Source: Candidatus Harrisonbacteria bacterium (lineage in GTDB: Bacteria; Patescibacteriota; Minisyncoccia; UBA6257; UBA11618). From it: a DNA stretch of 64,000 nucleotides. A model generated the notes under the pieces. The model did not search any database. It saw only the letters and a program-made list of their open reading frames with translations, and had not been told where the DNA came from. The position numbers and the translations under genes are program-made. This document shows, in pieces, positions 1 to 64,000 of this stretch (positions within the stretch are counted from its first letter, which is position 1; each line of letters starts with the position of its first letter). The DNA lies in the NCBI GenBank assembly GCA_016867415.1, contig VGJO01000001.1:80052-144051 (forward strand). The letters are read 5' to 3'.

Positions 1-1331
1 ACATCTGGTTTGACTCTGGAAGCATGCCTCTCGCTTCCTGGCACTATCCTTTTGAAAATAAATCTCTTATTAATTCCGGCGAGCAGTATCCCGCCGACTA
101 CATCTGCGAAGCGATGGACCAGACCCGTGGCTGGTTTTATACCCTTCTTTCTATCGCTACTCTTCTCAAAAAGCCGGCTCCTTTCAAAAACGTAATTTCT
201 GTTGGTCTTATCCTCGATAAAAACGGCGAGAAGATGAGTAAGTCAAAAGGGAATGTGGTTAGCCCCTGGGAGCTCAGTGATAAGTATGGTGTCGACGCTC
301 TTCGTTTTTATCTCTATTCCATCAATCCGCCCGGTGAAGCTAAGCGTTTTGATGAGACTGATCTTGGCAAAGTGGGGAATCGCATCATGACCACCCTTTA
401 TAACTCTTTTGTTTTCTATGATACCTACGCCCTGAAAAATATCGAGATTGATTGGAAAAAGGAAAAACTCACAAATATTCTTGATCGCTGGATCCTTGCC
501 CGCTTTGAGTCAGCGAGTGGTGAAATGACTAAACTTCTTGAAAAATATGACGTTCACGAAGCCACGAAAGTGATTGACGCTTTGATCGACGATCTTTCTC
601 GTTGGTACATTCGCCGCTCCCGCAAACGCTTCCAACAGCCGATAAAAAACGATCATCGCATCGCCTCCGCCGTCCTTTACCGGTCTCTCCTTACCCTCGT
701 AAAACTCATGGCGCCCTTCACTCCCTTCATAAGCGAAGCATTATATCAAGCTTTGAAAAAAGACTCCGATCCCGAGTCCGTCCATTTCCTCGACTATCCA
801 GTAGGGGATAAAACCCTTTTTAATAAAGAGCTCGTGAAGTCTATGGGTCTCATCCGCGATTATGCTTCCTCTGGTCTCTCCGCTCGGCAAAAGGCTGCTC
901 TCAAAGTCCGCCAACCTCTCTCTTCTTTGTCGCTAAAGATAAAAAAATCTCCTTTTAATAAAAAAGATGAAACAGCCCTCCTCGATATCCTTCGCGACGA
1001 GGTAAATGTGAAGAAAATTATTTTTTCCGCGGATCTTAAGGAAGAGGTTGTGCTTGATACTAAGCTCACCGAAAAACTGAAGCGCGAAGGTTACCTCCGT
1101 GAAATTTCCCGTCTTGTCCAAGGTCTTCGCCAAGAGGCCGGTTTTTCGCCCAAAGATCAAATTATCCTGTATGCGACTGGTGACGACTACCTGGTCGATC
1201 TTATGAAGTCGAGCAAGTCTTTAAAGAAATCAGTCGGCGCGGCCACAATAGAATTCCGTAAAGTAGCCGGAGTTAAAGCGAACGACGAACTCCTCCTCGA
1301 CAACTACCGCCTCTGGCTCGGAATAAAATAA
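1..1331 (+). CDS. ileS: isoleucyl-tRNA synthetase, C-terminal part (5' end outside window); type-2/eukaryote-like signature
   Basis: Frame open from window start. WFDSGSMP and DQTRGWFYTL motifs and the KMSKS loop (EKMSKSKGN) of class I aaRS. C-terminal anticodon-binding/editing-like region. Confidence 0.9.
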   Translation, partial: IWFDSGSMPLASWHYPFENKSLINSGEQYPADYICEAMDQTRGWFYTLLSIATLLKKPAPFKNVISVGLILDKNGEKMSKSKGNVVSPWELSDKYGVDALRFYLYSINPPGEAKRFDETDLGKVGNRIMTTLYNSFVFYDTYALKNIEIDWKKEKLTNILDRWILARFESASGEMTKLLEKYDVHEATKVIDALIDDLSRWYIRRSRKRFQQPIKNDHRIASAVLYRSLLTLVKLMAPFTPFISEALYQALKKDSDPESVHFLDYPVGDKTLFNKELVKSMGLIRDYASSGLSARQKAALKVRQPLSSLSLKIKKSPFNKKDETALLDILRDEVNVKKIIFSADLKEEVVLDTKLTEKLKREGYLREISRLVQGLRQEAGFSPKDQIILYATGDDYLVDLMKSSKSLKKSVGAATIEFRKVAGVKANDELLLDNYRLWLGIK

Positions 1332-1364
1332 CATTAAAAAACGGCTTTCACCGTTTTTTAATGT
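1331..1364. terminator. bidirectional intrinsic terminator between convergent ileS and trpS
   Basis: Perfect 14-bp inverted repeat acattaaaaaacgg / ccgttttttaatgt with a 6-nt loop. A-run and T-run flank it, so it is usable on both strands. Confidence 0.7.
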
Positions 1365-2347
1365 TATAAAAGTCCAATTACTCTCTTCACTTCCCGTATT
1401 TTTTTATCCGCTATCTTTCTCGCTTTTTCCTCTCCTGCCTGAAATATTTCCTCTACCTGTTTTTGCTTATGACCCCATTCTCCTTTTGCTTCACGGTAAA
1501 GGAGAAGGGCGTTGCTAATAGTTTCGGCCGCCATTTTTTTAAAATCCCCATAACTCATCCCCGCCGCTTCTTTTTCGAGTGTTATAATCTCTTTTTGAGT
1601 AAGCCCCGAAAGAATAGTGAGAAGATTGCTAATTCCCGGTTTCTTTTCCTCGTCGTAGCGAATTTCTCGATCCGAATCTGTTACCGCTTTCCCTACTTTA
1701 TCGTGAATAATCTCCGGCGTGTCATCGATAAAAAGACACCCGCCCGGCAGTGACTTGCTCATCTTTCGTGTCGGATCATCGAGACTCATGACTCTTGTGG
1801 CTTGAGTCATCAGTGCCTTCGGTTCTATAAATAATTGTCCAAACCGATTATTAAATCGTCGGGCCAAGTCCCGCGTGAGCTCTAGGTGCTGTACCTGGTC
1901 CTCACCTACCGGCACCACCTCGGTGTCATAGAGGAGAATATCCGCCGCCATGAGGACCGGATAGGTAAAAAGAGCCGAGTTAATATTTTCCTCCTGTCGA
2001 CTCACCTTGTCTTTGTACTGCGTCATTCGCGACAGCTCGCCAAAGTAGGTGATGGTTGAGAGGAGCCAATAGAGCTCCGACTGTTCACTAATCCGGGATT
2101 GTCGAAAAAGCGTAGATCGGAGAGGGTCAAGTCCGGCCGCGAGAAAGGTGGTCATGAGATCCATAATTTCCGCCCGTTTCTCTTCTGGCGTGTAGCTCTG
2201 CGTGAGTGAATGCAGATCTGCTACCATAAACAAACATTCATGATTTGCCTCCTCCTGCAGTTGGACGAAATTAGTCAGTGCCCCTAAATAATTCCCTATA
2301 TGCAGTCTCCCCGTCGGCTGTATCCCCGACAACACCCTATACTTCAT
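1364..2347 (-). CDS. trpS: tryptophanyl-tRNA synthetase
   Basis: QPTGRLHIGNYLGA (HIGH-like) and KMSKS motifs. Start chosen at MKYRVLSG (ATG 2345-2347, GAAGG 7 nt upstream). The ORF track extends to 2518, but that N-extension has no TrpRS-like sequence. Confidence 0.85.
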   Translation of the reverse strand: MKYRVLSGIQPTGRLHIGNYLGALTNFVQLQEEANHECLFMVADLHSLTQSYTPEEKRAEIMDLMTTFLAAGLDPLRSTLFRQSRISEQSELYWLLSTITYFGELSRMTQYKDKVSRQEENINSALFTYPVLMAADILLYDTEVVPVGEDQVQHLELTRDLARRFNNRFGQLFIEPKALMTQATRVMSLDDPTRKMSKSLPGGCLFIDDTPEIIHDKVGKAVTDSDREIRYDEEKKPGISNLLTILSGLTQKEIITLEKEAAGMSYGDFKKMAAETISNALLLYREAKGEWGHKQKQVEEIFQAGEEKARKIADKKIREVKRVIGLL

Positions 2348-2607
2348 ACAATTACCTTCGATTGTATCAACTATCCCCTCCATCATCAAATAAGGATTTT
2401 TCTCTGGCATTACGAAGTTCATAAGATGCCCTCCTCCTCGCGCAGAATTTTTGTCCCTATGACGAGGAGAAAGCAAGTATTGCGAGGAGGCATACATAAT
2501 CGGTATGTTGACGAGCAAAAGGAGCTTTCGACAATGTCAGAGGGAAAAAAGACAAGCGCTTAAAAAAACCAAAAGTAAAAGTTATTTTTTGATTGAGTTA
2601 ATTAAGC

Positions 2608-4350
2608 TTATACCTCAATCACTACGGGCAATATCATTGGCCTTCGTTTGGTTTTTTTAAATAAAAAGGAACCAATCTGTTCGCGAATTACTGTCTTCAC
2701 ATAATCCGACTCCGGATCTTGTCCTTGCACCCGCTCCATCACTGATCGGATCTTGCGTCGGATCTCATCCATCATCTCCTTACTTTCTTTGAGATAAATA
2801 AAGCCGCGGGAAATAATATCTGGATTTTTAAGGAGGCGGCCATTGTGCTTGTCAATCGTCGCAATGATCACGAGCATTCCTTCCTGAGAGAGAAGGATGC
2901 GATCTCGTAGCACCACTTCACCGACGTCTCCTACGCCGAGGCCATCCACCATCACGTAGTAGCTATCGATCGTCTCGCCGGTAATCATTGCTTTGTTTTC
3001 TTCGAGCTCCGCCACGTGTCCATTATCGAGAAGTAAGACATTATCTTTAGGGATTCCGCATTTTACCGCTAGCTCTCTATTCGCCGCTCGCTTAAAGAAG
3101 TAGCCATGAGTCGGAATCATAAACTTTGGCTTGATAAGTTTGATCGCACTTATAAGTTCATCCGCCGGCGCGTGTCCGGAAGAGTGAATATCAATATCCT
3201 TTGACTGAAAGACTCTCGCTCCCTGCCGAGTAAGATTGTCCTTCAAATTCTGCACCCCCCGCTCATTACCTGGAATAATTGAGGATGATAGGACGAAAGT
3301 GTCGCCTGGTTTAGTCTGTAGTATTTTATGCTCGCCGTTTGCAATCCGCATGAGCGAAGCATTTGATTGTCCTTGGGCGCCTGTACAGAAAATGATTACT
3401 TTTTCATCCTTATATTTATTAATCTCCTCAATCGGGATAATCGTATCCTTGGGGAATTTCATATAACCCATGTTTTGGGCGATCTGAATATTCGTCTTCA
3501 TTGAGTAGCCGTCAATAAAGACTTTTCGTTTCAGTTTAATAGCGATCTTAATCATTTCACGCAAGCGGGTAAGGAGCGAAGCAAATGTCGAGACGATAAT
3601 TCTTCCTGACGCTTCATCAAAAAGTATTTCTAAATTCTTTTCCACGAGCCGCTCCGACACGGTCTTACCGGGGATATCCGCGTTCGTACTGTCGATGAGA
3701 AGAGTGTGCACTCCCATCTTCCCAATCCGCTCGAAGTCATCAAGCCCTATCGGATTATCATCATGGTCGTAATCAATCTTAAAGTCGGTAAAGTGGACGA
3801 TATTGCCAATCGGCGTCTTAAGAATTGTCCCAATCGTATCCGGTACTGTGTGATCAAGCGTAAAAAACTCTGCTTGGAAATATTTTCCAAATGACACTTT
3901 ATCGCCCGGATTCACCACCATTGCGTCGAGTTTTGGTAAGTTCCGGAATTCTTCATGGCGCTTCGCCACCATTTCTTTGGTAATTGGCGCCATGTAGACC
4001 GTCGGATTGCCGAGCTTCGGCAAGACGTAGGGGATAGCGCCTGTGTGATCATAGTGGCCGTGGGTAATAATGAGCGCCCGGATTTTGTGCTTGTTGCGTT
4101 CCAGGTAATTGACGTTTGGAATGATAAAGTCGATACCCGGCGTCGTTTCCTCGGGAAATTGGAGACCTGCGTCAATGATTACAATTTCGTCATCATACTC
4201 AAAAAAGCACATGTTCCGACCGATTTCTTCAAAACCACCCAAAGGGGCAAAACGCATTCGCTTCTTGCCATCTTGAGGTGGTGCCACTCTTTCTTTTACG
4301 CCATTTTCCCGATCCCGAGAAAACGACCTTCTGTTGTTTTTATGTTCCAT
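2608..4350 (-). CDS. rnj: ribonuclease J (metallo-beta-lactamase/beta-CASP)
   Basis: HGHYDHTGAIPY (HxHxDH) motif, PLGGFEEIGRNM N-terminus and beta-CASP region typical of RNase J. Length 580 aa. Confidence 0.88.
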   Translation of the reverse strand: MEHKNNRRSFSRDRENGVKERVAPPQDGKKRMRFAPLGGFEEIGRNMCFFEYDDEIVIIDAGLQFPEETTPGIDFIIPNVNYLERNKHKIRALIITHGHYDHTGAIPYVLPKLGNPTVYMAPITKEMVAKRHEEFRNLPKLDAMVVNPGDKVSFGKYFQAEFFTLDHTVPDTIGTILKTPIGNIVHFTDFKIDYDHDDNPIGLDDFERIGKMGVHTLLIDSTNADIPGKTVSERLVEKNLEILFDEASGRIIVSTFASLLTRLREMIKIAIKLKRKVFIDGYSMKTNIQIAQNMGYMKFPKDTIIPIEEINKYKDEKVIIFCTGAQGQSNASLMRIANGEHKILQTKPGDTFVLSSSIIPGNERGVQNLKDNLTRQGARVFQSKDIDIHSSGHAPADELISAIKLIKPKFMIPTHGYFFKRAANRELAVKCGIPKDNVLLLDNGHVAELEENKAMITGETIDSYYVMVDGLGVGDVGEVVLRDRILLSQEGMLVIIATIDKHNGRLLKNPDIISRGFIYLKESKEMMDEIRRKIRSVMERVQGQDPESDYVKTVIREQIGSFLFKKTKRRPMILPVVIEV

Positions 4351-4454
4351 TATTGTTTTTATAATTTTTTATTTTTTGTAATATTTTTTTACTTTTTATT
4401 TCTAATGATGTTCATTAAGAATTTTTCTCCGAAGCCGCTAGAAATGTGGTATTC

Positions 4455-4586
4455 GGAAAATTCTTGAGGATTTTTCATCGAGTCCGAGGCGCTTTCTCTT
4501 TTGCGACTAAGGTGTACATAAGGAGTACTCCGCGGGAGAAAAAGAGGAAGGAACAAAGGAATCGATGAAAAAGACCAAGAATTTTG
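4455..4586 (+). repeat. tRNA-adjacent variant of the dispersed structured repeat family
   Basis: Shares aggatttttc-gag, gagtactc palindrome and gggagaaaaa...aaaagaccaa blocks with the copy at 14703-14837 and with the main family. Confidence 0.55.
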
Positions 4587-4669
4587 TGCCCCCAAGAGGA
4601 CTTGAACCTCTACAGGATTTCTCCCACAAGTACCTGAAACTTGCGCGTCTGCCATTTCGCCATGGGGGC
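4587..4669 (-). tRNA. tRNA-Leu (anticodon CAG), type II long variable arm, CCA not encoded
   Basis: Manual fold: acceptor GCCCCCA/TGGGGGC, 3-bp D stem, anticodon stem CAAGT/ACTTG with loop TTCAGGT, long variable arm, T stem AGAGG/CCTCT with TTCAAGT loop. Confidence 0.85.
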
Positions 4670-4687
4670 TGTTTGTTTATGTAATGC

Positions 4688-6373
4688 TCATTTTTGAAAA
4701 ACTCTTGCTGTTTTTTGATACCAATCCGCTACCCGAGAAAATCGTTCCCGTGGTTCCTGAATAAAGAAGGAAAGTGAAGGAATGGTGCTTTTATTCATAA
4801 AGTAGTAGAAATCTGGGGAAAAGAGAAAGAGTACCGGCAAGTCTTTTTGAATATTTTCTTGGACTTGCTTGAGTTTTTCCTCTCGTCGCTTTTCGTTTGT
4901 ATCATTTTTAAGTGAGGTAAGAAGCGTATCTACCTGTGGATTACTATAGAGAGCCAGGTTTGATCCTGGATGCACTCTATTATCCGAATGAAAGAAAGGG
5001 AGAAGATCAGGATTTTTTCTCATCTCTATTCCATAGAGCAGTGCCTCGTACTCTCTTGGTTTTATTATCTCCGCAAGTATCTTCTGAGATTCGATCGGCC
5101 GCAAGGCCACTTCAAAGCCAATTGCTTGATAATTCTTTGCAAGGAGCTCTACTGTTTCTTTCAGGAATCCTATTTCCGGGTAGGTAATAGTGAGTTGTAA
5201 GCGTGTAAGCGTCTTACCTTCTACTTTCATTCTGCCATTTTTTTCGTCCTTTTTAAAGCCCGCTTCATCAAGGAGTTTGTTGGCTTGCTCAAGAGAAAAT
5301 TCCTGCTTTTCCAAACCTTTCAAAAAACCTTTTACATTTGCCCCGATCGGTCCCACGCTTACTCGCGCTGAATTCTGGAAAATCTTTTCAACAATTTCTT
5401 CTCTGTTTGTTGCAAATAATAATGCCTTCCGTACATTCACATTTTGTAGGACCGGATTTTTTACCTGATTAAAAAAGAGCGCAAATGATCGCGGCATCGT
5501 GATAGCAAAACTTTCTTGATCAACGGTAATTTCTTTTTCTGCTTGCGGGTTATAAGTTCCATAGCCATCAATCTCTCGTCGCTGGAAAGCGGCAATTGCC
5601 TCCATCTCACTTGTGTAATATCGGAAAGAAAAATCAGTGATATTTGGCTTTCGCTCTGCAAATGCCTTATTAACTGCAAGCCTCACCTCTTTGATGAAGC
5701 CATCCTTTTCAGTAACCACCTCTTTTACTGTGTATGGGCCATAACCGATAGGGGAAAGATTATAGCTTGATAGCCGGAGATTAGGTACCGGAATACTTTC
5801 AAAGACATGCGCTGGGGCTACTCGTAAATCCTGGAGAATCTCAAGAAAATATGGTTTAGTAGTCCCGAGACTAAAACGTGCTTCATCCTCATTAATTTTT
5901 TCTACTGCCACATTATGCCACCGGCTTCGTTCCGTATGATTTGCGTCTGGATTTTGCATCGTCTTCACGGTAAAGATGAGATCTTTAGCGGTGATCGGCG
6001 CCCCATCAGAAAATCTTGCTCCTTTCTTAAGTTTTACTAAATAATTTTTTCCATTTTCTGAAATATCAATCGTCTCCGTGATAGTCGAAAGTCCAGGAAA
6101 GATGATTTCAATAAGATCTCGATCCGCTTGAGCCCCACTCCCTAAAAGGGGATTAATAAATACTGGTTGTCCCACCACTCCCTCAGTAAAACTCCCTCCC
6201 TCTCGTGGGGCTTCATAAGTAATATGAAAATATCCGGAGATAAGAATAAAGAGGAGTGCTAAGATAGCCGTCACTCCCGTCCCAAAGATCACCCTACGCT
6301 CGAGTGGGGTGAGGTGTCGCATTGTTGTAGAAAGGAGATGAAACACGTTGAGAAAAGAAGTTCGCCTCTGCAA
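4688..6373 (-). CDS. ABC transporter substrate-binding protein, family 5 (peptide/nickel type), membrane-anchored
   Basis: N-terminal TM helix and size and motifs of SBP_bac_5 (ARFSDGAPITAKDL...). An alternative start at MRHLTPLE is possible. Confidence 0.55.
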   Translation of the reverse strand: MQRRTSFLNVFHLLSTTMRHLTPLERRVIFGTGVTAILALLFILISGYFHITYEAPREGGSFTEGVVGQPVFINPLLGSGAQADRDLIEIIFPGLSTITETIDISENGKNYLVKLKKGARFSDGAPITAKDLIFTVKTMQNPDANHTERSRWHNVAVEKINEDEARFSLGTTKPYFLEILQDLRVAPAHVFESIPVPNLRLSSYNLSPIGYGPYTVKEVVTEKDGFIKEVRLAVNKAFAERKPNITDFSFRYYTSEMEAIAAFQRREIDGYGTYNPQAEKEITVDQESFAITMPRSFALFFNQVKNPVLQNVNVRKALLFATNREEIVEKIFQNSARVSVGPIGANVKGFLKGLEKQEFSLEQANKLLDEAGFKKDEKNGRMKVEGKTLTRLQLTITYPEIGFLKETVELLAKNYQAIGFEVALRPIESQKILAEIIKPREYEALLYGIEMRKNPDLLPFFHSDNRVHPGSNLALYSNPQVDTLLTSLKNDTNEKRREEKLKQVQENIQKDLPVLFLFSPDFYYFMNKSTIPSLSFFIQEPRERFSRVADWYQKTARVFQK

Positions 6374-6406
6374 AACGAACTAAAAGATAAAAATATGTGA
6401 AATAAA

Positions 6407-6628
6407 TTAATTAACGAGGTTGACAAACGCAAGCGCTACAAAAACCACTGTCAATATGATCGTCGAAGTAAACACCACTTTCTCCAAGCCGCGTCGGGCC
6501 TGGTAAAAACCAGGAGCCTCCGAGCCGCCAAACGCCCCACCCAATCCGCTTCCTCGCTCCTGAAGAAGGACAAGAATGATAAGAATGACCGAGACCGCGA
6601 TCTGAGCAAAAGTAAGAATGAAATTCAT
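6407..6628 (-). CDS. secG: preprotein translocase subunit SecG
   Basis: 73 aa, two TM helices, LLQERGSGLGGAFGG motif typical of SecG. Confidence 0.7.
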   Translation of the reverse strand: MNFILTFAQIAVSVILIILVLLQERGSGLGGAFGGSEAPGFYQARRGLEKVVFTSTIILTVVFVALAFVNLVN

Positions 6629-6637
6629 ATTTGGTAT

Positions 6638-6976
6638 TTACGGCAAGATCTCAAGGACAAGATTCGTCGCTCCTAGAGCGAGCGCCGCATAGAGAAGTGA
6701 TTGATAGCTACTAATGGTAATGTTTTTGGAATAAAAGTCAAGAATCAAAAACACTCCGCCATTTATTGCCACTCCCAAAATTCCAAAGGTTAGATAGTAA
6801 AAAGGCGTGAGAAGCATGGTCATGATCGGCCGCAACCCTCTATTGATAAAAGTAAAAAGCACCGCTAAAAGTCCAATCTCCCATAGCCTCCCTGTAAGAA
6901 AAAACCCCGAGAGCCACCTCATCAGTACAAGTAGTAACAAAAAATGAATTAACACTGTCCCCAATAACCGAATCAT
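6638..6976 (-). CDS. small 4-TM membrane protein (DUF360 / phage-holin-4_2-like)
   Basis: 112 aa, four hydrophobic segments, NRGLRP...LTFGILGVAINGG pattern resembling DUF360. Confidence 0.45.
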   Translation of the reverse strand: MIRLLGTVLIHFLLLLVLMRWLSGFFLTGRLWEIGLLAVLFTFINRGLRPIMTMLLTPFYYLTFGILGVAINGGVFLILDFYSKNITISSYQSLLYAALALGATNLVLEILP

Positions 6977-7035
6977 AGCTAACTAATTATAATTCATTAA
7001 AAATAATTTTTTTTATATTGTATCTTAAAGGCCTA

Positions 7036-7156
7036 AGCGAAGTAGTTTTGAGCTTAGTTTCGTTCTTCTTTTTGAAAGTAAACTAAGAGCTACTAGGAAA
7101 GTCTATGAAGATTTTCCGGAGAAAAAAATAATGAAAATAAGGCAAAAGCATGAGCG
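7036..7156 (+). repeat. copy of dispersed structured intergenic repeat (divergent copy)
   Basis: agcgaagtagttttgag...ggagaaaaaaataatgaaaat...aaaagcatgagcg aligns with the family consensus. Confidence 0.55.
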
Positions 7157-7447
7157 CTACTCAAGTAATCTTGCAACACGCTCTAATTCTTGCTCAACTA
7201 AAGAACTATCATAATCCCCACTATGTACTGACGCCCCCTCATAGCTTGGTCGCTTCTGATCCAGGTGAAGAGAAAGAAAAAGTTTCCCTTCGGCCACCCG
7301 CGTATACATATGAAACTTCGGATACTCCATTCTGGAGAGTCGTCGCACGAAGCTCGTCTCCGCCCCTTTCTGCCTGTCATAGGCATACCCCGCCCGCCGC
7401 ATAAACACCTGCAAATTTTCTCGAAAACCCTCCACCATCTTTTTCAT
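7157..7447 (-). CDS. hypothetical protein
   Basis: 96-aa ORF with non-repetitive composition, in tandem with gpmI. No recognisable motif. Confidence 0.35.
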   Translation of the reverse strand: MKKMVEGFRENLQVFMRRAGYAYDRQKGAETSFVRRLSRMEYPKFHMYTRVAEGKLFLSLHLDQKRPSYEGASVHSGDYDSSLVEQELERVARLLE

Positions 7448-7621
7448 CTTTCACATTCTATGATCTTTTCCTTTTCTCTGCTAGGTTAATTCTTTAAAAA
7501 TTTCATATCGCGTATTAAATGCAGATTTTTTGAATAAACCTTCACTACCTCTAAACTTCTTATGATAAAAAATACAATCAATCAGTTTTACAACTTTATG
7601 AGTGAATAGAAGTCAGGGATA

Positions 7622-9217
7622 TTAGTTAATTCGAGAGACTAGACTTTCTCCCGTCATATTATCTGGTTTCTTTATCCCTAGTATCTGAAGTATGGTCGGT
7701 GCCACATCTGATAAAAGCCCAATCACGGATAGTCTCTCCTCTGCTCTCCATCTCCTCCTTTCTTCTAAGCTTCGCTCCCACTCCGACCCGACTAAATAAA
7801 AATGCACCTCCGATGCATTATGCTTCGTTTCCGGAATCCCCGTGATTGGATCCATCATTCGCTCCACATTCCCATGATCCGAAGTAATGATCGTGGTCAC
7901 TCCTCGTGTTAGCGCCGCGCTTGCGATTCTTGCGATCTCTGTGTCGAGCACTTCGAGCGCCTTGACCGCCGCGGCAAAGTCGCCCGTGTGTGCAATCATG
8001 TCCGCGTTCGCAAAGTTTACCAAGATAAAATCCATCGCTCCCTCCTCAATCGTCGCAATCACTCGTTCGCTAATCTCTCGCGCCCGCATCTCCGGATGCT
8101 CATTATGATGGGCAGTAGAGGAAGAGGGGATGAGGACTCGATATTCATTTGGTTCCGGCGCCTCAGTGAGTCCGTTAAAAAAATACGTCACGTGAGCATA
8201 TTTCTCCGTCTCAGCAATTCGCAGTTGATTGAGTCCTGCCCTCGATATCACTTTTCCGAGCGGCTCCTCTACTCGTTCGGGTGGAAAAATGATGAGCGGT
8301 GTGATCCCTGCCGCGTATTCAGTCATAGTAGCAAGGATCACTTCCACCTTTTCTTCCTTTACAAAATCTGGATAAAAACTCTGTCCGGCAAGATCTGTAC
8401 TTGAGAAACAACTCGCTATCTGCCGGATACTATCCTCTCGATAATTAAAAAAAAGTACGGCATCGTGAGCTCGCACCGCCCCCTCCATAAAGAACATCGC
8501 TGGTAGTAATTGATCATCATTGAGCCCTTGGGCATACTGTGCCTCGATATACGTCCTGATCCTCTCCCGCTCCTCTCCCTCCTCTGCCACCAGTTTTTTA
8601 TTCCCAATGATCGCCTCGTACATTTCCTTTGTCCGATCAAAGTGCCGATCTCGATCGAGACCAAACACCCGTCCCCCGATACTTCCCATCCTTGCTCCGT
8701 GCTTTTGCATCGTTGGTAAAAGCCGTTCATATAATTCTAAAAAAGATCTTGGAGCGCTATCTTTCCCATCCGCAAATAAATGTAAATATATCTCTATCCC
8801 TCCCTCTTTCCCCGCGACCTCAATGAGCTGTATGAGGTGCTCAAGCGACGCATGCACATGCCCTTGTGACAAGAGACCGATAAGGTGCAGTCGCCCACTC
8901 TGCCGAGCTTTGGTCAGCGTCTCTCGGAGTACCGGATTTTTCGCAAAATCGCCCGTCTCAATCGCAATCGAAATTCGGGGGTAGTGCTGATAGAGAATTT
9001 TACCAGCGCCGAGTGTTAGGTGCCCTACCTCGCTATTGCCTACTTCGCCCCAAGGTAGACCCACGGCAATCCCCGAGGCCTGGAGCGCCCCGCCCCTATA
9101 ATGGCTTCGGATGATCTCCATATTTGGGAGTTTAGCTGTCATGATGGGATTCGTCTGATCTCGTTCTCCCTCCCCCCAGCCATCAGTAATAATAAGACAA
9201 ACTTTTTTCTTTGACAT
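7622..9217 (-). CDS. gpmI: 2,3-bisphosphoglycerate-independent phosphoglycerate mutase
   Basis: N-terminus MSKKKVCLIITDGWG and HLIGLLSQGHVH match iPGM. Length 531 aa. Confidence 0.88.
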   Translation of the reverse strand: MSKKKVCLIITDGWGEGERDQTNPIMTAKLPNMEIIRSHYRGGALQASGIAVGLPWGEVGNSEVGHLTLGAGKILYQHYPRISIAIETGDFAKNPVLRETLTKARQSGRLHLIGLLSQGHVHASLEHLIQLIEVAGKEGGIEIYLHLFADGKDSAPRSFLELYERLLPTMQKHGARMGSIGGRVFGLDRDRHFDRTKEMYEAIIGNKKLVAEEGEERERIRTYIEAQYAQGLNDDQLLPAMFFMEGAVRAHDAVLFFNYREDSIRQIASCFSSTDLAGQSFYPDFVKEEKVEVILATMTEYAAGITPLIIFPPERVEEPLGKVISRAGLNQLRIAETEKYAHVTYFFNGLTEAPEPNEYRVLIPSSSTAHHNEHPEMRAREISERVIATIEEGAMDFILVNFANADMIAHTGDFAAAVKALEVLDTEIARIASAALTRGVTTIITSDHGNVERMMDPITGIPETKHNASEVHFYLVGSEWERSLEERRRWRAEERLSVIGLLSDVAPTILQILGIKKPDNMTGESLVSRIN

Positions 9218-9329
9218 TTTACTCTTGACTACCTACTATCTTCTTAAACCGAGTCATTACTTCTATTATAGTTTCTATTATATTATGTAGTAAGGAAGGC
9301 TTGATTTCACTAATACCCAATAAAAAGCA

Positions 9330-9412
9330 CAGGATTTTTCGAGGAAATTTTGTTTTTTCTTGTGAGTAAGCGCCGGAGCATACTAAAAATAAGCTCGTAG
9401 ACACCTAATACT
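9330..9412 (+). repeat. copy (5'-truncated subtype) of dispersed structured repeat
   Basis: caggatttttcgagga...gcgccggagcatactaaaaataagctcgtagac aligns with the 22118-22253 copy. Confidence 0.5.
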
Positions 9413-9540
9413 CTCAATTCTCTAAGGGCTATAGATCCTAGGTATTCTCCGGGAAATAAAAAAATAGAAAGTTATCGAAAAAGACCAGCTCTTAATTGAT
9501 AGAAAAAATCGTTAATATCAAATGTCTATTTTTAACTACT

Positions 9541-11061
9541 ATGCCACCCCTTATTGCTGCTCTCTTGGGCGCACTCTTTTCCGCCGCTCTTATTCTCGCC
9601 TTTCGCCGCCGCGAAGCGCTTCGATCTAAAGATCAGGAAGAGCTCGAATGGAAAAAGCTCCGTGATATCGCTGATCTTGAAGCCCAAAAAGTCATCCTTG
9701 AAGCCAAGGAAAAATCTTCCACTCTTTTTGAAAAGATAAAAAAAGAAGAATCCGATCGGCAGGAAAAACTCTCCGCCTTCGAATCTCGTCTCTTAGAAAA
9801 AGACAAAAGTCTTGATCGGCGCGATGAAGATCTCCGGGTCAAAGAATCCGTTCTAATTGATCGTGATAAAAAAAATGAGACTGAAAAAGAAGCGCTGAAA
9901 GAAAAAGAAAATGAAGTTATTGCCCGTTTAGAGTCAGTTGCTCAGCTTAGTAAAGTTGAGGCCAAGGACCTCCTCTTTGATCGTGTCCGCAAAGAAAACG
10001 CCGCAAGCCTGGCCGAGACTCTCTCTCGCCTTGAGCGAGAGCGTCGGGAAGAGATTGAGAAAAAAGCCGGCGAGATCATTACGACCGCCCTCGAGCGCTA
10101 TTCCCGCTCGCACATCACAGAGCTCTCCACCTGCGTCTTCACCCTAAAAAGCGAGGAGTTCAAAGGCAAGATTATTGGCCGTGAAGGGAGAAATGTGAAG
10201 ACTCTCGAGCGTCTGACCGGCGTTGATTTCATCTTTGATGAGAGTCCCGAGAGCATTACCATCTCTTCCTTCGATCCTATTCGCCGTGAGATCGCTCGCC
10301 TCGCTCTTGATAAGCTCATTCGCGATGGCCGCATCCAGCCCGCGAAGATTGAGGAAAAGGTTGAGGAAGCACGAGGTGAGCTCGAAAAGAGAATTATGGA
10401 GTTTGGTGAAGAAGCTGTCTACGAGCTCGGTATCGTTGATTTCCCCAAAGAGATTGTGAAGCTCTTAGGCCAGCTTCACTTCCGCACAAGCTACGGCCAA
10501 AATGTTTTGCATCACTCGGTAGAGATGGCGCACTTGGCCGGCATGATCGCCAAAGAAATTGGCGCCGATGTGATGATCGCCAAAAAAGGCGCGCTCGTCC
10601 ACGACATTGGTAAAGCCATCGATCATGAAGTAGAGGGGACACATATTGAGCTTGGTCGCAAAATTCTCGAAAAAGCTGGCGTTGATCGCCGGGTTATTCA
10701 GGCTATGGAAGCTCATCACAATGATTATCCACACGCCACCCCCGAAGCCTTTATTGTCACCGCCGTTGACGCTCTCTCTGGCGGCCGCCCTGGCGCGCGC
10801 CGCGACTCCTCAGAAATGTATCTGAAGCGCCTAGGAGATCTCGAGCGCATTGCCCTCTCCTTCCCAGGGGTCAAGACCGCATATGCTATCTCTGGAGGCC
10901 GGGAAGTTCGTATCTTTGTCACCCCTGAGCGTATTGATGACTTTGGTGCCCTTGAGCTTGCCAAAAACGTCGCCGACCGCATCCGCTCCGAAATGACCTT
11001 CCCCGGAGAAATCAAGGTGAATGTTATAAGAGAGCTTAGAGCAACTGAAATCGCCCGTTAG
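9541..11061 (+). CDS. rny: ribonuclease Y
   Basis: N-terminal TM helix (MPPLIAALLGALF), coiled-coil, KH domain (GKIIGREGRNVKTLE) and HD domain (LHHSVEMAHLAGMIA...HDIGKA). ATG 9541 preferred over the upstream TTG 9496. Confidence 0.88.
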   Translation: MPPLIAALLGALFSAALILAFRRREALRSKDQEELEWKKLRDIADLEAQKVILEAKEKSSTLFEKIKKEESDRQEKLSAFESRLLEKDKSLDRRDEDLRVKESVLIDRDKKNETEKEALKEKENEVIARLESVAQLSKVEAKDLLFDRVRKENAASLAETLSRLERERREEIEKKAGEIITTALERYSRSHITELSTCVFTLKSEEFKGKIIGREGRNVKTLERLTGVDFIFDESPESITISSFDPIRREIARLALDKLIRDGRIQPAKIEEKVEEARGELEKRIMEFGEEAVYELGIVDFPKEIVKLLGQLHFRTSYGQNVLHHSVEMAHLAGMIAKEIGADVMIAKKGALVHDIGKAIDHEVEGTHIELGRKILEKAGVDRRVIQAMEAHHNDYPHATPEAFIVTAVDALSGGRPGARRDSSEMYLKRLGDLERIALSFPGVKTAYAISGGREVRIFVTPERIDDFGALELAKNVADRIRSEMTFPGEIKVNVIRELRATEIAR

Positions 11062-11096
11062 TTTTAATCTTTATTGTAGAATAATTCTCTTAGGCA

Positions 11097-11227
11097 TTGC
11101 GCTCTCCACGCGAAGTAATCTTAGATAGAGTCTACGATTTATTTTTGAGGAAAGGCCTGGAGCATACTAAGAGCTGGGCATATGAGGACTTTCTGGAGAA
11201 AAAACGGGAAAATTCGCCAAAAAGAAA
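11097..11227 (+). repeat. copy of dispersed structured intergenic repeat
   Basis: cacgcgaagtaatcttag...tacgatttattttt-gagga...ggagcatactaag...ggagaaaaaacgggaaaattcgccaaaaag. Confidence 0.6.
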
Positions 11228-11232
11228 AGCTT

Positions 11233-11265
11233 TCTAGTAAATAAAAAATCCGAGAAAATTTCTCT
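11233..11265. terminator. bidirectional intrinsic terminator between rny and HU gene
   Basis: Stem tccgaga/tctcgga (7 bp, loop aaattt), flanked by an A-run upstream and a T-run downstream. Confidence 0.7.
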
Positions 11266-11286
11266 CGGATTTTTTATTTACTAGAT

Positions 11287-11559
11287 TTATTTAACTGCTT
11301 CTTTGAGAAGCTTACCGGCTCGGAACTTAGGCTTAATAGCGGCGGCGATTTTGATCTGCTCACCGGTGGCTGGGTTACGGCCCATACGCTCGGCTCGCTT
11401 ATATACCTTAAAGGTACCAAAGCCCGAGACAACGACGTCTTCACCCTTACCCATAGTCTTCACAATAGTGTCAAAGAGAGTGTCCACGGCCAAGGTGGAA
11501 TCTTTCTTACTCATGCCGGTCGCGTTCATCATCGCTTCCACTAATCCTGACTTTTTCAT
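11287..11559 (-). CDS. hup: DNA-binding protein HU
   Basis: 90 aa; GFGTFKV...R.ARMGRNP.TGE..I signature of HU/IHF. Confidence 0.85.
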   Translation of the reverse strand: MKKSGLVEAMMNATGMSKKDSTLAVDTLFDTIVKTMGKGEDVVVSGFGTFKVYKRAERMGRNPATGEQIKIAAAIKPKFRAGKLLKEAVK

Positions 11560-11941
11560 AATTTTATTTATTCGCGTTATGAAATTTAAAAAACTGCAAT
11601 TTCATAATCTGAAGTGTTTAGGTCTTCGACCTTTTCTTCTCATCAATTTTTTACAATCTCGCTGAAAAAAGCAAGTAAATACTAATCTTTGACTAAAAAG
11701 AAGCTTTCGTGGTATAAAAATACTAATTATTGAAAACCCAGATTTTCAGGGTGAGGGATAGATGAGTATAGTGATGATGATTCTTTCATTCTCCTTTTTT
11801 CTCTCTTTTTGATCTTCAAGTGCCGAGATATGGATTCCTAAAATAAAGAACGCATCCGTTGCACTTCCCCCCACTCCCAGCCTCCCACTGGGTTTTTTCT
11901 TTTCAAAATTAAAAAAATAGATTACATTTATGAGCTATAAA

Positions 11942-12012
11942 GCGGGCGTCGTATAGTGGTAGTACACGACCCTTCCAAGGTTGAGGTGGGAGTTCGATTC
12001 TCCTCGCCCGCT
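11942..12012 (+). tRNA. tRNA-Gly (anticodon UCC), CCA not encoded
   Basis: Manual fold: acceptor GCGGGCG/CGCCCGC, D stem GTAT/GTAC, anticodon stem CGACC/GGTTG with loop CTTCCAA, T stem GGGAG/CTCCT with TTCGATT loop, discriminator U. Confidence 0.85.
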
Positions 12013-12084
12013 CAAAGTTTTTCTTTCTCATTTATATTTTTTTAATCTTGTTATCTAGTAAAAAATTGACAGAAATAAGCCAGG

Positions 12085-12110
12085 GTAACATAAACATAAG
12101 TATATCGTTA
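12085..12110 (+). promoter_or_regulatory. putative ECF-sigma-type promoter (GTAAC-N16-CGTTA) upstream of the ECF sigma gene
   Basis: AAC and CGT elements separated by exactly 16 nt. Lies 8 nt upstream of the sigma factor ATG, the usual arrangement for autoregulated ECF sigma genes. Confidence 0.4.
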
Positions 12111-12117
12111 TAAATTA

Positions 12118-12654
12118 ATGGAAGATCTTGACAAAGAGCTAGTCCGTCGGGCAAGACTTGGAGATAAAGACGCTTTTGCAGCTATTTACGAGCATAATCT
12201 GCCTCGTATTTACCGTTTTATCTATTTCAAGACTGCTAATCGCGCAACCGCCGAAGAAATCACCCAGGAGGTATTTTTGGCCGCTTTGCGAGCCATTCCG
12301 CGGTATCATGATGAGGGTTTTCTGGTTTCTAGCTGGCTTTATGAGATCGCTCGCAATAAAGTCATTGATTTCTACCGGTCTAAAAAGAGCGATATCTCAA
12401 TCGACGAAGAGCTTGAGGAGCGTCCCGAGCTTACCTCCACTGATTTTGTAAAAACCATGGAGACAAAGATTGAAGCCGACAAACTAAAAAACCTTTTAAA
12501 AAAACTTCCCGAAGATTATCAAAACATCATCCTTCTTCGTTTTGTAGAAGATCTCTCAAATGAAGAAGTAGCTCATTCATTAGGTAAGAGTCTGGGTGCC
12601 GTCCGCGTCCTTCAGCACCGCGCCTTAAAAGCTCTCCGTAAATTAGTCGAGTAA
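12118..12654 (+). CDS. RNA polymerase sigma factor, ECF (sigma-70 family regions 2 and 4)
   Basis: Region 2 (VFLAALRAIPRY...WLYEIARNKVIDFYR) and region 4 HTH (EEVAHSLGKSLGAVRVLQHRALKALR). Confidence 0.85.
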   Translation: MEDLDKELVRRARLGDKDAFAAIYEHNLPRIYRFIYFKTANRATAEEITQEVFLAALRAIPRYHDEGFLVSSWLYEIARNKVIDFYRSKKSDISIDEELEERPELTSTDFVKTMETKIEADKLKNLLKKLPEDYQNIILLRFVEDLSNEEVAHSLGKSLGAVRVLQHRALKALRKLVE

Positions 12655-12670
12655 ATAAAATATTTTACAT

Positions 12671-13027
12671 ATGACCAAAGAACGAATCCATAATTTATTT
12701 GATAAAGCCAAAGAGATTAAGCCTTCTGAAGGCTTCCTTTCTCGTACTCGCGCTCGCCTTTATGAAGAGCCACTTGATCATCCGCGTTCCCAATTTTTCT
12801 TTGAATCCCTCCACTTTGGCGCCACCCAAGCTGGTATCTACGCCACCGCCGCCTGCGCCGCCGCTTTTATTATTTACATGAGCAGCAGCATCTCCGTGAA
12901 TGAAAAGCAAAGCGTTGCTATGAAGCGCACCGAGCAGATAGAAGACTACAAGATAGATGTCACTCTAAAAGATGCTAGATACTACAAAGAAGTCGCCCCA
13001 AATGTTTTTGTTGTGGTTTCTAAGTAA
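12671..13027 (+). CDS. putative anti-sigma factor (small single-TM protein downstream of ECF sigma)
   Basis: 118 aa with one TM helix (GIYATAACAAAFIIYM), 17 nt after the sigma gene stop. Assignment by context only. Confidence 0.4.
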   Translation: MTKERIHNLFDKAKEIKPSEGFLSRTRARLYEEPLDHPRSQFFFESLHFGATQAGIYATAACAAAFIIYMSSSISVNEKQSVAMKRTEQIEDYKIDVTLKDARYYKEVAPNVFVVVSK

Positions 13028-13050
13028 TTTAGATAAGAATTTTAAAATAG

Positions 13051-13082
13051 AAAAAGCAAGGAGTATTTGCCCTTGCTTTTTC
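13051..13082 (+). terminator. intrinsic terminator
   Basis: Stem agcaagg/ccttgct, 9-nt loop, followed by TTTTT. Confidence 0.6.
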
Positions 13083-13113
13083 TATCTATTTTATCCAGAA
13101 TATCCGGTACATA

Positions 13114-13704
13114 ATGAATTCCCGGATTATCTTTGGTGTTCTTATAGCTCTAGTATTAGCGGCTTTGGCCGGTAATTTTTATCTCCGGCCAATCGTTGAA
13201 GGGAAAAATCTCCCTCCAGAATTCCAGCAAGCTCGCGAAGATGGCTCGCTCGTCAGTAAAAAAATTGTTTTTCTTTCTAATCAGGCTCTTGCCGGACTCG
13301 AGCAGATTGGTCACTTCGACGAAAAGAAGCAATATACCAAAGCCCTCGAGCTCGTGAGACTTGAATTAAAGCGCAATGAAGATGCTCGTAAGGAAGCTCT
13401 TCTTCTTTCTAGCCACTTAAATACGATGTCTATTTATCTCGAACAGATTAGCCCGAGCCGCGCCCGCTCCCTTGCTATTGAAGCCATCGGTTCCGAAGTC
13501 TCTCTCGTTAATCACCTCATCACCTACCATGGCCTGCTTTCAGATCTCTTTCAGACTCTCGAAGAAAAGTTTGAAGGGAAGACCATCGACGCCGCTCGGG
13601 TCAAAAGTCTCCTTGAGGCCGTAAATAGTGAAATCCGCGTTATCAACGATCTTAATCAACGCGCCATAAGGACCCTTGAATCCTTCGACTCTTTCTATAA
13701 GTGA
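13114..13704 (+). CDS. hypothetical membrane-anchored protein
   Basis: N-terminal TM helix, then a helical soluble domain. No known motif. Confidence 0.5.
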   Translation: MNSRIIFGVLIALVLAALAGNFYLRPIVEGKNLPPEFQQAREDGSLVSKKIVFLSNQALAGLEQIGHFDEKKQYTKALELVRLELKRNEDARKEALLLSSHLNTMSIYLEQISPSRARSLAIEAIGSEVSLVNHLITYHGLLSDLFQTLEEKFEGKTIDAARVKSLLEAVNSEIRVINDLNQRAIRTLESFDSFYK

Positions 13705-13991
13705 CTGCCATAGGCCACGTGGAAAAGGATATATGTATTTTTTTATTTATGTGGTCATCTCGACCTTGCCTCGCTTCGCTGTAGCTTACTAGCGAAAGTG
13801 GGATTTAGGATCCAGACTTCCCCCTAATAGAGGCACACCAAATTGATCTCCCTTTTCTTTCTATGTTCTCTAATTTCTTCTTTCTTGTTTTTCTTTTTAT
13901 AGAGTTTTCCCCATGTACCCCTTGTGTTAGTCGGGGAGCGGTATACAATAATAAATAATACATAAATCTTTTCTCAAAGACTATCATTTAT

Positions 13992-14345
13992 ATGAAAAAA
14001 ACACCTTTATTAAATCAAGCTGGAGGTAACACTATCTTCTGGGTAGTCTTTGGCGTCCTCGTCATTGGTCTCGTCCTCATCTCATCCTCAAAACCATTAA
14101 TTAATCCTCAAGCAGAGGGATTTCCTGTTTCCACAGATCTAGAAAATTTTGTTTCACTTAATCCAGAAGATTGCCCAGAGGAACCTCTATTAGAAGCCAC
14201 TCCTGATCCTGCTGGTTCTGCTGGTTCTGCTGGTCCTGCTGCTGGTTCTGCTGCTGGTTCTGCTGGTTCTGCTGCTGGTTCTGCTGGTCCTGCTGCTGGT
14301 CCTGCTGCTGGTCCTGCTGAGATGGAGCTCCTCCGCCTCCCCTAA
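13992..14345 (+). CDS. small membrane-anchored protein with (A)GSAG(P) tandem repeat tail
   Basis: ATG with TM segment. C-terminal region encoded by gctggttct/gctggtcct tandem repeats. Confidence 0.5.
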   Translation: MKKTPLLNQAGGNTIFWVVFGVLVIGLVLISSSKPLINPQAEGFPVSTDLENFVSLNPEDCPEEPLLEATPDPAGSAGSAGPAAGSAAGSAGSAAGSAGPAAGPAAGPAEMELLRLP

Positions 14346-14350
14346 TAAAC

Positions 14351-14378
14351 AAAAAAAACCGGTCTCCACCGGTTTTTT
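14351..14378. terminator. intrinsic terminator (usable on both strands)
   Basis: Stem aaccgg/ccggtt, loop tctcca, A8 upstream and T6 downstream. Confidence 0.65.
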
Positions 14379-14399
14379 AATAAAAGTTTTTTGAAAGGC

Positions 14400-14642
14400 T
14401 TAATCATTCAGGGGAAAATCACCTCCAATCCCGTCTCCATGATGAGAGTGAAAAATTCCGGAGGGATCTGAAAAGCCCCTCACTTTTTTCTGTTTGATCA
14501 GCATCACTAGCCGCGCTTTCTCTGCAAACGATCGAAAAGCACCCCCTCTGTCCGCCGTATCAAAATCAAATTCCCGTTCCGCGCTTACAATCGACCTATA
14601 TGGTCGCCGAGCCATATTCTGCAATCCAATAAATATCTTCAC
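14400..14642 (-). CDS. hypothetical protein
   Basis: 80-aa ORF between a terminator and a repeat. No motif. Confidence 0.3.
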   Translation of the reverse strand: MKIFIGLQNMARRPYRSIVSAEREFDFDTADRGGAFRSFAEKARLVMLIKQKKVRGFSDPSGIFHSHHGDGIGGDFPLND

Positions 14643-14702
14643 TGTTAAGCTTTTTTAAAGAACATGTTTATAGTTAATCGGAGAATAAACATTGAGTAAC
14701 TA

Positions 14703-14837
14703 GTAAATTTCTGAGGATTTTTTTCCGAAGGGTTAGGCGTCTTTGAGCATTACGACCAAGATGTACAAAGGAGTACTTTGCGGGAGAAAACAGAAAAGGC
14801 AACAACGCCATTCGAAAAAAAAGACCAAAAAGATTAG
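14703..14837 (+). repeat. tRNA-adjacent variant of the dispersed structured repeat family
   Basis: Near-collinear with 4455-4586 (tgaggattttt...aaggagtact..gcgggagaaaa...aaaagaccaaaaag), immediately abutting the tRNA-Arg 3' end. Confidence 0.55.
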
Positions 14838-14909
14838 TGCCCCCTATAGGAATCGAACCTATATCAACAGCTTAGAAGGCTGCTGCTCTATCCATTGAGC
14901 TAAGGGGAC
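14838..14909 (-). tRNA. tRNA-Arg (anticodon UCU), CCA not encoded
   Basis: Manual fold: acceptor GTCCCCT/AGGGGGC, D stem GCTC/GAGC, anticodon stem GCAGC/GCTGT with loop CTTCTAA, T stem ATAGG/CCTAT with TTCGATT. Confidence 0.85.
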
Positions 14910-14922
14910 TCTCTACTATCAG

Positions 14923-14993
14923 TCGGGCTGCCGAGATTTGAACTCGGACTAAATCCTCCCAAAGGACTCGTGCTGCCGTTACACTACAGCCCG
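14923..14993 (-). tRNA. tRNA-Pro (anticodon UGG), CCA not encoded
   Basis: Manual fold: acceptor CGGGCTG/CAGCCCG, D stem GTGT/GCAC, anticodon stem AGTCC/GGATT with loop TTTGGGA, T stem CCGAG/CTCGG with TTCAAAT. Confidence 0.85.
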
Positions 14994-15159
14994 GATGCAA
15001 ATCTTGCTCTCTTATCTTTGCACTAAAGATAAGAACTAGAATAACCCGAAATATGATAAAAATCAAAGAAAAAACATCTAAAATACTTTGCATTGTAAAA
15101 TGTATAATGCAAAGTATTTATCCCCACCTATATTTTTTTATTTTATACTAAAGGAGAAA

Positions 15160-15597
15160 ATGCGCGCTACTTTCTCTTTTTTCTTTATCCTTCTCTTCCC
15201 TATTTTTTTATTTAGCGTAAGAGCGCTGGGAAGCGCTTCATCTCCATCTCTCAAGACAGAAAAATCCCCCTCTGCTCCTATCCCCCTCTTCTCATCTATA
15301 AGTGACTATCCACAAGGCTTTGCAAGCGTTATCGAAAAGGAGGGGAGTATGATCTACACGATTTTTGCCCCTCTTGCCCCTCTTGATAATTCTTTCGTCT
15401 ACCGCGCTTGGCTCAAGCAGGCTTACGGAGGAGAAGTTTTCCCTTTAGGAGATCTTGCCTCCTCAATTGATGGTTTTTTCCTTGATGTCTCCCTCCGTCG
15501 CGACACCCAAACCTTCAAAAAAATAATCATCTCCAAAGACCCTGTCGCCCACCCCGGTGAATCCTCCAAAAATATCTTCCTTCAAGGCACTCTCTGA
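15160..15597 (+). CDS. hypothetical secreted protein
   Basis: AAGGAG 6 nt before ATG 15160. Signal-peptide-like N-terminus MRATFSFFFILLFPIFLFSVRALG. Extended -10 (TGTATAAT) at about 15102-15109. Confidence 0.55.
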   Translation: MRATFSFFFILLFPIFLFSVRALGSASSPSLKTEKSPSAPIPLFSSISDYPQGFASVIEKEGSMIYTIFAPLAPLDNSFVYRAWLKQAYGGEVFPLGDLASSIDGFFLDVSLRRDTQTFKKIIISKDPVAHPGESSKNIFLQGTL

Positions 15598-15701
15598 AAA
15601 TATCTTTCCGCCCGAAAAAAAAATAAGGTACAATAAAACCACACCTGTTTTTTATTTTTACAAAAAGAAATTAAAAAATAATAGAAGTAAATAATTCATA
15701 A

Positions 15702-15795
15702 AAGCGAAGTTATTTTGAGCTTAGTCCTTATCTAGATTCAGCATTTCGATAGCGCAGAAAAAATGAAGAAAATTCACCAAAATACAAACCCATAA
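15702..15795 (+). repeat. short/divergent copy of dispersed structured repeat
   Basis: aaagcgaagttattttgagcttagt...gcgcagaaaaaatgaagaaaattcaccaaaa. Same 5' end as the 7036 copy. Confidence 0.45.
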
Positions 15796-15811
15796 TTTTC
15801 AGAAAATATAT

Positions 15812-16351
15812 ATGCGTGAGTTTATATTTAGTCTCTGGGAGGTAGTCGAGGTGATCATCATCGCCCTCGCGATGGTTTTTGTCATGCGCTCTTTTATCGT
15901 CCAGCCCTTTTTAGTCTCCGGTTCTTCCATGCTCCATACTTTTCTTGATGGCGACTATGTCTTAGTGGATGAGCTCACTTATCGCTTTAAAGAGCCCGAG
16001 CGAGGAGATATTATTGTCTTCCGCTTTCCTCTCTCTCCTAATATTTATTATATTAAGCGCATAATCGGAGTTCGCGGTGATCGAGTCGTCGTCTCTAGTG
16101 GCGAAGTGAAGATAAATGACAAGAAAATAAAAGAAGATTACCTTGATAAGGGCATGTACACTAACGGCAAGTCTGATGCCTTTGTTGGTGATGATCAGAT
16201 CTTCGTTATGGGGGATAATCGCACTGGCAGCTCCGATAGTCGGATTTGGGGCTTAGTCCCATATGAAAATATTATTGGTGTCGTCCGTCTTCGCCTCCTC
16301 CCTTTAAATAATGCTGGAATCTTTGACCGACCTACCTACAACCTCGAATAA
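15812..16351 (+). CDS. lepB: signal peptidase I
   Basis: SGSSM catalytic Ser motif, YIKRIIGVRGD box, GDNRTGSSDSRIWG box. Confidence 0.85.
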   Translation: MREFIFSLWEVVEVIIIALAMVFVMRSFIVQPFLVSGSSMLHTFLDGDYVLVDELTYRFKEPERGDIIVFRFPLSPNIYYIKRIIGVRGDRVVVSSGEVKINDKKIKEDYLDKGMYTNGKSDAFVGDDQIFVMGDNRTGSSDSRIWGLVPYENIIGVVRLRLLPLNNAGIFDRPTYNLE

Positions 16352-16360
16352 TAAATAATA

Positions 16361-16389
16361 AAAATCCCCGAAATTTTTCGGGGATTTTT
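16361..16389. terminator. bidirectional intrinsic terminator between lepB and ftsK
   Basis: Stem tccccgaaa/tttcgggga with a 2-nt loop, A-run and T-run flanks. Confidence 0.75.
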
Positions 16390-16424
16390 ATTAAAAAATT
16401 AAGAAATCTTCCAAAAGTACAAGC

Positions 16425-18686
16425 TTATTCCTCATCAGTAGAGTCGTTACCTCCAACTTCAGCAAGCTTAGCAGTAATATCTAGCTTGAGGTATATTGGC
16501 GAATCATAATAAATCTCTCTTGGCTTTGCTCCTTCTCCTGGCCCAATCGCCCCCTTCTCTTCCATGATGTCGAGTAGTCGCGCCGCTCGGGCATAGCCTA
16601 CCTTCAATCGTCGCTGCAAGAGCGACGCTGACGCTTTCTTTGATTCGTAGACCACCGCGAGCGCCTGATCAAGCATCTCATCGTCATCGCCGCTTCCTTC
16701 ACTCCCACCGCCGTAATCATCAAAGTTTACATCTCTCCCTGTAGGCGCCCCAATTGCTTCCCCACCCATCGCATTCATCTGCTCCTTTGCCCCAGTGATA
16801 CTCACCTGCGTTTCTGGCGCTGCCTGATTATGCTCTCTGATAAATTCAGCCACCTCCCGGATTTCATCTTCAGAAATATACGCCCCCTGGATTCTTCGTG
16901 GCTTTGGAGAAGTTGAAGATACAAAAAGCATGTCCCCACCGCCCAAAAGCTTTTCCGCTCCAGCACTATCGAGAATGGTTCGTGAGTCAATTTGGGAAGC
17001 GGTCTGTAAAGCGATTCTGGTCGTAATATTAGCTTTAATAAGTCCGGTGATGACCTCTACCGACGGCCGTTGGGTGGCGAGCACGAGGTGAATGCCCGTC
17101 GCCCGCGCCATCTGTGCTAGCCGCACGATTGCCGCTTCGATCTCCCGTCCTGAAGTGGCCATTAAGTCTGCCAGTTCATCCACTATGAGTACTATGTATG
17201 GCAGTTTCTCCTCAGCTGATTTGTTGTAACTTCCAATATCTCTCGTACCCGCCCTCATAAGTGTCTCATAGCGCCGATCCATCTCCGCTACCGCCCAGCG
17301 AAACACATTCATTGATTTTTTATTGTCGGTCACGACTGGCGCGGCAAGGTGGGGGATACCATTATACACCGAGAGCTCTACTTTTTTCGGGTCAATCATG
17401 ATGAGTCGTAAAGTCTCCGGCGAATTTTTATAGAGTAGCGATATGATAAACGAGTGCACCAAAATAGACTTTCCCGAACCCGTCGATCCAGAGATGAGAC
17501 AATGAGGCATCTTCTCGATGTTTGCCTCAATTGGCTCGCCGTTCACATCTCGTCCGATAAGAAGTGCAAGAGGCCCAAGTTTCATAAAGTTCGGATAGGA
17601 GATGAGCGACCCGAGCCGCACTATCGCCGCTGTTTTGTTTGGCACCTCGATCCCGACGAGCGATTTCCCCGGAATCGGCGCCTCGATACGGATTGGGTGT
17701 GCTGCGAGCGCGAGTGATAGATCACTATTCAAGGCCGTGATCCTCGTGAGGCGCACACCTTCCGCCGGCTTCAAAGTATAGCGGGTCACCTTCGGTCCGA
17801 TATTGATCTCACCCATCTCTACATTGATTCCAAAGCTCTCGAGCGTCCGCTTGATGATATTTGCATTGGCCTTCAAGTCTCCCGCCGTAGGTTTTTCAAT
17901 CGTTGCTTTGAGTAAGTTAAGCGGTGGGGGAGTGTAGTTATGAAGGAGAGCTACTGGCGCCACATTTGGCCCATCAATAGGCACGGCTTCCATCTTATCC
18001 TTGGCAATTTTCACCTCAACCTCTTTTTTCTCCTCGGGTTTTTTAACTTCTTCTTTCTTTTCTTTTTCTTGTACCCCTGAAGAAAGTTCTTCTGCTTCAT
18101 CTGGTAATCCAGTCACCACTGGCTCTTCTTCAATAGTTGCCGCTTTCTTTCCTGGTAATTGTATTTTAAGAGGTATATTAAGGGTCATAAGAGCTGATGA
18201 GACAAGGACTACCGACCCCACCACCATCGCCGCCACATTCCCAAATGGCACCTCAATCATACCAAGTGCCTGCCCTAATAGCCCCGCCTTATCTGGAAAA
18301 GCCACGTCAATCATTGAGAGTAATGCCCCGGTAAATACCACTGCTCCTGCAAGCGATGGCCCCAAGACCACCATCTCTGCGGCGGTGAGAAACAAGCCCG
18401 AGACTACGAGCGCTACCAAAGGCAAAACATAATATCCCCAGCCCAATCCTTTATAAAGAAAAGAAAAAAGCGTCTCGCCCGCCGGCCCTGCCTGGTGAAA
18501 CATTGCAAGGAGTAAAATGATGGCTAAGCCAATAAGTACTATTCCTGATATGCTCTTTTTTACGTGAGCTGAAACCCAGGGCATCTCTTCTTTGCCTTCA
18601 TCATCCTCTTCTTCTCGCGCCTTTTTCTTCTTTTTTATCTCCTTTACCGCTTTTTTACTGGTTTCTTTTTGTTTTGTCCTGGGCAT
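16425..18686 (-). CDS. ftsK: DNA translocase FtsK/SpoIIIE
   Basis: N-terminal TM region, Pro/Glu-rich linker, Walker A GSTGSGKS and the FtsK motor domain. Confidence 0.88.
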   Translation of the reverse strand: MPRTKQKETSKKAVKEIKKKKKAREEEDDEGKEEMPWVSAHVKKSISGIVLIGLAIILLLAMFHQAGPAGETLFSFLYKGLGWGYYVLPLVALVVSGLFLTAAEMVVLGPSLAGAVVFTGALLSMIDVAFPDKAGLLGQALGMIEVPFGNVAAMVVGSVVLVSSALMTLNIPLKIQLPGKKAATIEEEPVVTGLPDEAEELSSGVQEKEKKEEVKKPEEKKEVEVKIAKDKMEAVPIDGPNVAPVALLHNYTPPPLNLLKATIEKPTAGDLKANANIIKRTLESFGINVEMGEINIGPKVTRYTLKPAEGVRLTRITALNSDLSLALAAHPIRIEAPIPGKSLVGIEVPNKTAAIVRLGSLISYPNFMKLGPLALLIGRDVNGEPIEANIEKMPHCLISGSTGSGKSILVHSFIISLLYKNSPETLRLIMIDPKKVELSVYNGIPHLAAPVVTDNKKSMNVFRWAVAEMDRRYETLMRAGTRDIGSYNKSAEEKLPYIVLIVDELADLMATSGREIEAAIVRLAQMARATGIHLVLATQRPSVEVITGLIKANITTRIALQTASQIDSRTILDSAGAEKLLGGGDMLFVSSTSPKPRRIQGAYISEDEIREVAEFIREHNQAAPETQVSITGAKEQMNAMGGEAIGAPTGRDVNFDDYGGGSEGSGDDDEMLDQALAVVYESKKASASLLQRRLKVGYARAARLLDIMEEKGAIGPGEGAKPREIYYDSPIYLKLDITAKLAEVGGNDSTDEE

Positions 18687-18879
18687 AATAGCTCTATATG
18701 ATAAAAAATTTTACCATATATAAAAAGATCTGTAATAGAAGCCTAGGTTCCTTGTGTTTTAAAAAAGGAGAAAACAGGGTATATTATCCAAAGATCCATA
18801 AAAGCGCTATATAGCACTTCGCACCTTGATTCCCGCCTATCTTCATGTGATAGGCTATCACTTTTTCTGGAGGACTATC

Positions 18880-19275
18880 ATGTTTGGTCGCCGTCGTTTT
18901 CGAGAGCGGTTTCAGTTTCCCTGTAGTCTTTTGAGGCGCATGAGAATGGCTAGTATAGCCATCATCCTCTGCATGCTTTCCTTGTTTCTTGTGGCTGATA
19001 CAGCTCAGGCTCAGTCCGGAATTTTCTTGTCTTGGGGATTGGGAAGTAGATGGGACAGTTACCATTTTCGCCCGCCCTATCAGGGTGACTATTGGCACTA
19101 CCATCCCCGTTGCTATTCCTACCCTATGCCATATCCATACTACTATGGAGGGCATTATCCTTCGTACCCGATCTTCAATGGTCCTTGGGGTACGCCCATC
19201 TACACCTTCCCTGCATATGGTTGGGGTTATGGTGGTGGGTATAGCTTTGGTGGTGGATACTACCGTTCCTGGTAA
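18880..19275 (+). CDS. secreted Tyr/Gly/Pro-rich low-complexity protein
   Basis: GGAGG 7 nt before ATG 18880. Arg-rich n-region then hydrophobic core and AQA cleavage-like site. Mature part YPYYYGGHYPSYP...GWGYGGGYSFGGGYY. Confidence 0.55.
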   Translation: MFGRRRFRERFQFPCSLLRRMRMASIAIILCMLSLFLVADTAQAQSGIFLSWGLGSRWDSYHFRPPYQGDYWHYHPRCYSYPMPYPYYYGGHYPSYPIFNGPWGTPIYTFPAYGWGYGGGYSFGGGYYRSW

Positions 19276-19321
19276 TGAAACTTTACTACCCGGCCCTTCT
19301 TCTCCATCTCTCCTTCTTTCA

Positions 19322-19356
19322 CATTCCCGCATCTTGAATGCGGGTTTCTCTTTATT
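19322..19356 (+). terminator. intrinsic terminator
   Basis: Stem cccgcat/atgcggg followed by a T-rich tract. Confidence 0.55.
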
Positions 19357-19444
19357 TATAAGGTACTGGATCCTGGATCAAAGGCCGGAAGATAAGATGT
19401 TAAATTAAGCAGAAACATGAGCAAAAGAATTCAAAGTATGAGTA

Positions 19445-20011
19445 CTAAAAAAGACTAGCCTTTACTTCAAAGCTTGGTAAGACTAACGGCACCCTCACAA
19501 TTTCATTCGTATATTTCTTCGGTATTGCCACATAGCCATTTTTTTTAATGAAATCATAAAGCATCTTCGTCACCTTCACGTCCTGCAGACAATATTCCTG
19601 AAGTTCTTTAAGCTTTCCCTCTTCCCAGTAACGAATAGCATCCAAGCCATGCCCCGTCTTCCCCACTCCCAGATTAGTCTGCGCCAAGATATCAAGCCCG
19701 ATCCGCGATCCATATGCCGCCTCGATCACTTCAAGAAGATCTAAGTTATTTAGCGCCATGATATTGAAGTTGAAATACTTCCGCATCACCGGCAGATCAA
19801 ACCGCTTGGTGGCAAAGCCTATCACCATTCCCGCGTTTTGAAAGATTGGTCCCAGTTGCGGAAAATCCTCCTCGAAGAAAGACAAATATTTATCTTGTTG
19901 GTACGAATACACACCCACAAAGCTTGTCTCTAATCGATCAATATTATGCGCTCCGCCTACATCCGCAAAGGTATTTTTCGTCTCAATATCAAACACAATG
20001 ACATCTTTCAT
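19445..20011 (-). CDS. DnaQ-like (DEDD) 3'-5' exonuclease superfamily protein
   Basis: VIVFDIET (Exo I motif) and YCLQDV (Exo III-like YxxxD) motifs. 188 aa. Confidence 0.5.
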   Translation of the reverse strand: MKDVIVFDIETKNTFADVGGAHNIDRLETSFVGVYSYQQDKYLSFFEEDFPQLGPIFQNAGMVIGFATKRFDLPVMRKYFNFNIMALNNLDLLEVIEAAYGSRIGLDILAQTNLGVGKTGHGLDAIRYWEEGKLKELQEYCLQDVKVTKMLYDFIKKNGYVAIPKKYTNEIVRVPLVLPSFEVKASLF

Positions 20012-20112
20012 ATAAGAAAATATCCCTCATAATACCTTACTTTTTTACAGAAAAGAAAAAGTGCAAATTTCCCTTATTTTATAGGCTTATTTGACAAGTT
20101 TTAATAGGCATA

Positions 20113-20141
20113 TTGACTTTAATTTATAAGTATGCTATAAT
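20113..20141 (+). promoter_or_regulatory. sigma70-type promoter (TTGACT-17-TATAAT)
   Basis: TTGACT at 20113-20118, 17-nt spacer, TATAAT at 20136-20141. About 90-nt leader with an aagcc/ggctt hairpin before the 20235 gene. Confidence 0.5.
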
Positions 20142-20234
20142 ATAAAATGAAAAGCCTGAATAAGGCTTGTGACCGAAACTTGAAAATCTTCTTATCCCCA
20201 GCCGATTCTCTCTCGGCGCATCAGAAAGGTAATC

Positions 20235-20957
20235 ATGGCCACATGGCAGAAATGGGTTTTTGGAATCTTGGCGGGAATCATTCTCCTGCCAGCGGTCCCG
20301 GAGATCATCAAAGGTCTTCGTGAGTCAATAATTCAAGGAGTGCGGGGTTCGACAGCGACGGTTAACACCGTCAACCAAGTCAATCCCCAGGGTCAAGTCA
20401 GTGTTTCTCAGCAACTGCCCAACGGAAGTTTCATCGACTTCCAAGGTCAAGTCTGGGGCCGAGTCAAAGATGACTCGGCTCCCGCTACCGGCAGTTCAGT
20501 GATCCATGTGGACGAGCACAACCATCACTACCATGTAGTGGACGGTGGTGCAGTCCAAGGTGGCGGTCAGCAAGTGGTGGAGCAATGTGTTACCCCTGCC
20601 GCTGTCTACTGCGAGCAGCCTGCCACGACACAGTGGTGCGCCAATCCAGCCACTGCCCGCGCCTCTGCGAGTTACAACAATAGCTTCAATCGCTATATAG
20701 ATCGCAGTCGCAACGCTCCGTTTATTGATCTTTCGGGCCTTATCAGCCTGAACGTCGCAAACGGTGGCGGTGGTTTCCTTGGTGGCGGTGGAGGTTACGG
20801 CTTTACGAGTGGTGGATACTGGGACAACTACTACGCGAGTGGTTCCAGTATTTGCGGTGGGGGATTATTTGGAGGCGGTGGTTACTACTACCCTCGCCCT
20901 CAACCTCGCCCTCAACCTCCGGTCTGCGCTCCACCCCAGCGCTACCGCAGCTACTAA
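20235..20957 (+). CDS. membrane-anchored/secreted protein with His-rich segment and Gly/Tyr/Pro-rich tail
   Basis: N-terminal TM, HVDEHNHHYH, GGGGFLGGGGGYG...YYYPRPQPRPQPP. GC-rich codon usage relative to neighbours. Confidence 0.55.
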   Translation: MATWQKWVFGILAGIILLPAVPEIIKGLRESIIQGVRGSTATVNTVNQVNPQGQVSVSQQLPNGSFIDFQGQVWGRVKDDSAPATGSSVIHVDEHNHHYHVVDGGAVQGGGQQVVEQCVTPAAVYCEQPATTQWCANPATARASASYNNSFNRYIDRSRNAPFIDLSGLISLNVANGGGGFLGGGGGYGFTSGGYWDNYYASGSSICGGGLFGGGGYYYPRPQPRPQPPVCAPPQRYRSY

Positions 20958-20986
20958 CCGGGCGCCGATTCACTTCGGCTTCCCTG

Positions 20987-21021
20987 ACCTCAGACAGCAC
21001 TCCGTCTGAGGTCTTTTTTTT
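20987..21021 (+). terminator. intrinsic terminator
   Basis: Stem acctcagac/gtctgaggt, 8-nt loop, followed by T8. Confidence 0.7.
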
Positions 21022-21133
21022 GTCTGCCGTTCTGCAATTACGAAGGAGGATTTTACCCCCGGCTTCACCTTTTCATATCTTTATGCGAAGGCAGGAGCCT
21101 TAGGTAAAAGAGACTTTTTATTTTTTAAAAAAT

Positions 21134-21162
21134 TTGACTTCAATTATTATATATGATAATAT
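21134..21162 (+). promoter_or_regulatory. sigma70-type promoter (TTGACT-17-TAATAT)
   Basis: TTGACT 21134-21139, 17-nt spacer, TAATAT 21157-21162. GAGG 6 nt before ATG 21242. Confidence 0.5.
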
Positions 21163-21241
21163 GTTGTAAATTTGGAGGATGTCCTCTAAACGCAAATTGA
21201 AAGATTAATCAAACAAAGCAAGCAAGAAAGTGAGGTCTCTC

Positions 21242-21931
21242 ATGCGATGCCTTCGATTTTTTTGTTTCGTGGCCCTAGCGCTTTGTGCGCTGGCTACCTC
21301 AGCAGAAGCTTCGCCCGGCTCTTCCGGCAGCGCGCCCAATCCACCTATGGAGCCCGGCGCCTCCGCCGCTTGCCCCGGCGGTGCCAAATGCCACGCCTGG
21401 CAGGAACGCTGCTTCAAGAAAAAGCGCGTTCCCGTCACCGTTACCACTGAAGTGGAAGTTGATGTCGAAGAGGTCATCATCCACAATCACAATGAGAAAG
21501 TCGTTGAAGTCATTAAGGAGGTGCCGGTCGAAAAGCGGATCTGCGTCCCGGTGGATCGGCCTGTGCCGGTCTATCGAGATCGAGTGCAGGTAGTGGAGAA
21601 GAGGGTCTGCGTTCCTGTCCCGGTGGACCGAATCGTCTATCGTGATCGGATTGTGTACCGGGATCGCCCTGTCTACGTTCCGTCCTGCATCGAGCACTGC
21701 CCACCGCCTCCAAATGGTGGTTGTTGTGTGCTCGGTTTCGGTAGTAGTGCACCTTCCATGCGAACGCGGCAACTCTCAATCATCGGGCCTCAAGCATCGG
21801 TGCAGGTCGGCGGGGGAGTCTTCGCGCGAGTGAAGGCGGCCCTGCCGATAATCAACTACCGAAGCGAGACTCATCGTGGCCCTCATCGCCCCTTGAGCTC
21901 TAGTGTGGGTGATCCGCTCTACCAGCCGTAA
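21242..21931 (+). CDS. secreted Cys-containing protein with VPVDRxVYRDR tandem peptide repeats
   Basis: Signal peptide MRCLRFFCFVALALCALATSAEA. Repeats VPVDRPVPVYRDR / VPVDRIVYRDRIVYRDRPVYVP. GC-rich. Confidence 0.55.
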   Translation: MRCLRFFCFVALALCALATSAEASPGSSGSAPNPPMEPGASAACPGGAKCHAWQERCFKKKRVPVTVTTEVEVDVEEVIIHNHNEKVVEVIKEVPVEKRICVPVDRPVPVYRDRVQVVEKRVCVPVPVDRIVYRDRIVYRDRPVYVPSCIEHCPPPPNGGCCVLGFGSSAPSMRTRQLSIIGPQASVQVGGGVFARVKAALPIINYRSETHRGPHRPLSSSVGDPLYQP

Positions 21932-21978
21932 AGACGGCAGAAGTCACCGCGTATGGCCCCCTCGCTGTGACGCCGTCT

Positions 21979-22013
21979 AGCTCCCGAGATTCTGAATCTC
22001 GGGAGCTTTTTTT
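21979..22013 (+). terminator. intrinsic terminator
   Basis: 12-bp stem agctcccgagat/atctcgggagct, 5-nt loop, T7. Confidence 0.75.
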
Positions 22014-22117
22014 ATCTCGCCGCAGCTTTTCATAAAAGTGAATCCAAACGTATTTCTGTACTTAATTACCAAAAAATGTTTTAATCCAAAAAAATAAAAA
22101 TTTTTATCGGTGACTTA

Positions 22118-22253
22118 CGCCACGAAAGCGCAGGATTTTTGAGAAGAGTTTGGATTTTCTTTGTGAGCAGCGAACGGAGCATACTAGAACTTGAGTATGT
22201 GAGTACGAGACGCAGCAAAAAAATCAAGATCTTCTAAAAAATACAAGCTTATT
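22118..22253 (+). repeat. copy of dispersed structured intergenic repeat, ending 4 nt before the cysteine desulfurase start
   Basis: cgccacgaaagcgcaggatttttgag...gaacggagcatactagaacttgagtatgtgagtacgag...caaaaaaatcaag...acaagctt. Confidence 0.6.
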
Positions 22254-22256
22254 AAT

Positions 22257-23489
22257 ATGGAAAAGAGAATCTATCTAGACTACGCCTCCTCCACCCCCCT
22301 CGACCCCCAAGTGTTGTCTGCCATGCAGCCTTATTTTTATAAGCTCTTCGGCAATCCCGGCTCTACCCACCGTGAAGGCCAAATCGCCTTCGCCGCCCTT
22401 GCTGAAGCACGCGAGATGATCTCTCTCGCTCTTGGCGCCGAGTGGAAAAACACCCTCTTTCTTCCCTCCGCGACCGAAGCCAATAATTTCATCCTCCGTG
22501 GCGCTCTATCGGTCTGGGGAAAGTCTCATCCTGGCATAATTCCCGAATATATCATTTCTCCCCTTGAGCACCCCTCGCTCATTGCTACTGCTAAGGATCT
22601 TGCGAGGGAAGGAAAAATTATTCTTCATTTTCTTAAAGTTACTGAAGCCGGTATTGTGGATTTTACCTCGCTCTCCCCCCTCCTTTCTCCTCGCACCTGC
22701 CTCATCGCTGTCCAAAGCGCCAACAGCGAGCTTGGTACCCTCCAGCCTATTCAAGAAATCGCCACTCTCATATCTTCTTATAAAGAATCTAAAAAAAATA
22801 ATAGTCATTCCGGACTTAGCACACCTCGCTCTAAGCGGGATCCGGAATCTATAAAAAATAATTCTTACCCGCTTTTTCACATCGACGCGGTCCAGTCTTT
22901 CCAATATTTCCCCATCACCCTTGCCGAATCCGGCGCGGATTCTATTATCATCTCTTCGCATAAGCTCTATGGTCCCAAAGGCGCTGCCGCGCTTTCTCTC
23001 AAAAATTCTTCTCTCTCCTCTCCTCTTCTTTTTGGCGACACTCGGGAATCCGGCCTTCGCTCCGGTACAGAAAATGTTCCATCTATAGTCGGTTTTGGTA
23101 AAGCCGTTGAACTTGCGGAAAAAAATCGGGCTAAGGAATCAAAAAGAATAAAAATTCTCCGAGATTTCCTTTGGGAAGGCCTTGCAAAAATCTATCCTCA
23201 TATAAAACTGAATGGAGACTTAGAACGCCGCCTGCCACATAATCTAAGCGTCTATTTTCCCGGCACCCCTTCAACCGATTTTATGATTGAGCTTGATATG
23301 CAAGGTATTGCCGTCTCCGCCGGCACTGCCTGCTCCGCTCGCGCTCTTACTCCGTCTCCTGTCCTTGAGATCCTTTATCCCGATTCCGACCGTCCCTATT
23401 CTTCCCTCCGCTTCACTCTTGGCCGACCAACCAAAAAATCCGACCTCGTAAGCGTCCTCAAAATCCTCAAAAACCGCAGGCCGAAATAA
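22257..23489 (+). CDS. cysteine desulfurase (class V aminotransferase, IscS/NifS family) with an internal low-complexity insertion
   Basis: N-terminal YLDYASSTP, SSHKLYGPKG (PLP-Lys), GTACSAR near the C-terminus. Confidence 0.8.
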   Translation: MEKRIYLDYASSTPLDPQVLSAMQPYFYKLFGNPGSTHREGQIAFAALAEAREMISLALGAEWKNTLFLPSATEANNFILRGALSVWGKSHPGIIPEYIISPLEHPSLIATAKDLAREGKIILHFLKVTEAGIVDFTSLSPLLSPRTCLIAVQSANSELGTLQPIQEIATLISSYKESKKNNSHSGLSTPRSKRDPESIKNNSYPLFHIDAVQSFQYFPITLAESGADSIIISSHKLYGPKGAAALSLKNSSLSSPLLFGDTRESGLRSGTENVPSIVGFGKAVELAEKNRAKESKRIKILRDFLWEGLAKIYPHIKLNGDLERRLPHNLSVYFPGTPSTDFMIELDMQGIAVSAGTACSARALTPSPVLEILYPDSDRPYSSLRFTLGRPTKKSDLVSVLKILKNRRPK

Positions 23490-23566
23490 TTTACTGTTTT
23501 TTTCTATTTGGCCGAAGGCCACGTGAGAAATTATGCAATCATAATTTATTTTGCGTCATAAAAAAT

Positions 23567-23590
23567 CCCCCACTCCGTACGGAGTGGGGG
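23567..23590 (-). terminator. hairpin with U-tract only on the minus strand
   Basis: Perfect palindrome cccccactccgtacggagtggggg. A-runs on the + strand on both sides, so the T-run follows it only when read on the minus strand. Confidence 0.4.
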
Positions 23591-24054
23591 AAAAAAGAAG
23601 TCAGAGAATAATAAGCCACTTTATCAAACATTATTATTTCTCTGGTCAAAGAAGAAAGCGCAGAAAAACCCTCCTAATTTTCACCTGATTCTCTTTCCAC
23701 GCTCAAAAAAGAAAGGTAAGGAAGAGGCGGAGTATTCTCTCACCCTTTGATATTTCCTTACCTTAATTTTAAAGAAGAGAGTGAAGAATTGTCCATTTTT
23801 TTCAATCCCAGCATCCTCCACTCTCAAATGCAAAGTTTTCAATGAATAACTATTATATACCATATAAATATATAGGAGTCAAAAAAATAAAAATCAATAA
23901 TGTTAATATATATGTATAAGCTAGATTTAAGAAGATTTTATTAAAAAATACTCGCTCTGCAAAAGCGCATAATTTTTGGACGAGTCTCCACTGGCAATTA
24001 GCTCTCTTAAACTAAAAAATAAAAGAATTAGTAAAAAAGAACTAAAATGAGCTA

Positions 24055-24170
24055 GATCAGCGAGGCTCCCCATTTCTTTTCGAGGAGCTACCGGAGCATA
24101 CTAAGGGAAGTCTGTAAGGAGATACCGCAGGAAAAAACGGGAAAATTCGCCAAAAAGACAAGCTTTTCAC
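24055..24170 (+). repeat. copy of dispersed structured intergenic repeat (5'-short)
   Basis: atttcttttcgaggagctaccggagcatactaagggaagtctgtaagg...ggaaaaaacgggaaaattcgccaaaaagacaagctt. Confidence 0.55.
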
Positions 24171-24442
24171 ATGAAGACAAAACCCACGCGCCCTTTTTTA
24201 TATTTCTAATATTTGAAGCCGAGATAAAAAATATACAGTTTGTAAAAATATAAATAATAAAGATCTAGTAATTCGTTTAAATGCAGAGAATGAAGTAAGA
24301 GAAAAGTTATTCTGCGAACCAGAAGCATCAATAAATACCAAGCCCTGTTACCCAACCCCGATTCGATTAACTAATCGAAAAAGAAAAGACAGAAAATCAT
24401 TTTCCCCTGTCTTTTCTTAAGTGATAAAACCAATTCCCTTCA

Positions 24443-24471
24443 TTGACTTTTGATATAAATTTTGCTAATGT
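24443..24471 (+). promoter_or_regulatory. sigma70-type promoter (TTGACT-17-TAATGT) upstream of clpB leader
   Basis: TTGACT 24443-24448, 17-nt spacer, TAATGT 24466-24471. The predicted transcript would carry the 24604-24723 repeat as a 5' leader. Confidence 0.45.
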
Positions 24472-24603
24472 ACATATACATTCAGACCTGAAAGTTTTTG
24501 AAGAAATGGACAAAAAAAGTAATACTAAATTAGTCTCTTAGAATTTTTCTTTTACATCTTATTTTACGTAAAAGCATAGGATATAAAGTCTTAGCACAAG
24601 CGT

Positions 24604-24723
24604 AAGCGAAGTAATTTTGGAGGGTATTTCGATTTTTCTTGAGAGTACGGGGCGGAGCATGCTAGGAAAGTCTGTGAGCACCGAACGGAACAAAAAATCG
24701 AAATGCACCCAAAAGTACGAGCG
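24604..24723 (+). repeat. copy of dispersed structured intergenic repeat, ending 10 nt before clpB ATG
   Basis: agcgaagtaattttggagggtatttcgattttt...ggagcatgctagg...caaaaaatcgaaatgcacccaaaagtacgagcg, with a compensatory tttcgattt/aaatcgaaa pair. Confidence 0.6.
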
Positions 24724-24733
24724 TAAAACACTA

Positions 24734-27391
24734 ATGAAACAGTTTAATAGGTTCACAATTAAAGCCCAAGAAGCCCTCCAAAATTCCCAAGACCTCGCCT
24801 CTCTTCGCAATCACGGCGAGTTTAAAGCCGTTCATCTTCTTCATAGTTTAATTCAGGATTCTCAATCCCTCGTTCAGCCAATGCTTGTGAAAGTCAGCGT
24901 TAATCTTGATCAACTTTTCGAAGAGCTTGAAGCTGAATTGGGTCGCATGCCCAAAATTTTTTCTGGTGGCAATACTGGCCAACTCTATCTCTCCCAAGAA
25001 ATTATTCAGATTCTCGATCGGGCCGGTAAAATCGCTCTCGCTCAAAAAGATGAGTTTGTGAGCTGCGAGCACCTTCTTTTGAGTATCCTCGATACCCGTT
25101 CGAGCGCGAAGGAAATCTTAGAGTCTTTCGGAGTGAAGCGCGATCCGCTTATTCGCGTTTTAGAAAAACTTCGCGGCTCTAATCGAGTCGTCGACGAGAC
25201 TCCTGAGAGTAAATTTCAGGTACTTGAAAAGTATGGCATCAATCTTACCGAGCGGGCCAAACAAGGAAAGCTTGATCCGGTCATCGGTCGCGACGATGAA
25301 GTTCGGCGCTTGATTCAAGTGCTTTCCCGCCGCACGAAAAATAATCCAGTCTTAATCGGCGAACCTGGTGTGGGAAAGACTGCGATAATCGAAGGCTTAG
25401 CCCAACGCATTATCTCCGGAGATGTTCCTGAAACACTTCGCGCGAAAGAAATTATTTCGCTGGATCTTGGCGCTCTTATTGCTGGCACGAAATTTCGCGG
25501 TGAATTTGAAGATCGGCTTAAGGCTTTTATGAAGGAGATTAAAAACAGCGATGGCCGCTTCATTCTTTTTATCGATGAGCTTCACATGATCGTCGGTGCC
25601 GGTGCCGCCGAAGGTGCCATCGACGCTTCCAATCTTTTAAAACCTTCTCTTGCTCGAGGTGAACTTCGCGCTATTGGTGCTACTACACTCCGGGAATATC
25701 AGAAACATATTGAAAAAGACCCTGCCCTGGAGCGCCGCTTCCAGCCTATCTTGGTAGAAGAGCCTTCTATTGAGGATGCGCTCGCTATTCTTCGTGGTCT
25801 TAAAGAAAAATATGAAATTCATCATGGTATTCGGATCAGTGATGAAGCCTTAGTTGCCTCGGTCAATCTTTCTGCTCGCTACATTACTGATCGTTTTCTC
25901 CCTGATAAGGCCGTAGATCTGATGGATGAAGCCGCTGCCGCTCGGCGTCTTGAATCCGAAAGTATTCCTCGTGAAATAGATCGCTTCCGTCGGGATATTA
26001 TGCGTCTCGAGATCGAGCAAAAAGCCTTGGAAAAAGAGCAGGAGGAAGTCTCCGGTACTGGTAAAGTAAAAGTAAAAAAGCGATTAGAAGAGATTAAGAG
26101 TGAGCTTTCCGCTCTTAAGGAAAAAAATGATGGCCTCTCTGCTAAGTGGCATAAGGAAAAGATCGCCTTTGAAAATCTTCACAAGCTTCGCCGGCGCGAG
26201 GATGATCTTCGCCGCGAAGCCGAAATTGCCGAACGTGATGGTAATCTCACTCGGGTCGCCGAGATCCTTTATGGCGAGCTTCCCGCCGCTCAAAAAGAAT
26301 ACAAAGATTTTGAAAAGAAATACTTCTCAAAAGGGAAGGCTACTAGTACCTCTGAAAAATTTCTCAAAGACGCTGTTGATGAGGAAGATGTGGCTGCGGT
26401 TGTTTCTCGTTGGACCGGAATCCCCGTTTCTCGCATGCTTGAGTCCGAAGCCGTTAAGCTCACTCGCCTTGAGGACGTCCTAAGTAAGCGCGTAGTGGGT
26501 CAGGAGACTGCTGTGACAGCCGTCGCTAATGCCCTCCGCCGGTCTCGAGCAGGCCTTGCTGATATGAGTCGTCCCCTTGGATCCTTTATGTTCTTAGGAC
26601 CTACCGGTGTTGGCAAGACGGAGCTTGCCAAAGCTTTGGCCGAATTCATGTTTAATGACGAAAAAGCCTTGATCCGCATTGATATGTCTGAATACATGGA
26701 GCGTCACGCCGTCTCTCGCCTTATTGGTTCGCCTCCTGGGTATGTTGGTCATGATGAAGGAGGGCAGCTCACTGAGATTATTCGTCATCGTCCCTATAGC
26801 ATCATTCTTTTCGATGAGATTGAGAAAGCTCATCCTGAAGTCTTTAATATTCTCTTGCAGGCTCTTGATAATGGCCGTCTCACCGACAGTAAGGGTAAGA
26901 CCGTCAATCTTAAAAACTGCGTAATTATTTTGACTAGCAACGTTGGGAGTCATCATTTTAAGGAGATTTCCCGCCTTGGCTTCAAGACCGAAGAAGGGGA
27001 AAATCTCGAAGCTAAGGAAAAAGATTTTCGTTCTCGCGTCATGGACGCTTTGAAGGATCAATTCCGTCCCGAGTTCTTAAATCGGCTCGACGAAATAATC
27101 ACCTTCAACGCCTTAAATCGCAATGTGATCGAAAAAATAGTTGAGATTCAACTCGAGAAGGTAAAAGAGCGGCTTGCCGAGCGAAGTATCCGGCTTAAGA
27201 TTGATGATTCTGCCAAAAAGTATATTGTCGAGCATGGTTTTGATCCTGATTATGGTGTCCGTCCGATTAAGCGCTTGATTCAAAAAGTGATTCTTGATCC
27301 GATGGCCGACAAGATTATAAAAGGCGAATTGAAAGACGGCGATGAAGCGAAGGTTAGCTTTAAGAAGTCCTTACTTACTGTTAGCGTGTAA
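24734..27391 (+). CDS. clpB: chaperone ClpB (AAA+ disaggregase)
   Basis: N-domain [15 protein letters not shown], two Walker A boxes ([16 protein letters not shown]), middle coiled-coil. The ORF-track start at 24617 is a read-through of the repeat. Confidence 0.88.
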
Positions 27392-28073
27392 GGCAGTTAT
27401 TGTAGGAATTGGAGCGGGGAGTGCCTTTGGGGACTCCCTTTTCCTTAAGGCTATCTTTTTTTTATTCTCTGCTCTCTTTTTCTTTTTTCCTACTATCCAG
27501 ACTCTTCCTTACTTCTGGAGCTGGCTTTTTCTCCTCAATCTTGTTTTTTGGAACGGATCCTTGGGGCTTTCCAATATTTTCACTCCTTTTTCTTTTGGTG
27601 TTTTTTTCGCCATTCTCTCTTTCGTGCATCTCGGCAGTAAAGATCTTATTTTTATCCGGCATAAAGAGCTTCATGTCATCCTCTGTCTTTTCCTTGTTTT
27701 TCTCTCCTTGCTTTTCTTAATGAATATTACCTCTCCCGCTTTCTTCTTGGAAAAAATATTTCTTGTTTTTCTTTCTTCTTTCTTTCTTATCCGGGAGTTT
27801 CTCTATGGTTATATAAAAAATTCCCGTTCTCGCATCGTCGCCCTTGTCCTCTCCCTCCTTTTGAGTGAGCTCTCTCTTTTCATTTCTTGGCTCCCCCTCT
27901 CTCCGCTCCGCTCCGCTCTCCTTATCTTTACCCCTCTCCTTTTCTTCCTTTATCTTCTCATGAAAAGCGAACGAGGTGGCAATTCTTTGAAAACCATCTC
28001 TCTCTCCGCCGATTTCTTCTTTTTCTTCCTTGTCATCACAGGCATCCTCCTCTCCTCCTACATCTTCCAATAG
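27342..28073 (+). CDS. hypothetical Phe/Leu-rich polytopic membrane protein (start uncertain; overlaps clpB end)
   Basis: Long hydrophobic ORF. Only in-frame ATG lies 50 nt inside clpB. Low-complexity T-rich DNA, so could be spurious. Confidence 0.3.
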   Translation: MKRRLALRSPYLLLACKAVIVGIGAGSAFGDSLFLKAIFFLFSALFFFFPTIQTLPYFWSWLFLLNLVFWNGSLGLSNIFTPFSFGVFFAILSFVHLGSKDLIFIRHKELHVILCLFLVFLSLLFLMNITSPAFFLEKIFLVFLSSFFLIREFLYGYIKNSRSRIVALVLSLLLSELSLFISWLPLSPLRSALLIFTPLLFFLYLLMKSERGGNSLKTISLSADFFFFFLVITGILLSSYIFQ

Positions 28074-28139
28074 CTTCCAAATTCCTTATTAAAAAAGGCA
28101 TTTTAAAGATATTGACAAACGCAAAACGAGTCGACGGGA

Positions 28140-28835
28140 ATGCAACAGAAAGTTAGTCAGTTGATGGGTAACGGCCTTTTGAAACAAGGGTGTTACGAAG
28201 CTGCAGTCAAGTGCTTTATTGCTGCTAGTGATCATGAAAAAATCATCACCTGTGGCAACGAGTGCCTGAAGAGCGGCAAGCTCAAAGAAGGTCTGCAAGC
28301 CTACGAAGCATTAGGGAGGATGATTCCACCCGAACTGCTCATTGCTTGTGGCGATGCGATCGTGGAGCATAACTATGGTCACGGCTATTGTTATGCGATT
28401 AAGGCCTACCAGATGGCCGGTGCTTCGAGCAAACTCATCGCCTTTGGCGAGCGAATTCTTGGAGAAATTTCGAGTGACAATTCTAGAAGAGACAATGAGT
28501 ACTATTATGGGCTTGTCGTCGAGGCTTTTATAGCCAGCGGATCACTCGAAAAAATCCTAGAGATTGCCCGCTGCTGTTACAATGGTGGATTTTTGGAGCT
28601 TGCCTTGAAAGCCTATGAGGTCGTAAGGGATAGGGCTAGTCTCATTGAGCTCGGAGATCGATACGTGCGTATTGGAGATTACTCCCATGCCGCACATTCA
28701 TTTTCCATCGCTTCCTCCTGGGAAAAGCTAATTGAGGTTGGAGACCATCTCATAAAGGACGGCTATGAAGATAAGGCCCTAGGGTTTTATAAGCAAGCAA
28801 TCGAACTATATGAGCAATCCAAACTAGTTAGCTGA
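28140..28835 (+). CDS. hypothetical protein built from ~6 degenerate ~35-aa helical repeats (LIxxGDxxxxxG...A...Y)
   Basis: Repeats ELLIACGDAIVEHNYGHGY, KLIAFGERILGEI, SLIELGDRYVRIGDY, KLIEVGDHLIKDGYEDKALGFY. GC-rich relative to flanks. Confidence 0.5.
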   Translation: MQQKVSQLMGNGLLKQGCYEAAVKCFIAASDHEKIITCGNECLKSGKLKEGLQAYEALGRMIPPELLIACGDAIVEHNYGHGYCYAIKAYQMAGASSKLIAFGERILGEISSDNSRRDNEYYYGLVVEAFIASGSLEKILEIARCCYNGGFLELALKAYEVVRDRASLIELGDRYVRIGDYSHAAHSFSIASSWEKLIEVGDHLIKDGYEDKALGFYKQAIELYEQSKLVS

Positions 28836-28855
28836 GATCCATCTCGCCCTAAATA

Positions 28856-28897
28856 CCCCAACGATCACGTCATGTGATCCGCGGGGTTTTTCTTTTC
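28856..28897 (+). terminator. intrinsic terminator
   Basis: Palindrome gatcacgtcatgtgatc extended by cccc/gggg, followed by TTTTT. Confidence 0.55.
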
Positions 28898-28980
28898 TAA
28901 AAAGTTAAGATTCTTACTCTATTTAGTAAAAATGTATGAACGTCGGCTTTCTAGGAAATTATAAAACTTCGCATTACACC

Positions 28981-29158
28981 ACGCGAAGTAATTTTGAGTC
29001 GAGTTTACGATTTATTTCTGAGGACAAGCCCGGGAGCACTACTAAGAAAAAGGTATGTCGAAGGTATGGAGTACTCTCCGTACCGGAGATCTCGAGTGCT
29101 CTCGAGGTGAAGGACTTACCGGAAGAAAAAATCGCAAAATTGGCCAAAAGTACGAGCG
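28981..29158 (+). repeat. long variant (with ~55-nt internal insertion) of dispersed structured repeat
   Basis: acgcgaagtaattttgagtcgagtttacgattt...gggagcactactaag + insertion ggtatggagtactctccgtacc / ctcgagtgctctcgag + ggaagaaaaaatcgcaaaattggccaaaagtacgagcg. Confidence 0.6.
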
Positions 29159-29163
29159 CCTTA

Positions 29164-31035
29164 TCAGATGGATAGGTCGGGTCGGAGTAATTGCAACTTA
29201 CTCCTCAATCTTCCCAATTCCTTCTGATCCCCCTCCTCCATCGCAATCCGTGCCTGAATCTGGATAAATTCAATGCGAGTAGGCGAATAATCTTCCCCTG
29301 TTTTAGCAAGTGCTTTTGCTTTCTCACTATATTGCGGATTTTTTGTCGCTTCAAATGCCGCCATGTAGAGCAAGTTGTATATATAGTGATTTTTTATACC
29401 TGGATAGATCGTGGGCTCATACCATTTGTCCGCCATCCCTAGTACTCGGTTCATGAAGTTAGGATCTCGAGGAAGCGCCGGGTTTTCCTTTTGAGCCATT
29501 TGAATCGCATTTTGCAAAAAGAGGAAGAGACTACTTTCTAGCTCTGACTGCCCTACTACCGACTTATATTGCAATGCCTTCTCATAGTCATTCAGCGCTT
29601 GGTCTAAATTTTTCGCATTATAGACCGCCGATGTGATAAGGAGGACATTTTTTCGATAAATAGTGTAAGTGAGACCAAATCCAGTAAGGAGTAATAAGAC
29701 AATGACTGCCTGCCCTCCTGCTCGCGTAAAAGTTAGTTGTTTTCTTTGCGTCATAAGCTTAGAAAGAGCTGTTTCCTCAAGAAAGCCGGCGGTGTTTGCT
29801 GTGTAAAAAGCCAGGAAGAGAAAAAGCATGAGATACGTTGGCAAGATGGCAAAGATAGTCAGTCCCTGGATGATAAACATAAGCGGCATGATAAGAAAAA
29901 TAATCCGCCATATTCCCGAAGGAATCTTTTTTAAGCTCATATAGTAGGCGATAAAGATTCCAATATAAGCAAGAAGGAGAAGGATTCCCCCATTCATTAA
30001 TTCGTCAATAAAGATATTATGAGCCCGATCAAACCATGACTCTCTTCCAAAGTGATTGGGATTATAATACATATCAAAGACCGAAGGGAAACTCTCCGCT
30101 CCATACCCCAAAAGTGGTCGTTCTAAAAATCCTTGGTACGCTGATCCCCAGGTCCAAAAACGAGTATTAAATGCTTCTAGAATATTTCCTCCCTTTTCTG
30201 CTGAAACAAGAAAAAGTGAGCCAAAAGTAATAAAGCTAATAAGAAGGACTAAAAACGCATAGAAAAAAGTCTTTGCTTTTTTATTAAGCTTCTCGAAGTA
30301 ATAGAGATGAAGGTGGGGGATGAGAAGCAAGAGTCCGACTACGCCGCCAATTCCCACTGCCCCCAAAGCCGCTGTCGTCTTTGATCGGTAAAAAACGAAG
30401 ATCGCCCAAAGAGTGTACCAGGCAAGCATAGTCCAGGTTTTCACCGATTTTGTATTCTGACTCATCCAATAAAGGTAAAAGAAGATAAATATCATATAGC
30501 CTCCAAGATACGAGGCATTTCCTAATGTTCCTGCTACCTGTGAGGCACTTCCAATGAAAAAACTAGGTGCTATACCGAAAGCCTGCGCGGTCGCATAGAG
30601 CATCACATAGAGAGTCTCAATAAGGAGAAATGAGATGAGCCATTTCCAATGCTGTTTCGTTGTATAGGTGGAGATAAGAAGCACGTAAAAAGTCACATAG
30701 TGAATGATTTGAAATCCCCCTTCCGCCCGTTCAAAGTTAGACCAAAAAGAAAAACCTGGGTTGATTCCAGTAAGTGAAGTAAGGACATAAAAAAATGCAT
30801 ATGCAAGAACTGCGATCGAGACCGGATGCCTCAACCGTTCTTTGATGACTGTCCAGTACCCCGGATTATAAATGAGATAACTCAAGAGGCAAAAAAGGGC
30901 GATTTCCACCATCGATCGGAAATAGAGCGCCTTTCCGGTAATAAAGGGGAAGTACAAACCTCGGGTAACAAGGAGAAATGAAAGAAGTGCCGCCCCGGTA
31001 AAAATCCGCGCCGCTCTGATAAAAAAAGTATTCAT
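29164..31035 (-). CDS. Wzy_C (O-antigen ligase/PglL-like) polytopic membrane protein with C-terminal TPR-like domain
   Basis: About 11 TM segments, YNPNHFGRESWFDRAHNIFIDELMNGGILLLLAY loop motif typical of the Wzy_C family. C-terminal soluble helical repeats. Confidence 0.7.
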   Translation of the reverse strand: MNTFFIRAARIFTGAALLSFLLVTRGLYFPFITGKALYFRSMVEIALFCLLSYLIYNPGYWTVIKERLRHPVSIAVLAYAFFYVLTSLTGINPGFSFWSNFERAEGGFQIIHYVTFYVLLISTYTTKQHWKWLISFLLIETLYVMLYATAQAFGIAPSFFIGSASQVAGTLGNASYLGGYMIFIFFYLYWMSQNTKSVKTWTMLAWYTLWAIFVFYRSKTTAALGAVGIGGVVGLLLLIPHLHLYYFEKLNKKAKTFFYAFLVLLISFITFGSLFLVSAEKGGNILEAFNTRFWTWGSAYQGFLERPLLGYGAESFPSVFDMYYNPNHFGRESWFDRAHNIFIDELMNGGILLLLAYIGIFIAYYMSLKKIPSGIWRIIFLIMPLMFIIQGLTIFAILPTYLMLFLFLAFYTANTAGFLEETALSKLMTQRKQLTFTRAGGQAVIVLLLLTGFGLTYTIYRKNVLLITSAVYNAKNLDQALNDYEKALQYKSVVGQSELESSLFLFLQNAIQMAQKENPALPRDPNFMNRVLGMADKWYEPTIYPGIKNHYIYNLLYMAAFEATKNPQYSEKAKALAKTGEDYSPTRIEFIQIQARIAMEEGDQKELGRLRSKLQLLRPDLSI

Positions 31036-31145
31036 AAAGAAGTTCTATTTATTGTATCGTCCCTTATCTATTTTCTCAAAGACACGAGGTAGTAATTATG
31101 TAAATATTTGCAAACTTATTGCTATCTATTATACTTCTCACCGCT

Positions 31146-31964
31146 ATGATTACCCCTCACATTTCTGGAAAAGATGCCGCCTTCCGCCTTCTCCGAGCCT
31201 CTCTTCATGTTCGCCGCTCCGAGCTCCGCATTCGTCTTGAGTATTGGGTTTTTGAACTCCTCGAATCCTGTGCTGTGGGCGATAGAGACCGTATTGCTCG
31301 CTCCCTTTCTGTTGCCTCTGAGCTTATTGCCTTTGCCGAACAAATAAATGAGCTTGATCCTATTTCTTACCAGGAGTTAATTTCCTCACTGGAAGGAATA
31401 GAAGAAAAGTGGAAGGATATGAAAGAATTAAAAAAAGAGGATATTTCAGAAAATTTCCCTATTAGGCAAAATACGGCAAAAGAAGAAAATATAAATACGG
31501 CAATAAGGCAAAAAAAGGAAATTTTAGAAAATAATACGGCAATATACGGCAATAATTCTTATAAAAAAGAAAAAGAAGTATCTTCAAATTCAACGGAAAA
31601 GGAAGTTGAAAAAGAATCCCGTGGTTTTAGTCATCTCTTAAGTGGAGAAACCTTCTCTTCTGAAGACCCTCGTTCTTCTTATCTCGATGAAGCCCCTATT
31701 ATATCTTCTTCAGAAACCATAAAAAACTCTGAAAGAGAAGAAGATCTTGATAATAACAGTCCTCGGACAATCATGCGCCAAAGCGCCATTCTTCGCAGAG
31801 TTCGGGAAAGTGGTGGATTAGGCTGCCGCTTAAAGGAGTTAATTGAGGAATTTCCCCAGGTTTCCGAGCGTACTCTTCGCTACGATCTCGAACGCCTGAT
31901 TAATCAAGGTCATATTATTCGCGTAGGTCAAGGCCCAGTCTCCACCTATCTTAGTAAGTCTTAA
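31146..31964 (+). CDS. hypothetical protein with C-terminal winged-helix/HTH-like domain; internal 10-nt DNA tandem repeats
   Basis: C-terminus LRRVRESGGLGCRLKELIEEFPQVSERTLRYDLERLINQGHIIRV resembles a DeoR/HTH_11-type wHTH. DNA aatacggcaa repeated 4 times. Start uncertain (TTG 31119 or ATG 31146). Confidence 0.4.
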   Translation: MITPHISGKDAAFRLLRASLHVRRSELRIRLEYWVFELLESCAVGDRDRIARSLSVASELIAFAEQINELDPISYQELISSLEGIEEKWKDMKELKKEDISENFPIRQNTAKEENINTAIRQKKEILENNTAIYGNNSYKKEKEVSSNSTEKEVEKESRGFSHLLSGETFSSEDPRSSYLDEAPIISSSETIKNSEREEDLDNNSPRTIMRQSAILRRVRESGGLGCRLKELIEEFPQVSERTLRYDLERLINQGHIIRVGQGPVSTYLSKS

Positions 31965-32247
31965 ATTAGCAAAAAAGCTAAAAATAAAGCCTATTTTTAA
32001 AAGAATAAGTATGTATAGTATGTATTATAATTATGCAACTTAAATTTTAATATTCCTACCGTAACTCTTTTAACTCTCTCTCGTTGTAATAATTGCAGAA
32101 ACGACAGACTATATCCGCGTGGCCGTTCTTATTAATTGACTTTCGGCAGCTAAGTACGCTAGTATATAGCTGCTAATAATACATAAAGAACTGATCCCGT
32201 GTGAGGCTGGATTGGCTCAAAAAGGCTCATTATCTGGGCCATTTTGC

Positions 32248-32270
32248 CACCGACCTTACCGTCGGTTTTT
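32248..32270 (+). terminator. intrinsic terminator with no annotated upstream ORF
   Basis: Stem accgac/gtcggt, 6-nt loop, T6. No ORF between 31964 and this hairpin. Confidence 0.55.
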
Positions 32271-32426
32271 TGTTATTAGTGGTTACCCCTCTCTTTTGCC
32301 AAGACAGAAAAGCAGTAAAAGCTCAATGTCAAAAAACAAATTGGTCGATAAGAATTAGGTAGCTTGATATGTCAATACAAATTACATTACTAACTAGAAT
32401 TCTTTAAGAAACGTTAATCATAAAAA

Positions 32427-35400
32427 ATGAACAGTCATTTCAGAAAAATCACGTCCGTGGCGGTTTCCGCTACGACCGTGGCCTGGTTGTCTGGTGCTTC
32501 GATGCTTATGCCCGCGGCTTTTGCCCAGAGCGTGACCGATGTTGCTAGTCTTCAGGCGCTTATTGCTCAGCTTACTGCGCAGCTTGCGGCTTTGCAGGGC
32601 AGTGGTTCTGCTTCGACCGGTGTTTCCGTTGCGGGTATTCCCGCCGGATTTCAGTTTACCAGCAACCTCACTGTTGGTAGCCGAGGCACCGATGTGAAGT
32701 ATCTTCAGATGCTTTTGAACGCGGATTCCGCTACTCAAGTTGCCGCTTCCGGCGCTGGCTCTCGTGGTTTAGAGACCGATTCCTTCGGTCCTCGCACCAA
32801 GGCGGCTGTAGCAAAGTTCCAAAATAAATATGCGAGCGAAGTTTTGACTCCTGCTGGTCTTACTACTGGTACTGGTTACTGGGGTGCGGCCACTCGTGCC
32901 AAGGCTAACTCGATCGTAATGGCAGGCGGCAGTACTACTCCTACTCCGACTCCTACGCCGGGCATTACTGGCGCGGTAGTTGTTTCCCTTGCTAGCGACA
33001 CTCCGGTGGCGTCAAACGTCCCGAAGGGCGCTTCGCAAATTCCATTTACCAAGCTTGTCTTCACTGGCAACGGCAGAATCGATTCTTTGACCTTTAAGCG
33101 GGTCGGCGTCGGTCAGACCGGCGACTTTGTCTCAAGTGGTATCAACCTCTATGAGGGTGCCACTCGTTTGACCACTGGCAAGACTATCAATTCCACCAGC
33201 CACGAGGTGAACTTCCCGAACTTGAATCTTCAAGTAAGCGGTACTCGCACTCTCTTGCTCGCTGCGGACATTAGTTCCAGCGCGACCTCTGGTGATTTGA
33301 ACGGTTTCACTCTTATCAGTGCGATCATCGATGGTAAGACTCAGGCTACCGATATTCGTGGCGCTCAGATTGCTATCTCGGGAGCTTCCGTCGGTGCTGC
33401 GACCAGCACCAAGCAGGGCTCTCTCTCCAATCCGAACGTTGGTCAGGTTGCTGCCAAGGTTTCCGAGTTCAAGATTACCGCTGGGACTGCGGAAGATATC
33501 ATGGTAAAGAAAATCGTCTTGACCAATGGTGGCTCGATGAGCTCTGCTAATCTCACTAATGTGACCATTAAGCAAAGTGGTACCACTCTTGGTACTGCTG
33601 CTGCGGTCTCTGGTCGAGATCTCTTTGTGGTTGACTTCACCACTCCTCTTCAGATCTTAAAGGGTCAGTCGAAGAATTTCGAAGTCTTTGGTAACATCAG
33701 TCCTTTGGCGAAGAGAGCGGAAACTATCAAGCTCTATCTTGATACGACCTCTGATATCTTTGCAACTGGTGCTACCTACGGTTATGGCGTCTCGATGGAC
33801 ATCAGCGAATTTGATTCCGATTCGTCTAATCACCACGTCTTAACTCTCTCTGGCGCTGAAGTAACCATCACCTTCAATGGTCCGGTTGCTCGCAATATTC
33901 CGGTCCGTGGTCAGGATGTCACTTTGTTTGACTTCTCGATCGCTTCCGCGAATAACATCGAAATCCGCAACTCGTCCTTCACTGTGGCGATTGCCAACTG
34001 GGCGTCTGGTGACGAAGTCACCGATTTCAAGGTTATTGATGCGTCTACTGGCGCGGCGGTAACGAGTGCTACCACTATTGGTGACTCGGCTGCTACCGAA
34101 TCAGTATCCTTCACTGACACTATTAATATTGCTGCCGGCCAGACCCGCAAGTTCTTGGTAACTGGTGACATCAGCTCCACTATGGATGCTAGCGACACTA
34201 TTACTGTGACCTTGGGTGCCTTTGGTTCCAGCTCTATTAAGAACTTGGATAACAACCAGTTTGTCAGCACTTCGGATATCGTTCCTGCTACTGCGATCGC
34301 GGGTAACACTCAGACCGTAAAGGCAGTAACGCTCGATGTGACTCTCTCTGGTACTCCCGCTTCCCACAATGTGGTAAAGGGTTCCTCCAACGAACAGCTT
34401 GTTGGCTTCAATTTGAAGGCGACCAGCGGTAAGGTTCGTGTGAGCTCCTTGACGGTTTCCGCTTCGGCGGCTCCCGGTAGCGAAACCCAGGTTCGCAATG
34501 ACCTTCGCAGTGCTTCTCTCTTGATTGACGGCGTAATGGTCGGATCTAAGAAGAGTTTCACTGATGAGGGAGATGTTTCCTCTGCTGCCTTTGACAATTT
34601 GAATTACGAGATTGAAGAAGGTAAGACCGTGAAAGCGGTTGTGCAGGTGGATCAGATCTCGACCGATGCGACTTCGGGCAATGTGTATCGTGCGTACATC
34701 AATGATCTCTCCGCTGATATCTCGGCGACTGATGTTGATGGCAATGCGCTTTCCTTGTCTGGTAGTGTCAACGGTGGCGACACGACTGCTGGTACTGTGA
34801 CTGTGACTGTCGCTACTCCGACCGTGCAGATTTCTAAGATCGATGATCAGGAGACCGAAGAGGGCCTTGTCGTCGGTGGTCAGGAACAGCGCTTGGCGAA
34901 GTTTGAAGTCTTTGCTCAGTACTCTGATGTCCGAATTAATAAGTGGCGTGTTGGTGTAAACACCTCGGCTGCCGCGGGCACCACCACTGCTCTTAATGAG
35001 GAGGTCAAAGAAATTCGTCTCTATGACGGCGCCACTCTTATTGCCTCTGGAGTTCCTTCTGGTAGCGGTGCGGATGCGGGTGCGGTCAAGTTTGAGAACA
35101 CTGCTGGTCTCTTCTCGGTTGCTGCAAACAGCACCAAGAAGATTGAGGTTCGCGCCATGTTGGGTGAAGTGACTGGTGTGACTGGTGGCGCTGACACTGG
35201 TTCGAGTATTGTCGCCTATTCTTCAAGTTCTGACTTTGAAGCGGTCGCTGGCAACACTCAACTCACGACCTTCTCTTCGACCACTCCTCCTATCGGCAAT
35301 ATCAAGAGACTCTATCGCAGCATTCCGACTGTGGATGTCTCAAGTCCCTCAAGCGCTGTCCTTACGGCTGGCGAAGTTGAGGCCTTGAAGTTCACGATCT

Positions 35401-35864
35401 CTGCTGATCCGAAGGGTGATGTTGATGTAGCAAGAGTCGAGTTCGAAGTGTCCGTGAGCAACGCTACTATTACTGCTGACAGTATTGTGGTTCGATATGC
35501 TGGGAGCAATATCACGCTTTCAACGTCCACTATCATTGCGGCAAATCCTTCTACCACTACCGCTTCGGGTACCATTTCGTTCACTACTCCGGAGAGAATC
35601 AGCGCCGGCCAGTCTAAGACCTACTCTGTGTTCTTGACTGTTGGGGCGGTTGGTTCCGGATCTGCGTCGCTTGTCACCAAGCTTCTCAGAGACGAAACAG
35701 CTTTTGCCACTCCGGCCTCCCGCGCGAGCTTGGACGTTACTGCGAATTCCTTCGTATGGAGCGATCGCGGTATCTCGCCTCACAGCGTGAGCACTGCCGA
35801 CTTTCACAATGGCTTCAGAGTGAAGACTCTTCCCTCTGGCGCCAAGGCTTTATCTAAGAGCTAA
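32427..35864 (+). CDS. large secreted cell-surface protein: signal peptide, coiled-coil, PG_binding_1-like domain, then tandem Thr/Ser/Gly/Val-rich beta-sandwich-like repeats
   Basis: Signal peptide ...MLMPAAFA-Q. Segment GSRGTDVKYLQMLL...DSFGPRTKAAVAKFQNKY...GYWGAATRAKA resembles a peptidoglycan-binding domain. About 900 aa of repeated approximately 100-aa modules. Markedly GC-rich. Confidence 0.8.
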   Translation: MNSHFRKITSVAVSATTVAWLSGASMLMPAAFAQSVTDVASLQALIAQLTAQLAALQGSGSASTGVSVAGIPAGFQFTSNLTVGSRGTDVKYLQMLLNADSATQVAASGAGSRGLETDSFGPRTKAAVAKFQNKYASEVLTPAGLTTGTGYWGAATRAKANSIVMAGGSTTPTPTPTPGITGAVVVSLASDTPVASNVPKGASQIPFTKLVFTGNGRIDSLTFKRVGVGQTGDFVSSGINLYEGATRLTTGKTINSTSHEVNFPNLNLQVSGTRTLLLAADISSSATSGDLNGFTLISAIIDGKTQATDIRGAQIAISGASVGAATSTKQGSLSNPNVGQVAAKVSEFKITAGTAEDIMVKKIVLTNGGSMSSANLTNVTIKQSGTTLGTAAAVSGRDLFVVDFTTPLQILKGQSKNFEVFGNISPLAKRAETIKLYLDTTSDIFATGATYGYGVSMDISEFDSDSSNHHVLTLSGAEVTITFNGPVARNIPVRGQDVTLFDFSIASANNIEIRNSSFTVAIANWASGDEVTDFKVIDASTGAAVTSATTIGDSAATESVSFTDTINIAAGQTRKFLVTGDISSTMDASDTITVTLGAFGSSSIKNLDNNQFVSTSDIVPATAIAGNTQTVKAVTLDVTLSGTPASHNVVKGSSNEQLVGFNLKATSGKVRVSSLTVSASAAPGSETQVRNDLRSASLLIDGVMVGSKKSFTDEGDVSSAAFDNLNYEIEEGKTVKAVVQVDQISTDATSGNVYRAYINDLSADISATDVDGNALSLSGSVNGGDTTAGTVTVTVATPTVQISKIDDQETEEGLVVGGQEQRLAKFEVFAQYSDVRINKWRVGVNTSAAAGTTTALNEEVKEIRLYDGATLIASGVPSGSGADAGAVKFENTAGLFSVAANSTKKIEVRAMLGEVTGVTGGADTGSSIVAYSSSSDFEAVAGNTQLTTFSSTTPPIGNIKRLYRSIPTVDVSSPSSAVLTAGEVEALKFTISADPKGDVDVARVEFEVSVSNATITADSIVVRYAGSNITLSTSTIIAANPSTTTASGTISFTTPERISAGQSKTYSVFLTVGAVGSGSASLVTKLLRDETAFATPASRASLDVTANSFVWSDRGISPHSVSTADFHNGFRVKTLPSGAKALSKS

Positions 35865-35904
35865 TCCAATTAGCTTCTAGGGAAAACCTAGTGTTATTCG
35901 ACGC

Positions 35905-35934
35905 AAAAATCCCCCTCCCGGGGGATTTTTGTTT
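35905..35934 (+). terminator. intrinsic terminator
   Basis: aaaaatccccc tccc gggggattttt: 7-bp stem with A/T flanks. Confidence 0.75.
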
Positions 35935-36021
35935 TATAACAGTAAGTCCTGTACTTAATCAAAAAAAAATGTTTTAATCTAATATTCCTAATACTTAATT
36001 TTTAAAGATTTTGCCCGTCGC

Positions 36022-36197
36022 CACGCGAAGTAATTTTGGATGGAGTTTGTGATTTCTTTCCGAGGAGCCGCCGCAACGTATAAATAAAAGGTATGTCGAA
36101 GGTACTTAGTACTCTAATACCGGAGATCTCGAGTACTCTCGAGGTGAAGAAGCTAGCACAGAAAAAACTGCGAAAATTCGCCAAAAAACAAGCTTAT
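36022..36197 (+). repeat. long variant (with internal insertion) of dispersed structured repeat, ending 3 nt before GT4 start
   Basis: ccacgcgaagtaattttggatggagtttgtgatttc... + insertion ggtacttagtactctaatacc / ctcgagtactctcgag + ...gaaaaaactgcgaaaattcgccaaaaaacaagctt. Confidence 0.6.
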
Positions 36198-36200
36198 ACC

Positions 36201-37385
36201 ATGAATAAAAAGATGAGTAAAAAAGTTTTATTAATAATTACGCAACCCACCTGGGGCGGCGCCCAACGCCATGTCTTTGATCTCGCTCTTGGCCTAAAAG
36301 AGGAAGGTTTCAAGGTGGTGGTAGGGACAGGGAAACCCAAGTCTTCTGCTAAAGAAGACTCTCTTCTCATCGAAAAGTTAAGAGAAAAAGAAATCACCAC
36401 TCAAATCTTTTCTCATCTCACCCGTCCTATTAGACCCCTTTCAGACATTCGCGCTATTTTCGAAATCTTTTCTTTCCTCCAAAAAAATAAAATAAATATT
36501 CTCCATCTCCATAGTTCGAAGGCCGGGGTGGTGGGAGCGGTGGCCGGCTTTCTTGCTCGCACCCCTCGCCGTCTTTTTACCGCTCACGGCTTAGTGCTGA
36601 ATGAGCCTCTTCCCCGGTATCTTCATGGTCTCTATTACATCCTTGAATGGATTAGCTTCCGCCTCTCGCATCACATCATTACCGTCTCTGATTTCGACCG
36701 TCATATTGCGCTAAAAAGTCGTCTCACTTCTCCTCTTAAAATCTCCACAATCTGGAACGGCATTGATCAAAAAGTATTTACCTCTTCACTCTTACCTAAA
36801 GAGACTGCTCGAAGAAAAATTCTCTCTCTCTTTCCCCACTCCATAGATGAAAAAAACTTCATTATCGGAACCATCGCTCATTTCTACAAGAATAAGGGCC
36901 TCTCTTTTTTAGTTTCCGCGGCCGAGATCGTGGTAAAAAGTTTCCCGCAAGCCCACTTTGTCATTATAGGGAGTGAAGGTTCGGAGCGCGCTTCTATTGA
37001 GCAAAAAATAAAAGAGTGCTCACTTGAAAAAAACATTCACTTGCTAGGTTTCATAGAAAATCCCGAATCATTATTAAATAGTTTTGACCTCTATGTTTCC
37101 TCATCTCTCAAAGAAGGCCTTCCATACTCCTTAATCTCAGCTCTTTCTGCGGAAGTACCAATAGTGGCTACTCAGGTTGGTGGCTGTTCTGAAATTATTA
37201 TTAATGAAGAAAATGGACTCCTTGTCCCTCCTGCCGACGCACCTGTTCTTGCTTCTGCTATTAGCCGCTTCCTAATCTCTCCTCACCTAAAAGAAAAAAC
37301 AAGAGAAAATAATAAAGTCCGCTCCTCGCTCTTCTCCCTTTTTGAAATGATTGATAAAACTATCGCAATCTACGATAATCGCTAG
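36201..37385 (+). CDS. glycosyltransferase family 4 (GT-B)
   Basis: EGLPYSLISALSAEVPIVATQVGGCSEII..ENGLLV (E-x7-E motif region). The ORF-track N-extension from 36093 is translated repeat sequence. Confidence 0.8.
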   Translation: MNKKMSKKVLLIITQPTWGGAQRHVFDLALGLKEEGFKVVVGTGKPKSSAKEDSLLIEKLREKEITTQIFSHLTRPIRPLSDIRAIFEIFSFLQKNKINILHLHSSKAGVVGAVAGFLARTPRRLFTAHGLVLNEPLPRYLHGLYYILEWISFRLSHHIITVSDFDRHIALKSRLTSPLKISTIWNGIDQKVFTSSLLPKETARRKILSLFPHSIDEKNFIIGTIAHFYKNKGLSFLVSAAEIVVKSFPQAHFVIIGSEGSERASIEQKIKECSLEKNIHLLGFIENPESLLNSFDLYVSSSLKEGLPYSLISALSAEVPIVATQVGGCSEIIINEENGLLVPPADAPVLASAISRFLISPHLKEKTRENNKVRSSLFSLFEMIDKTIAIYDNR

Positions 37386-37389
37386 AAAT

Positions 37390-39531
37390 ATGCTCTCTAA
37401 AACAATAAAAATTCTTCTATTTCTGACCGCTCTCACTCCTCTTATCTGGTCTTCGTATTTTATTTTTCCTTACGTTTCGGCAAAGATGTTCTTTTTTCGG
37501 GGACTTATCGAGATCGCTACTCTTCTCGCTCTTATTCAAAGCATAAGTGATGAAAATCTGCGCCAAAAAGCAAAAAAGATTTTTCGCAATCCACTCTTTC
37601 TTTCCCTGTTATCCTTTCTCATTATTAGCGGAATTGCGAGCATCTTTTCGGTAAATCCTTCCATTGCTTTTTTTGGTAATCTAGAACGTGGCGAGGGTTT
37701 TATTAGTCTGGTCCACTACCTCATCTTTTTCTTTCTCCTCTGCGTATTTTTCGAAGATCGTGATTTTCTTGGATTTCTTATTAGTTCCTTCTGGGTTGGC
37801 ATCGGTGTGACGTTTTTAGGCTTTTTTCAAAGATTAGGTCTGGATAACCTTCCGTTTGTCCCGCCGTATAAACCTGATTTTGATTCCACTTTAGGGAATA
37901 GAGCTTATGTAGCGGGTTATAGTCTTTTCCTTATCGGTTCTTCTCTTTTCTTATTTTTAGAAAAGAATACTCGCTCTTTCATGAGATATTGGTACGGCGG
38001 GGGAATTATTCTATTCTCTATTCTTCTCTTACTTACTAATAATAGAGGTTCTCTCGTCGCTCTTTTTGTATCTCTTCTTATTACTTTAGGTATTATTGCT
38101 TTTCATTCCTCTTCCCTTGTCGCCCGACGGGCGAAAATTGCTGGTATCTGTCTTGTTCTTTTTGGACTTTGTTTTTTTATTACTCGTTCTTTTCCGATAT
38201 GGCAGTACATTCCCGGACTTTCTCGTGTGGCTAATATTAGTCTCTCAGATGCTACGATGCGCACTCGCTACCTTTCTCTCATCTCTTCTCTCAATGCTTT
38301 TAAAGAGAAGCCATTATTAGGTTGGGGGAATGATCATTTCATCACTGCTTATAATAAATATTACGAACCAAGCTATGCCAGGTTTGAAAATTCCTGGTTT
38401 GATCGCGCTCATAATAAACTCGCCGAGATATTGGTAGAAACCGGCCTTATTGGTCTTCTCGCCTACTTAAGCATTTTTCTCTTTGTTTTTCTTTTTCTTC
38501 GGAAAGAAGGATTACGCAAAGAAACATTAATACTAGGAAGTATTTTTATTGCTTATTTTTTGCAAAATCTTTTTCTTTTTGATCACCCGACAAGTTATCT
38601 TCTTTTCTACTTCTTTCTTGCGTTTCTCATTATTCGAAGTAAAGAAGAAGTAAAAAATATTCCTTCCTCTCAACCTCTCTCATTCTCTTTTATTCCCCTT
38701 GGAGGCCTTGTAATATATCTCCCCCTTCTTCTCTACTGTTTTACATATCTTGAGGCAAAGCCGATCAAAGCTGCCTATGCCGCAAACATGCTTTCCCAAA
38801 AAGACTCTCTTTGGAATGAAAAGCCGGAGTTAATAAATATGGTAATAACTGGCTCTAGTTTTTCTAAAATAGATACGCATCGCTTTCTTATGGGCTTTAT
38901 AAATAGCCGAGGTTTGTTTATGAATAAAGCTTGGCAATCTAAACTTTTCCCATTTCTCCATTCATATGAGGGTTTAGTAATAGATAATAAGTACGACCCC
39001 CGAATAAATATTAGTCTCTCCGATGCCTATGAAGACCTGGGAGAAAAAGATCCCGGCTTTCTTGATAAAAAGCTCCAGGTTTTGGAATCAGCTCTCCCAC
39101 TTGCCCCGCGTCGCCAAGATCTTTTTTATGAGCTCGCTTTTGCTCATTCTCTAAAAAAAGAAAACGAAAAAGCGATAGAGATTGCCCGCTCCGCCATCGC
39201 ACTTGATCCCGAAGTCGCCCGCGCTCACTATGTGTTAAGCGCCATTCTTTATCTTGCGAAGGCTGATAAAGAAGAGAGTATCAGGGAGCTTGCACTTACT
39301 TTCGAGTACCCTGGCGCTTTCTTAAGTAGCCAGGACCAAGAAAATATAAAAAACATTCTCATCACCTACCTTGCTAATTCGGTAAAGAGTCGAGATGAAA
39401 AAGGTGTGACAAGCACGGCAACTCTCCTAAAAAAAGTCATCCCGGAAAAAATAGGAGAGTTCGATCAAATCATCGCTCTTGGCAAAGCTCATAACTGGTA
39501 CGCCCTGGAATATGGCCTTGATATCAAGTGA
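37390..39531 (+). CDS. Wzy_C (O-antigen ligase/PglL-like) polytopic membrane protein with C-terminal TPR-like domain (paralog of 29164-31035)
   Basis: YYEPSYARFENSWFDRAHNKLAEILVETGLIGLLAY motif, about 12 TM segments, C-terminal helical repeat region. Confidence 0.7.
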   Translation: MLSKTIKILLFLTALTPLIWSSYFIFPYVSAKMFFFRGLIEIATLLALIQSISDENLRQKAKKIFRNPLFLSLLSFLIISGIASIFSVNPSIAFFGNLERGEGFISLVHYLIFFFLLCVFFEDRDFLGFLISSFWVGIGVTFLGFFQRLGLDNLPFVPPYKPDFDSTLGNRAYVAGYSLFLIGSSLFLFLEKNTRSFMRYWYGGGIILFSILLLLTNNRGSLVALFVSLLITLGIIAFHSSSLVARRAKIAGICLVLFGLCFFITRSFPIWQYIPGLSRVANISLSDATMRTRYLSLISSLNAFKEKPLLGWGNDHFITAYNKYYEPSYARFENSWFDRAHNKLAEILVETGLIGLLAYLSIFLFVFLFLRKEGLRKETLILGSIFIAYFLQNLFLFDHPTSYLLFYFFLAFLIIRSKEEVKNIPSSQPLSFSFIPLGGLVIYLPLLLYCFTYLEAKPIKAAYAANMLSQKDSLWNEKPELINMVITGSSFSKIDTHRFLMGFINSRGLFMNKAWQSKLFPFLHSYEGLVIDNKYDPRINISLSDAYEDLGEKDPGFLDKKLQVLESALPLAPRRQDLFYELAFAHSLKKENEKAIEIARSAIALDPEVARAHYVLSAILYLAKADKEESIRELALTFEYPGAFLSSQDQENIKNILITYLANSVKSRDEKGVTSTATLLKKVIPEKIGEFDQIIALGKAHNWYALEYGLDIK

Positions 39532-39534
39532 GTT

Positions 39535-39562
39535 GGCATTCCAGTCTTGACTTGGAATCCAG
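39535..39562 (+). repeat. short hairpin repeat (family H2): ggCATTCCag tcttgac ttGGAATCCag
   Basis: One of three near-identical stem-loops (also 46966-46991, 50776-50806). Followed at 39567-39585 by a second hairpin ctgccgcc/ggcggcag. Confidence 0.5.
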
Positions 39563-39608
39563 TTCTCTGCCGCCCACGGCGGCAGTATAAATTATTATCC
39601 TATTTTTT

Positions 39609-40754
39609 ATGGAATCTTCAGTTAAAAAAATACTAATTGCCTCAGGTATTTTTTCGCCTGAAATTGGAGGTCCCGCTACCTTCTCAAAAATCATTCTCAA
39701 TGAATATCAAAAAAGTGAGAAAATAGATCCAATTGTTCTCTCCTACTTCCTTCCTCATCATGCATCCCAAGATTCGCGTGTTTTTAGTGTTTCCAAATCT
39801 TTGCCAAAAGGCCTTCGCCATCTCATCTATTTTTACAAATGCTTATTTCTCTCTCGAAGGCGAAAACTAGTCCTTGCCCTCGATCCAGTCTCTGCCGGCT
39901 TACCCGCCCTTCTCTCCTCTTTCTTTATGGGAAATAAGTTTCTCGTTCGCATCGCCGGTGACTATGCCTGGGAAGAAGGCTCTCGTCGCTTTGGCGTGAC
40001 AGATACGCTCGATGATTTTCAAAAAAAATCCTATGGCCTTCGAGTCGAGTGGCTCCGCTCCGTCCAGAAATATGTGGCCAAGAAAGCTGAGAAAATAATC
40101 GTTCCCAGTGAGTATCTAAAAAAAATACTAGTGACCGGATGGGGGATAGGGCCGGAAAAAATCATCATAATCTACAACGCTGTTGATTTTCCTGATGCGC
40201 CCGTAGAAAAATCCCTTTCCGTTTCTCCTGCCTTCTCTCTTTTTTCTGCCGGTCGCCTTGTCTCCTGGAAGGGTTTCGACAGCTTATTAGATCTTATGCA
40301 TGAACTCCCCTCGACTATCACACTCGCGATCGCCGGCGATGGGCCGGAAGAACAATCTTTAAGAAAAAAAATAATTGATCTAGATCTTACCTCTCGGATC
40401 ACTCTCCTCGGCCGCCTAGAGAAAAAAGACTTAGTAAATAGATTAAAAGCCGCTGATCTCTTTATTTTGAATACTAAGTATGAAGGCTTTTCTCACCAAA
40501 TTCTCGAGAGTCTTGCCCTCGGCGTCCCGGTAATTACTACAAATATCGGTGGCAATCCCGAGCTTGTAAAAGAGGGTGAAAATGGTTTTCTCGTCGCGCC
40601 CGATGATATGCTTGGCTTTAAAAAAGCTATAGAAAAAATAAGCACTGATAAGTCTCTCTACGCTCACCTTAGCAAGAATGCTTTGCAAGTCCGCCACCTT
40701 TTCTCAAAAAATCGCCTCATTACTGATTTTGAAAATTTGATAAAAAACATATGA
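39609..40754 (+). CDS. glycosyltransferase family 4
   Basis: EGFSHQILESLALGVPVITTNIGGNPELVKEGENGFLV. Confidence 0.8.
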   Translation: MESSVKKILIASGIFSPEIGGPATFSKIILNEYQKSEKIDPIVLSYFLPHHASQDSRVFSVSKSLPKGLRHLIYFYKCLFLSRRRKLVLALDPVSAGLPALLSSFFMGNKFLVRIAGDYAWEEGSRRFGVTDTLDDFQKKSYGLRVEWLRSVQKYVAKKAEKIIVPSEYLKKILVTGWGIGPEKIIIIYNAVDFPDAPVEKSLSVSPAFSLFSAGRLVSWKGFDSLLDLMHELPSTITLAIAGDGPEEQSLRKKIIDLDLTSRITLLGRLEKKDLVNRLKAADLFILNTKYEGFSHQILESLALGVPVITTNIGGNPELVKEGENGFLVAPDDMLGFKKAIEKISTDKSLYAHLSKNALQVRHLFSKNRLITDFENLIKNI

Positions 40755-41890
40755 AAGTTCTAATGATATCAATTGACAAGGGGATTTTAGATCGAAATAC
40801 TCCAGCGGGAAAAAGAATGAAAGAATATTCCGAGCTTTTCGACGAGCTTGTGATTATTGTTTTTGCAAAAAAAGGAAAAGGGAGTGGTTACGAAAATGGC
40901 AGGCTAAAAGTTTTTTCTTCTGATTCTCTTTCTAAAGTTTTTTATTTCTGGGACGCTTGGAAAATAATCCGTCGCCTGCGAATAAATAAAGATTGGGTTA
41001 TCACCTCCCAAGACCCCTACGAGACCGGTCTCTTCGCGCTCCTTGTGAAGTGGTGGTATAAGGTTCCGCTTGAGATGCAGATCCACGTCGATATCTTCTC
41101 TCCGTATTTCAAACATTTGAGTTTTCGCAACCGATTTCGCGCCTGGCTTGCAAAGCAGACCCTTCCGTTTGCTACTCGCGTCCGCGCCGTCGCCTCTCGG
41201 GTCAAGCAATCAATTATCGATCAAAAGCTTCTCCTGCCAGAAAAAATCACCGTCATTCCCGTCCCGACTAATAACGAAGAGATACGAAAAAAATCCTCCG
41301 CCTTTTCCCTCAAAGAAAAATACCCAGGGTTCGCGCATTACTTTCTCATCGTCTCCCGCCTCGCTCCCGAAAAAAACATCCCGCTTGCGATTGAGGCCTT
41401 TGCCGAAGTCATCCAAAAATATCCCGAAGCCTTTCTTCTCATTGTTGGCAAAGGAAGTGAGGAGAATTCTTTAAAAAAGTTAGTTTTTCGCTTGAAATTG
41501 GAAAAAAACATTTGCTTTGAGTCCTGGACCTCTGATCCTTTTTCCTACATGAAGACCGCCGACATTTTCCTTCTCCCTTCCCTCTACGAAGGCTGGGGCC
41601 TCTCTGCCATTGAGTCTCTCGCCTGCGGCCTCCCTATCATTATGACCGACGTCGGCTGTGCTGGTGAGGTAGTGCGAGATGGCAAAAATGGCCTCATTGT
41701 TCCGGTGGCGGACAAAATAGCTCTCCAAAAAGCTATGGAAAAAGTAATAAAAGATTCCTCCCTCCTTTCCTCCCTCAAAGCCGGCACTCATGCCACTGAT
41801 TTTTCTCGTATAGAGAAGCCAGAGATTCTAAAAGCCCTGAAAGAAAATCTGGAGAAAACCGCCGCCTCTTTCCTCTTCCATAAATCATAA
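40751..41890 (+). CDS. glycosyltransferase family 4
   Basis: EGWGLSAIESLACGLPIIMTDVGCAGEVVRDGKNGLIV. 4-nt overlap with the upstream gene (operon). Confidence 0.8.
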   Translation: MKVLMISIDKGILDRNTPAGKRMKEYSELFDELVIIVFAKKGKGSGYENGRLKVFSSDSLSKVFYFWDAWKIIRRLRINKDWVITSQDPYETGLFALLVKWWYKVPLEMQIHVDIFSPYFKHLSFRNRFRAWLAKQTLPFATRVRAVASRVKQSIIDQKLLLPEKITVIPVPTNNEEIRKKSSAFSLKEKYPGFAHYFLIVSRLAPEKNIPLAIEAFAEVIQKYPEAFLLIVGKGSEENSLKKLVFRLKLEKNICFESWTSDPFSYMKTADIFLLPSLYEGWGLSAIESLACGLPIIMTDVGCAGEVVRDGKNGLIVPVADKIALQKAMEKVIKDSSLLSSLKAGTHATDFSRIEKPEILKALKENLEKTAASFLFHKS

Positions 41891-41912
41891 AAAAATTGTA
41901 TAATATGGAGAA

Positions 41913-44021
41913 ATGCGCGTTCTCGTCTTTTCTACCGATGATTTTCTTCCTCCCGCTGGTGGCGCCGAGCTTGCTTTAGGTGAGATTATCCGCCATCTTC
42001 CCGAAGTTCAGTTTGAAGTCATCTCTGCCAAAATCCACCGAGGTCCTCGCCCCACAAATATCCCAAAAAACGTCACTATCCGTCACATTGGCTGGGGATT
42101 TTGGCCTCTCCTCGACAAACTTCTACTCGTTCTTTTAGGGCCCTCTATAGCCTATAAAAGCCATAAGAAAGCCCCTTTTGATCTAGTCTGGTCCATGATG
42201 GCCTCCTATAGTGCTTTTGCTGCCCGAATCTTCAAAAAGAAGGCTAAAACCCCCTATCTTCTCACCCTGCAGGAGGGAGATCCGATTACTCGGCCCCTAT
42301 ACCGCATTTTGAAGCGCTTAGGGCTCTTTGGACCGCTTTTTTCCGATGCCAACGCCCTCCAACCTATCTCTCATTTTCTCTCTCGCTGGGGTCATTTTAT
42401 GGGCTTTAAAGGGCCTGTAGAGGCTATCATTCCCAATGGCGTTGATACTGATCATTTTTCGAGAGAAATCTCCGCCGCCGAGCGGGAGAAGCACCGCTCC
42501 TCTTTTGGTTTTCCTCCTGATGCCCTCATTCTCATTTCCGTCTCCCGCTTTGTCGCCAAAAATGGCCTTGCGGACATCATTCGCGCTCTCCCTCTTCTTC
42601 CCGAAAAAGTTTGTCTTGTTCTCTGCGGTTTTGGTGATCTAGATCAATCACTCCGCGATCTTGTCGCGCGTCTAGATCTTGAGCATCGTGTTCACTTTTT
42701 TGGTTCTTGTTCTCACACTCATCTTCCCGCCGTCCTTTCCGCCACCGATATCTTCATTCGCCCGTCTTTGAGTGAAGGGCTAGGTAATTCTTTTCTCGAA
42801 GCCATGGCCTGCAGCCTGCCAGTAATTGGCACTAAAGTAGGTGGCATCCCGGATTTTCTTGAGGATGGAAAGACTGGTTTTTTTTGTCTTCCCGAAAATC
42901 CCGAAAGCATAAAAGACACAGTACTAAAAATAATAAACTCCAATCCTGCTCGTCTTACCGAAATAAAAAAATCCGCCAAAGATTTGGTTATCAAAAAATA
43001 CAATTGGCGCTTGATAAGCAGTGGGATGAAGAATCTTTTCGAAAAGACGCAAGCGATTACCCCTCTCTGTCTAGAAAAACCTCTCTTCATCCTCTCGCTC
43101 GACGTCGAGCTTGCCTGGGGTATGAAGGGTTCAAAAAGATTTTTCCACCAATACGAAAAAAAGCGGGAAGTAGTCGATAAGCTTCTACAGCTTTTTGAAA
43201 AGTACGACATCCCCGCCACCTGGGCGGTGGTTGGGCATCTCTTTCTTGATAGCTGCGCCCCCGTCTCGGGCGTGAAGCATCCAGAAATTATTCGACCAAA
43301 AAAAGAGGGTACGAATGACTGGTTTGAAATTGATCCCTGTACCTCTATTACCACTCACCCTTTTTGGTATGGCAAAGATATTGTGGGAAAAATCATTAAG
43401 TCAGAAAAGCAAGAGCTCGCCTGCCATACCTTCTCGCATGTATACATGGATTTCCCCTCTCTTACCAAAGACTGGTTTGAAAGTGAATTAGCGGAATGTC
43501 AGCGGCTTGCCAAAGATCATGGCCGATCTCTAACTTCTTTTATCTTTCCGCAAAACAAAATCCGTTTTGTAGATAGTCTCGCCCCCCATGGCTTCACCGC
43601 TTACCGCGCTCCTGATGACAATTGGTATAGTTCTTTAAGAGGACTCCTGAAGCGTATCGCTCATGTGATTGATGATTATTTGTGCTTGCCTGTTCGTTCC
43701 GTCCTCCCTTATAAAGACAATGATCTCATCGCCATCCCCGGCAGTTATTTCTACGTCCATAAAGTCGGCTGGGCGCGTTTTCTCCCCGTCTCCTTTCGAG
43801 TAAAAAAAGCCAAGTGGGGGATAGATGATGCAATAGAGACCGGTAAAATATTTCACCTCTGGACTCACCCTTTTAATCTCACGGATAAAGATGGTAAGCT
43901 CCTTGCCGGTCTCGAAGAAATCCTGCGCTACGTCGCCGAAAAAAGACGACAAGGAAAAATCTCTATTACCTCTATGAACAAAGTTAATAATTTTTTAAAA
44001 AATAATGAAAACTCTAAGTAG
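41913..44021 (+). CDS. bifunctional GT4 glycosyltransferase (N-terminal) / polysaccharide deacetylase, NodB-like (C-terminal) fusion
   Basis: N-terminal half: EGLGNSFLEAMACSLPVIGTKVGGIPDFLEDGKTGF. C-terminal half: LDVELAWG, ATWAVVGHLF, CHTFSH His motif of NodB-type deacetylases. Confidence 0.7.
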   Translation: MRVLVFSTDDFLPPAGGAELALGEIIRHLPEVQFEVISAKIHRGPRPTNIPKNVTIRHIGWGFWPLLDKLLLVLLGPSIAYKSHKKAPFDLVWSMMASYSAFAARIFKKKAKTPYLLTLQEGDPITRPLYRILKRLGLFGPLFSDANALQPISHFLSRWGHFMGFKGPVEAIIPNGVDTDHFSREISAAEREKHRSSFGFPPDALILISVSRFVAKNGLADIIRALPLLPEKVCLVLCGFGDLDQSLRDLVARLDLEHRVHFFGSCSHTHLPAVLSATDIFIRPSLSEGLGNSFLEAMACSLPVIGTKVGGIPDFLEDGKTGFFCLPENPESIKDTVLKIINSNPARLTEIKKSAKDLVIKKYNWRLISSGMKNLFEKTQAITPLCLEKPLFILSLDVELAWGMKGSKRFFHQYEKKREVVDKLLQLFEKYDIPATWAVVGHLFLDSCAPVSGVKHPEIIRPKKEGTNDWFEIDPCTSITTHPFWYGKDIVGKIIKSEKQELACHTFSHVYMDFPSLTKDWFESELAECQRLAKDHGRSLTSFIFPQNKIRFVDSLAPHGFTAYRAPDDNWYSSLRGLLKRIAHVIDDYLCLPVRSVLPYKDNDLIAIPGSYFYVHKVGWARFLPVSFRVKKAKWGIDDAIETGKIFHLWTHPFNLTDKDGKLLAGLEEILRYVAEKRRQGKISITSMNKVNNFLKNNENSK

Positions 44022-44025
44022 TGCA

Positions 44026-44148
44026 AAGCGAAGTAATTTTGGATGGAGTTTGCGATTTCTTTTCGAGGACAAGCCCGGAGCATACTGGGCTCAAGTATGT
44101 GAGGACTTACCGGAGAAAAAAATCGCAAAATTCGCCAAAAGTACGAGC
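44026..44148 (+). repeat. canonical copy of dispersed structured intergenic repeat, ending 11 nt before ATP-grasp gene ATG
   Basis: gcgaagtaattttggatggagtttgcgatttcttttcgaggacaagcccggagcatact gggctca agtatgtgaggacttaccggagaaaaaaatcgcaaaattcgccaaaagtacgagc. Confidence 0.65.
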
Positions 44149-44159
44149 ATAAATAATAT

Positions 44160-45320
44160 ATGACTTGTCTAATTCTCGACGCTCATCTTCATAGCGCTCT
44201 TTCTACCGTTCGATCTTTGGGTAAAAAAAATAGTAAGATTTTTTCTGCTTCTGACACCCGGCTCGCCCCCAGCTTTTTTTCCCGCTACTCAGTAAAAAAT
44301 TTTCTCTACCCTTCTCCTCTCAAAGATGAATCTGCTTTTATAAAAAAAATAACTTCCATTCTAGAAAGTCTTAAGGACGATTGTCTTATATATATTTTCA
44401 GCGAGACTACTCTTTTGCCTCTTTCCCGAAACAGGAATAAACTGCCAAAAAATACCCGTCTTATTCTCGGCTCTCTCGAAAATGTCGAGCTCGCCTCCGA
44501 CAAAGCCGCTACTCTCACTCTTGCGGCAGAAAATAATATCCCCATTCCCCAAACTTTCTTTCCCGGTTCTTTCGCTGAAGCTCAAAACTTTCTCTCCAAA
44601 ATTCCCTACCCCTGCATTGTGAAGCCTCGCCATAACTGCGTCTGGAAAGATGGTGCCTCTGTCTATGAGACCGCCCATCTTGTCGAGACGAAAGAAGAGG
44701 CGGAAAAAATCTGGCGGGAACTTTTTAATGCTTCCGGTGAACCGCCCCTTATTCAAGAAAGAGTAGTTGGTGAAGAGCGAGGAATCTTCACCTTCGCAGT
44801 AAAAGGGGAGGGCTTTGCTTGGTTTGCGCATAAGCGGCTTGAGTCTTTAAAGAAGTTAGGTGGCGCAAGTATCCTCCGAGAAAGCATAGAAGTAGATCCT
44901 AAGCTTAAAAGTTATTCTGAATTACTTATAAAAAAACTTGATTGGACCGGCCCTCTTATGATTGAGTGGAAGTGGGATGAAAATGCTAAGAGGTATCTCC
45001 TCATGGAGATCAATGCCCGTTTCTGGGGTTCTCTGCCGCTTGCTGTTGCCTCAGGGGTAGACTATCCCGCACTCATGCTTGATTTCGCAGTCGGACAATC
45101 GCTTCCTAATGAAGTTACTTATAAGATTAGTATCCGTTCCCGCCATTTCTTTGGCGCTCTAAGAAGTCTCCTTCGAGCAAAGACGTGGAGAGATTTTCAG
45201 AAGCTCTGGCAAATAATGTGGGGGGAAAAAACGATTGATGATGTTTTCTCTTTCTCCGATCCCCTCCCTTTTCTTGGAGAAGTTCTATTTATTGGTAAAA
45301 CATTTATATGGAAAAAATAA
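44160..45320 (+). CDS. ATP-grasp superfamily ligase
   Basis: CIVKPRHNCVWKDGASVY, GEERGIFTFAVKG, LMIEWKWDE..YLLMEINARFWGS. Characteristic ATP-grasp B/C subdomain motifs. Confidence 0.65.
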   Translation: MTCLILDAHLHSALSTVRSLGKKNSKIFSASDTRLAPSFFSRYSVKNFLYPSPLKDESAFIKKITSILESLKDDCLIYIFSETTLLPLSRNRNKLPKNTRLILGSLENVELASDKAATLTLAAENNIPIPQTFFPGSFAEAQNFLSKIPYPCIVKPRHNCVWKDGASVYETAHLVETKEEAEKIWRELFNASGEPPLIQERVVGEERGIFTFAVKGEGFAWFAHKRLESLKKLGGASILRESIEVDPKLKSYSELLIKKLDWTGPLMIEWKWDENAKRYLLMEINARFWGSLPLAVASGVDYPALMLDFAVGQSLPNEVTYKISIRSRHFFGALRSLLRAKTWRDFQKLWQIMWGEKTIDDVFSFSDPLPFLGEVLFIGKTFIWKK

Positions 45321-46096
45321 TTGGCGTCGCTCACATCCACTCCCGCTTTTCCTATGATGGCAAGCTCTCTTTGCCTGAGCTAAAATCACTTTTTCAAAAA
45401 AACAATCTTCGCTTTGCTTTAGTCTCCGAGCACGAAGATGATTTTGATGAGAAAAAATGGATTGCTTTAGTAGAGGAGTGCCAAAAGCTAAGCGATGATA
45501 GTTTTCTTTTCATCCCTGGTCTGGAGATAAACTACGCTGGCGGTCACGTCCTCTGCTTTGGCCTCAATCAGCCAATCTCTTATATGAAAGGGATAGAGAC
45601 TTTAAAAGAAGCAAATAAAGCCGGCGCACTCATTGTGTTTGCGCACCCTCATCGCAGTAGATATAGAGTAGGGGAGGAGCTTCAGCAAATAATAAACGGC
45701 GTTGAAATCTGGAATTCGCACTATGATGGCAAATGGTCGCCTCGATTTCTTTCATATAAACTCTGGCAAAAAGTAAACAGAGAGGATAAAAAAATCTTCG
45801 CCTTTGCCGGCCTCGATTTTCATGATCTTCATCATCTCCACGGGCCACGACTAGAAGTAGCATCTTCTTTTTCGATAGAGGCAATTCTTAAAGCGCTTAT
45901 ATCGGGAAGCTTTGTGATTAAAAAAGATGAAAAAATAATCTCCGCTTTTCCCGATCTTAATATGTTTCCTCTTTTTATAAAAAGTTTCCTCTCTCTTTGC
46001 ATTCTCGGTGGTTATAAATTCGCTGGCAATATATTCTCCTTTTTCCCAAAAAGTTGGAAGAGAAAGATAAAACTATCCTTAAGAAAAAATCTTTAA
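45308..46096 (+). CDS. PHP-family metal-dependent phosphoesterase (CpsB-like)
   Basis: GVAHIHSRFSYDG N-terminal His motif, VSEHED, FAHPHR. Size about 260 aa, as for PHP tyrosine phosphatases. Overlaps the upstream gene by 13 nt. Confidence 0.55.
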   Translation: MEKIIGVAHIHSRFSYDGKLSLPELKSLFQKNNLRFALVSEHEDDFDEKKWIALVEECQKLSDDSFLFIPGLEINYAGGHVLCFGLNQPISYMKGIETLKEANKAGALIVFAHPHRSRYRVGEELQQIINGVEIWNSHYDGKWSPRFLSYKLWQKVNREDKKIFAFAGLDFHDLHHLHGPRLEVASSFSIEAILKALISGSFVIKKDEKIISAFPDLNMFPLFIKSFLSLCILGGYKFAGNIFSFFPKSWKRKIKLSLRKNL

Positions 46097-46100
46097 AAGA

Positions 46101-46958
46101 ATGAATGCAAAACAAAAAAGCGTCCCCTACTTTATAGGCATCGGCGGTCAGCGCTGTGGCACTTCCTGGACCTATGCCTGCCTCTTCGAGCATCCTGAGA
46201 TCTGCGCTCCCGAAAAAGAAATTCACTTCTTCAGCCGTGATCAAAAATTTTCTCAAGGCTACGATTGGTATGAGTCTTTTTTTAAAAACTGTGGTGCTAA
46301 AAAAGCCGGAGAGTTTTCCACTTCCTATATTTCTGATCCTCGTGTCGCCGAGCGTATCGCCGCTCGTTACCCAGAGATAAAAATTATTGCCATCCTAAGA
46401 AACCCCGTCGATCGAGCAGTTTCTAACTATTTCAATGACCTCGCCTCCGGCAAAGTCGAGAAAAGCATCTCCTTCGATGAAGCGCTTCAAAATCACCCAG
46501 AGTACATTGATCAAGGGCTGTACGGAAAGCACCTAGAGCCTTTCTTCAAAGCTTTTTCAAAAAAACAGATCCTTATTCTCCGTTATGAAGATTCGCTAAC
46601 AAACCCCGAGGAGTTTATTCGATCCATCTATCAATTTTTAGAGGTCGATTCTTCATTCAAACCTTCCTATTTGAAAAAGAAGGTAAATGTGAGCCGCGTC
46701 CCGACTTTTGTGGGTCTTGATAACGCTTTCCTAAAAATATCTTCTTTCTTAAGAAAGAGTGGTCTCACCTCCCTCTGGTGGCTTATCAAAAAATCCGGCC
46801 TTCCCAGACTCATCCTTTGGGCAAACACTAGCGAGCAAAGAGGGGAAACGGAATCTCTTCGCCTAAAAAAAGAAACCAAAGAATATCTTCAGTCTATCTT
46901 CGCCTCCGACAAGCAAAAACTCACTTCCCTAACCGGCATAAATTTCCCCAACTGGTAA
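46101..46958 (+). CDS. sulfotransferase-family protein
   Basis: FIGIGGQRCGTSW (5'-PSB-like P-loop of PAPS-dependent sulfotransferases). RNPVDRAVS 3'-PB-like region. Confidence 0.6.
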   Translation: MNAKQKSVPYFIGIGGQRCGTSWTYACLFEHPEICAPEKEIHFFSRDQKFSQGYDWYESFFKNCGAKKAGEFSTSYISDPRVAERIAARYPEIKIIAILRNPVDRAVSNYFNDLASGKVEKSISFDEALQNHPEYIDQGLYGKHLEPFFKAFSKKQILILRYEDSLTNPEEFIRSIYQFLEVDSSFKPSYLKKKVNVSRVPTFVGLDNAFLKISSFLRKSGLTSLWWLIKKSGLPRLILWANTSEQRGETESLRLKKETKEYLQSIFASDKQKLTSLTGINFPNW

Positions 46959-46965
46959 AACGCAT

Positions 46966-46991
46966 TGTCATTCCAGACTCGATCTGGAATC
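46966..46991 (+). repeat. short hairpin repeat (family H2): tgtCATTCCag actcgat ctGGAATC
   Basis: Stem attccaga/tctggaat. Same loop consensus as the other two copies. Confidence 0.5.
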
Positions 46992-47019
46992 TATAAAAAT
47001 ATTTACCTTATTTCTAAAA

Positions 47020-47715
47020 ATGACTCTCACTAATAAAAAAAGGATTCTCTGCTTCCATGACGTGCTTGATTCCGATATCTTCGAGTCTCGCCTTTTGCTT
47101 TGCAAAAAATTAGGCTTCCAGTTTATATCTCTGGCCAAACTTTTAGATAACAAGACTGCCGGTCCCGCTCTCGCCGTTACCTTTGATGACGGCTATCAAT
47201 CTGTGTATCAAAATGCTCTGCCTATTTTACGCAAACTTCACATCCCCGCCACTTTTTTCATAACCAATGATTTTATTGGCCTCAAGGAAGACGCTCTAAA
47301 AAGCTTTTTGAAAAATAATCTTCTCCGCTCTTCCTACCGTGAGCCCATGTCCTGGGAAGAAGTAGGAAAAATCGCTTCTGATCCTCTTTTTGAAATCGGC
47401 GCTCACACCGCCTCCCATCCCCGTTTGAATGATAAGTATCCGAAAGAATTAGCCGAAAAAGAAATAATCGAAGCCGGTGATAATCTCGAAAAAAAGATCA
47501 GTAAAAAAATCCGCTACTTCGCCTTCCCTTTCGGCGACAGTGATAGTGCTGGTAAAGCCGCTCGATCTCTCGTCCGCACTCGCTATGAGGCCGCCTTTTC
47601 TATTATTCCAGGAAAGATTAGCGGAAATGAAACTGATACGTCATTTCTTCCCCGTCACAGCCTCGACCCTGAAAGAAATATTCTAGTTTGGCTTTTTCAT
47701 TTATTATTTTTGTAA
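47020..47715 (+). CDS. polysaccharide deacetylase (NodB homology domain)
   Basis: AVTFDDGYQSV (TFDDG motif), IGAHTASHP (HxxxH). Confidence 0.75.
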   Translation: MTLTNKKRILCFHDVLDSDIFESRLLLCKKLGFQFISLAKLLDNKTAGPALAVTFDDGYQSVYQNALPILRKLHIPATFFITNDFIGLKEDALKSFLKNNLLRSSYREPMSWEEVGKIASDPLFEIGAHTASHPRLNDKYPKELAEKEIIEAGDNLEKKISKKIRYFAFPFGDSDSAGKAARSLVRTRYEAAFSIIPGKISGNETDTSFLPRHSLDPERNILVWLFHLLFL

Positions 47716-47747
47716 AAATATCATAAGTAGGTAATCGTCCTCAGTTC

Positions 47748-47870
47748 CGCGAAGTAATTTTGGATGGAGTTTGCGATTTCTTTTCGAGGACAAGCCCGGA
47801 GCATACTAAAGGAAGTATGTGAGGACTTACCGGAGAAAAAAATCGCAAAATCCGCCAAAAGTACGAGCGC
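47748..47870 (+). repeat. canonical copy of dispersed structured intergenic repeat in a convergent intergenic region
   Basis: Near-identical to 44026-44148 except the central loop (aaagga vs gggctca) and 2 substitutions. Confidence 0.65.
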
Positions 47871-48929
47871 CTAAGAAAAATTAAACATTACTTCATAAAT
47901 CGCTTCCGCAAGATGCTCCACACTATGCTCTCTCACAACAAGCTCCCTGAAATACTTTCTCATCTCTTCTTTTTCTATTTCCTTTAAAGAAAGAAGTGTG
48001 TCTATAGCTTTTCCAACTTGATCGGCCTTCTCGTTATTTTTTATAAAAAGATACCCCTGCCATTTCTTAGGGATAAGAGGAAGGAACGAAGGGTTAGAAG
48101 TGAGTACGAGGCATCCCGCCGCCATCGCTTCTAAGACACTTTTATCAAAAGATCCTTTCGGAGTGAAATTAAAAAGAATCTCCGCTTTCTGAAAATAAAA
48201 AGGAATAGCATTATAAGGTTTTGCCCCCAGAAAAAGCACCTCTTTTTCATTATTTCCTACAGATATCTTTTCTTTAAGGGATGATAAATACTTTCTATCT
48301 GTCTCACTCTTCGCTTCCCCAATTATCTGAAGCAATTCTGTTGCGTGCGATGCGTAGTAGCCCGTGATAATATTTTCTATTTTTTTCACATGAGTGATTC
48401 TGCCTAAAAAAAGAAGCGTGTCCCGTTTCTTTTCTGAGGGAGAGGAAAAAAGTTCAGTCTGAATCCCGTGTCCTACCGGGTATATTGGGGCTGATTGAAG
48501 TTGAAAAGTTTCTCGGGTGGAAGTAAACACTCCTTGGAGAAAAAAAGTAGAAAATCGCAAAAGAAGTCCTGGTTTGTAGCATGAAGTCTTCCAAAGGAAG
48601 ACCGGCTTATGGGTAAGTCGGAAAAACCAACCACCCAAAGCCGCATAGATTTCATTCATATGGACAAAGATCGCGTCATAATTCTTTCTTTCTTGAATGA
48701 TGAGTTGAAAGAAGCGAAAAAAAGCCTGTAATTTAGAAAAAAGTCCTCGTTCTCCCGACTTTCGGAGAGAAAAAAGCCGGACATTGATAGGGAGTGTTTC
48801 AGAAGAAGGAAAAAGACTAATGACTGTTATTTGGGAAAACTGCTTGCTAAAAGCCTGGACCAGGTAATAGGTATAGCCCAAGACATCATCATCTTTGTCG
48901 ATTTTTTGCGTAAAAAAGAGTATTCTCAT
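47871..48929 (-). CDS. glycosyltransferase (GT-B fold, GT4-like)
   Basis: N-terminal MRILFFTQK Rossmann start. FDKSVLEAMAAGCLVLTSN motif. Confidence 0.6.
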   Translation of the reverse strand: MRILFFTQKIDKDDDVLGYTYYLVQAFSKQFSQITVISLFPSSETLPINVRLFSLRKSGERGLFSKLQAFFRFFQLIIQERKNYDAIFVHMNEIYAALGGWFFRLTHKPVFLWKTSCYKPGLLLRFSTFFLQGVFTSTRETFQLQSAPIYPVGHGIQTELFSSPSEKKRDTLLFLGRITHVKKIENIITGYYASHATELLQIIGEAKSETDRKYLSSLKEKISVGNNEKEVLFLGAKPYNAIPFYFQKAEILFNFTPKGSFDKSVLEAMAAGCLVLTSNPSFLPLIPKKWQGYLFIKNNEKADQVGKAIDTLLSLKEIEKEEMRKYFRELVVREHSVEHLAEAIYEVMFNFS

Positions 48930-48937
48930 AGCATTCT

Positions 48938-50770
48938 ATGTGCGCTATAAACGGCATTACCTGTAAAGATCAAAGACTGGTAGAGCAGATGAATGCGTGT
49001 CTCGCTCACCGCGGCCCTGATGGTACCGGTATTTTTGTGGACCCGATAATCACCCTGGGCCATAACCGCCTTTCTATTATTGATCTTACGAGTAATGCTT
49101 CTCAGCCTATGGTCTCCGCCTCCGGAGAAACAGTGATTTCTTTTAATGGCGAGATTTATAACTTCCGAGAGCTAAGAGAACTCTACTGCAAAAAGCAATC
49201 TTTTAAAAGCGCGAGCGACACTGAAGTAATAGTAAATCTTTATGAAATCCTGGGAGAAAAAGCCTTCTCTCTTTTGAATGGTATCTTTGCCTTCGCTCTC
49301 TTTGATAAAAAAAAGAAAAAACTTTTTCTTGTCCGTGACTCTTCAGGAGTAAAGCCTCTTTATTACTCTTGCTTGGGGGATGATGTGATCTTTTCCTCAG
49401 AAATAAAAGCCATTCTTGAAAATAAAGAAGTTCCCCGAAGGCTCAATCATGAGGCAACGGAATTTTATTTCCGCCTGGGGTTTGTCTCCGAAGAAGAAAC
49501 GCTTTTTAAAGATATTAGGAAAGTCAAAGCCGGCCATTATCTCGAGTATGACCTTGCAAAAAAAGTTTTCTCAATAAAAAAGTTTGCTGAATTTGCGATC
49601 AAAAAAGAAACCGGCAAAAAATCCGCCCCCGAGCTTGAGTCTTTAGTTCGAAACGCGGTGACACGACAGCTCGTCGCTGATGTGCCTGTCGGCGTCTATC
49701 TTTCCGGCGGTATTGATTCCAGTATTATTTTAGATGCAGTGGCGCGTACGATGACGAGTCCCAAGACCTACACCATTCGCTACGCTCTGGATAAAGACGA
49801 AGAGCCGGCAAAGTTCAATATCGACGCGGACGTGGCTTTGAGGACGAGTCGTCATTATGGCACCGATCATCATGAGCTTGTCATCTCCTCCGAAGATGTG
49901 TTGGCTAATTTTGAAGCCGCTATTTCTCACGCAGATGAGCCCATCGCTCATCCCACCTCTGTTCCCATGTTTCTTCTCTCTAAAGAAGCCAAAAAGACCG
50001 TGACCGTGATTCTGACCGGCGATGGGGGAGACGAATTATTTGGTGGCTATGAACGCTATCGTACTCTGCGTAAAATCCTTTTATATCAGAAGCTTATCCC
50101 TGAAAATCTTCGGAGTATTTTAACAAAAATACACCCCGCTCTTTCTAAGGTGAAGAGTGGTAAACCTTTAGATATCTTCGGTCTTCTTTGGTTTTCTAAG
50201 TCTCCGCTTGAAAAGATTGTAAAAAGTGAATTTCTTGATAATAAACTGATAAGAAGTATTTACTCTCCTTATCTTGCTGATAAGAGTGATCTCCATCTTA
50301 TTGAGCGCTTCATGATAGCGGAAAAAAATACTTGGCTCATCGATTTTCACCTCAATCTCGCTGACAAAATGGCTATGGCGCATGGCGTGGAAAATCGCGT
50401 GCCTTTCCTCGACAAAGAGGTGATAGAATTCGCCGAGCGTCTTCCTCTCTCGCAAAAAGTTTCTTTCTTTGATCGGAAAATCCTTTTAAAGCGGGCTTTT
50501 CGTCACTCTCTTCCCGAAGAGCTTTTTCACCTCCCTAAGCGCGGTTGGATCTCTCCCGGCGCCAAATGGCTCCGCCACCCCCGCTTCATTGGCTTTGCTA
50601 AAGAAATTTTATCTCCTTCCTATCATTCCAGCACCGCCGATCTTTTTTACTGGCCTGAGATTGAACGCATCCTAAGAAGTCATATAGAAAAAAAAGAGTA
50701 CAATCTCAATCTCATCTGGCAACTCCTCACTTTCCAAGTCTGGGCCAAGAGCTTCCACATCACTTTATAA
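48938..50770 (+). CDS. asnB: asparagine synthetase (glutamine-hydrolysing) family amidotransferase
   Basis: MCAINGI (Cys2 nucleophile), YLSGGIDSS PP-loop. Confidence 0.85.
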   Translation: MCAINGITCKDQRLVEQMNACLAHRGPDGTGIFVDPIITLGHNRLSIIDLTSNASQPMVSASGETVISFNGEIYNFRELRELYCKKQSFKSASDTEVIVNLYEILGEKAFSLLNGIFAFALFDKKKKKLFLVRDSSGVKPLYYSCLGDDVIFSSEIKAILENKEVPRRLNHEATEFYFRLGFVSEEETLFKDIRKVKAGHYLEYDLAKKVFSIKKFAEFAIKKETGKKSAPELESLVRNAVTRQLVADVPVGVYLSGGIDSSIILDAVARTMTSPKTYTIRYALDKDEEPAKFNIDADVALRTSRHYGTDHHELVISSEDVLANFEAAISHADEPIAHPTSVPMFLLSKEAKKTVTVILTGDGGDELFGGYERYRTLRKILLYQKLIPENLRSILTKIHPALSKVKSGKPLDIFGLLWFSKSPLEKIVKSEFLDNKLIRSIYSPYLADKSDLHLIERFMIAEKNTWLIDFHLNLADKMAMAHGVENRVPFLDKEVIEFAERLPLSQKVSFFDRKILLKRAFRHSLPEELFHLPKRGWISPGAKWLRHPRFIGFAKEILSPSYHSSTADLFYWPEIERILRSHIEKKEYNLNLIWQLLTFQVWAKSFHITL

Positions 50771-50775
50771 AAGTA

Positions 50776-50806
50776 TTGTCATTCCGGACCCCGAGCCGGA
50801 ATCCAG
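50776..50806 (+). repeat. short hairpin repeat (family H2): ttgtCATTCCgg accccga gccGGAATCCag
   Basis: Stem cattccgg/ccggaatc. Third copy. Confidence 0.5.
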
Positions 50807-50822
50807 TACATTATGTAAACTT

Positions 50823-51764
50823 ATGACCCTCTCTCTCATCCTCCCTATCTACAACGAAGAAAAAAATCTCCCCTCATTATTTGAGCGTATAGAAAAAGTG
50901 ATGAGTGACGGCAGGTATGATTACGAAGTCATTGCTATAGATGATGGCTCAAAAGATAGTAGCCTGCAGTTTCTAAAAAAAGTGGCTGGAGAAAACCTTC
51001 GTTGGAAGTTAATCAGCTTTTATAAGAATTATGGTCAGACCGCCGCCCTCCAAGGAGGGATAGAGCACGCGAGCGGCGACATCATCATCCCTCTCGATAG
51101 TGATCTTGAAAATCATCCCGAAGATATTCCCCTCCTTCTTCAAAAAATGAGGGAGGGTTATGATCTAGTTTCCGGTTGGCGCCTGGATCGCTGGCGGGAA
51201 AATCCTCTTTCTCGCCGCCTACCCTCGCTCATCGCTAACAAAATTATTTCTTTTGTCACCGGTATTTCTCTCCATGACTATGGCTGCACGCTCAAAGCGT
51301 ATAAAAGAGAAGTTATCGTCGATCTTCCTCTCTACGGAGAAATGCATAGATTTCTTCCTGCTTATGCCGCCCGGCGCGGCGCAAAAATCACCGAAATTCC
51401 CGTACGCTACAGCCCCCGCGCTTCTGGCAAGAGTAATTACGGGCTCTCCCGCACCTTCCGCGTCCTCCTCGATCTCCTCGTCATCCACTTTCTCGATCGC
51501 TACCTTGACCGCCCCATTCATTTTTTCGGGGGCGGGGGATTGTTGTTTATCTTTGGAAGTCTCCTCTCGGGCCTCTACGCGATTTACTTGAAAGCATTTG
51601 CGGGCACGAGCCTTATCCGCACCCCGCTTCCTATCCTAAGTGCCTTCTTGTTTCTCTCTGGCTTTAACTTTATCCTTATGGGACTTATCTCCGAGCTCCT
51701 TATCCGCACCCATACCCCACTCTCCCCAAAAAACTCAAAAATAAAAGAGAAAGTTAATTTCTAA
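50823..51764 (+). CDS. GT2 glycosyltransferase, polyprenol-phosphate sugar synthase type (DPM1/ArnC/GtrB-like) with C-terminal TM helices
   Basis: ILPIYNEEKNL, AIDDGSKDSS, DSDLENHPEDIP (DxD). Two C-terminal TM segments. Confidence 0.8.
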   Translation: MTLSLILPIYNEEKNLPSLFERIEKVMSDGRYDYEVIAIDDGSKDSSLQFLKKVAGENLRWKLISFYKNYGQTAALQGGIEHASGDIIIPLDSDLENHPEDIPLLLQKMREGYDLVSGWRLDRWRENPLSRRLPSLIANKIISFVTGISLHDYGCTLKAYKREVIVDLPLYGEMHRFLPAYAARRGAKITEIPVRYSPRASGKSNYGLSRTFRVLLDLLVIHFLDRYLDRPIHFFGGGGLLFIFGSLLSGLYAIYLKAFAGTSLIRTPLPILSAFLFLSGFNFILMGLISELLIRTHTPLSPKNSKIKEKVNF

Positions 51765-51829
51765 GATTCGGGATTGAGAAAATCTTTGCCAAATACCCAA
51801 TTATCATTAAAATATTCAAAATCTCTGAA

Positions 51830-52651
51830 ATGTTTAATAAAGACTTATTTCTTTTGCAAAAAGTTACAAACACAGACGTCATTCATACGCCTTTTCCTTA
51901 TTTTGTAATAAAAAATGCATTACCCGAAAATATTGTTTCTGAACTCGTAAAAAAATTTCCTTCAACTGGAAAAATAACCAAAGGACAGAGGTACGGGAGT
52001 AATGAACGTTTTGATTATACGATAACTGATGCTGCTTCTGATTCAAGCCTCGATTCTCTATGGATAGATTTCTTAGATACGAATAGTTCAGATGTTTTTT
52101 ATGAAAAAATATTTGAGTTATTCGATAAAGATATTGCTCAGCTGTATCCCGAATTAAGTTTCCGAAAAAATAATAATTATTTAAAAAAAGGAATTCGTTA
52201 TCAAGATCCGCTTTGGGAAGACTCTATTAATTTTGATTGCCATATCTCAATAAATACCCCAGTAACAGAAAAACCTACCTCGGTAAGAAAAGTGCATGTT
52301 GATGATCCTAAAAAACTTTTCGGAGGTCTTTGGTATTTGAGAGATGATGACGATCAAAGCACGGGAGGTGATCTGGAGCTCTACGAATACATAAGAACTC
52401 CTAAAATGTTTGGGCAGCAAGTCTATGAAAACAGAGTGAAAAAAATAAAGACCGTGCCATACGAGAAAAATCTTCTTATTATATTTTTGAATTCTTTTAA
52501 TTCTCTGCACGGAGTCACTATAAGGGGAAAAACAGAAAAAACAAGAAAATTTGTAAACGTGGTGGCCGAATTAAAAAATTCTCTTTTTGATATAAATAGT
52601 TTTCAAGAAAATTTTATAGAAAGAAAAATAAGGCAAATGATAAGCAGTTAA
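51830..52651 (+). CDS. hypothetical protein, possibly 2OG/Fe(II) oxygenase-like
   Basis: HVDD (HxD) and a downstream LHGV..R. Otherwise no clear motif. Confidence 0.35.
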   Translation: MFNKDLFLLQKVTNTDVIHTPFPYFVIKNALPENIVSELVKKFPSTGKITKGQRYGSNERFDYTITDAASDSSLDSLWIDFLDTNSSDVFYEKIFELFDKDIAQLYPELSFRKNNNYLKKGIRYQDPLWEDSINFDCHISINTPVTEKPTSVRKVHVDDPKKLFGGLWYLRDDDDQSTGGDLELYEYIRTPKMFGQQVYENRVKKIKTVPYEKNLLIIFLNSFNSLHGVTIRGKTEKTRKFVNVVAELKNSLFDINSFQENFIERKIRQMISS

Positions 52652-52672
52652 TAAAATAAAGATTAGCTTGAT

Positions 52673-53458
52673 ATGTTTCAAAAAATAACGAAAACTATTT
52701 ATCGAATTCTAATCCCATCTTTTATAGAAAGGGGAGCTGATCCGGAAAAAGAGAGCTTAAGAAAATTTATAGAAACGGTAGCGGCAAAAGAAATAAGAGC
52801 GAAAGAGCGGATGTTAGATGCCGGAGCTGGGTTTAAAAGATATGAGGGTTTTTTTAAGCACGCAATATATGAATCGACTGATTTTGAAGATATTTTCAAT
52901 AAAGATTTTAAAAATAAACACACATTCGTTTGTAGTCTAGATAATATCCCAGTGGCTGATAATACATACGATGCAATTATAAATAATCAGGTTCTGGAGC
53001 ACGTAAAGTATCCTAAAAAAGTTTTAGAAGAGCTATTTCGAATACTAAAGCCTGGAGGGAAGATATTTGTTACGGTCCCTCAAATCTCTCATGTCCACGG
53101 AGCGCCTTACAATTTTTTCTTTTTTACTAATTTCGGCTTAGAACTTCTTCTAAAAGAGACAGGTTTCAGAATCATTTCTATTAAACCTCGAGGAGGTATC
53201 TTTTTTGTGATTGCTAAATGGATGAATGTCTTTTCCGATTATTTGTTCTATCAGCACGTCTTTAATGGATGGAAGAGAAATATCTCTTTCAAACCTGAAA
53301 AAACAGGCAGGGTAAAATTTTATCTTTTATTCCCTTTTTATTTTATTTCTAGAATAGTGATTGGCGAGTGGGGCGCTTATTGCGTCTCAAAGTTAGATTT
53401 TCTAGATAAGCAGAAAAACTTCACTCTTGGTTATTCTGTTTATTGTATAAAGCCTTAA
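52673..53458 (+). CDS. class I SAM-dependent methyltransferase
   Basis: MLDAGAGFKRY (motif I), LKPGGKIFVTVP (post-II). Confidence 0.65.
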   Translation: MFQKITKTIYRILIPSFIERGADPEKESLRKFIETVAAKEIRAKERMLDAGAGFKRYEGFFKHAIYESTDFEDIFNKDFKNKHTFVCSLDNIPVADNTYDAIINNQVLEHVKYPKKVLEELFRILKPGGKIFVTVPQISHVHGAPYNFFFFTNFGLELLLKETGFRIISIKPRGGIFFVIAKWMNVFSDYLFYQHVFNGWKRNISFKPEKTGRVKFYLLFPFYFISRIVIGEWGAYCVSKLDFLDKQKNFTLGYSVYCIKP

Positions 53459-53465
53459 TCTCTCG

Positions 53466-54722
53466 TTATATTTTCCTGATAAATAAAATAAGAAGTACCC
53501 AACCCGCCAACTTTGAAAAGATCCGGGCAAAAATTAAGCCGGGAATCTGGAAGAAATAAACCCCAATAACAAGAAAAAGTATTTTTATGACACTGCTGTA
53601 AGTAGTGAGTTTGTATTTATCTAATATTCTCCTTTGGGAATCAAAAAATGAAATAGGTACTACGGAAGAGAGGAGTATTGTTACCGCATATAATTTAGAG
53701 TAATAAATTGAATTCTGATAAAGAGGAAAGAAAAAGCGGATAAGAAAATCTGCGGAATATAGATAGAAAAGAAAAATAGTGATAAGGGGAATAAAAAAGA
53801 GCGTTTCTTTTTTAAGAAGGTTTGATTTCACGTCTCTCCTGTCCCGAGCAGCGAATCTCGGAATAAGGAGAGACATGAGTTTTTTTGCTACCGATTGGAA
53901 GTAATTTGGAAAAAGAGTGGTAAAGTTATAAATAGCTAACTGAGTTGCCCCTAAAAATTGAAATACAAGCACCCCATCAATTTTGTCAGCTATTGCAGCA
54001 ATCCCATTAATAAAAGTGAGGTGAAAGGAAAGATCTTGGGATTCTTGAGTTTCTTTCGTTGTAACGGGAGAAATATTTTGTGTTATAAGTCTTTTTCTTG
54101 TAAGAGCGTAGCCGATAAAAGAGATGATTACTCTTGGGGCAAAAAAAGCCGTAATGAGAAAAAAGATGCTCTGTGAAAAAAAGATGGCAGAAGAAAGAGT
54201 AAATGTTCCAAAAAGATTTCCATAGAATTGATAAAGAGTAAGGAGTCTAAAATTCTTTTCTCCATTAAGAGTCGCAGAAAAAACCTCAAAGATTTTAAGA
54301 AGGTAGTTAGCAAGCGCGATTATGAGTAAACTGAGTCCAAAATCAATATTTTTGTTGTAGAAGTAATAAATTGATGCTCCTATGGTAATTATGAGAAAAG
54401 GAATATTCCATTTGACCGCCTGATTATAAGCGCTGAAGAAAACCTCTTTCTTGCCTCGAGCTACCGATCGCACCACTGCTGGAGAAAGCCCAGTGAGTGA
54501 AAAGGCTAAAAAAATTCCTAATAATGACTGAATGTATTTATATTGGCCAAAAATTTCTGGAGGAAGTTTGTTGCCTAGAAAATATGTAGTGATAAAACTT
54601 AGAAGAGTGGCGGTAATGATGTCAAAAGCTATCCAAAATCCCCCTTTCGCTAAGTAAAGAGCGTCAAATTTAAATAACCTTCCTAGCGTAGTAAGAAGGG
54701 AATGAGTCTGCCGTTTAATCAT
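53466..54722 (-). CDS. polysaccharide biosynthesis protein / Wzx-like flippase (MOP superfamily)
   Basis: 418 aa, about 12 TM segments, typical size/topology of O-unit flippases. Confidence 0.55.
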   Translation of the reverse strand: MIKRQTHSLLTTLGRLFKFDALYLAKGGFWIAFDIITATLLSFITTYFLGNKLPPEIFGQYKYIQSLLGIFLAFSLTGLSPAVVRSVARGKKEVFFSAYNQAVKWNIPFLIITIGASIYYFYNKNIDFGLSLLIIALANYLLKIFEVFSATLNGEKNFRLLTLYQFYGNLFGTFTLSSAIFFSQSIFFLITAFFAPRVIISFIGYALTRKRLITQNISPVTTKETQESQDLSFHLTFINGIAAIADKIDGVLVFQFLGATQLAIYNFTTLFPNYFQSVAKKLMSLLIPRFAARDRRDVKSNLLKKETLFFIPLITIFLFYLYSADFLIRFFFPLYQNSIYYSKLYAVTILLSSVVPISFFDSQRRILDKYKLTTYSSVIKILFLVIGVYFFQIPGLIFARIFSKLAGWVLLILFIRKI

Positions 54723-55590
54723 TGGTAAGCGAGGAAATCATTAATAAAAAATCTTTCCGAACAAAGCTTTTTTTTATTGCTTCCTGTATCATATCTTCCG
54801 TTATAAAATTTTGATCAAGCGCTTCCTTAGCTAAAGAAAAAAAGAATCGCTCTATTTTTTTATCCGGATGAGGCTGGTAAGTATTGGGAATTTTACCCAA
54901 TAATCGAAAGAATGGTTCTCGAGGGATAATCCCAAAAAACTTTGGTAAGGGGTTCATTGTGAAGTCTATTGGTAATCCTGTTTTCCAAGGTTGAGTGAGG
55001 CGGTTGGTAGTATGAAGAAGTTTAGTTTCTGAGGTAAGAGTGTCCAGATTATTCCATATTCGCGACAAAGGAAGAATGCTCTTTTCTTTCTTAAGAGTCA
55101 TTATTGAATCATAATCCTCCCGTTTTTCTTCAAGATCAGCGAGCATTTTCTCTAAAGAGATCTGAGAGAGTTTCTCACAATCCATTATCATCACGCTCGT
55201 ATCCCAAGCGTTCTTTCTCGGGCAACAGGCAATAGCCTTCCCTTCTAGATTCATAAAAAAAAGTTCTCCGATATTTTGTACGGCGAAGATATCAGGATCT
55301 ATTACCACTGCTCTTCCTTTATATCCCATTAATTGAGGTGGTATAAAACGAGAAAGAGTAAATGACTGAAGGTCATTGGGGTTGTAAGTTACCAGTTTTC
55401 CTTTCCTAAAATATGTTTTACCCGAAAATCTTTTAAATAAATCAAGCTCATCGACATTTACTATCTCAATTTCATAATCGTCACCTGCTTTTTTTGTCTT
55501 AGTCAGGGCAAAAGCGGCAAGAAGCGCTCCTATTTTCTGCTTATTATTTGCCTGAATAAATACCTTGCGTAAAACCGCCATATTCACCAT
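54715..55590 (-). CDS. hypothetical protein, possibly GT-A-fold nucleotide-sugar transferase
   Basis: VVIDPDIF (DxD-like) and LHTTNRLTQPWK (GT8-like H..KPW). Overlaps the flippase gene by 8 nt. Confidence 0.4.
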   Translation of the reverse strand: MVNMAVLRKVFIQANNKQKIGALLAAFALTKTKKAGDDYEIEIVNVDELDLFKRFSGKTYFRKGKLVTYNPNDLQSFTLSRFIPPQLMGYKGRAVVIDPDIFAVQNIGELFFMNLEGKAIACCPRKNAWDTSVMIMDCEKLSQISLEKMLADLEEKREDYDSIMTLKKEKSILPLSRIWNNLDTLTSETKLLHTTNRLTQPWKTGLPIDFTMNPLPKFFGIIPREPFFRLLGKIPNTYQPHPDKKIERFFFSLAKEALDQNFITEDMIQEAIKKSFVRKDFLLMISSLTND

Positions 55591-55610
55591 AATACCTATG
55601 TTTTTTCACT

Positions 55611-56573
55611 ATGAAAAGCCGGAATAAAAACGAGTTAGGTGATTTTATAAAAACCCAAATTAAAGGGCTTTCTTCTATTCCTAAAGAAAATAGCGAAGAG
55701 TTAATAAAGAATATTATCAATATTTTAGTAAAAAAAGAGGGGAAAGTGGTTATCTCTGGTATTGGTAAGTCGGGTTTCGTTGGAAAAAAAATAGCTTCTA
55801 CCTTTTTAAGTTTTGGACTTGAAGCTTCTTTTCTTCATCCAGTAGAAGCGTTTCATGGTGATTTAGGGATGGTAAGAGGGTGCGATACTTTGATCTGCGT
55901 ATCAAACAGTGGTGAAACAAAAGAATTACTTCGTTTGTTGAATAATATCCCTTCGGAGTGCGCGGTAGTCACTATTACCGGAAACAAAAAAAGTTCTTTG
56001 GCAGAGAAGAGTCAGTTTGTCCTTAGTTATAAAGTAGAAGATGAGGGTTCTCCTCATAATCTAGCTCCTATGAGTAGCGTAATCGCTGCTATGGCGGTAG
56101 GGGATTTTTTAGCCGGTTCATATGCGAAAGTAGTTAATTTTTCTAAAAAGAATTTCTCCAAATTTCATCCCAGCGGTTTTTTGAATCTTAAAGCGGCTTC
56201 TGTAGCGACGCTTATGAAATCAGGAAAGGATATTCCTAAAGTCAGCCCCTCTTCTTCTTTGAAGGAGCTTATTAGAGAAATGTCGGGAAAAAAGTTAGGC
56301 GTCACGCTTGTGCTAGAAAAAGGGGTTTTGAAAGGAATTATTACCGACGGTGATTTGCGAAGATTCTTTGAGCGGTCAGATTTTTCATTTTCTGCCAAAG
56401 CGGAAAAAATCATGACGAAGAATCCTGCTTCTATAGATAAAGAAAAAAGCTTAAAAGAAGCCCTGGATATTTTAGAAAAGAAAAAAATAACTACTCTACC
56501 GGTAATGGATAAAAAGAGGATAGTAGGAATTCTTCATCTTCACGATGTAATAAGTTATGGAAAGACTAACTAG
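55611..56573 (+). CDS. KpsF/GutQ-family sugar-phosphate isomerase (SIS domain + tandem CBS domains)
   Basis: VVISGIGKSGFVGKKIA SIS P-loop, CVSNSGETKE. C-terminal two CBS repeats. Confidence 0.75.
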   Translation: MKSRNKNELGDFIKTQIKGLSSIPKENSEELIKNIINILVKKEGKVVISGIGKSGFVGKKIASTFLSFGLEASFLHPVEAFHGDLGMVRGCDTLICVSNSGETKELLRLLNNIPSECAVVTITGNKKSSLAEKSQFVLSYKVEDEGSPHNLAPMSSVIAAMAVGDFLAGSYAKVVNFSKKNFSKFHPSGFLNLKAASVATLMKSGKDIPKVSPSSSLKELIREMSGKKLGVTLVLEKGVLKGIITDGDLRRFFERSDFSFSAKAEKIMTKNPASIDKEKSLKEALDILEKKKITTLPVMDKKRIVGILHLHDVISYGKTN

Positions 56574-57981
56574 AACTGAAGAAGCCAAGCTGATACTCAA
56601 GGAAATAAATCAAATCTTTTACTCAAAAAATTGGGAAAAAGATCTTTATTCCAAAAAAACAAAACACTCTCTTTGGGCTATAAATCAACAAATATTCTTC
56701 AATAAAATCCTTTCCGAGCTAGAAGGAAAGAAAGATAAGAAAGAAAAAATTTTTTTTTGGCTGGAAAACATAATATTTTTCTTTCTTTCTATTTCTTCTA
56801 ATTTCTTCTTCTCTTTTCTTTGCCGAATAAAACAAAAAGAAATAGGGGTCTACGCAATTTATAAAGGAAAAGATAAAGATTTTCGTCTTAAAAAGTTCTT
56901 TTCTTTCCTGGATAAAGAGCGAATAGAATACGGAAATATTGTATATTGCGGAACTAAATCTTTGGTATGGAGGGCAATCGCTTCAAATAGATTTCCTCTT
57001 TTTATAAAAACTCCGCTACCTTTTCCAAAAAGATGCAGCGGACCTCAATTAGAAAAAGAAGATCTTCAAAAGATAGAGAGTGAACAGTATAGAAAAATAA
57101 TCTCAAAGCTTTTTCCTATTTTTATTCGTCTTTCTCAAAAAAATAGGTTTGAAATAAAATTCCTTTCTTTTTTTCTGAAAGCAAGTGGCATTAAAAAAAT
57201 TTTCGCCATTGATGATTATCGTCATATGTTTCTTCTCACTGAAGCCGCTCATGAGAGTAGAGTGAATATCATCTTCATTCAACATGGTCGGTTTAATAAA
57301 TCACTGGGATGGCTTAACGACTTTATTGATTCATCCCTTTATCCTATCCCAGAAGAATATCTCTTAAAAAATGAATTTTGGAGAAAAGCGTTATTAAAAA
57401 ATAGTAATATATTTACTAACTATACAAATAGACTAAAGATATTTGGTTCCGCCTCTGAAGACATATCGTTTGAAAATAAAGAAAATAAAGAAAAAAAGGA
57501 GATTATTTCCATACTAATTCCGTATGAGACCGCCACTGATCATGAAGAAATTCGCTCGATAGTGGAAGAGATAAAAAAGGACAAAAAATATTATATTTTT
57601 TTCCGTCCTCGACCTGATCTTGATAAAGAGAAGCAGCTTAAAGATTATTCTTTGCCTTCTTCTACAAAAATAGTGGAAGACATTAATTCTTTTCTTAAAA
57701 ATGAATCCATTGATTTTATTTTAGGGACGTACACTACTCTCCTTTACGAATTCGCAGCGGTAAGTATTCCTTCTATAATAGTAGAAACCAAGAATACCGA
57801 CGCTTTTGATCTCTTTGAAGAAAAACTTGGTTTTCTAGTGAGGAAAGAAAATTGCACAGAAGAAATAGCAAAAAAACACTCTGACCTTTCCTGGTTTAAT
57901 AAAACAAAAGCGGCAGAGCTTGTAATAAAAGACGATTTTATTAAAAACTGCAAAGAAGTTTTAAAAAATGTGCGGAATTAA
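56557..57981 (+). CDS. hypothetical protein
   Basis: 474-aa ORF in operon context (overlaps neighbours). No confident motif. Confidence 0.45.
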   Translation: MERLTRTEEAKLILKEINQIFYSKNWEKDLYSKKTKHSLWAINQQIFFNKILSELEGKKDKKEKIFFWLENIIFFFLSISSNFFFSFLCRIKQKEIGVYAIYKGKDKDFRLKKFFSFLDKERIEYGNIVYCGTKSLVWRAIASNRFPLFIKTPLPFPKRCSGPQLEKEDLQKIESEQYRKIISKLFPIFIRLSQKNRFEIKFLSFFLKASGIKKIFAIDDYRHMFLLTEAAHESRVNIIFIQHGRFNKSLGWLNDFIDSSLYPIPEEYLLKNEFWRKALLKNSNIFTNYTNRLKIFGSASEDISFENKENKEKKEIISILIPYETATDHEEIRSIVEEIKKDKKYYIFFRPRPDLDKEKQLKDYSLPSSTKIVEDINSFLKNESIDFILGTYTTLLYEFAAVSIPSIIVETKNTDAFDLFEEKLGFLVRKENCTEEIAKKHSDLSWFNKTKAAELVIKDDFIKNCKEVLKNVRN

Positions 57982-59824
57982 CGGCTACAGTTTCAGCGAT
58001 AACGACCTTATCAGAAGAATGAATAAGGCGACAAAGCATCGAGGACCTGACGGAGAGGGGGTATTTGTAAATGAAGACATATCTTTTGGGCATAACCTTC
58101 TTTCTATTACTGACACGCCTTTGCATTCTCATCAGCCTTTTGTAAGCGAAGATAAAAAGAGAGTTCTAGTCTATAACGGAGAAATATATAACTACCGGAA
58201 TCTTCGGAGTGTCCTGGAAAAAAAATATTCTATAAATTTTAAAACTGACTGCGATACAGAAGTTCTTTTCTGGGGCATTTGCAAGGAAGGTATTAATTTT
58301 CTTTCTCGAGTAAATGGCATGTATGCTTTTGCTTTTTATAATGCTGAGGAGAAGAAAATAATTCTTTCTCGAGATCCTTCCGGCATCAAGCCTCTCTACT
58401 ATTACACATCAAAATCTCACCTATTTTTTTCCTCAGAGATCAAGGGATTATTTGCTTCTGAAGCAGAGAGAACCTTAGATTATGATGGATTTTCTCTTTA
58501 CTACTTTCTAGGATATATTCCCGGGGAAAGGACTTTGATAAAGAATATAAAAAAACTTACTCCCGGAGAGGTGATAGAGTACGATCTTATAAAAAATACC
58601 TTAGTAAAAAAGAAAGTCTTACTTCTAAATAAAAAAGAAACAAAAGAAAAAAGTGCTCCAAGTGAAATAAGGAATACGATTTCTGAAGCTGTCGAAAGAC
58701 ACTTAATAGGTCTTCGCCCTTTCGGTATGTATTTAAGTGGGGGATTAGATTCTTCTATTATTTTCTACGAGTTAGTAAAGAGTGGAAAAAAATGCATCAC
58801 CTACACCACTCGATTTGAGGCAAAAGATTATAAGTATAATGAAGACGCAAACATTGCCCAAAGATTTTCGGAGGATCTAGGGATAGAGCACAGAGAGCTC
58901 TATGTGACAGAAAAGGATTTTATAAGAGATTATGAAGAGTCCATCTCAACCATTGAGGAACCGCGTTACAATCCTTCTATTGGAGCATATTTTGCTCTCG
59001 CTCGCCTTGCCGCCAAAGAATCAACTGTGATCGTAAATGGTAGTGGGGGAGATGAGCTTTTTTTCGGTTATCCCAAGTACATGGAATCAAGAAAGATCTC
59101 TGATAAACTTTCGAAATATGGTAATAACCTGGCTCAAATACTTTTTCTCTCTCATTTTATTAAGAGCGGATTTATTAAAAATATTCCTGATTTTTTTAAT
59201 TTTCTCCAACTAAACAAACCTCTCGACCGCTGGGTCTATCTTAATAGAATCAACTCCACACCTTTTAAAAATGGATTTCATTCACAAAGCTTAAAAACAG
59301 TCCGCGATCTCCTTATGAAGGAGCTTCCTTTATTTTCTTCTGATGATACTGAAAACAATATCGCTATCCTTGATAGGATTTTCTGGCTAGCAAACGAAGA
59401 ATTTATCAGAACTGATAAAATAACCATGCATTTTGGCATGGAAGGACGATTCCCATTGCTAGATAAGGAAGTAGTGGACTTAGCGTACAATATTCCAAGT
59501 AGACAAAAACTTGTAAATGGTAATCTTAAGGCGCTCCTAAAAGAAAGCTACAAGGACAAACTCCCCGACTACATTATAAACAAGAAAAAGACCGGCTGGA
59601 CCGCACCCGTAGCAGAGTGGATGGAAAAACCCTCATTCTCTTCTTTCATAAAAGAAGTTTCCACTCCTTCCTTTTATAAGGAAATGAATCCGTTAATGCA
59701 AAAAACAATAGAAAGTAATTATATGGAGAAAAGAGGCTCATGGAGTACGGTTCACTTAAAAAAGATTATGCCTCTCATCGCTTTTAAAATCTGGGCAAAA
59801 AACTTCAACATCACCCTTCCCTAA
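57968..59824 (+). CDS. asparagine synthetase family amidotransferase (second paralog)
   Basis: MCGINGY (Cys2), YLSGGLDSS PP-loop. Confidence 0.85.
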   Translation: MCGINGYSFSDNDLIRRMNKATKHRGPDGEGVFVNEDISFGHNLLSITDTPLHSHQPFVSEDKKRVLVYNGEIYNYRNLRSVLEKKYSINFKTDCDTEVLFWGICKEGINFLSRVNGMYAFAFYNAEEKKIILSRDPSGIKPLYYYTSKSHLFFSSEIKGLFASEAERTLDYDGFSLYYFLGYIPGERTLIKNIKKLTPGEVIEYDLIKNTLVKKKVLLLNKKETKEKSAPSEIRNTISEAVERHLIGLRPFGMYLSGGLDSSIIFYELVKSGKKCITYTTRFEAKDYKYNEDANIAQRFSEDLGIEHRELYVTEKDFIRDYEESISTIEEPRYNPSIGAYFALARLAAKESTVIVNGSGGDELFFGYPKYMESRKISDKLSKYGNNLAQILFLSHFIKSGFIKNIPDFFNFLQLNKPLDRWVYLNRINSTPFKNGFHSQSLKTVRDLLMKELPLFSSDDTENNIAILDRIFWLANEEFIRTDKITMHFGMEGRFPLLDKEVVDLAYNIPSRQKLVNGNLKALLKESYKDKLPDYIINKKKTGWTAPVAEWMEKPSFSSFIKEVSTPSFYKEMNPLMQKTIESNYMEKRGSWSTVHLKKIMPLIAFKIWAKNFNITLP

Positions 59825-59839
59825 AATAAAGAAGATAGC

Positions 59840-60469
59840 ATGAATCAAAACCGAGGTATTTTTGATGGGATTCTTATCGAGAAAAGCCTTCTTGAACTTA
59901 AAGAGCTTTGGCAAAAGCAAGTAACGCAACTTGTTCAAGAAGAAAAAAACATAACTTCTCTTCCTGATAAGCTCCATGTTCAATTAACTAATTATGTAAG
60001 TCAAAAAACCTATGAAGAATATAGATCTCGTGCTGATGTTGCGTGTGCAGATTTGGTGATTGTTACTAAGAGAGATGACGGTCACTGGGGCGTACTCTTA
60101 AGTAAACGTGGATCCGGAAAGTCTTTTGCTAGAAGTTGGTGGATATATGGAGGATCTATCCCTTCGTATTCCTCAATTCCTGATTTTATTGCCAAGCGAA
60201 GTGAAGAAGAATCCGGAGTAAAGGCTACTCCTGTCCTCCTTCTCGGCGTCTATCGGACCTGCGCCCCTGATTTTGTAGGCTCTTCAGTCAACCTTTGCTA
60301 TCTCGGAATCGCTTCCTGGAGCGAAGTCGAGAGAGTAGCAGGTGTTGATAAGGATCATGATTGCATTGGATGTTTCACTGCAGGCGATATTGAGGAATTG
60401 AAGCGAAATGAGGAGGTTCATTGGTACCCTCTTCACGTTGCTTCTCGTGCGCTTGAGATCGTTTCTTAA
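59840..60469 (+). CDS. hypothetical protein (weak Nudix-like box)
   Basis: IPDFIAKRSEEESGV loosely resembles RExxEExG. Otherwise unknown. Confidence 0.4.
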   Translation: MNQNRGIFDGILIEKSLLELKELWQKQVTQLVQEEKNITSLPDKLHVQLTNYVSQKTYEEYRSRADVACADLVIVTKRDDGHWGVLLSKRGSGKSFARSWWIYGGSIPSYSSIPDFIAKRSEEESGVKATPVLLLGVYRTCAPDFVGSSVNLCYLGIASWSEVERVAGVDKDHDCIGCFTAGDIEELKRNEEVHWYPLHVASRALEIVS

Positions 60470-60500
60470 TCCTCATTTCGAAGAAAAAAGGTCCTTAACT

Positions 60501-60527
60501 AGGAGGCGATGTCCGCCTCCTTTTTTT
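60501..60527 (+). terminator. intrinsic terminator
   Basis: Stem aggaggcg/cgcctcct, 5-nt loop, T7. Confidence 0.75.
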
Positions 60528-60589
60528 ATAGAAATATTTGAAAAAAAGGCAAAATTACCTATAATTAGCTTTGTTTAAAGAAAGTAGTC

Positions 60590-61690
60590 ATGCGGAAATT
60601 AGAGCGAAAAACAAAAGAAAAAAATCCTCCTTCTCAAAAAATCCTCCTCATTATTGGCGGGGCTGGTTTCATTGGAATTAATGCCGCTCGTCATTTTTTA
60701 ATGAAAAAAAACTGGTCGGTGATTATTTTTGATAACCTTTCAAGAAAAGGTTCGGATCTTAACCTCGCTCAATTAAAAAAGGATTTCCCCAAAGCTATTC
60801 ACTTCGTAAAAGGAGATATCGTAAGAGATATAACTGCGCTCAAACGTGAAGTAAATAAAAGTGATGCAGTGATTCACCTTGCCGCTCAAGTAGCGGTTAC
60901 TACCTCTGTTACCGATCCTAGAACTGATTTTGAGATCAATGCCCTTGGTACTTTCAATGTTCTAGAAGCGATCCGATTAAGCAAAAAGAAACCGTCTCTT
61001 ATTTATTCCTCTACTAACAAAGTATATGGCGGACTTGAAGATCTATCTGTAAAAGAATTAAAAAATCGGTACGAATTTTCCTCAAAAGAGTTCCGAGAGC
61101 AAGGTGTCTCGGAAGAGCGAAATCTAGATTTTCATTCCCCGTATGGCTGCAGTAAAGGGGCGGCTGATCAGTATGTGATTGATTATAGTCGGATCTATGG
61201 CTTAAAAACCGTGGTTTTTCGCCAGTCCTGCATCTATGGCCGCCATCAGTTTGGAGTTGAAGACCAAGGTTGGGTTGCTTGGTTTATGATTGCCTGCTTA
61301 GTTGGTCGCCCCATTACTATTTACGGAAATGGGAAACAAATTCGTGATATTTTATTTGTTGATGACCTAGTTGATCTCTATTCCCTAGCTCTTTCAAACA
61401 TCGAGAAAGTATCCGGCCGAGCCTACAACATTGGCGCTGGACCTAAACATACGATTTCTCTCATTGAGCTTTTGAGTTTTTTCAAAGAAAAATTTGGATT
61501 TGATCCAAAGCTTTCCCATGCTGCCATTCGTCCCGGTGATCAACCTATTTTTGTTTGTGATATTAAAAAGATTAAAAAAGATCTTGGCTGGGAGCCAAAG
61601 ACTAATATCAATGAAGGTCTTCACTGTCTGCGGGATTGGCTAGAAGATAATAAGCAAGTATTAACGAAGTTTTTCGGGAAGAATAATTAA
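60590..61690 (+). CDS. NAD-dependent epimerase/dehydratase (extended SDR; CDP-paratose 2-epimerase / UDP-sugar epimerase-like)
   Basis: GGAGFIGINAA (GxxGxxG), YGCSKGAADQY (YxxxK). Confidence 0.8.
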   Translation: MRKLERKTKEKNPPSQKILLIIGGAGFIGINAARHFLMKKNWSVIIFDNLSRKGSDLNLAQLKKDFPKAIHFVKGDIVRDITALKREVNKSDAVIHLAAQVAVTTSVTDPRTDFEINALGTFNVLEAIRLSKKKPSLIYSSTNKVYGGLEDLSVKELKNRYEFSSKEFREQGVSEERNLDFHSPYGCSKGAADQYVIDYSRIYGLKTVVFRQSCIYGRHQFGVEDQGWVAWFMIACLVGRPITIYGNGKQIRDILFVDDLVDLYSLALSNIEKVSGRAYNIGAGPKHTISLIELLSFFKEKFGFDPKLSHAAIRPGDQPIFVCDIKKIKKDLGWEPKTNINEGLHCLRDWLEDNKQVLTKFFGKNN

Positions 61691-61702
61691 TTTCAGCTTT
61701 TC

Positions 61703-62809
61703 TTACCCTTTCGCTACCTTTTTGTAGAGTTCTAAAAACTCCTGAGTGATAATAGACCAATCGTGCGCTTTTGCATAAGCGAAACCCGCTTCTCCCATAT
61801 CTTTTCGTAATTGTTCGTCATCAAGAAGAGCCTCTATTGCTCCCGCTGTTCCGATAACATCGCTTTCTTTTACTAAAAGAGCGGTTTTTCTAACTATAAT
61901 AGCATCCTTTACCCCCCCAGAGTCAGAGGCAATAATAGGCTTCTTGCAAGCCGCAGCTTCTAAGTAGACTATTCCAAAGCCTTCAAAGTTCCAGTTCCCT
62001 AAAACGGGAGTATGAACATAAATATCGCATTCATGAAACTTCTCCGCTACTCTGTCACTATTCACTTCTCCCGCAAAGATGACATTTTCAGTTATCTTTT
62101 CTTCTTTAGTTATTTCCTCAAGTTTTCCTCGTAATTCGCCGGAGCCGACTAATATATAAAGGAAGTCGTTACGTTTCTTCTTTAATAGTCCCAGAGCCCT
62201 AAGAACAATATCCTGACCTTTTCGCGCTTTAAGGCCTCCTACAGTCATAAGAACCTTTTTGTCTCCATATTCTTTTTTTCGGGGAGGGGGAGTCATCTGA
62301 AACTTTTCAAAATCGAGTCCATTGTGAATGACTTGTATAGGAGTCTTGGTTGGGGAAAACTTTTGGATATGATCCCGGGTAAATACGCTTGGCGCCGTTA
62401 TCATGCTTGCGGTATTATAAGCCCAATTAAGGAAATATTTTTCCGGAAACATAAAAAGTGGTTTGATCGCGTATGTTCCCTGAGTCCCTATGATGAGCGA
62501 CTTTTTATATTTTTTTGCGAGCTTTGCGGCTATAAGAGCGTAGGGAAACTCAAAAAAAGAATGAATAAGATCATAACCGCTCGCATCAAAATCAAAAAAG
62601 AGATATTGAAGAATCTTTTTTGATTTCAGATCAAAAATATACTCCGGTAAAATCTCTTTTACTTCAAAGTTGACTTCTTTTTTATTTTTTTGAGGAGGTA
62701 CAAGGAGAGTAATTTCGTGATGTTTACTTACCTCTTTGGTTAGCTCCCAAGTTATTTGGCCATAGCCATCATTCGTACCAAAAACCGAGGAAAAACAGAG
62801 AATTTTCAT
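61703..62809 (-). CDS. glycosyltransferase family 4
   Basis: EGFGIVYLEAAACKKPIIASDSGGVKDAI. Confidence 0.8.
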   Translation of the reverse strand: MKILCFSSVFGTNDGYGQITWELTKEVSKHHEITLLVPPQKNKKEVNFEVKEILPEYIFDLKSKKILQYLFFDFDASGYDLIHSFFEFPYALIAAKLAKKYKKSLIIGTQGTYAIKPLFMFPEKYFLNWAYNTASMITAPSVFTRDHIQKFSPTKTPIQVIHNGLDFEKFQMTPPPRKKEYGDKKVLMTVGGLKARKGQDIVLRALGLLKKKRNDFLYILVGSGELRGKLEEITKEEKITENVIFAGEVNSDRVAEKFHECDIYVHTPVLGNWNFEGFGIVYLEAAACKKPIIASDSGGVKDAIIVRKTALLVKESDVIGTAGAIEALLDDEQLRKDMGEAGFAYAKAHDWSIITQEFLELYKKVAKG

Positions 62810-63438
62810 ATTTGTATCACAAATTGGTTATTTCTTTTATAGGTTTGAAGATGATGATTTTGTGCAAATTCATCAACAGCTTGTTTTACCTCTGGAAGAT
62901 GATAATCATCTCCCGCAAGGACACCACCTTTCTTCATTTTTGAGTAGAAATTTTCCAAATCTTTTTTCACTTGAAAATAACTATGGTCCCCATCAATATA
63001 GATAAAATCAAAAAAACCTTCGTAAAATTGAGAGACTGCTTCATCTGATTTTTTTCTTATGACGTGAACTATATTTTTATCTATCTCCTTTCGTAAGGCG
63101 CGCAACACGAAAGAATATCTATTATCTTGATTATCTTGGTTGTATTTTTCTTTTCCTCCTGGGATTTCTAGCCATGGATCTATTAAATAAAGTTGCTGAG
63201 GTTTAGAAATTCGGATAATTCTTTTAGAAAATAAGCCATTATAAACACCTATTTCTGCACAAACTCCATTTTTTCTAATGCTTTTTAAAAGAAAATCTCT
63301 CGGTTCAGGGAGATGATTTTCAATGCTTTTATAAAGATTTTTTAAAAAAGGTTTTAAGAGTTTTCCAAAGGGATTTGTATTGGCAAAAACTTTAAGGTCA
63401 TTCTTTAGTTTGTAGTCATTTTTATAAAATTTAGCCAT
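62806..63438 (-). CDS. class I SAM-dependent methyltransferase (Methyltransf_24/TylF-like)
   Basis: GVCAEIGVYNGLFS motif I, FIYIDGDHSY. Confidence 0.65.
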   Translation of the reverse strand: MAKFYKNDYKLKNDLKVFANTNPFGKLLKPFLKNLYKSIENHLPEPRDFLLKSIRKNGVCAEIGVYNGLFSKRIIRISKPQQLYLIDPWLEIPGGKEKYNQDNQDNRYSFVLRALRKEIDKNIVHVIRKKSDEAVSQFYEGFFDFIYIDGDHSYFQVKKDLENFYSKMKKGGVLAGDDYHLPEVKQAVDEFAQNHHLQTYKRNNQFVIQI

Positions 63439-63509
63439 AGTTTTATTTTGCCATTTTTTGGTATAAACTCTCTAAAGACTAAGAAATATAAGGAATAAAT
63501 AAAAGGTAT

Positions 63510-64000
63510 ATGTCTAAGTTTTTCGCAAAACTAACCTCCACCAAACCCTCGATGTATTCAAAATCGTTATTTTTGAATATTCTCGGGATGCAATGGTATA
63601 GAATACTTTTTTTCTATTTGATAAGAAAGGTAAAAGCCTCTGTAACCATAAAACCTGAGTATAAAGAGTACTTAAAAATTTTAGAACGTGACGGCGTTAT
63701 CGTTATTCCTAATTTTCTTTCTGAAGCAGATTATAAGGAAGTGTTGGATGAATATCAAACACTCACACCTTCTTTTGTAAGGACTAACCACAATCTTTTA
63801 CCAAGAGTTGATGGGATAAGTATGTATGACAAAAGAGTTTTAGAAAAAAATAGAAACCTGTTTCTTAAAAGCGATCTAATTCGAAGTTTAGTTTCTTCTT
63901 ATCTCAATAGATATTATAATTTACAGCTCCCAATAGATTACAATCGCATCTACTGTAATCAGGAAGATTTAGATAAACCTAGAAATGGTGGTACCAATAA
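63510..64000 (+). CDS. hypothetical protein, 5' part (runs off window end); possibly PhyH-like 2OG/Fe(II) oxygenase
   Basis: ATG 63510 with AAAAGG upstream, open frame to the window end. ILERDGVIVIPNFLSEADYKEV resembles PhyH-family N-termini. Not in the ORF track because no stop is reached. Confidence 0.4.
   Translation, partial: MSKFFAKLTSTKPSMYSKSLFLNILGMQWYRILFFYLIRKVKASVTIKPEYKEYLKILERDGVIVIPNFLSEADYKEVLDEYQTLTPSFVRTNHNLLPRVDGISMYDKRVLEKNRNLFLKSDLIRSLVSSYLNRYYNLQLPIDYNRIYCNQEDLDKPRNGGTN

Follow-up and report, generated by a model that had tools for sequence, protein, structure and literature searches.

Organization of the locus

What may be the role of two related membrane proteins encoded on either side of a surface-protein gene in Candidatus Harrisonbacteria, an uncultivated bacterium of very small size from the Candidate Phyla Radiation (CPR)? 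The genes were analysed within a window of 64 kb, the whole stretch of DNA under study. The most likely answer is that both proteins, here called A and B, attach sugars to the surface protein, since the enzyme pair and the surface-protein gene recur together in many distant relatives.

A first-pass annotation had placed two paralogous genes, oppositely oriented, around a gene for a Thr/Ser-rich surface protein. Both reading frames were recovered, and the arrangement holds (Table 1). Between A and B reside the genes for a DeoR-type HTH protein, for a 1145-aa surface protein, the putative acceptor, denoted by the working name SURF, and for a GT4 glycosyltransferase. The ATG of B at 37390 is found 4 nt past the stop codon of the GT4 gene (37383-37385). 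A and B are indeed paralogues, with 27% identity along a 361-aa stretch of their membrane domains (BLASTP, E 4e-30).

SURF carries, in this order, a signal peptide, a short coiled coil, a PG_binding_1-like domain (residues 75-166), a disordered TTPTPTPTP linker (residues 168-181) and an array of Ig-like beta-sandwiches. The protein is acidic and Cys-free, and its richness in hydroxylated residues is evident by comparison with the remaining proteins of the window (24.3% Ser+Thr versus 9-17%). Composition and anchoring modules are consistent with an S-layer protein. The assignment is putative, as the fold search retrieved generic Ig-like/MG-domain arrays only, and no S-layer-specific relative. 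A terminator-like GC hairpin directly follows the SURF stop codon; a promoter scan was uninformative (14 sites versus 14.5 expected).

Table 1. Features of the locus and their position in the window
Feature	Coordinates	Strand	Remarks
ClpB	24617..27391	plus	conserved flank
8-TM protein, 243 aa	27342..28073	plus	conserved flank
Gene A, 623 aa	29164..31035	minus	membrane protein of the Wzy_C superfamily, fused to a helical-repeat tail
A, residues 477-623	29167..29607	minus	all-helical TPR-like tail
A, residues 436-470	29626..29730	minus	13th transmembrane helix, predicted to put the tail outside the membrane (model helices, hydropathy)
A, residues 1-416	29788..31035	minus	12-helix WaaL-like core
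DeoR-type HTH protein	31119..31964	plus	candidate regulator
SURF, 1145 aa	32427..35864	plus	putative acceptor
Terminator-like GC hairpin	35910..35924		bidirectional, with T-runs; consensus match only
GT4 glycosyltransferase	36093..37385	plus	between the SURF gene and B
Gene B, 713 aa	37390..39531	plus	Wzy_C + TPR protein; start given as 37351/37390
B, residues 449-713	38734..39528	plus	predicted external tail
Glycan assembly cluster	39609..63438		~25 kb
Wzx-type flippase	53466..54722	minus	Polysacc_synt

Fold and topology of A and B

A Wzy_C domain had been assigned to both proteins. The assignment is correct for B by Pfam standards (PF04932, 68.5 bits, gathering score 31.7), whereas A has no Pfam or NCBIfam match at E<=0.01, and none in Pfam even at E<=10. 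Searching the PDB with the A sequence by itself returned nothing useful. Since such searches were uninformative, A was placed by means of B, of homologues and of a structure model; homology to B and to more than 700 Wzy_C-annotated relatives, along with the predicted fold, makes A a member of the Wzy_C superfamily. The model features a WaaL-like polytopic fold, in which a 12-helix core is followed by a helix (residues 436-470) and by a helical domain (residues 477-617). By analogy with the topology of PglS, the 13th helix would leave the tail on the extracytoplasmic side, and the K/R-rich loop which precedes it fits the cytoplasmic side according to hydropathy. On the basis of homology, 13 transmembrane helices and an extracytoplasmic C-terminal domain are predicted for B as well.

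The description of both tails as TPR-like holds to a different extent. TPRs in the B tail are detectable by Pfam and PDB searches, the canonical ones at residues ~554-637, whereas the A tail is TPR-like by fold only. The A tail, marked by the conserved motifs S.VGQ.E, APTR.EF and LRPDL, is homologous to the proximal part of the B tail (residues ~456-609) at the profile level only (hhalign 97.4%, E 1e-11), and BLAST found no match between the two tails. The B tail runs ~100 residues past the point where A ends.

The best structural match of the A model is WaaL from Cupriavidus metallidurans (PDB 7TPG/7TPJ; 16% identity), and family members, where named at the source, are called O-antigen ligases in every case. 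Taken at face value, match and names would make A and B classical ligases joining O-antigen to lipid A-core, which we regard as very improbable. WaaL has 12 transmembrane helices, and its solved structure is a chain of 403 residues which, unlike A, has neither a 13th helix nor an external tail domain. The host belongs to the CPR, a group in which a monoderm envelope has been described for the few cells examined. According to the first-pass annotation, a lipid A-core pathway with A and B as its only WaaL candidates would speak against protein glycosylation; within the 64-kb window, genes for lipid A, the core, Lpt proteins or a Kdo-transferase were not found. In one parcubacterium, lpxC/kdsA and the genes for LPS synthesis are reported to be missing (PMC5220378). 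Lipid A-core, the acceptor of WaaL, is not expected in Candidatus Harrisonbacteria either. O-antigen ligase is a misleading annotation in organisms devoid of LPS.

Catalytic signature

The loop motifs ESWFDRAHN and NSWFDRAHN occur, as noted earlier, in A and B, respectively; the ExxxxGxxG spacing described along with them is inexact in both proteins. The core of A displays the family-invariant external motifs FWSNFER(A/G)EG, GTLGN.SYLGGY, R292, P307xxG310xG312 and D336-R337-x-H339. The signature of B is complete, and includes R219, R293, P308xxG311xG313, D338-R339-x-H341 and D398. The WaaL-type motif, H[NSQ]x9Gxx[GTY], is exact in B, and is found in A at all but the last position, which is Leu. 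PglL-specific Pfam models (PglL_A and Wzy_C_2) matched neither B at E<=0.01 nor A at E<=10.

The conservation of single residues was evaluated in an alignment of 220 relatives, comprising 198 bare and long relatives and 22 A-type orthologues. The catalytic His (H338 in E. coli WaaL, H349 in N. meningitidis PglL, H313 in C. metallidurans WaaL) corresponds to H339 in A and H341 in B, and is present in all 220 sequences. Arg-beta (R288, R298 and R265 in the same proteins) corresponds to R292 in A and R293 in B; one relative has Lys, the other 219 Arg. At the Arg-alpha position (R215, R224 and R191) B has R219, A a Thr (Thr221, codon ACA). This Arg is found in 214/220 relatives, that is in all 198 bare and long sequences and in 16 of the 22 A-type orthologues. 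Asp or Glu occupies a further position in 218/220 relatives, the other two being gapped there; the residue is D398 in B, Ala396 in A. D398 lies 57 residues past H341, and is likened to PglL E404 and PglS E379 by spacing alone. The catalytic His and Arg residues, whose alignment had been proposed as a check, are thus all present in B, whereas A misses one Arg, and also the acidic residue. The loss of two signature residues (Thr221, Ala396) suggests that the activity of A is probably altered or reduced in this genome. For the same reason, the O-oligosaccharyltransferase reading fits B much better than A.

Distribution among Paceibacteria

Dozens of Paceibacteria share, with 25-40% identity, a block including the genes for ClpB, in some cases DeoR-HTH, a 1100-aa PG-binding Ig-array surface protein, a B-type and an A-type protein. 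Both paralogues are linked to the surface-protein gene across deeply diverged members of the group. SURF to B adjacency was observed at 23 loci and SURF to A-like adjacency at 13, the window being additional to both; loci were retrieved via A-family patterns, and the frequencies refer to a biased genome sample. In many relatives, too, the DeoR-HTH gene immediately precedes the one for the surface protein, and the genes for ClpB and the 8-TM protein accompany A-type genes. SURF homologues were detected with profile HMMs, as single-sequence phmmer missed the diverged ones. The wall-binding modules of these proteins are either PG_binding_1 or SLH. The A family itself is large, its profile retrieving at E<=1e-30 ~3,900 clusters at 50% identity.

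In relatives, the A-type gene is usually found directly downstream of B. In the window genome it is inverted and fused to its tail, which in most lineages is a separate, translationally coupled gene of ~200 aa. A is therefore a gene fusion in the window; split and fused tails both occur in the A lineage. Most A-type proteins of relatives retain the full catalytic set, and are probably either second transferases, dedicated to another glycan or class of sites, or partners of B.

The linkage is not universal. No Wzy_C gene lies up to 8 kb away from two distant homologues of SURF, and an 847-aa unannotated gene residing beside an SLH-type SURF (locus L084), considered as a hidden Wzy_C, fails to match the Wzy profile.

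The glycan cluster and alternative roles

The cluster downstream of B encodes five GT4 glycosyltransferases, one of which is fused to a deacetylase, a GT2 enzyme, ATP-grasp, sulfotransferase and deacetylase proteins, two AsnB-like amidotransferases, methyltransferases, a KpsF/GutQ isomerase and a 4,6-dehydratase/epimerase. The Wzx-type flippase implies a lipid-linked glycan, turned by it to the outside of the membrane, the side on which A and B would act. No initiating phosphoglycosyltransferase was found in the window.

Given that the window hosts a Wzx but, besides A and B, no polytopic Wzy candidate, either protein could be the polymerase of a Wzx/Wzy-dependent surface polysaccharide, the tail serving as a chain-length or scaffold module. 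In variants of this hypothesis A-type proteins polymerise and B-type proteins ligate, or each polymerises a different polymer. A 474-aa ORF (56557-57981) was considered as the missing polymerase, and was discarded, having one hydrophobic segment and no Wzy-profile, Pfam or NCBIfam match. The position of B within a large glycosyltransferase cluster is in keeping with a polymerase, as are additional Wzy_C genes at the distal end of a glycan cluster (L087) and a B-type gene lying in a sugar cluster which lacks SURF (L088). The tight coupling of B to A-like genes would suit a polymerase and ligase pair. Wzy O-antigen and capsule polymerases share the Pfam superfamily of A and B, which spans polymerases and ligases that sequence alone cannot separate, and likewise co-occur with flippase and glycosyltransferase genes. 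Yet, the literature consulted, which includes PMC2943079, reports for polymerases neither linkage to a specific secreted-protein gene nor a TPR tail on the outside. At one locus (L086) SURF and Wzy_C genes are linked even without adjacent glycosyltransferase genes, the invariant His of the ligase/oligosaccharyltransferase-type motif is kept in A and B, and the nearest solved structure is that of a ligase. Moreover, the window showed none of the Wzz/PCP, tyrosine kinase or LCP genes that Wzy-dependent capsule loci typically contain. On balance, a polymerase role is rather unlikely.

Alternatively, the acceptor to which A and B join the glycan may be no protein, but another constituent of the monoderm envelope, for instance peptidoglycan, a secondary wall polymer or a glycolipid anchor in the membrane. 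According to this hypothesis the polymer would be the matrix lying under the PG-binding SURF, and the genes would be neighbours by virtue of a shared envelope function, and not as enzyme and substrate. WaaL, the closest solved relative, has in fact a glycolipid acceptor, the Firmicutes ligands of PG_binding_1 and SLH modules are wall polymers, and KpsF/GutQ, sulfotransferase and AsnB-like enzymes typically go with polymers that are acidic or decorated. The hypothesis is nonetheless unlikely, and somewhat more so than a polymerase role. An external TPR tail and adjacency to the gene of a specific secreted protein are reported hallmarks of protein O-oligosaccharyltransferases, and in Gram-positive wall assembly LCP enzymes, rather than Wzy_C proteins, normally take care of the attachment to peptidoglycan.

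A model for surface-protein glycosylation

Protein O-glycosylation, the role favoured in the first-pass annotation, may be retained as a proposal, strengthened by the conserved linkage and by the architecture of the proteins. We give about even chances to a specific version, in which B moves an undecaprenyl-PP-linked glycan from the adjacent cluster onto SURF, in a manner similar to S-layer O-glycosylation, and A is a diverged partner or a second transferase. In this monoderm CPR bacterium, the locus would serve as a module akin to those for S-layer glycosylation. In the cytoplasm, the glycosyltransferases of the cluster would load a polyprenyl-pyrophosphate carrier with an oligosaccharide, and Wzx would flip the lipid-linked product across the membrane. 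On the outer face, the glycan would be passed en bloc by B, endowed with a WaaL/PglL fold, to SURF, itself secreted and anchored to peptidoglycan. The Ser/Thr hydroxyls which receive it would lie likely in the disordered Thr-Pro linker, and possibly in the Ig-like domains. His341 may act as the catalytic base, Arg219 and Arg293 may hold the pyrophosphate, and the external TPR tail may capture the acceptor polypeptide or hold it in place. In this model A is the ancient sister paralogue of B.

A more elaborate scheme, which we consider improbable, regards the SURF/B-type/A-type/tail block as the S-layer protein of Paceibacteria with its dedicated glycosylation machinery. B, A and the tail protein would form a hetero-oligomeric transferase, for which the PMT1-PMT2 heterodimer of eukaryotic O-mannosylation offers an analogue. 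The A protein of the window, carrying Thr221 and Ala396, would be a non-catalytic, tail-fused scaffold.

SURF, widely conserved, is a concrete candidate for the main surface protein anchored to the wall of Paceibacteria, and A and B are a candidate enzyme pair for its glycosylation. Fission and fusion of the tail mark the helical domain as an obligate partner of the Wzy_C core. If SURF is glycosylated as proposed, lipid-linked O-glycosylation of surface proteins would reach into a large section of the bacterial tree that is uncultivated. A literature search for O-antigen ligase in combination with Parcubacteria or Candidate Phyla Radiation retrieved no paper, and two preprints, on Lipocone and on the evolution of S-layers, had no bearing on the module.

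Comparison with known systems

Eukaryotic TMTC1-4, O-mannosyltransferases of the GT-C/PMT clan, combine (PMC7801869, PMC11292533) a polytopic transferase using lipid-linked sugars with non-cytoplasmic TPRs, and modify proteins made of tandem beta-sandwich (cadherin) domains, reminiscent of the SURF Ig array. This is an analogy only: the family is unrelated, the donor is a monosaccharide (Dol-P-Man), and the reaction takes place in the eukaryotic ER.

PglL, PglS, TfpO and TfpM of Proteobacteria are among the closest known systems. These are Wzy_C proteins in which a His is essential and Arg residues bind the pyrophosphate, and their genes typically adjoin the acceptor gene, as B adjoins the SURF locus. 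PglL and PglS have 13 transmembrane helices followed by an external C-terminal domain, and an acidic residue ~55 positions past the His, to which D398 in B may correspond. The proteins described here differ in that they match neither PglL_A nor Wzy_C_2, their C-terminal domain is a TPR array, the putative acceptor is no pilin, and A misses Arg-alpha and the acidic residue.

Close counterparts, in terms of architecture and gene context, are WsfB of Paenibacillus alvei and WsaB with WsaA of Geobacillus stearothermophilus, predicted S-layer O-oligosaccharyl:protein transferases of monoderm hosts (PMC2943079). There are differences also in this case. In the CPR host a pair of paralogous enzymes is conserved, the proximal module of the tail is specific to the family, and the acceptor would be a PG_binding_1-anchored Ig-array protein, only putatively an S-layer protein. 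WsfB joins a Wzy_C core and C-terminal TPRs in one protein, as B does, and in Geobacillus a small TPR protein is encoded separately beside the Wzy_C core, like the split tails of the A lineage (PMC2943079). In these systems the transferase gene resides in, or beside, a glycan cluster adjoining the S-layer gene, much as B adjoins SURF and the GT4 gene on one side, and the glycosyltransferase cluster on the other.

Two paralogous genes around a surface-protein gene

The Wzy_C-superfamily membrane protein A and its Wzy_C+TPR paralogue B are encoded, as the first-pass annotation proposed, by real genes set on opposite strands around the gene for SURF, a secreted, putative acceptor protein; their membrane domains share 27% identity over 361 residues (E 4e-30, BLAST). 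The loop motif (E/N)SWFDRAHN is common to both, but the ExxxxGxxG spacing said to follow it is inexact in either protein. The Wzy_C assignment is sound for B, the only one of the pair above the Pfam threshold (68.5 bits), while A found no match in Pfam, NCBIfam or a PDB sequence search. Similarly, a TPR tail can be recognised by sequence in B, not in A. The two tails are not aligned by BLAST; in profile-profile comparison, residues 13-167 of the A tail match residues 8-161 of the B tail (probability 97.4%, E 1e-11, 140 columns), and on these sequence profiles they are homologous, the B tail being ~100 residues longer distally. The GT4 gene upstream ends, stop codon included, 4 nt before the ATG of B.

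Features of the A/SURF/B region and of the glycan cluster
Feature	Position	Strand	Remarks
8-TM protein	27342-28073	+	243 aa, 8 predicted TM segments; overlaps clpB end by 50 nt
TPR_2-containing protein	28140-28835	+	231 aa, between 8-TM protein and A
A	29164-31035	-	ORF, 623 aa
DeoR-type HTH gene	31119-31964	+	between A and B
SURF	32427-35864	+	1145-aa secreted protein, between A and B
GT4 gene	36093-37385	+	between SURF and B
B	37390-39531	+	ORF, 713 aa from ATG; longest ORF opens with TTG at 37351
ATP-grasp enzyme	44160-45320		
Sulfotransferase gene	46101-46958	+	inside glycan cluster
AsnB-like amidotransferase	48938-50770		
Wzx flippase	53466-54722		in glycan cluster
KpsF/GutQ-family arabinose-5-phosphate isomerase	55611-56573	+	256 bits, above NCBIfam cut-off
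AsnB-like amidotransferase	57968-59824		

The 8-TM protein has no match in Pfam or NCBIfam; many relatives (loci L001-L004, L009, L011-L013, L015) encode a counterpart of ~227-282 aa in the interval from ClpB to the A-type gene. The TPR_2 protein carries neither signal peptide nor TM segment, and lacks a counterpart at that position in L001-L003; in L086, a 271-aa faint-TPR protein sits between SURF and the Wzy_C+TPR gene. The DeoR-type gene is directly upstream of the surface-protein gene also in L002, L004, L016, L020, L035, L051, L052, L066 and L085, and, since its position is kept across lineages, is a candidate dedicated regulator. The window copy measures 281 aa from TTG vs ~183-245 aa in most relatives; its true start may thus be further downstream.

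Signature residues

Alignment of B to CmWaaL equates R219 with R191, R293 with R265, and H341 with H313. Schulz et al. equated R215, R288 and H338 of E. coli WaaL with R224, R298 and H349 of N. meningitidis PglL, and listed PglL E404 among the important residues; the His is needed in PglS, TfpM, WaaL and PglL.

Conservation of signature positions, counted over 220 family members
Position	Relatives	B	A
Arg-alpha	198/198 bare and long; 16/22 A-type	R219	Thr221 (ACA)
Arg-beta	219/220 (1 Lys)	R293	R292
Two Gly of PxxGxG	220/220	G311, G313	G310, G312
Asp of D-R-x-H	220/220	D338	D336
Arg of D-R-x-H	216/220	R339	R337
Catalytic His	220/220	H341	H339
Acidic residue 57 after His	218/220 (2 gapped)	D398	Ala396 (GCC)

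The signature is, by alignment, complete in B. The expected catalytic His and Arg positions are therefore all held by B, while A keeps the His and Arg-beta but lacks Arg-alpha, and the acidic residue as well. Alignment is unambiguous at both deviant sites (T-[R/T]-G/A-A..A.G.G and F-[E/A]-I-L-P), and a protein identical to A is found on two further contigs (P0001), making sequencing error an unlikely source of Thr221 and Ala396. With every other invariant motif intact, A is no pseudogene; probably its chemistry has been altered or has weakened.

Family structure and gene order in relatives

A has 732 homologues at E<=1e-3. Those with a source name are all called 'O-antigen ligase', and wherever an organism is named it belongs to a Patescibacteria group. 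They fall into three length classes, bare cores without tail (~450 aa), fused proteins with the A-type tail (~620-640 aa) and long, B-type Wzy_C+TPR proteins (~720-750 aa), and the search with B gave the same pattern. An exhaustive search with the A-family profile yielded 3,925 clusters of 50% identity at E<=1e-30; the profile, tail included, aligned over its full length with many proteins of 715-770 aa. Assigned by score, 62/64 bare and 20/20 fused proteins are A-orthologues, and 25/26 long ones B-orthologues. A and B are thus ancient sister lineages, and in A of the window core and partner (tail) gene are fused.

Around A orthologues of 33-36% identity the gene order is kept: ClpB, a ~230-aa membrane protein and A come first, and (DeoR-HTH), a PG_binding_1 protein and Wzy_C+TPR are encoded divergently. 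Eighty further loci were fetched via A-family patterns and scanned with profile HMMs, and 81 loci were counted after dropping two duplicates. A SURF-family gene is present in 40/81 loci, at least two Wzy-family genes in 27/81 and both in 24/81, figures which are not genome-wide rates, since retrieval went through the A family and multiple paralogues occur in many genomes. In type 1 arrangements, the window included, A is full-length and divergent. Type 2 arrangements are co-directional: ClpB, (DeoR), SURF, a B-type gene (750-860 aa), an A-like bare core (440-520 aa) and a separate gene homologous to the A tail (~200 aa). Median gaps are 107 nt from SURF to B (23 loci), 32 nt from B to the A-like gene (19 loci; several <=3 nt or overlapping) and -4 nt from the latter to the tail gene (54 pairs). 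In two close type-1 relatives (L016 9989-11834, L021 1360-3208) A is a 417-420-aa core plus an overlapping or abutting 196-aa tail ORF, which could reflect true fission or an assembly frameshift.

The arrangement varies further. In the Yonathbacteria locus L086, reached from a distant SURF, the order SURF / TPR protein / Wzy_C+TPR is followed by ribosomal genes, and a GT cluster is absent. On long contigs, two B-type genes are downstream of a large surface protein. In L088, a 719-kb Paceibacterota contig, the B-type gene lies in a heptose-type sugar cluster and SURF is absent. The L088 cluster (1-9000) encodes GT9 heptosyltransferase-family, SIS_2, HAD and cytidylyl/adenylyl-transferase-like proteins; ~6 kb downstream, a bAvd and reverse-transcriptase pair (16821-18219) is typical of a diversity-generating retroelement. 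L087 hosts three Wzy_C-family genes, one B-type after the surface-protein gene, the others, a 446-aa bare core and another Wzy_C+TPR, at the distal end of the glycan cluster (17361-20229); paralogue number is hence variable.

The surface protein

SURF matches at 100% identity a 'peptidoglycan-binding protein' encoded on a 228-kb contig of a Candidatus Harrisonbacteria MAG. In its predicted structure (pLDDT 84.7) the signal peptide is followed by a short coiled coil and a helical PG-binding domain (75-166); after a disordered linker with TTPTPTPTP (168-181), an all-beta array runs up to the C-terminus and resembles in fold searches tandem Ig-like/MG-domain proteins, among them alpha2-macroglobulin, PrgB, integrin legs and AgI/II. 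The protein is acidic, lacks Cys and is 24.3% Ser+Thr. The family is Patescibacteria-wide and steady in size (~1100-1200 aa). Nearly all of the 42 orthologues examined have a low-complexity Thr/Pro/Gly linker, and S+T+P reaches at least 40% in 27. In some homologues (P0304, P0313, P0343; L084 8001-11804) an SLH domain replaces PG_binding_1, the beta-array being otherwise conserved; wall-anchor swaps of this kind are known for S-layer proteins. SURF is plausibly an S-layer protein. One SLH-type and one Nealsonbacteria SURF gene, both distant homologues, have no Wzy_C gene within 8 kb, and a sugar-nucleotide/GT cluster follows each directly.

Glycan cluster and proposed function

Downstream of B, a 25-kb cluster encodes five GT4 proteins (one fused to a deacetylase), a GT2, methyltransferases, a sulfotransferase, ATP-grasp, deacetylase, two AsnB-like, KpsF/GutQ and 4,6-dehydratase/epimerase enzymes, and Wzx. 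The sulfotransferase gene suggests that the surface glycan is sulfated, the AsnB-like and ATP-grasp enzymes that sugars are amidated or amino-acid-decorated. LPS synthesis is not to be expected in this organism, and its KpsF/GutQ gene hints that the surface glycan contains an acidic sugar, Kdo-like or related. GC content is 33-36% in the distal cluster (52000-64000) vs 41-52% elsewhere, the surface-protein gene being the GC-richest (48-51%); S-layer glycosylation clusters have low-GC central regions, read as lateral acquisition (PMC2943079). An initiating phosphoglycosyltransferase was not found within the window.

We give about even chances to a scheme in which cluster enzymes would build an oligosaccharide on polyprenyl-PP, Wzx would flip it, and B would move it onto Ser/Thr of SURF outside the membrane, its TPR tail handling the acceptor; A would be a second transferase or partner, catalytically diverged in this genome. 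That A and/or B are Wzy polymerases is unlikely; the window holds Wzx and no other Wzy candidate, A and B being the only Wzy-core profile matches in it. A 474-aa unannotated ORF (56557-57981) was ruled out as Wzy, not being polytopic. Ligation of the glycan to a non-protein envelope acceptor is decidedly unlikely. The classical WaaL role is most improbable: genes for lipid A, core or Lpt were not found within the 64-kb window. The few CPR cells described are reported as monoderm (PMC8871954), and one Parcubacterium reportedly has no lipid A/LPS genes (PMC5220378).

Comparison with known systems

Taken by themselves, the genes are unremarkable within a very large, already annotated family; new are the conserved module of surface protein and dual Wzy_C, the fission and fusion of core and tail genes, and the loss of two signature residues in A of the window. 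A literature search found no papers linking O-antigen-ligase-type proteins with Parcubacteria/CPR. In the Pfam search A and B did not fall into PglL-specific families, and are thus filed as Wzy_C-superfamily WaaL-fold enzymes, not as PglL family. In monoderm S-layer glycosylation, WsaB and WsfB have Wzy_C; WsfB, like PglL, has a C-terminal TPR, while WsaB lacks it, its gene being directly preceded by that of a 168-aa TPR protein, WsaA (PMC2943079). PglL-type genes lie beside a pilin acceptor gene in 21/31 cases (Schulz et al.). Eukaryotic TMTC1-4 are GT-C transferases with lumenal TPRs and cadherin-domain targets, a functional analogy only. A and B most likely work like S-layer/PglL-type O-oligosaccharyltransferases. 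The module resembles the S-layer systems (WsfB, WsaA+WsaB) in architecture, in the split or fused TPR partner, in the adjoining secreted acceptor candidate, and in the neighbouring glycan cluster with flippase; it differs in having two conserved paralogues and a tail with a family-specific proximal module (S.VGQ.E ... APTR.EF ... LRPDL), in acceptor type, and in its CPR hosts.

Follow-up and report, generated by a model that had tools for sequence, protein, structure and literature searches.

The 1145-aa protein encoded by the ATG-initiated reading frame at 32427-35864 (+) in a 64,000-nt stretch of Candidatus Harrisonbacteria DNA (hereafter the window) is, on balance, best explained as the major wall-anchored S-layer-type protein of the cell, acting by the mechanism proposed below. 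It is almost certainly a secreted, wall-anchored surface protein and probably forms a lattice or the main coat, and we lean towards its being O-glycosylated by the neighbouring Wzy_C-TPR enzyme. The S-layer-type reading is supported by the swapping of wall anchors within the family (including triple SLH repeats), by composition, by the gene’s own promoter-like site, structured leader and terminator, and by the pairing with an enzyme that combines Wzy_C and TPR domains; a large family of constant architecture also counts towards it, as do the published observations on other Patescibacteria given below. The original prediction of an S-layer or sheath glycoprotein is thus supported, as an inference, in its S-layer part; ‘sheath’ gained no specific support. 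Features of the locus are listed in Table 1.

Table 1. Features of the surface-protein gene and its surroundings, in window coordinates.
Feature	Position	Strand	Basis or remark
Divergent second Wzy-like paralog, 623 aa	29164..31035	-	BLASTP to 726-aa protein
DeoR-type HTH protein, candidate regulator	31119..31964	+	HTH_DeoR E 1e-5; directly upstream
Promoter-like site TTGACT-18-TAGTAT	32136..32165	+	Start of 462-nt upstream intergenic region
Leader hairpin 1, 7-bp covarying stem, invariant loop (A/G/U)GUGAGG	32183..32224	+	Alignment of 34 loci
Leader hairpin 2, terminator-like stem-loop and U-run (ACCGACcttaccGTCGGTTTTTT)	32249..32272	+	Complementary to hairpin-1 loop via loop/arm
Signal peptide, aa 1-34	32427..32528	+	Sequence form; predicted cleavage after AFA
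Conserved amphipathic helix, aa 35-65, possibly coiled coil	32529..32621	+	Predicted helix 36-58
PG-binding domain (PG_binding_1 fold), wall anchor, aa 66-167	32622..32927	+	Fold comparison
Thr/Pro linker (GGSTTPTPTPTPGI), disordered	32928..32969	+	pLDDT <50
Six homologous cohesin-like beta-sandwich modules	32970..35702	+	Repeat comparison and structure prediction
Module borders (aa): D1 182-322, D2 323-476, D3 477-632, D4 633-797, D5 798-964, D6 965-1092			
C-terminal tail, aa 1093-1145 (FVWSD..H..DW.NG..VK.LPS), and stop codon	35703..35864	+	Conserved in relatives
Bidirectional intrinsic-terminator-like hairpin (TCCCCCTCCCGGGGG and T-run)	35910..35924		46 nt past surface-protein stop
GT4 glycosyltransferase between surface-protein and Wzy_C-TPR genes	36093..37385	+	Pfam
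Wzy_C and TPR membrane enzyme, 726 aa	37351..39531	+	Pfam Wzy_C (PF04932) 7e-19, 68.5 bits vs threshold 31.7
Glycan biosynthesis locus	39609..63438		GT4/GT2 transferases, GT4-deacetylase fusion, ATP-grasp, sulfotransferase, deacetylase, two AsnB-like amidotransferases, methyltransferases, Wzx-like flippase, SIS-CBS isomerase, epimerase/dehydratase

The open reading frame is real, and its domain order runs from signal peptide through amphipathic helix, PG-binding domain, Thr/Pro linker and six beta-sandwich modules to a 53-aa tail. The predicted signal peptide was borne out: the N-terminus (MNSHFRK, a hydrophobic core and AFA/QS) has the Sec form, which is kept in the family consensus, and this region was modelled at pLDDT <50. 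What had been called a short coiled coil is a conserved amphipathic helix of moderate confidence only (pLDDT 39-67), for which a coiled coil is no more than possible; L42, A44, I46 and L49 are invariant among close relatives, and the helix region has a mean identity of 44%. The proposed PG_binding_1-like segment stands as a fold assignment, in that the predicted helical structure superposes on solved PG-binding domains; its Pfam score (PF01471, 17.9 bits, E 0.0035) lies below the gathering threshold of 23 bits, which many relatives exceed. The linker, of low complexity (T/P/G/V) and variable length in 46/46 aligned relatives, is a stalk and a candidate O-glycosylation site.

Tandem beta-sandwich modules had been expected over ~900 aa; we found about 960 aa of all-beta structure, modelled at pLDDT ~90, made up of six mutually homologous repeats (hhalign probability 85-99%, E 6e-6 to 3e-19), with a pTM of 0.50 for the monomer prediction. 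The tail showed no relation to the six repeats when compared with them and is well conserved in its own right, with W1111 invariant and S1112, D1125 and N1128 near-invariant across 46 relatives. No LPXTG sorting signal or hydrophobic segment could be read in the C-terminal sequence (...VKTLPSGAKALSKS), whereas sortase-anchored surface proteins and pilins end in LPXTG, a hydrophobic segment and a basic tail. Searches of Pfam, NCBIfam and the PDB sequences matched only the PG-binding domain and returned no catalytic domain and no known adhesin family, a match to which would have counted against the original prediction; Pfam detected no SLH domain in the window protein.

S-layer proteins as a class are secreted, carry a cell-envelope anchoring module, have an acidic pI, few or no cysteines and a composition rich in hydroxy and hydrophobic residues, and weigh 40-200 kDa. 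All of this was found here: the protein has 0 Cys, a pI of 5.06 and a mass of ~114 kDa, with S 12.5%, T 11.8%, A 11.9% and V 9.4% (S+T+A+V+G = 55%). The strong contrast with AT-rich flanks claimed at first is modest at the nucleotide level (GC 0.52 against 0.37-0.50 in neighbouring genes; GC3 0.53, the highest in the window, against 0.35-0.51) and arises largely from the distinctive Ala/Gly/Thr/Val/Ser-rich composition, so horizontal transfer is not needed as an explanation.

The gene has a monocistronic layout, with its own promoter-like site, structured leader and strong terminator; published S-layer genes are monocistronic, with stabilising 5′ stem-loops. Relatives carry a −35/−10-like box in the corresponding place, 10-20 nt ahead of hairpin 1. 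In the 34-locus alignment, 78.6% of hairpin-1 cells were paired (19-53% in slid controls) and double-sided changes numbered 43, compared with 16.4±5.7 in shuffles (0/500); in the window its GTGAGG lies at 32201-32206. A covariance model of this hairpin gave a match at E 2e-4 and, across 804 kb, a single match per locus, solely in this leader; Rfam yielded no match for the surface-protein leader. Hairpin 2 is present in 32 of the 34 leaders. The minimum free energy fold of 32172-32280 pairs the regions of the two hairpins (−41.5 kcal/mol, z −5.7), and the direct 23-nt duplex between them is weak in the window (−11.2 kcal/mol). Such a structured leader appears to be undescribed in the searchable literature. 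Tentatively, it could be a new riboregulator that alternates between a terminator, whose 5′ arm is complementary to hairpin 1, and an antiterminator, coupling surface-protein synthesis to an envelope or glycan-supply signal; if so, the leader and the dedicated TPR-bearing Wzy_C transferase would together make up a self-contained ‘S-layer glycoprotein module’ found throughout the Patescibacteria.

Downstream, the predicted ~27 kb of sugar-modifying genes was recovered at 36.1-63.4 kb, with a Wzx-type flippase at 53466-54722 and no initiating phosphoglycosyltransferase recognised in the window’s glycan locus, a result that tells against the preferred reading. The claim that two Wzy_C/PglL-like proteins with TPR tails bracket the gene needed correction. 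The downstream 726-aa protein does score as Wzy_C with TPR; the upstream 623-aa protein is a true paralog of it (BLASTP, 27% identity over 361 aa, E 4e-30, DRAHN motif kept) with no Pfam match. Neither is immediately adjacent, as a DeoR-type gene (with a homolog directly upstream in 18/33 loci) and a GT4 gene intervene. Orthologous synteny, proposed as a check, was found: among 32 Patescibacteria loci from species-representative genomes with ≥1.5 kb of downstream DNA, 29 have a Wzy-like gene that has the same orientation and starts no more than 1 kb downstream, with gaps of 32-590 nt between the surface-protein and Wzy_C-TPR genes. In more distant family members sugar-biosynthesis genes follow, or a Wzy_C gene lies near. 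AsnB-like genes occur downstream in many loci, as does the AsnB homologue wsfA in Paenibacillus alvei. The conserved pairing of surface protein and Wzy_C-TPR enzyme appears to be undescribed in the searchable literature.

The true start of the Wzy_C-TPR gene is probably M14 (37390); a 98%-identical relative (P0233) has 713 aa. R232, R306 and H354 are invariant in 40 Wzy_C-TPR sequences and spaced 74/48, compared with 73/50 in Escherichia coli WaaL (R215/R288/H338). Foldseek placed WaaL first (7tpg_B, E 1e-5, TM 0.67 on target), and a weak sequence match to WaaL was also obtained (E 0.007). The AF2 model (pLDDT 90.7, pTM 0.89) has four transmembrane helices after the catalytic loop, which places the ~260-aa C-terminal TPR domain outside the membrane; this domain is similar to the TPR with which OGT binds its substrates. 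The enzyme is a candidate O-oligosaccharyltransferase for the surface protein.

A different account of the pairing, possible but doubtful, is that the two genes are neighbours through a shared envelope module, the enzyme polymerising or ligating glycan elsewhere (on a wall polymer, lipid or pilin) and the surface protein being unglycosylated or merely binding that polymer. Polymerases, ligases and O-oligosaccharyltransferases all fall within Wzy_C and cannot be told apart by sequence; the structure that matches the enzyme best is that of a ligase, WaaL; and no PglL_A motif (PF15864) was matched in the enzyme at E≤0.01, although PilO, a proven O-oligosaccharyltransferase, also lacks PglL_A motifs. 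In 15 loci a second Wzy-like gene occurs alongside the first, as could be expected of a polymerase and a ligase working as a pair, and conserved neighbours can be incidental, as is probably the case for ClpB, which is syntenic upstream in relatives. The GT4 gene separates the pair in the window, and two relatives (L010 and L039) have no Wzy-like neighbour. Against this account, the tight same-strand adjacency persists at 30-57% protein identity in an otherwise variable glycan locus, a TPR domain that faces outward suggests that the partner is a protein, and an O-oligosaccharyltransferase beside its target is a documented pattern. To our knowledge, moreover, no LPS core or lipid A-core acceptor is to be expected in this monoderm-type patescibacterial lineage.

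The surface protein might instead form no lattice and act, still anchored to the wall, as a fibrillar adhesin or in host attachment, its modules serving as a stalk or binding surface in episymbiotic host contact; we consider this unlikely as a full account, and adhesin and S-layer roles are not mutually exclusive. Kuroda et al. read highly expressed Paceibacteria proteins with PG-binding domains as host-attachment factors. Among relatives, variation is highest in the distal modules, and an adhesin would be just as compatible with the structural resemblance of the modules to cohesins and to the Ig-like domains found in pilins and adhesins of Gram-positive bacteria; no solved S-layer protein was among the top structural matches. 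Family-wide evidence points the other way. The window protein is identical to a ‘peptidoglycan-binding protein’ of Ca. Harrisonbacteria at NCBI, with 330 close matches, and belongs to a very large patescibacterial family (6,263 cluster representatives at E≤1e-30; a full-length relative in 39 species-representative genomes) in which six modules and a length of ~1100-1400 aa stay fixed over thousands of lineages; fibrillar adhesins usually differ in how many repeats they have. The 64-kb window contains a single copy, both protein ends are conserved and the composition is S-layer-like. Across the family one body is joined to interchangeable N-terminal anchors: three SLH repeats precede the same six-module body in more distant members (P0068, SLH E 3e-29; P0077, P0107 and others), and an SLH-like anchor and three further N-terminal module types are also found.

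A peptidoglycan-active enzyme (database names include ‘peptidoglycan hydrolase-like’ and ‘peptidoglycan-binding protein’) or a protease trap of the alpha-2-macroglobulin kind is very improbable and effectively refuted by domain anatomy. Wall hydrolases typically carry a PG-binding domain, and Foldseek lists alpha-2-macroglobulin and complement proteins, but the latter match because they are strings of beta-sandwich domains (TM-scores to alpha-2-macroglobulins ~0.1), residues past 182 comprise only the six copies of one beta module and a short tail, with no catalytic domain, and a protein without Cys can have no thioester (CXEQ), which together with a bait region marks the alpha-2-macroglobulins.

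Under the preferred S-layer-type reading, a strong promoter would drive the gene as a separate transcription unit, with the leader probably stabilising or attenuating the transcript; we infer this role, as we do the high abundance of the protein. Sec would export the product, and its N-terminal PG-binding domain would dock non-covalently on peptidoglycan, with the preceding amphipathic helix possibly mediating oligomerisation. The flexible Thr/Pro stalk would project the six modules outward to form a surface coat, the distal, more variable ones facing the environment. The downstream locus would assemble an undecaprenyl-linked oligosaccharide for the Wzx flippase to carry over the membrane, and the Wzy_C-TPR enzyme, through its WaaL/PglL-type catalytic loop, would transfer it en bloc to Ser/Thr outside the membrane, most plausibly in the stalk, its TPR domain recruiting the protein substrate.

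Among known systems, the cohesin modules of cellulosomal scaffoldins share with the surface-protein modules a fold resemblance only (9-15% identity), and Pfam Cohesin (PF00963) was not matched in the protein. We know of no dockerin partners for these modules. An apparent S-layer has been seen by cryo-EM in Ca. Nealsonbacteria, a member of the Parcubacteria. The S-layer call for such proteins is probably not new, since a 2024 preprint (bioRxiv 10.1101/2024.05.28.596244) listed predicted Patescibacteria S-layer proteins of this size (1131-1274 aa) together with lattice predictions; its candidates, likened to ours by description only, share phylum and size class as well as the features used for selection (signal peptide, anchor, multiple Ig-like domains). 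Among its entries, two are the PG-binding-domain proteins of Kuroda et al., the 692-aa one confirmed by gene length. According to that study (Kuroda et al., mBio 2024), these are attachment enzymes, and a secreted protein of this kind in Ca. Yanofskyibacterium reached an expression of 16.7, against ~12 for ribosomal proteins. Neither source, in its accessible portions, mentions Wzy_C-TPR pairing, glycosylation or a leader RNA.

Compared with the O-antigen ligase WaaL (PDB 7TPG), the Wzy_C-TPR enzyme has an extra 13th transmembrane helix and the external TPR domain. With PglL/PilO-type enzymes it shares the Wzy_C domain, the conserved Arg/Arg/His, a large extracytoplasmic loop and a gene adjoining its (here presumed) target in the same orientation, as do 21/31 pglL genes; PglL targets are flexible low-complexity regions, to which the Ser/Thr/Pro linker is comparable. 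It differs in the undetected PglL_A motif, the TPR domain and a presumed target that is a large surface protein, not a pilin. SLH-anchored S-layer proteins (PF00395) resemble the distant family members with three SLH repeats, whereas the window protein carries a coil and a PG_binding_1 module instead. Close parallels are the Gram-positive S-layer glycoproteins of Geobacillus stearothermophilus (SgsE/WsaB) and Paenibacillus alvei (SpaA/WsfB/WsfA), from which our system departs in its anchor (PG_binding_1 rather than SLH), in a body for which no sequence or specific fold similarity was found, in glycan export that looks Wzx-type rather than by ABC transporter, and in its reduced-genome patescibacterial host. 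Shared with them are a secreted, wall-anchored, Cys-free, acidic protein of ~100 kDa and a structural gene that is a transcription unit by itself, next to a glycan locus (sgsE and sgtA adjoin their glycosylation clusters). WsaB and WsfB are both predicted to be O-oligosaccharyltransferases of the Wzy_C type that act on S-layer proteins, TPR motifs lie at the C-termini of WsfB and PglL, and the slg loci, like the window, combine a Wzy_C transferase bearing TPR (WsfB) with an AsnB homologue (WsfA).

The surface-protein gene lies where the original prediction had placed it, as an ATG-initiated reading frame encoding 1145 aa on the plus strand (see table), and that prediction as a whole was confirmed with minor corrections. 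An identical NCBI entry is annotated as 'peptidoglycan-binding protein [Candidatus Harrisonbacteria bacterium]', which places the window in a Patescibacteria (CPR) genome; the protein contains no cysteine and its mature form has a pI of 5.06 and a mass of ~114 kDa. One correction concerns composition: the claimed strong contrast with neighbouring DNA proved to be a genuine but modest rise in GC content (0.52 versus 0.37–0.50 in neighbouring genes; GC3 0.53 versus 0.35–0.51), mostly accounted for by the abundance of Ser, Thr, Ala, Val and Gly, which make up 55% of the protein. Horizontal transfer was rejected as the cause, as amino-acid composition suffices and GC contents of 0.49–0.50 are found in several housekeeping genes of the window too.

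Structure prediction, proposed as a check on the repeat modules, yielded six beta-sandwich domains (D1–D6) in a confident AlphaFold2 model generated with 46 family members as input (mean pLDDT 85.7; pTM 0.50, reflecting a beads-on-a-string protein). In profile–profile comparisons, all six modules were mutually homologous (probability 85–99%, E 6e-6 to 3e-19), and neither the peptidoglycan (PG)-binding domain nor the C-terminal tail showed any relation to them. Searches of Pfam, NCBIfam and PDB sequences revealed neither a catalytic domain nor any further family, with no PDB sequence match at all; Foldseek searches of the PDB with the model returned only generic multi-Ig/MG-domain matches (TM ~0.1). 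A PG hydrolase was rejected for lack of a catalytic domain in these searches, an alpha-2-macroglobulin for lack of cysteine and a sortase substrate for lack of a sorting signal. The protein is almost certainly a secreted, wall-anchored surface protein. Its tail, which is no sortase signal, ranks among the best-conserved regions of the family; it may make a lattice contact, serve as the tag by which the TPR enzyme described below recognises the protein, or bind glycan.

Features of the surface-protein gene, its product and its surroundings in the window
Feature	Window position (nt)	Residues (aa)	Basis or detail
ClpB gene, then gene for ~243–250-aa polytopic membrane protein	24617–28073		Membrane protein without Pfam match
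DeoR-type gene	31119–31964		HTH C-terminal; ~200-aa N-terminal part uncharacterised
Conserved leader element	32136–32280		Alignment of relatives' leaders
Promoter-like site	32136–32165		
Leader hairpin 1	32183–32224 (+)		
Leader hairpin 2, terminator-like	32249–32272 (+)		
Surface-protein gene	32427–35864 (+)	1–1145	
Signal-peptide-like N-terminus		1–34	Read from sequence
Amphipathic helix		36–58	Leu/Ile/Ala positions invariant
PG-binding domain		66–167	Sequence match and model/fold
Disordered linker, TTPTPTPTPG		168–181	Model
Six beta-sandwich domains (D1–D6)		182–1092	Model and profile–profile comparison
C-terminal tail, FVWSD..PHS..TADW.NG..VK.LPS	35703–35861	1093–1145	W1111 invariant; S1112, D1125 and N1128 near-invariant
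Wzy_C-TPR gene	37351–39531 (+)	1–726	Listed TTG start at 37351; probable ATG start at 37390 (M14)
Glycan-locus ORFs without Pfam match	45308–46096; 51830–52651; 54715–55590 (-); 56557–57981; 59840–60469		
Low-GC stretches of glycan locus	52000–60000; 63000–64000		GC 0.30–0.36 versus 0.40–0.48 elsewhere

The protein belongs to a large family. A word-indexed search returned 330 full-length matches at 26–57% identity, and members occur in 39 species-representative genomes labelled Harrison-, Lipton-, Jorgensen-, Wolfe- and Falkowbacteria or Parcubacteria; a homology search from a Nealsonbacteria member extended the family to Beckwith-, Specht-, Magasanik- and Pacebacteria and Kazan. When 1.84 billion cluster representatives were searched exhaustively with a profile, 6,263 passed E<=1e-30 and 23,606 the looser E<=1e-10; in many of them the match starts only around profile position 160. 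The locus scan was run from a 17-sequence alignment, the 46-sequence alignment being too divergent for this use. A few family members and one enzyme homologue fall in bins labelled Prolixibacteraceae, Aminicenantales, Dehalococcoidales or Nanoarchaeota (locus L034; proteins P0141, P0167 and P0329), and many TPA MAGs are labelled 'Saccharibacteria'; these odd labels most likely reflect binning or labelling errors rather than real occurrence beyond Paceibacteria-type lineages.

Across the family the six-module body is constant and the N-terminal module varies, taking the form of a coil plus PG-binding domain, three SLH repeats (P0068, E 3e-29) or at least three further types of repeat module without a Pfam match. 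The last occupy the N-terminal 150–270 aa of eight relatives (P0057, P0403, P0422, P0425, P0374, P0437, P0415 and P0456), standing in for the PG-binding domain with the body unchanged; with motifs such as 'GDLIK..VYY.G.DGKRYVFP..TY.TWY.DFS' and 'EGDLIRGPDGIKVYI..KRHIFNP', they may be new Patescibacteria cell-wall-binding domains. Sequence identity falls from 49% in the anchor through 40–42% in D1–D3 to 30–34% in D4–D6, which also carry the most indels; the linker is always of Thr/Pro/Gly/Val low complexity but variable length in relatives. This gradient would suit an N-terminal wall tether and an exposed far end. The protein is probably the lattice-forming or main coat protein; a main rival is an adhesin that forms no lattice.

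Downstream of the surface-protein gene come a GT4 glycosyltransferase gene, the gene for the 726-aa Wzy_C-TPR membrane protein and ~24 kb of glycan genes. These encode further GT4/GT2 transferases, a GT4–deacetylase fusion, an ATP-grasp enzyme, a sulfotransferase, a deacetylase, two AsnB-like amidotransferases, methyltransferases, a Wzx-type flippase, a SIS-CBS isomerase and an epimerase/dehydratase. The upstream neighbours are a DeoR-HTH gene and, beyond it on the minus strand, a gene for a 623-aa membrane protein. The surface-protein gene had been described as bracketed by two Wzy_C-type proteins: this holds for the downstream one (Wzy_C 7e-19, with TPR), and the upstream protein, which has no Pfam match, is nevertheless its paralogue (E 4e-30).

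Comparative synteny, another proposed check, bore out the pairing. Neighbourhoods were counted in the 39 species-representative loci, 32 of which extend 1.5 kb or more downstream; a same-strand Wzy-like gene starts less than 1 kb downstream in 29 of these 32, after gaps of 32–590 nt, and at 1.8 kb in a thirtieth. Fifteen loci have a second Wzy-like gene, in many cases followed by an AsnB-like gene. Distant members, including one of SLH type, have sugar-nucleotide and glycosyltransferase genes downstream or a Wzy_C gene nearby. In L010, one of two loci without a Wzy_C neighbour, a small protein with a PG_binding_1-like C-terminus is encoded downstream (13692–14222).

A DeoR-like gene lies directly upstream in 18/33 loci; in distant members this place is taken by an ECF sigma factor together with a DUF5667-like or unknown protein (as at L005 7798–9765 and L006 2623–4300), and a DUF5667-like gene also adjoins the highly expressed PMX_810_sub_00350 of Kuroda et al. 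These are possible dedicated regulators. Further upstream, ClpB followed by the polytopic membrane protein is conserved, ClpB itself occurring in 21 of the 29 loci whose upstream DNA extends far enough.

The Wzy_C-TPR relatives are Patescibacteria 'O-antigen ligase family' proteins of 700–820 aa, in which R232, R306 and H354 are invariant, with spacings of 74/48 versus 73/50 for R215/R288/H338 of E. coli WaaL, catalytic residues common to PglL. The AlphaFold2 model (pLDDT 90.7, pTM 0.89) matches WaaL best in the PDB (7tpg_B, E 1e-5, TM 0.67); the next match is OGT, through its substrate-binding TPR superhelix. Single-sequence hydropathy was undecided between three and four transmembrane helices past the catalytic loop, but both a 31-orthologue profile and the model support four; this puts the 260-aa TPR domain on the extracytoplasmic side, with the loop, and a cytoplasmic tail was rejected. 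Pfam detected no PglL_A motif in the enzyme; PilO, a proven O-oligosaccharyltransferase, likewise has none. From its listed TTG start the ORF would share 35 nt with the GT4 gene, and the 98%-identical P0233 is 713 aa long, so the true start is probably the ATG at M14, which removes the overlap.

No initiating phosphoglycosyltransferase of Bac_transf or WecA type was recognised within the window, although relative L002 has one; it may be among the five Pfam-less ORFs or encoded elsewhere. The drop in GC content inside the glycan locus points to a sugar-modification cassette that is variable or was exchanged recently. It is slightly more likely than not that the neighbouring Wzy_C-TPR enzyme O-glycosylates the surface protein; the main competing explanation is that the two are merely co-located with an envelope glycopolymer pathway.

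The surface-protein gene is preceded by 462 nt of upstream sequence and followed, 46 nt past its stop, by a strong bidirectional hairpin-T terminator. No Shine-Dalgarno-like sequence precedes its ATG (32400–32426, ttaatcataaaaaATG), even though high expression is presumed; the only nearby GAGG sits in a leader-hairpin loop more than 200 nt upstream. Alignment of relatives' leaders revealed a conserved element, present besides the window in L001–L003, L007–L019, L021–L036, L038–L041 and L044. Hairpin 1 begins 10–20 nt past the -10 box; its stem is 7 bp long and its loop, (A/G/U)GUGAGG, is invariant. The stem covaries, with 78.6% of cells paired versus 19–53% in slid controls and 43 double-sided changes versus 16.4±5.7 in shuffles (0/500). 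A covariance-model scan of 804 kb found the motif once per locus, in the leader only and on the gene's strand only; the model did not detect it in distant loci, SLH-type or other.

A terminator-like hairpin with a U-run follows hairpin 1 in 32/34 leaders, its 5' arm ([C/U]CUC[A/G]CU) complementing the hairpin-1 loop; 31/34 leaders contain the strict complement, versus 4.4±1.8 in shuffles. A reading as two independent hairpins was revised in favour of alternative pairing, to which two results point: in MFE folds the two stretches pair along an extended helix (z -5.7 for the window, -4.9 for L036), and mean duplex energy is -19.4 kcal/mol for cognate versus -16.9 for non-cognate pairs (-10.3 when shuffled), a cognate mean attained in 0/5000 permutations. 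The direct duplex in the window's own leader is weak (-11.2 kcal/mol). Neither the gathering nor a permissive threshold gave an Rfam match for the leader. The two folds look like alternative terminator/antiterminator states, and the leader may be a new attenuator or an mRNA stabiliser; at a minimum it resembles the conserved 5' stabilisers described for slpA mRNAs.

The S-layer glycoprotein interpretation is thus supported as the best explanation, short of proof. Patescibacteria (CPR) make up a large part of bacterial diversity. Most have not been cultured, and they live attached to other cells, a lifestyle that is decided at the cell surface. S-layers have been seen in them by cryo-EM, but we know of no coat component verified experimentally in the phylum. 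A concrete and very widespread gene family is now proposed for this role, with a domain map (swappable wall anchor, Thr/Pro stalk, six cohesin-like modules, conserved tail), one candidate glycosylating enzyme and one candidate regulatory RNA, which turns the make-up of the CPR coat, its glycosylation and the enzyme responsible, and its expression control into testable questions. The Wzy_C-TPR clade may also be a new O-oligosaccharyltransferase group, useful for glycoengineering.

An apparent S-layer has been seen by cryo-EM in Ca. Nealsonbacteria. In Kuroda et al. (mBio 2024), secreted proteins with PG-binding domains are among the top five expressed signal-peptide genes of three Paceibacteria, one reaching an expression value of 16.7 in the supplementary table versus ~12 for ribosomal proteins. 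A preprint (bioRxiv 10.1101/2024.05.28.596244) predicts Patescibacteria S-layer proteins of 1131–1274 aa, Kuroda's included; its 692-aa entry was confirmed in Kuroda's tables. The preprint's named accessions were absent from the search started with the Nealsonbacteria member, and these candidates probably belong to the same family as our protein. We found no paper in the searchable literature tying a Wzy_C-TPR partner or glycosylation to Patescibacteria S-layer candidates; the tight enzyme pairing and the leader RNA likewise appear undescribed there.

The layout of the window resembles Gram-positive S-layer glycosylation loci. There, WsaB and WsfB are predicted S-layer O-oligosaccharyltransferases with Wzy_C, a C-terminal TPR is a feature of WsfB and PglL, and an AsnB homologue, wsfA, is part of the P. 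alvei locus. The structural genes for S-layer proteins form monocistronic units, and sgsE and sgtA adjoin their own glycosylation clusters; PglL-type genes usually lie beside their target gene in the same orientation, the targets being flexible low-complexity regions. If the favoured reading holds, the window carries an S-layer glycoprotein and its glycosylation locus, with a PG-binding-domain anchor and a previously unclassified six-module body.

What the first reader, a model, noticed from the sequence alone, without database searches (positions are those of the whole stretch)
36022..36197. Insertion-bearing subtype of the repeat with two extra hairpins that covary between copies
Copies at 28981-29158 and 36022-36197 carry a ~55-nt insertion after GGAGCA..ACTAAG. 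It contains hairpin 1, ggtatGGAGtactCTCCgtacc in one copy versus ggtactTAGtactCTAAtacc in the other; the stem changes GGAG/CTCC to TAG/CTAA while pairing is kept. It also contains hairpin 2, ctcgag-t(g/a)ct-ctcgag. The gagtactc core also occurs in the tRNA-adjacent variants. Compensatory substitutions in an inserted module argue for selection on RNA/DNA secondary structure rather than on sequence. They also explain why the ORF track reads artificial 'proteins' (28936-29175 and the 36093 N-extension) across these elements.
Basis: seen in the sequence. Interest (0 to 1): 0.6.

Follow-up and report, generated by a model that had tools for sequence, protein, structure and literature searches.

The report
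Hairpin repeat with duplicated tip module
Two copies of a roughly 123-base hairpin-forming repeat, scattered between the genes of one Candidatus Harrisonbacteria genome, carry the same 50-base extra piece at their tip; the piece looks like a local duplication of the repeat's own sequence, so this is an undescribed but fairly ordinary kind of bacterial repeat, not a proven RNA module.

Summary
The sequence observation holds. Copies at 28982-29159 and 36024-36195 carry a 50/49-nt insertion at the same internal site, and it contains the two quoted hairpins.

The host element is a ~123-nt imperfect palindrome (a rod hairpin). There are 10 strong copies in the window and 15 in ~105 kb of this MAG. 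Every copy on a contig lies on the same DNA strand, and the rod shows strong covariation (23 of 45 pairs). It matches no Rfam family and was found in no other genome. About 175 kb of syntenic relatives lack it.

The claim of selection on the inserted hairpins is weak:
- Only two copies exist, and only two adjacent pairs change on both sides; a third pair is lost.
- Hairpin 1 drops from -13.4 to -4.4 kcal/mol, no better than one-arm chimeras.
- Hairpin 2 is out-competed in full-length folds of copy A, and both hairpins have low probability in copy B.

The insertion repeats the element's own landmarks (AAGGTATG twice, TACCGGA twice), so it is an internal duplication. It is 98% identical between two otherwise mosaic copies whose arms are only 60-75% identical, which points to recent exchange of the tip.

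Best reading: a new MITE/REPIN/ERIC-like repeat family with a tip-duplication subtype. The single-strand polarity and the way the 3' end abuts the next gene remain unexplained.

The parts
28982..29159 (+). Repeat copy A (insertion-bearing); lies between a + gene (stop at 28835) and the stop codon of a convergent - gene (29164)
   Evidence: Covariance-model hits of 90-96 bits; 95% of consensus rod pairs formed; MFE -64.4 kcal/mol, z = -4.5
29059..29108 (+). 50-nt insertion in copy A, between the 3' arm of the apical hairpin (GGTATGT) and GAAGGAC
   Evidence: Alignment to 13 copies; coordinates; direct repeats AAGGTATG x2 and TACCGGA x2
29063..29084 (+). Hairpin 1 of copy A: 9 pairs, loop UACU, -13.4 kcal/mol
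   Evidence: Pair probability 1.0 in the full-length fold; energy
29091..29106 (+). Hairpin 2 of copy A: CUCGAG/CUCGAG, loop UGCU
   Evidence: Forms in the isolated insertion; probability ~0 in the full-length fold, where it competes with 29031-29040
36024..36195 (+). Repeat copy B (insertion-bearing); after a terminator-like hairpin at 35910-35924 and 5 nt before the ATG of a GT4 glycosyltransferase (36201)
   Evidence: Covariance-model hits of 58-63 bits; only 73% of rod pairs formed; mosaic arms; z = -1.0; terminator scan
36097..36145 (+). 49-nt insertion in copy B
36101..36121 (+). Hairpin 1 of copy B: 8 pairs plus a bulged C, -4.4 kcal/mol
36128..36143 (+). Hairpin 2 of copy B: loop UACU
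47748..47870 (+). Best basic copy of the repeat (100% of rod pairs); its 3' end touches the stop codon of a convergent - gene (47871)
44027..44150 (+). Basic copy that fills the spacer between two + genes (6 nt after a stop codon, 9 nt before an ATG)
24605..24724 (+). Basic copy in the ClpB 5' leader, 9 nt before the ATG and downstream of the conserved ClpB promoter at 24444-24472
24050..24165 (+). Copy with a truncated or divergent 5' arm
22127..22250 (+). Copy of a second subfamily, 6 nt before the aminotransferase ATG
11109..11232 (+). Mosaic copy between the RNase Y stop codon and a terminator; the convergent HU gene follows
9326..9491 (+). Copy with a different ~45-nt apical expansion, 4 nt before the RNase Y start
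7036..7157 (+). Copy lying antisense between two - strand genes
   Evidence: gene calls
15703..15791 (+). Degenerate copy
2439..2559 (+). Weak copy or separate subfamily; good rod (-44.3 kcal/mol)
4452..4589 (+). tRNA-adjacent subfamily copy; abuts the 3' end of tRNA-Leu (- strand)
14712..14828 (+). tRNA-adjacent subfamily copy, 8 nt from the 3' end of tRNA-Arg (- strand)

Best explanation
The finding is a subtype of a genome-specific family of ~123-nt imperfect-palindrome (rod hairpin) intergenic repeats in a Candidatus Harrisonbacteria (Patescibacteria) MAG. It is a non-coding, MITE/REPIN/ERIC-like repeat that multiplied in this lineage.

Shown:
- The rod structure is maintained across diverged copies by many double changes.
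- Every copy on a contig lies on the same DNA strand, whatever the direction of the neighbouring genes.
- The copies sit in spacers that are far shorter and lack the element in syntenic relatives.

Inferred:
- The hairpin is what the multiplication mechanism recognises, most plausibly on single-stranded DNA at the replication fork (HUH/Y1-transposase style). That would also explain the polarity and the lack of target-site duplications.
- Copies that lie in transcripts then act passively as 5' or 3' stem-loops.

The extra ~50 nt arose by local tandem duplication of the element's own 3' descending strand (AAGGTATG ... GAG(G/T)ACT ... TACCGGA). A few added bases made the duplicate self-complementary (hairpin 1), and its tip was duplicated again (hairpin 2). 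The module is nearly identical in two otherwise old and mosaic copies, so it was exchanged recently between copies by recombination or gene conversion at the apex, which is the length-variable part of the family.

The complementary GG/CC to TT/AA difference in hairpin 1 is real. It is more likely a by-product of how palindromic DNA mutates, or of a different module allele, than proof of selection on an RNA.
For: Family and structure:
- 15 strong copies (E < 1e-6) lie in ~105 kb of one genome.
- 85.8% of cells are paired against 75.6% in shuffles; 23 of 45 pairs change on both sides; the covariation score is 0.295 against 0.134 in shuffles (0 of 500 reach it) and 0.02-0.10 for slid partners.

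Lineage restriction and filled versus empty sites:
- No covariance-model hit in ~175 kb of the closest syntenic relatives, bar one marginal 18.6-bit match (E 0.02) in L028.
- The aminotransferase-ClpB spacer is 57-247 nt there and 1244 nt here, with two copies. The ClpB promoter is conserved upstream of the copy.
- The GreA, Alr and YchF upstream spacers are 59, 17 and 49 nt in a relative and 200, 211 and 194 nt here, each holding a copy.

Decay and mosaicism typical of repeats:
- Pairing ranges from 100% down to 73%.
- Copies 36024 and 11109 combine a 5' arm of one subfamily with a 3' arm of another.

Polarity: strong copies are 11/11, 3/3 and 1/1 on one strand per contig. This includes copies antisense to both neighbours (7036; L001:4298).

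No target-site duplication. No Rfam family.

Insertion as an internal duplication:
- AAGGTATG occurs twice (spacing 11) and TACCGGA twice (spacing 36) in copy A; AGTACTCT occurs twice in copy B.
- The insertion aligns locally to the basic element's own apical and descending strand, p = 0.01.

Tip exchange: the arms of A and B are 73% and 65% identical, but the insertion is 54/55 identical outside the hairpin-1 inner stem (Fisher p = 3e-6).

The apex is a hot spot: 4 of 15 strong copies carry three different apical expansions, and one carries a deletion.

Weak compensation: -13.4 (A), -4.4 (B), and -5.3 and -4.5 for the one-arm chimeras.

Literature: compensatory changes across the hairpin are also common in REPINs (PMC3116915) and in bcr1 repeats (PMC3184786).
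Against: - No transposase of any kind appears among the annotated genes of the ~105 kb examined.
- No strain-level presence/absence polymorphism was seen. All assemblies are about 99.6-99.9% identical.
- There is no conserved target motif at the left end.
- The replication direction is unknown, so the replication link is an inference.
- The tight abutment of the 3' end to the next gene boundary (median 6 nt against 90 nt on the 5' side, Wilcoxon p = 0.001) is not predicted by simple selfish spread. It could mean a host function.
- Two conserved G.U wobbles on the + strand and a mild excess of G.U over A.C cells (51 against 33, p = 0.06) lean towards one functional strand.
- The high conservation of the module could reflect selection rather than recent exchange.
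Confidence: 0.5

Rival explanations
1. One reading: the element is a functional structured RNA (a leader, a 3' stabiliser or a small RNA). The inserted module adds two hairpins that are maintained by selection on RNA structure, for example as a protein-binding platform with G-UACU-C loops.
For: - At least some copies must be transcribed in sense. Copy 44027 fills an intercistronic spacer, and copy 24605 lies between the conserved ClpB promoter and the ATG.
- Eight strong copies end 4-13 nt before a start codon in an organism that shows no Shine-Dalgarno motifs.
- The rod covaries strongly.
- The module is 98% conserved outside the one stem segment that changes on both arms.
- The loops are conserved.
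Against: - The element is absent from all syntenic relatives.
- The neighbouring genes are unrelated in function.
- Four copies lie antisense to both neighbouring genes.
- Many copies decay.
- Copy B's hairpin 1 gains nothing energetically from the 'compensation'.
- Hairpin 2 is not predicted in full-length copy A, and neither hairpin dominates in copy B.
- There are only two sequences.
- The G.U versus A.C asymmetry is not significant.
Confidence: 0.17
2. The 50-nt module is itself a small mobile element. It inserted independently into the same target site (GA(A)GG) of two different host copies and duplicated that target.
For: - GAAGG flanks the module on both sides in copy A; copy B has GAAGG and GAAGA.
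- The module is much more similar between A and B than their arms are.
Against: - No free-standing or differently hosted copy was found in ~129 kb of loci from this genome. Only a marginal 19-bit match turned up at 23709-23788.
- Nothing was found in the viral, phage or plasmid collections.
- The module has no terminal inverted repeats of its own.
- Its sequence is derived from the host element, which fits duplication better than foreign insertion.
Confidence: 0.1
3. The repeat is a host-serving DNA element whose polarity follows replication or chromosome organisation, for example a binding or loading site on one strand. The apical module is neutral length variation.
For: - Strict one-strand orientation on three contigs, independent of gene direction.
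- GC skew has a uniform sign over the 1-52 kb stretch that holds the copies.
- Regular spacing of roughly one copy per 5-7 kb.
Against: - A 123-nt rod is unlike known polar motifs, which are 8-30 nt (my own knowledge).
- The element is absent from close relatives that share the same gene order.
- Copies decay and recombine.
Confidence: 0.1
4. The elements encode short proteins (the ORFs 28936..29175 and the 36093 N-terminal extension are real).
For: The ORFs exist mechanically.
Against: - The 1-nt indel between A and B inside hairpin 1 changes the frame.
- Copies differ by many indels.
- The Pfam match of the GT4 protein begins at residue 18 of the version that starts at ATG 36201.
Confidence: 0.01

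Closest known systems
ERIC (enterobacterial repetitive intergenic consensus) elements
   Same: A ~127-bp imperfect palindrome in intergenic, often co-transcribed positions, listed as a MITE (PMC3184786). Size variants caused by insertions at fixed internal sites are described for ERIC (my own recollection of Sharp and Leach 1996 and Wilson and Sharp 2006; not checked here).
   Different: There is no sequence similarity. ERIC-type copies have TA flanks or target duplications (PMC3184786), and none was found here. I do not know ERIC to be confined to one strand. The host phylum is different.
REPINs / REP sequences mobilised by RAYT (Y1/HUH) transposases
   Same: Long hairpin made of two inverted halves. 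Conserved hairpin with common compensatory changes on either side (PMC3116915). No target-site duplication is expected. A single-stranded-DNA mechanism could give strand polarity (PMC6006769).
   Different: No RAYT gene was seen in the DNA available. There is no GTAG-type REP core. The arms here are ~60 nt of moderately conserved sequence, not two short REPs plus a spacer.
Correia / NEMIS elements of Neisseria
   Same: A 104-157-bp MITE (PMC3184786). It has long and short subtypes that differ by an internal ~50-bp segment, and it is co-transcribed and processed as a stem-loop (my own knowledge).
   Different: Correia elements have defined 26-bp terminal repeats and a TA duplication. Neither a target duplication nor a related IS was found here.
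bcr1 repeats of the Bacillus cereus group
   Same: About 155 bp, transcribed, with compensatory changes that keep a double-stranded structure; some copies lose the structure (PMC3184786).
   Different: bcr1 is flanked by 5-bp direct repeats. No such repeats are present here.
IS200/IS605-derived palindrome-associated elements
   Same: No target duplication. Hairpins are recognised on single-stranded DNA. Orientation is tied to the lagging-strand template (PMC6006769).
   Different: Those carry separate subterminal hairpins at each end and insert next to a fixed tetra- or pentanucleotide. Here the whole element is one hairpin and no fixed flank motif is seen.

Membership tests
MITE (classical, e.g. 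ERIC, Correia, RUP) | Short (under ~500 bp), non-coding, many dispersed intergenic copies | tested here: met
   123-178 nt. 15 strong copies in ~105 kb, all intergenic. Indels break every reading frame.
MITE (classical, e.g. ERIC, Correia, RUP) | Terminal inverted repeats | tested here: met
   The 5' and 3' halves pair along the whole length: 45 consensus pairs, 85.8% of cells paired.
MITE (classical, e.g. ERIC, Correia, RUP) | Target-site duplication flanking each copy | tested here: not met
   The longest flank direct repeat averages 3.86 nt, against 3.80 +/- 0.27 when flanks of different copies are paired. Only one copy (24605) has a 7-nt repeat.
MITE (classical, e.g. ERIC, Correia, RUP) | A related autonomous IS or transposase with the same ends in the genome | not testable with these tools
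   Only ~105 kb of the MAG could be fetched. No transposase appears among its annotated genes.
MITE (classical, e.g. ERIC, Correia, RUP) | Evidence of insertion: filled versus empty sites | tested here: inconclusive
   Distant syntenic relatives (ClpB 73-75% and YchF 63% amino-acid identity) have short, empty spacers at the same junctions. No polymorphism among the near-identical assemblies of this population.
REPIN-RAYT system | Hairpin formed by two inverted halves, with compensatory changes | tested here: met
   The feature is as described in PMC3116915.
REPIN-RAYT system | A single-copy RAYT (Y1 transposase) gene flanked by the repeats | not testable with these tools
None is present in the DNA examined.
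IS200/IS605-type single-strand transposition | Orientation linked to the direction of replication | tested here: inconclusive
   All copies on a contig share one strand and GC skew has one sign over 1-52 kb. No origin or terminus lies in the sampled DNA, so the predicted switch could not be seen.
IS200/IS605-type single-strand transposition | A fixed tetra- or pentanucleotide target next to one end | tested here: not met
   The left flanks show no conserved motif: at most 0.6 bit per column.
Any Rfam RNA family | Match to a curated covariance model | tested here: not met
   Only 4 tRNAs reach gathering score in the window. With permissive thresholds on two copies, only chance-level matches appear.
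Conserved cis-regulatory RNA (riboswitch or leader type) | Kept upstream of orthologous genes across species | tested here: not met
   Absent upstream of ClpB, the aminotransferase, GreA, Alr and YchF in relatives.

The most novel reading that the evidence does not exclude
The repeat is a domesticated, strand-polar structured element of an organism that shows no Shine-Dalgarno motifs. Its 3' foot is placed a fixed few nucleotides from gene boundaries because it acts in expression, for example as a processing or ribosome-standby stem in sense and a 3' stabiliser in antisense. The apical two-hairpin module would be an exchangeable functional domain, kept at 98% identity while the arms drift, whose hairpin-1 stem may vary only in a paired fashion.
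Probability: 0.12. Interest if true: 0.6.

Novelty: new member of a known kind. Interest (0 to 1): 0.3.

Why it matters
Patescibacteria (CPR) genomes are usually described as small and streamlined. A hairpin repeat present about once every 5-7 kb, which lengthens spacers from tens to hundreds of bases, sits inside the leaders of housekeeping genes (ClpB, RNase Y, GreA, YchF) and breaks short-read assemblies, is therefore worth knowing about for annotation and binning.

The strict one-strand orientation, if it follows replication, would make this a clean natural case of single-strand hairpin-mediated spread in a lineage with no described mobile repeats of this type.

For gene calling, the elements create false ORFs and false N-terminal extensions.

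The specific claim that the inserted hairpins covary adds little until more copies are seen.

Tried and rejected
- Rfam at gathering score and at permissive thresholds: no family.
- Exact-pattern scans of GTDB species genomes: nothing, then two hits that the covariance models did not confirm.
- Metagenome scan: 5 stretches. I first took these for relatives carrying the element. I retracted that when the protein accessions (MBM3281225, MBM3281366, MBM3281370, MBM3281647) showed they come from the same MAG as the window.
- Viral contigs, phage records and plasmid records: nothing.
- Search for more insertion-bearing copies by exact words and by a covariance model of the module: only the two known copies, plus a marginal match at 23709-23788 that folds differently.
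- Target-site duplications: none.
- A conserved promoter at a fixed distance upstream of the rod: not found. Only generic AT-rich sequence with scattered -10-like hexamers, and the consensus promoter scan found none near copies A and B.
- Intrinsic-terminator role of the rod: no U tract follows it.
- Coding potential: rejected because of the frame-shifting indel.
- Deciding the strand from G.U versus A.C cells: not significant.
- Homology between the module and the other apical expansions (9326; L004:420): none detectable.
- Literature search for such repeats in Patescibacteria/CPR: nothing relevant.

Full report
**What is there.** The two regions named in the finding align over their whole length. 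They belong to a repeat whose 5' core CACGCGAAGTAATTTTG occurs 8 times in the window with up to 3 mismatches, against 0.16 expected, always on the + strand. Aligning the copies shows a basic unit of about 123 nt. Both copies in question carry extra sequence at the same internal point: 29059-29108 (50 nt) and 36097-36145 (49 nt). The quoted hairpin sequences are correct. Hairpin 1 is at 29063-29084 and 36101-36121, and hairpin 2 is at 29091-29106 and 36128-36143.

**The host element.** Each basic copy folds into one long imperfect hairpin, for example -47.9 kcal/mol with z = -6.2 for 47744-47870. I built a covariance model from seven copies and refined it with the full rod structure.
- It finds 10 strong copies in the window: 7036, 9326, 11109, 22127, 24050, 24605, 28982, 36024, 44027 and 47748.
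- It also finds weaker or degenerate copies at 2439, 4452, 14712 and 15703.
- On 15 strong copies, 85.8% of cells pair (shuffles 75.6%) and 23 of 45 pairs change on both sides. The covariation score is 0.295, against 0.134 in shuffles (0 of 500 reach it) and 0.02-0.10 when partners are slid.
- The alignment was fitted to the structure, which inflates these numbers somewhat. Even so, whole subfamilies differ by blocks of compensated changes, for example GAUGGA/UCCGCC against GAAGA/UCUUC.
- The hairpin is therefore a maintained property. G.U cells outnumber A.C cells 51 to 33 (p = 0.06), so the data do not decide which strand, or whether RNA or DNA, matters.

**Whose genome, and how widespread.**
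- The flanking proteins are named Candidatus Harrisonbacteria by NCBI.
- The element matches no Rfam family.
- An exact-pattern scan of 185,579 species genomes gave nothing. A looser pattern gave two hits that the models did not confirm.
- A metagenome scan gave five stretches. One is the window itself. I first treated the others as relatives, but their proteins carry NCBI accessions MBM3281366, MBM3281370 and MBM3281647, next to MBM3281225 for the window's ClpB. They are other contigs of the same MAG.
- The family is therefore known from one genome only: 15 strong copies in about 105 kb sampled (window, L014, L022, L001/L004/L026, L002).
- The closest syntenic relatives available (ClpB 73-75% and YchF 63% amino-acid identity) were searched over about 175 kb and have none, apart from one marginal 18.6-bit match in L028 that I disregard.
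- At the same gene junctions their spacers are short. Aminotransferase to ClpB is 57-247 nt there and 1244 nt here. The spacers upstream of GreA, Alr and YchF are 59, 17 and 49 nt there and 200, 211 and 194 nt here, each holding a copy.
- The ClpB promoter (TTGACTTTTG, 17 nt, then a -10 box) is conserved with the relatives and lies upstream of copy 24605, so that copy sits in the ClpB leader.

**Position and polarity.**
- All copies on a contig share one strand: 11 strong and 5 weak on the window contig, 3 and 1 on the 209-kb contig, and 1 and 1 on the third.
- This does not follow transcription. Copy 7036 lies between two - strand genes and L001:4298 between two - strand ORFs. The weak copies 2439 and 4452 sit in the same - strand cluster.
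- GC skew keeps one sign over 1-52 kb.
- The 3' foot of the rod lies a median of 6 nt from the next gene boundary. That boundary is a start codon for + genes, and a stop codon or tRNA 3' end for - genes. The 5' foot is a median of 90 nt from the previous gene (Wilcoxon p = 0.001).
- I found no target-site duplication, no conserved flank motif or fixed promoter, and no transposase in the DNA examined.
- The organism shows no Shine-Dalgarno motif upstream of its genes, so a stem-loop a few bases before the ATG does not displace a ribosome-binding site.

**The insertion.**
- Origin: in copy A the landmarks of the basic element's apical and descending strand are each present twice. AAGGTATG occurs at 29050 and 29061, and TACCGGA at 29081 and 29117. 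The insertion aligns to the basic element's own AAGTATGTGAGGACTTACCGGAGA (p = 0.01 against shuffles). Hairpin 2 repeats the tip of hairpin 1 (AGTACTCT twice, 24 nt apart, in copy B). The insertion is therefore a local duplication that became self-complementary, not foreign DNA.
- History: the arms of A and B are only 73% (5') and 65% (3') identical, and they belong to different subfamilies. B's 5' arm is 90% identical to L001:540, and its 3' arm is closest to 24050. Like 11109, it is a mosaic whose arms no longer match, with 73% of pairs formed. Yet the insertion is 54/55 identical outside the inner stem of hairpin 1 (Fisher p = 3e-6). The module is thus young relative to its hosts, which fits recombination or gene conversion at the apex.
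- The apex is also where three other copies carry unrelated expansions or a deletion (9326, L004:420, L001:4298).

**Do the hairpins covary?**
- Six of the seven differences within the insertion fall in two facing 3-nt blocks of hairpin 1. UGG becomes CUU on the 5' arm, and CCG becomes AA with one base lost on the 3' arm. Two adjacent pairs go from G-C to U-A, and the U.G pair is lost, leaving a bulged C. That is non-random.
- But it comes from two sequences and perhaps two events.
- Energetically, hairpin 1 is -13.4 kcal/mol in A and -4.4 in B. Chimeras with only one arm changed reach -5.3 and -4.5, so the second change rescues nothing.
- RNAalifold prefers a different shared fold in which the differences are single-sided.
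- In full-length folds hairpin 1 is certain in A, but hairpin 2 has probability ~0 there. Its 3' half pairs with CGGGAGCACT at 29031-29040, and enforcing both hairpins costs 6 kcal/mol. In B the hairpin-1 inner stem and hairpin 2 reach 0.11-0.16.
- A covariance model of the module finds only A and B in ~129 kb of loci from this genome, some overlapping the window, plus a marginal match at 23709-23788 that folds otherwise.

**ORFs.** The ORFs 28936..29175 and 36093..37385 exist. The 1-nt indel in hairpin 1 puts A and B in different frames, and the Pfam match of the glycosyltransferase starts at residue 18 of the version beginning at ATG 36201.

**Interpretation.**
- The best-supported reading (confidence about 0.5) is a lineage-specific, non-coding palindromic repeat of the MITE/REPIN/ERIC kind, with a tip-duplication subtype.
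- Compensatory changes across such hairpins are reported for REPINs (PMC3116915) and bcr1 (PMC3184786), so they are not in themselves evidence of an RNA function.
- A single-stranded-DNA, hairpin-recognising mechanism like that of IS200/IS605 and RAYT (PMC6006769) would account for the hairpin constraint, the missing target duplications and the strand polarity. This step is inferred: no such enzyme and no origin or terminus were within reach.
- Membership of the classical MITE class fails on target duplication, so I file it as 'works like', not 'is'.
- The RNA-function reading (about 0.17) keeps some weight because several copies are certainly transcribed and because the abutment to gene boundaries is unexplained.

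**Verdict.** The inference of selection on the inserted hairpins is not established. The object is a new member of a known kind of bacterial repeat. The polarity and the one-sided abutment are more interesting than the insertion itself.

Noticed in passing
window 1-64000 (all repeat copies); L001, L002, L004, L014: Every copy of the repeat lies on the same DNA strand within a contig, including copies antisense to both neighbouring genes. The 3' foot lies a median of 6 nt from the next gene boundary, against 90 nt on the 5' side.
   Followed up: partly
window, upstream of ~45 start codons (e.g. 12118, 41913, 39609): No Shine-Dalgarno-like motif is visible upstream of genes. The upstream regions are AT-rich, often with a -10-like hexamer 5-10 nt before the ATG, which suggests many leaderless or short-leader mRNAs.
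   Followed up: no
window 22058-22086 and 35951-35979: A near-identical 29-nt block (GTACTTAATnAnnAAAAAATGTTTTAATC, containing a TGn-TTTAAT extended -10-like motif) lies 41-45 nt upstream of two repeat copies. Each block follows a terminator-like hairpin. There are only these two copies in the window.
   Followed up: partly
window 4452-4589 and 14712-14828: A diverged subfamily of the repeat (about 70% identical to each other) abuts the 3' ends of tRNA-Leu and tRNA-Arg, both on the opposite strand. In reverse orientation the copies could serve as tRNA terminators.
   Followed up: partly
window 23489-24734: An unusually long (1.24 kb) non-coding spacer before ClpB holds two repeat copies and other hairpins (e.g. 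23712-23768). Relatives have 57-247 nt here.
   Followed up: partly
window 52000-64000: GC content falls from ~0.44 to ~0.35 and GC skew changes sign. The genes are polysaccharide-synthesis enzymes, so this may be an acquired island.
   Followed up: no
window 28966-28989 (- strand): A terminator-like hairpin followed by a T run is formed by the first 8 nt of repeat copy A and its 5' flank. It is placed to terminate the convergent - strand gene after it reads through the repeat.
   Followed up: no
L005, L008, L009, L031-L033, L035: Short-read assemblies of this population end inside or just beyond repeat copies (at copy A, and in or just after copy 24050-24165). The repeat fragments assemblies.
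   Followed up: yes
window 2439-2559: A weak repeat copy overlaps the called start (2497) of the tRNA-synt_1b gene on the opposite strand, so that start may be mis-called.
   Followed up: no
window 11109-11232 and 36024-36195: These two copies combine a 5' arm of the main subfamily with a 3' arm of the 24050 type. Their middle helix no longer pairs, which is evidence of recombination between copies.
   Followed up: yes
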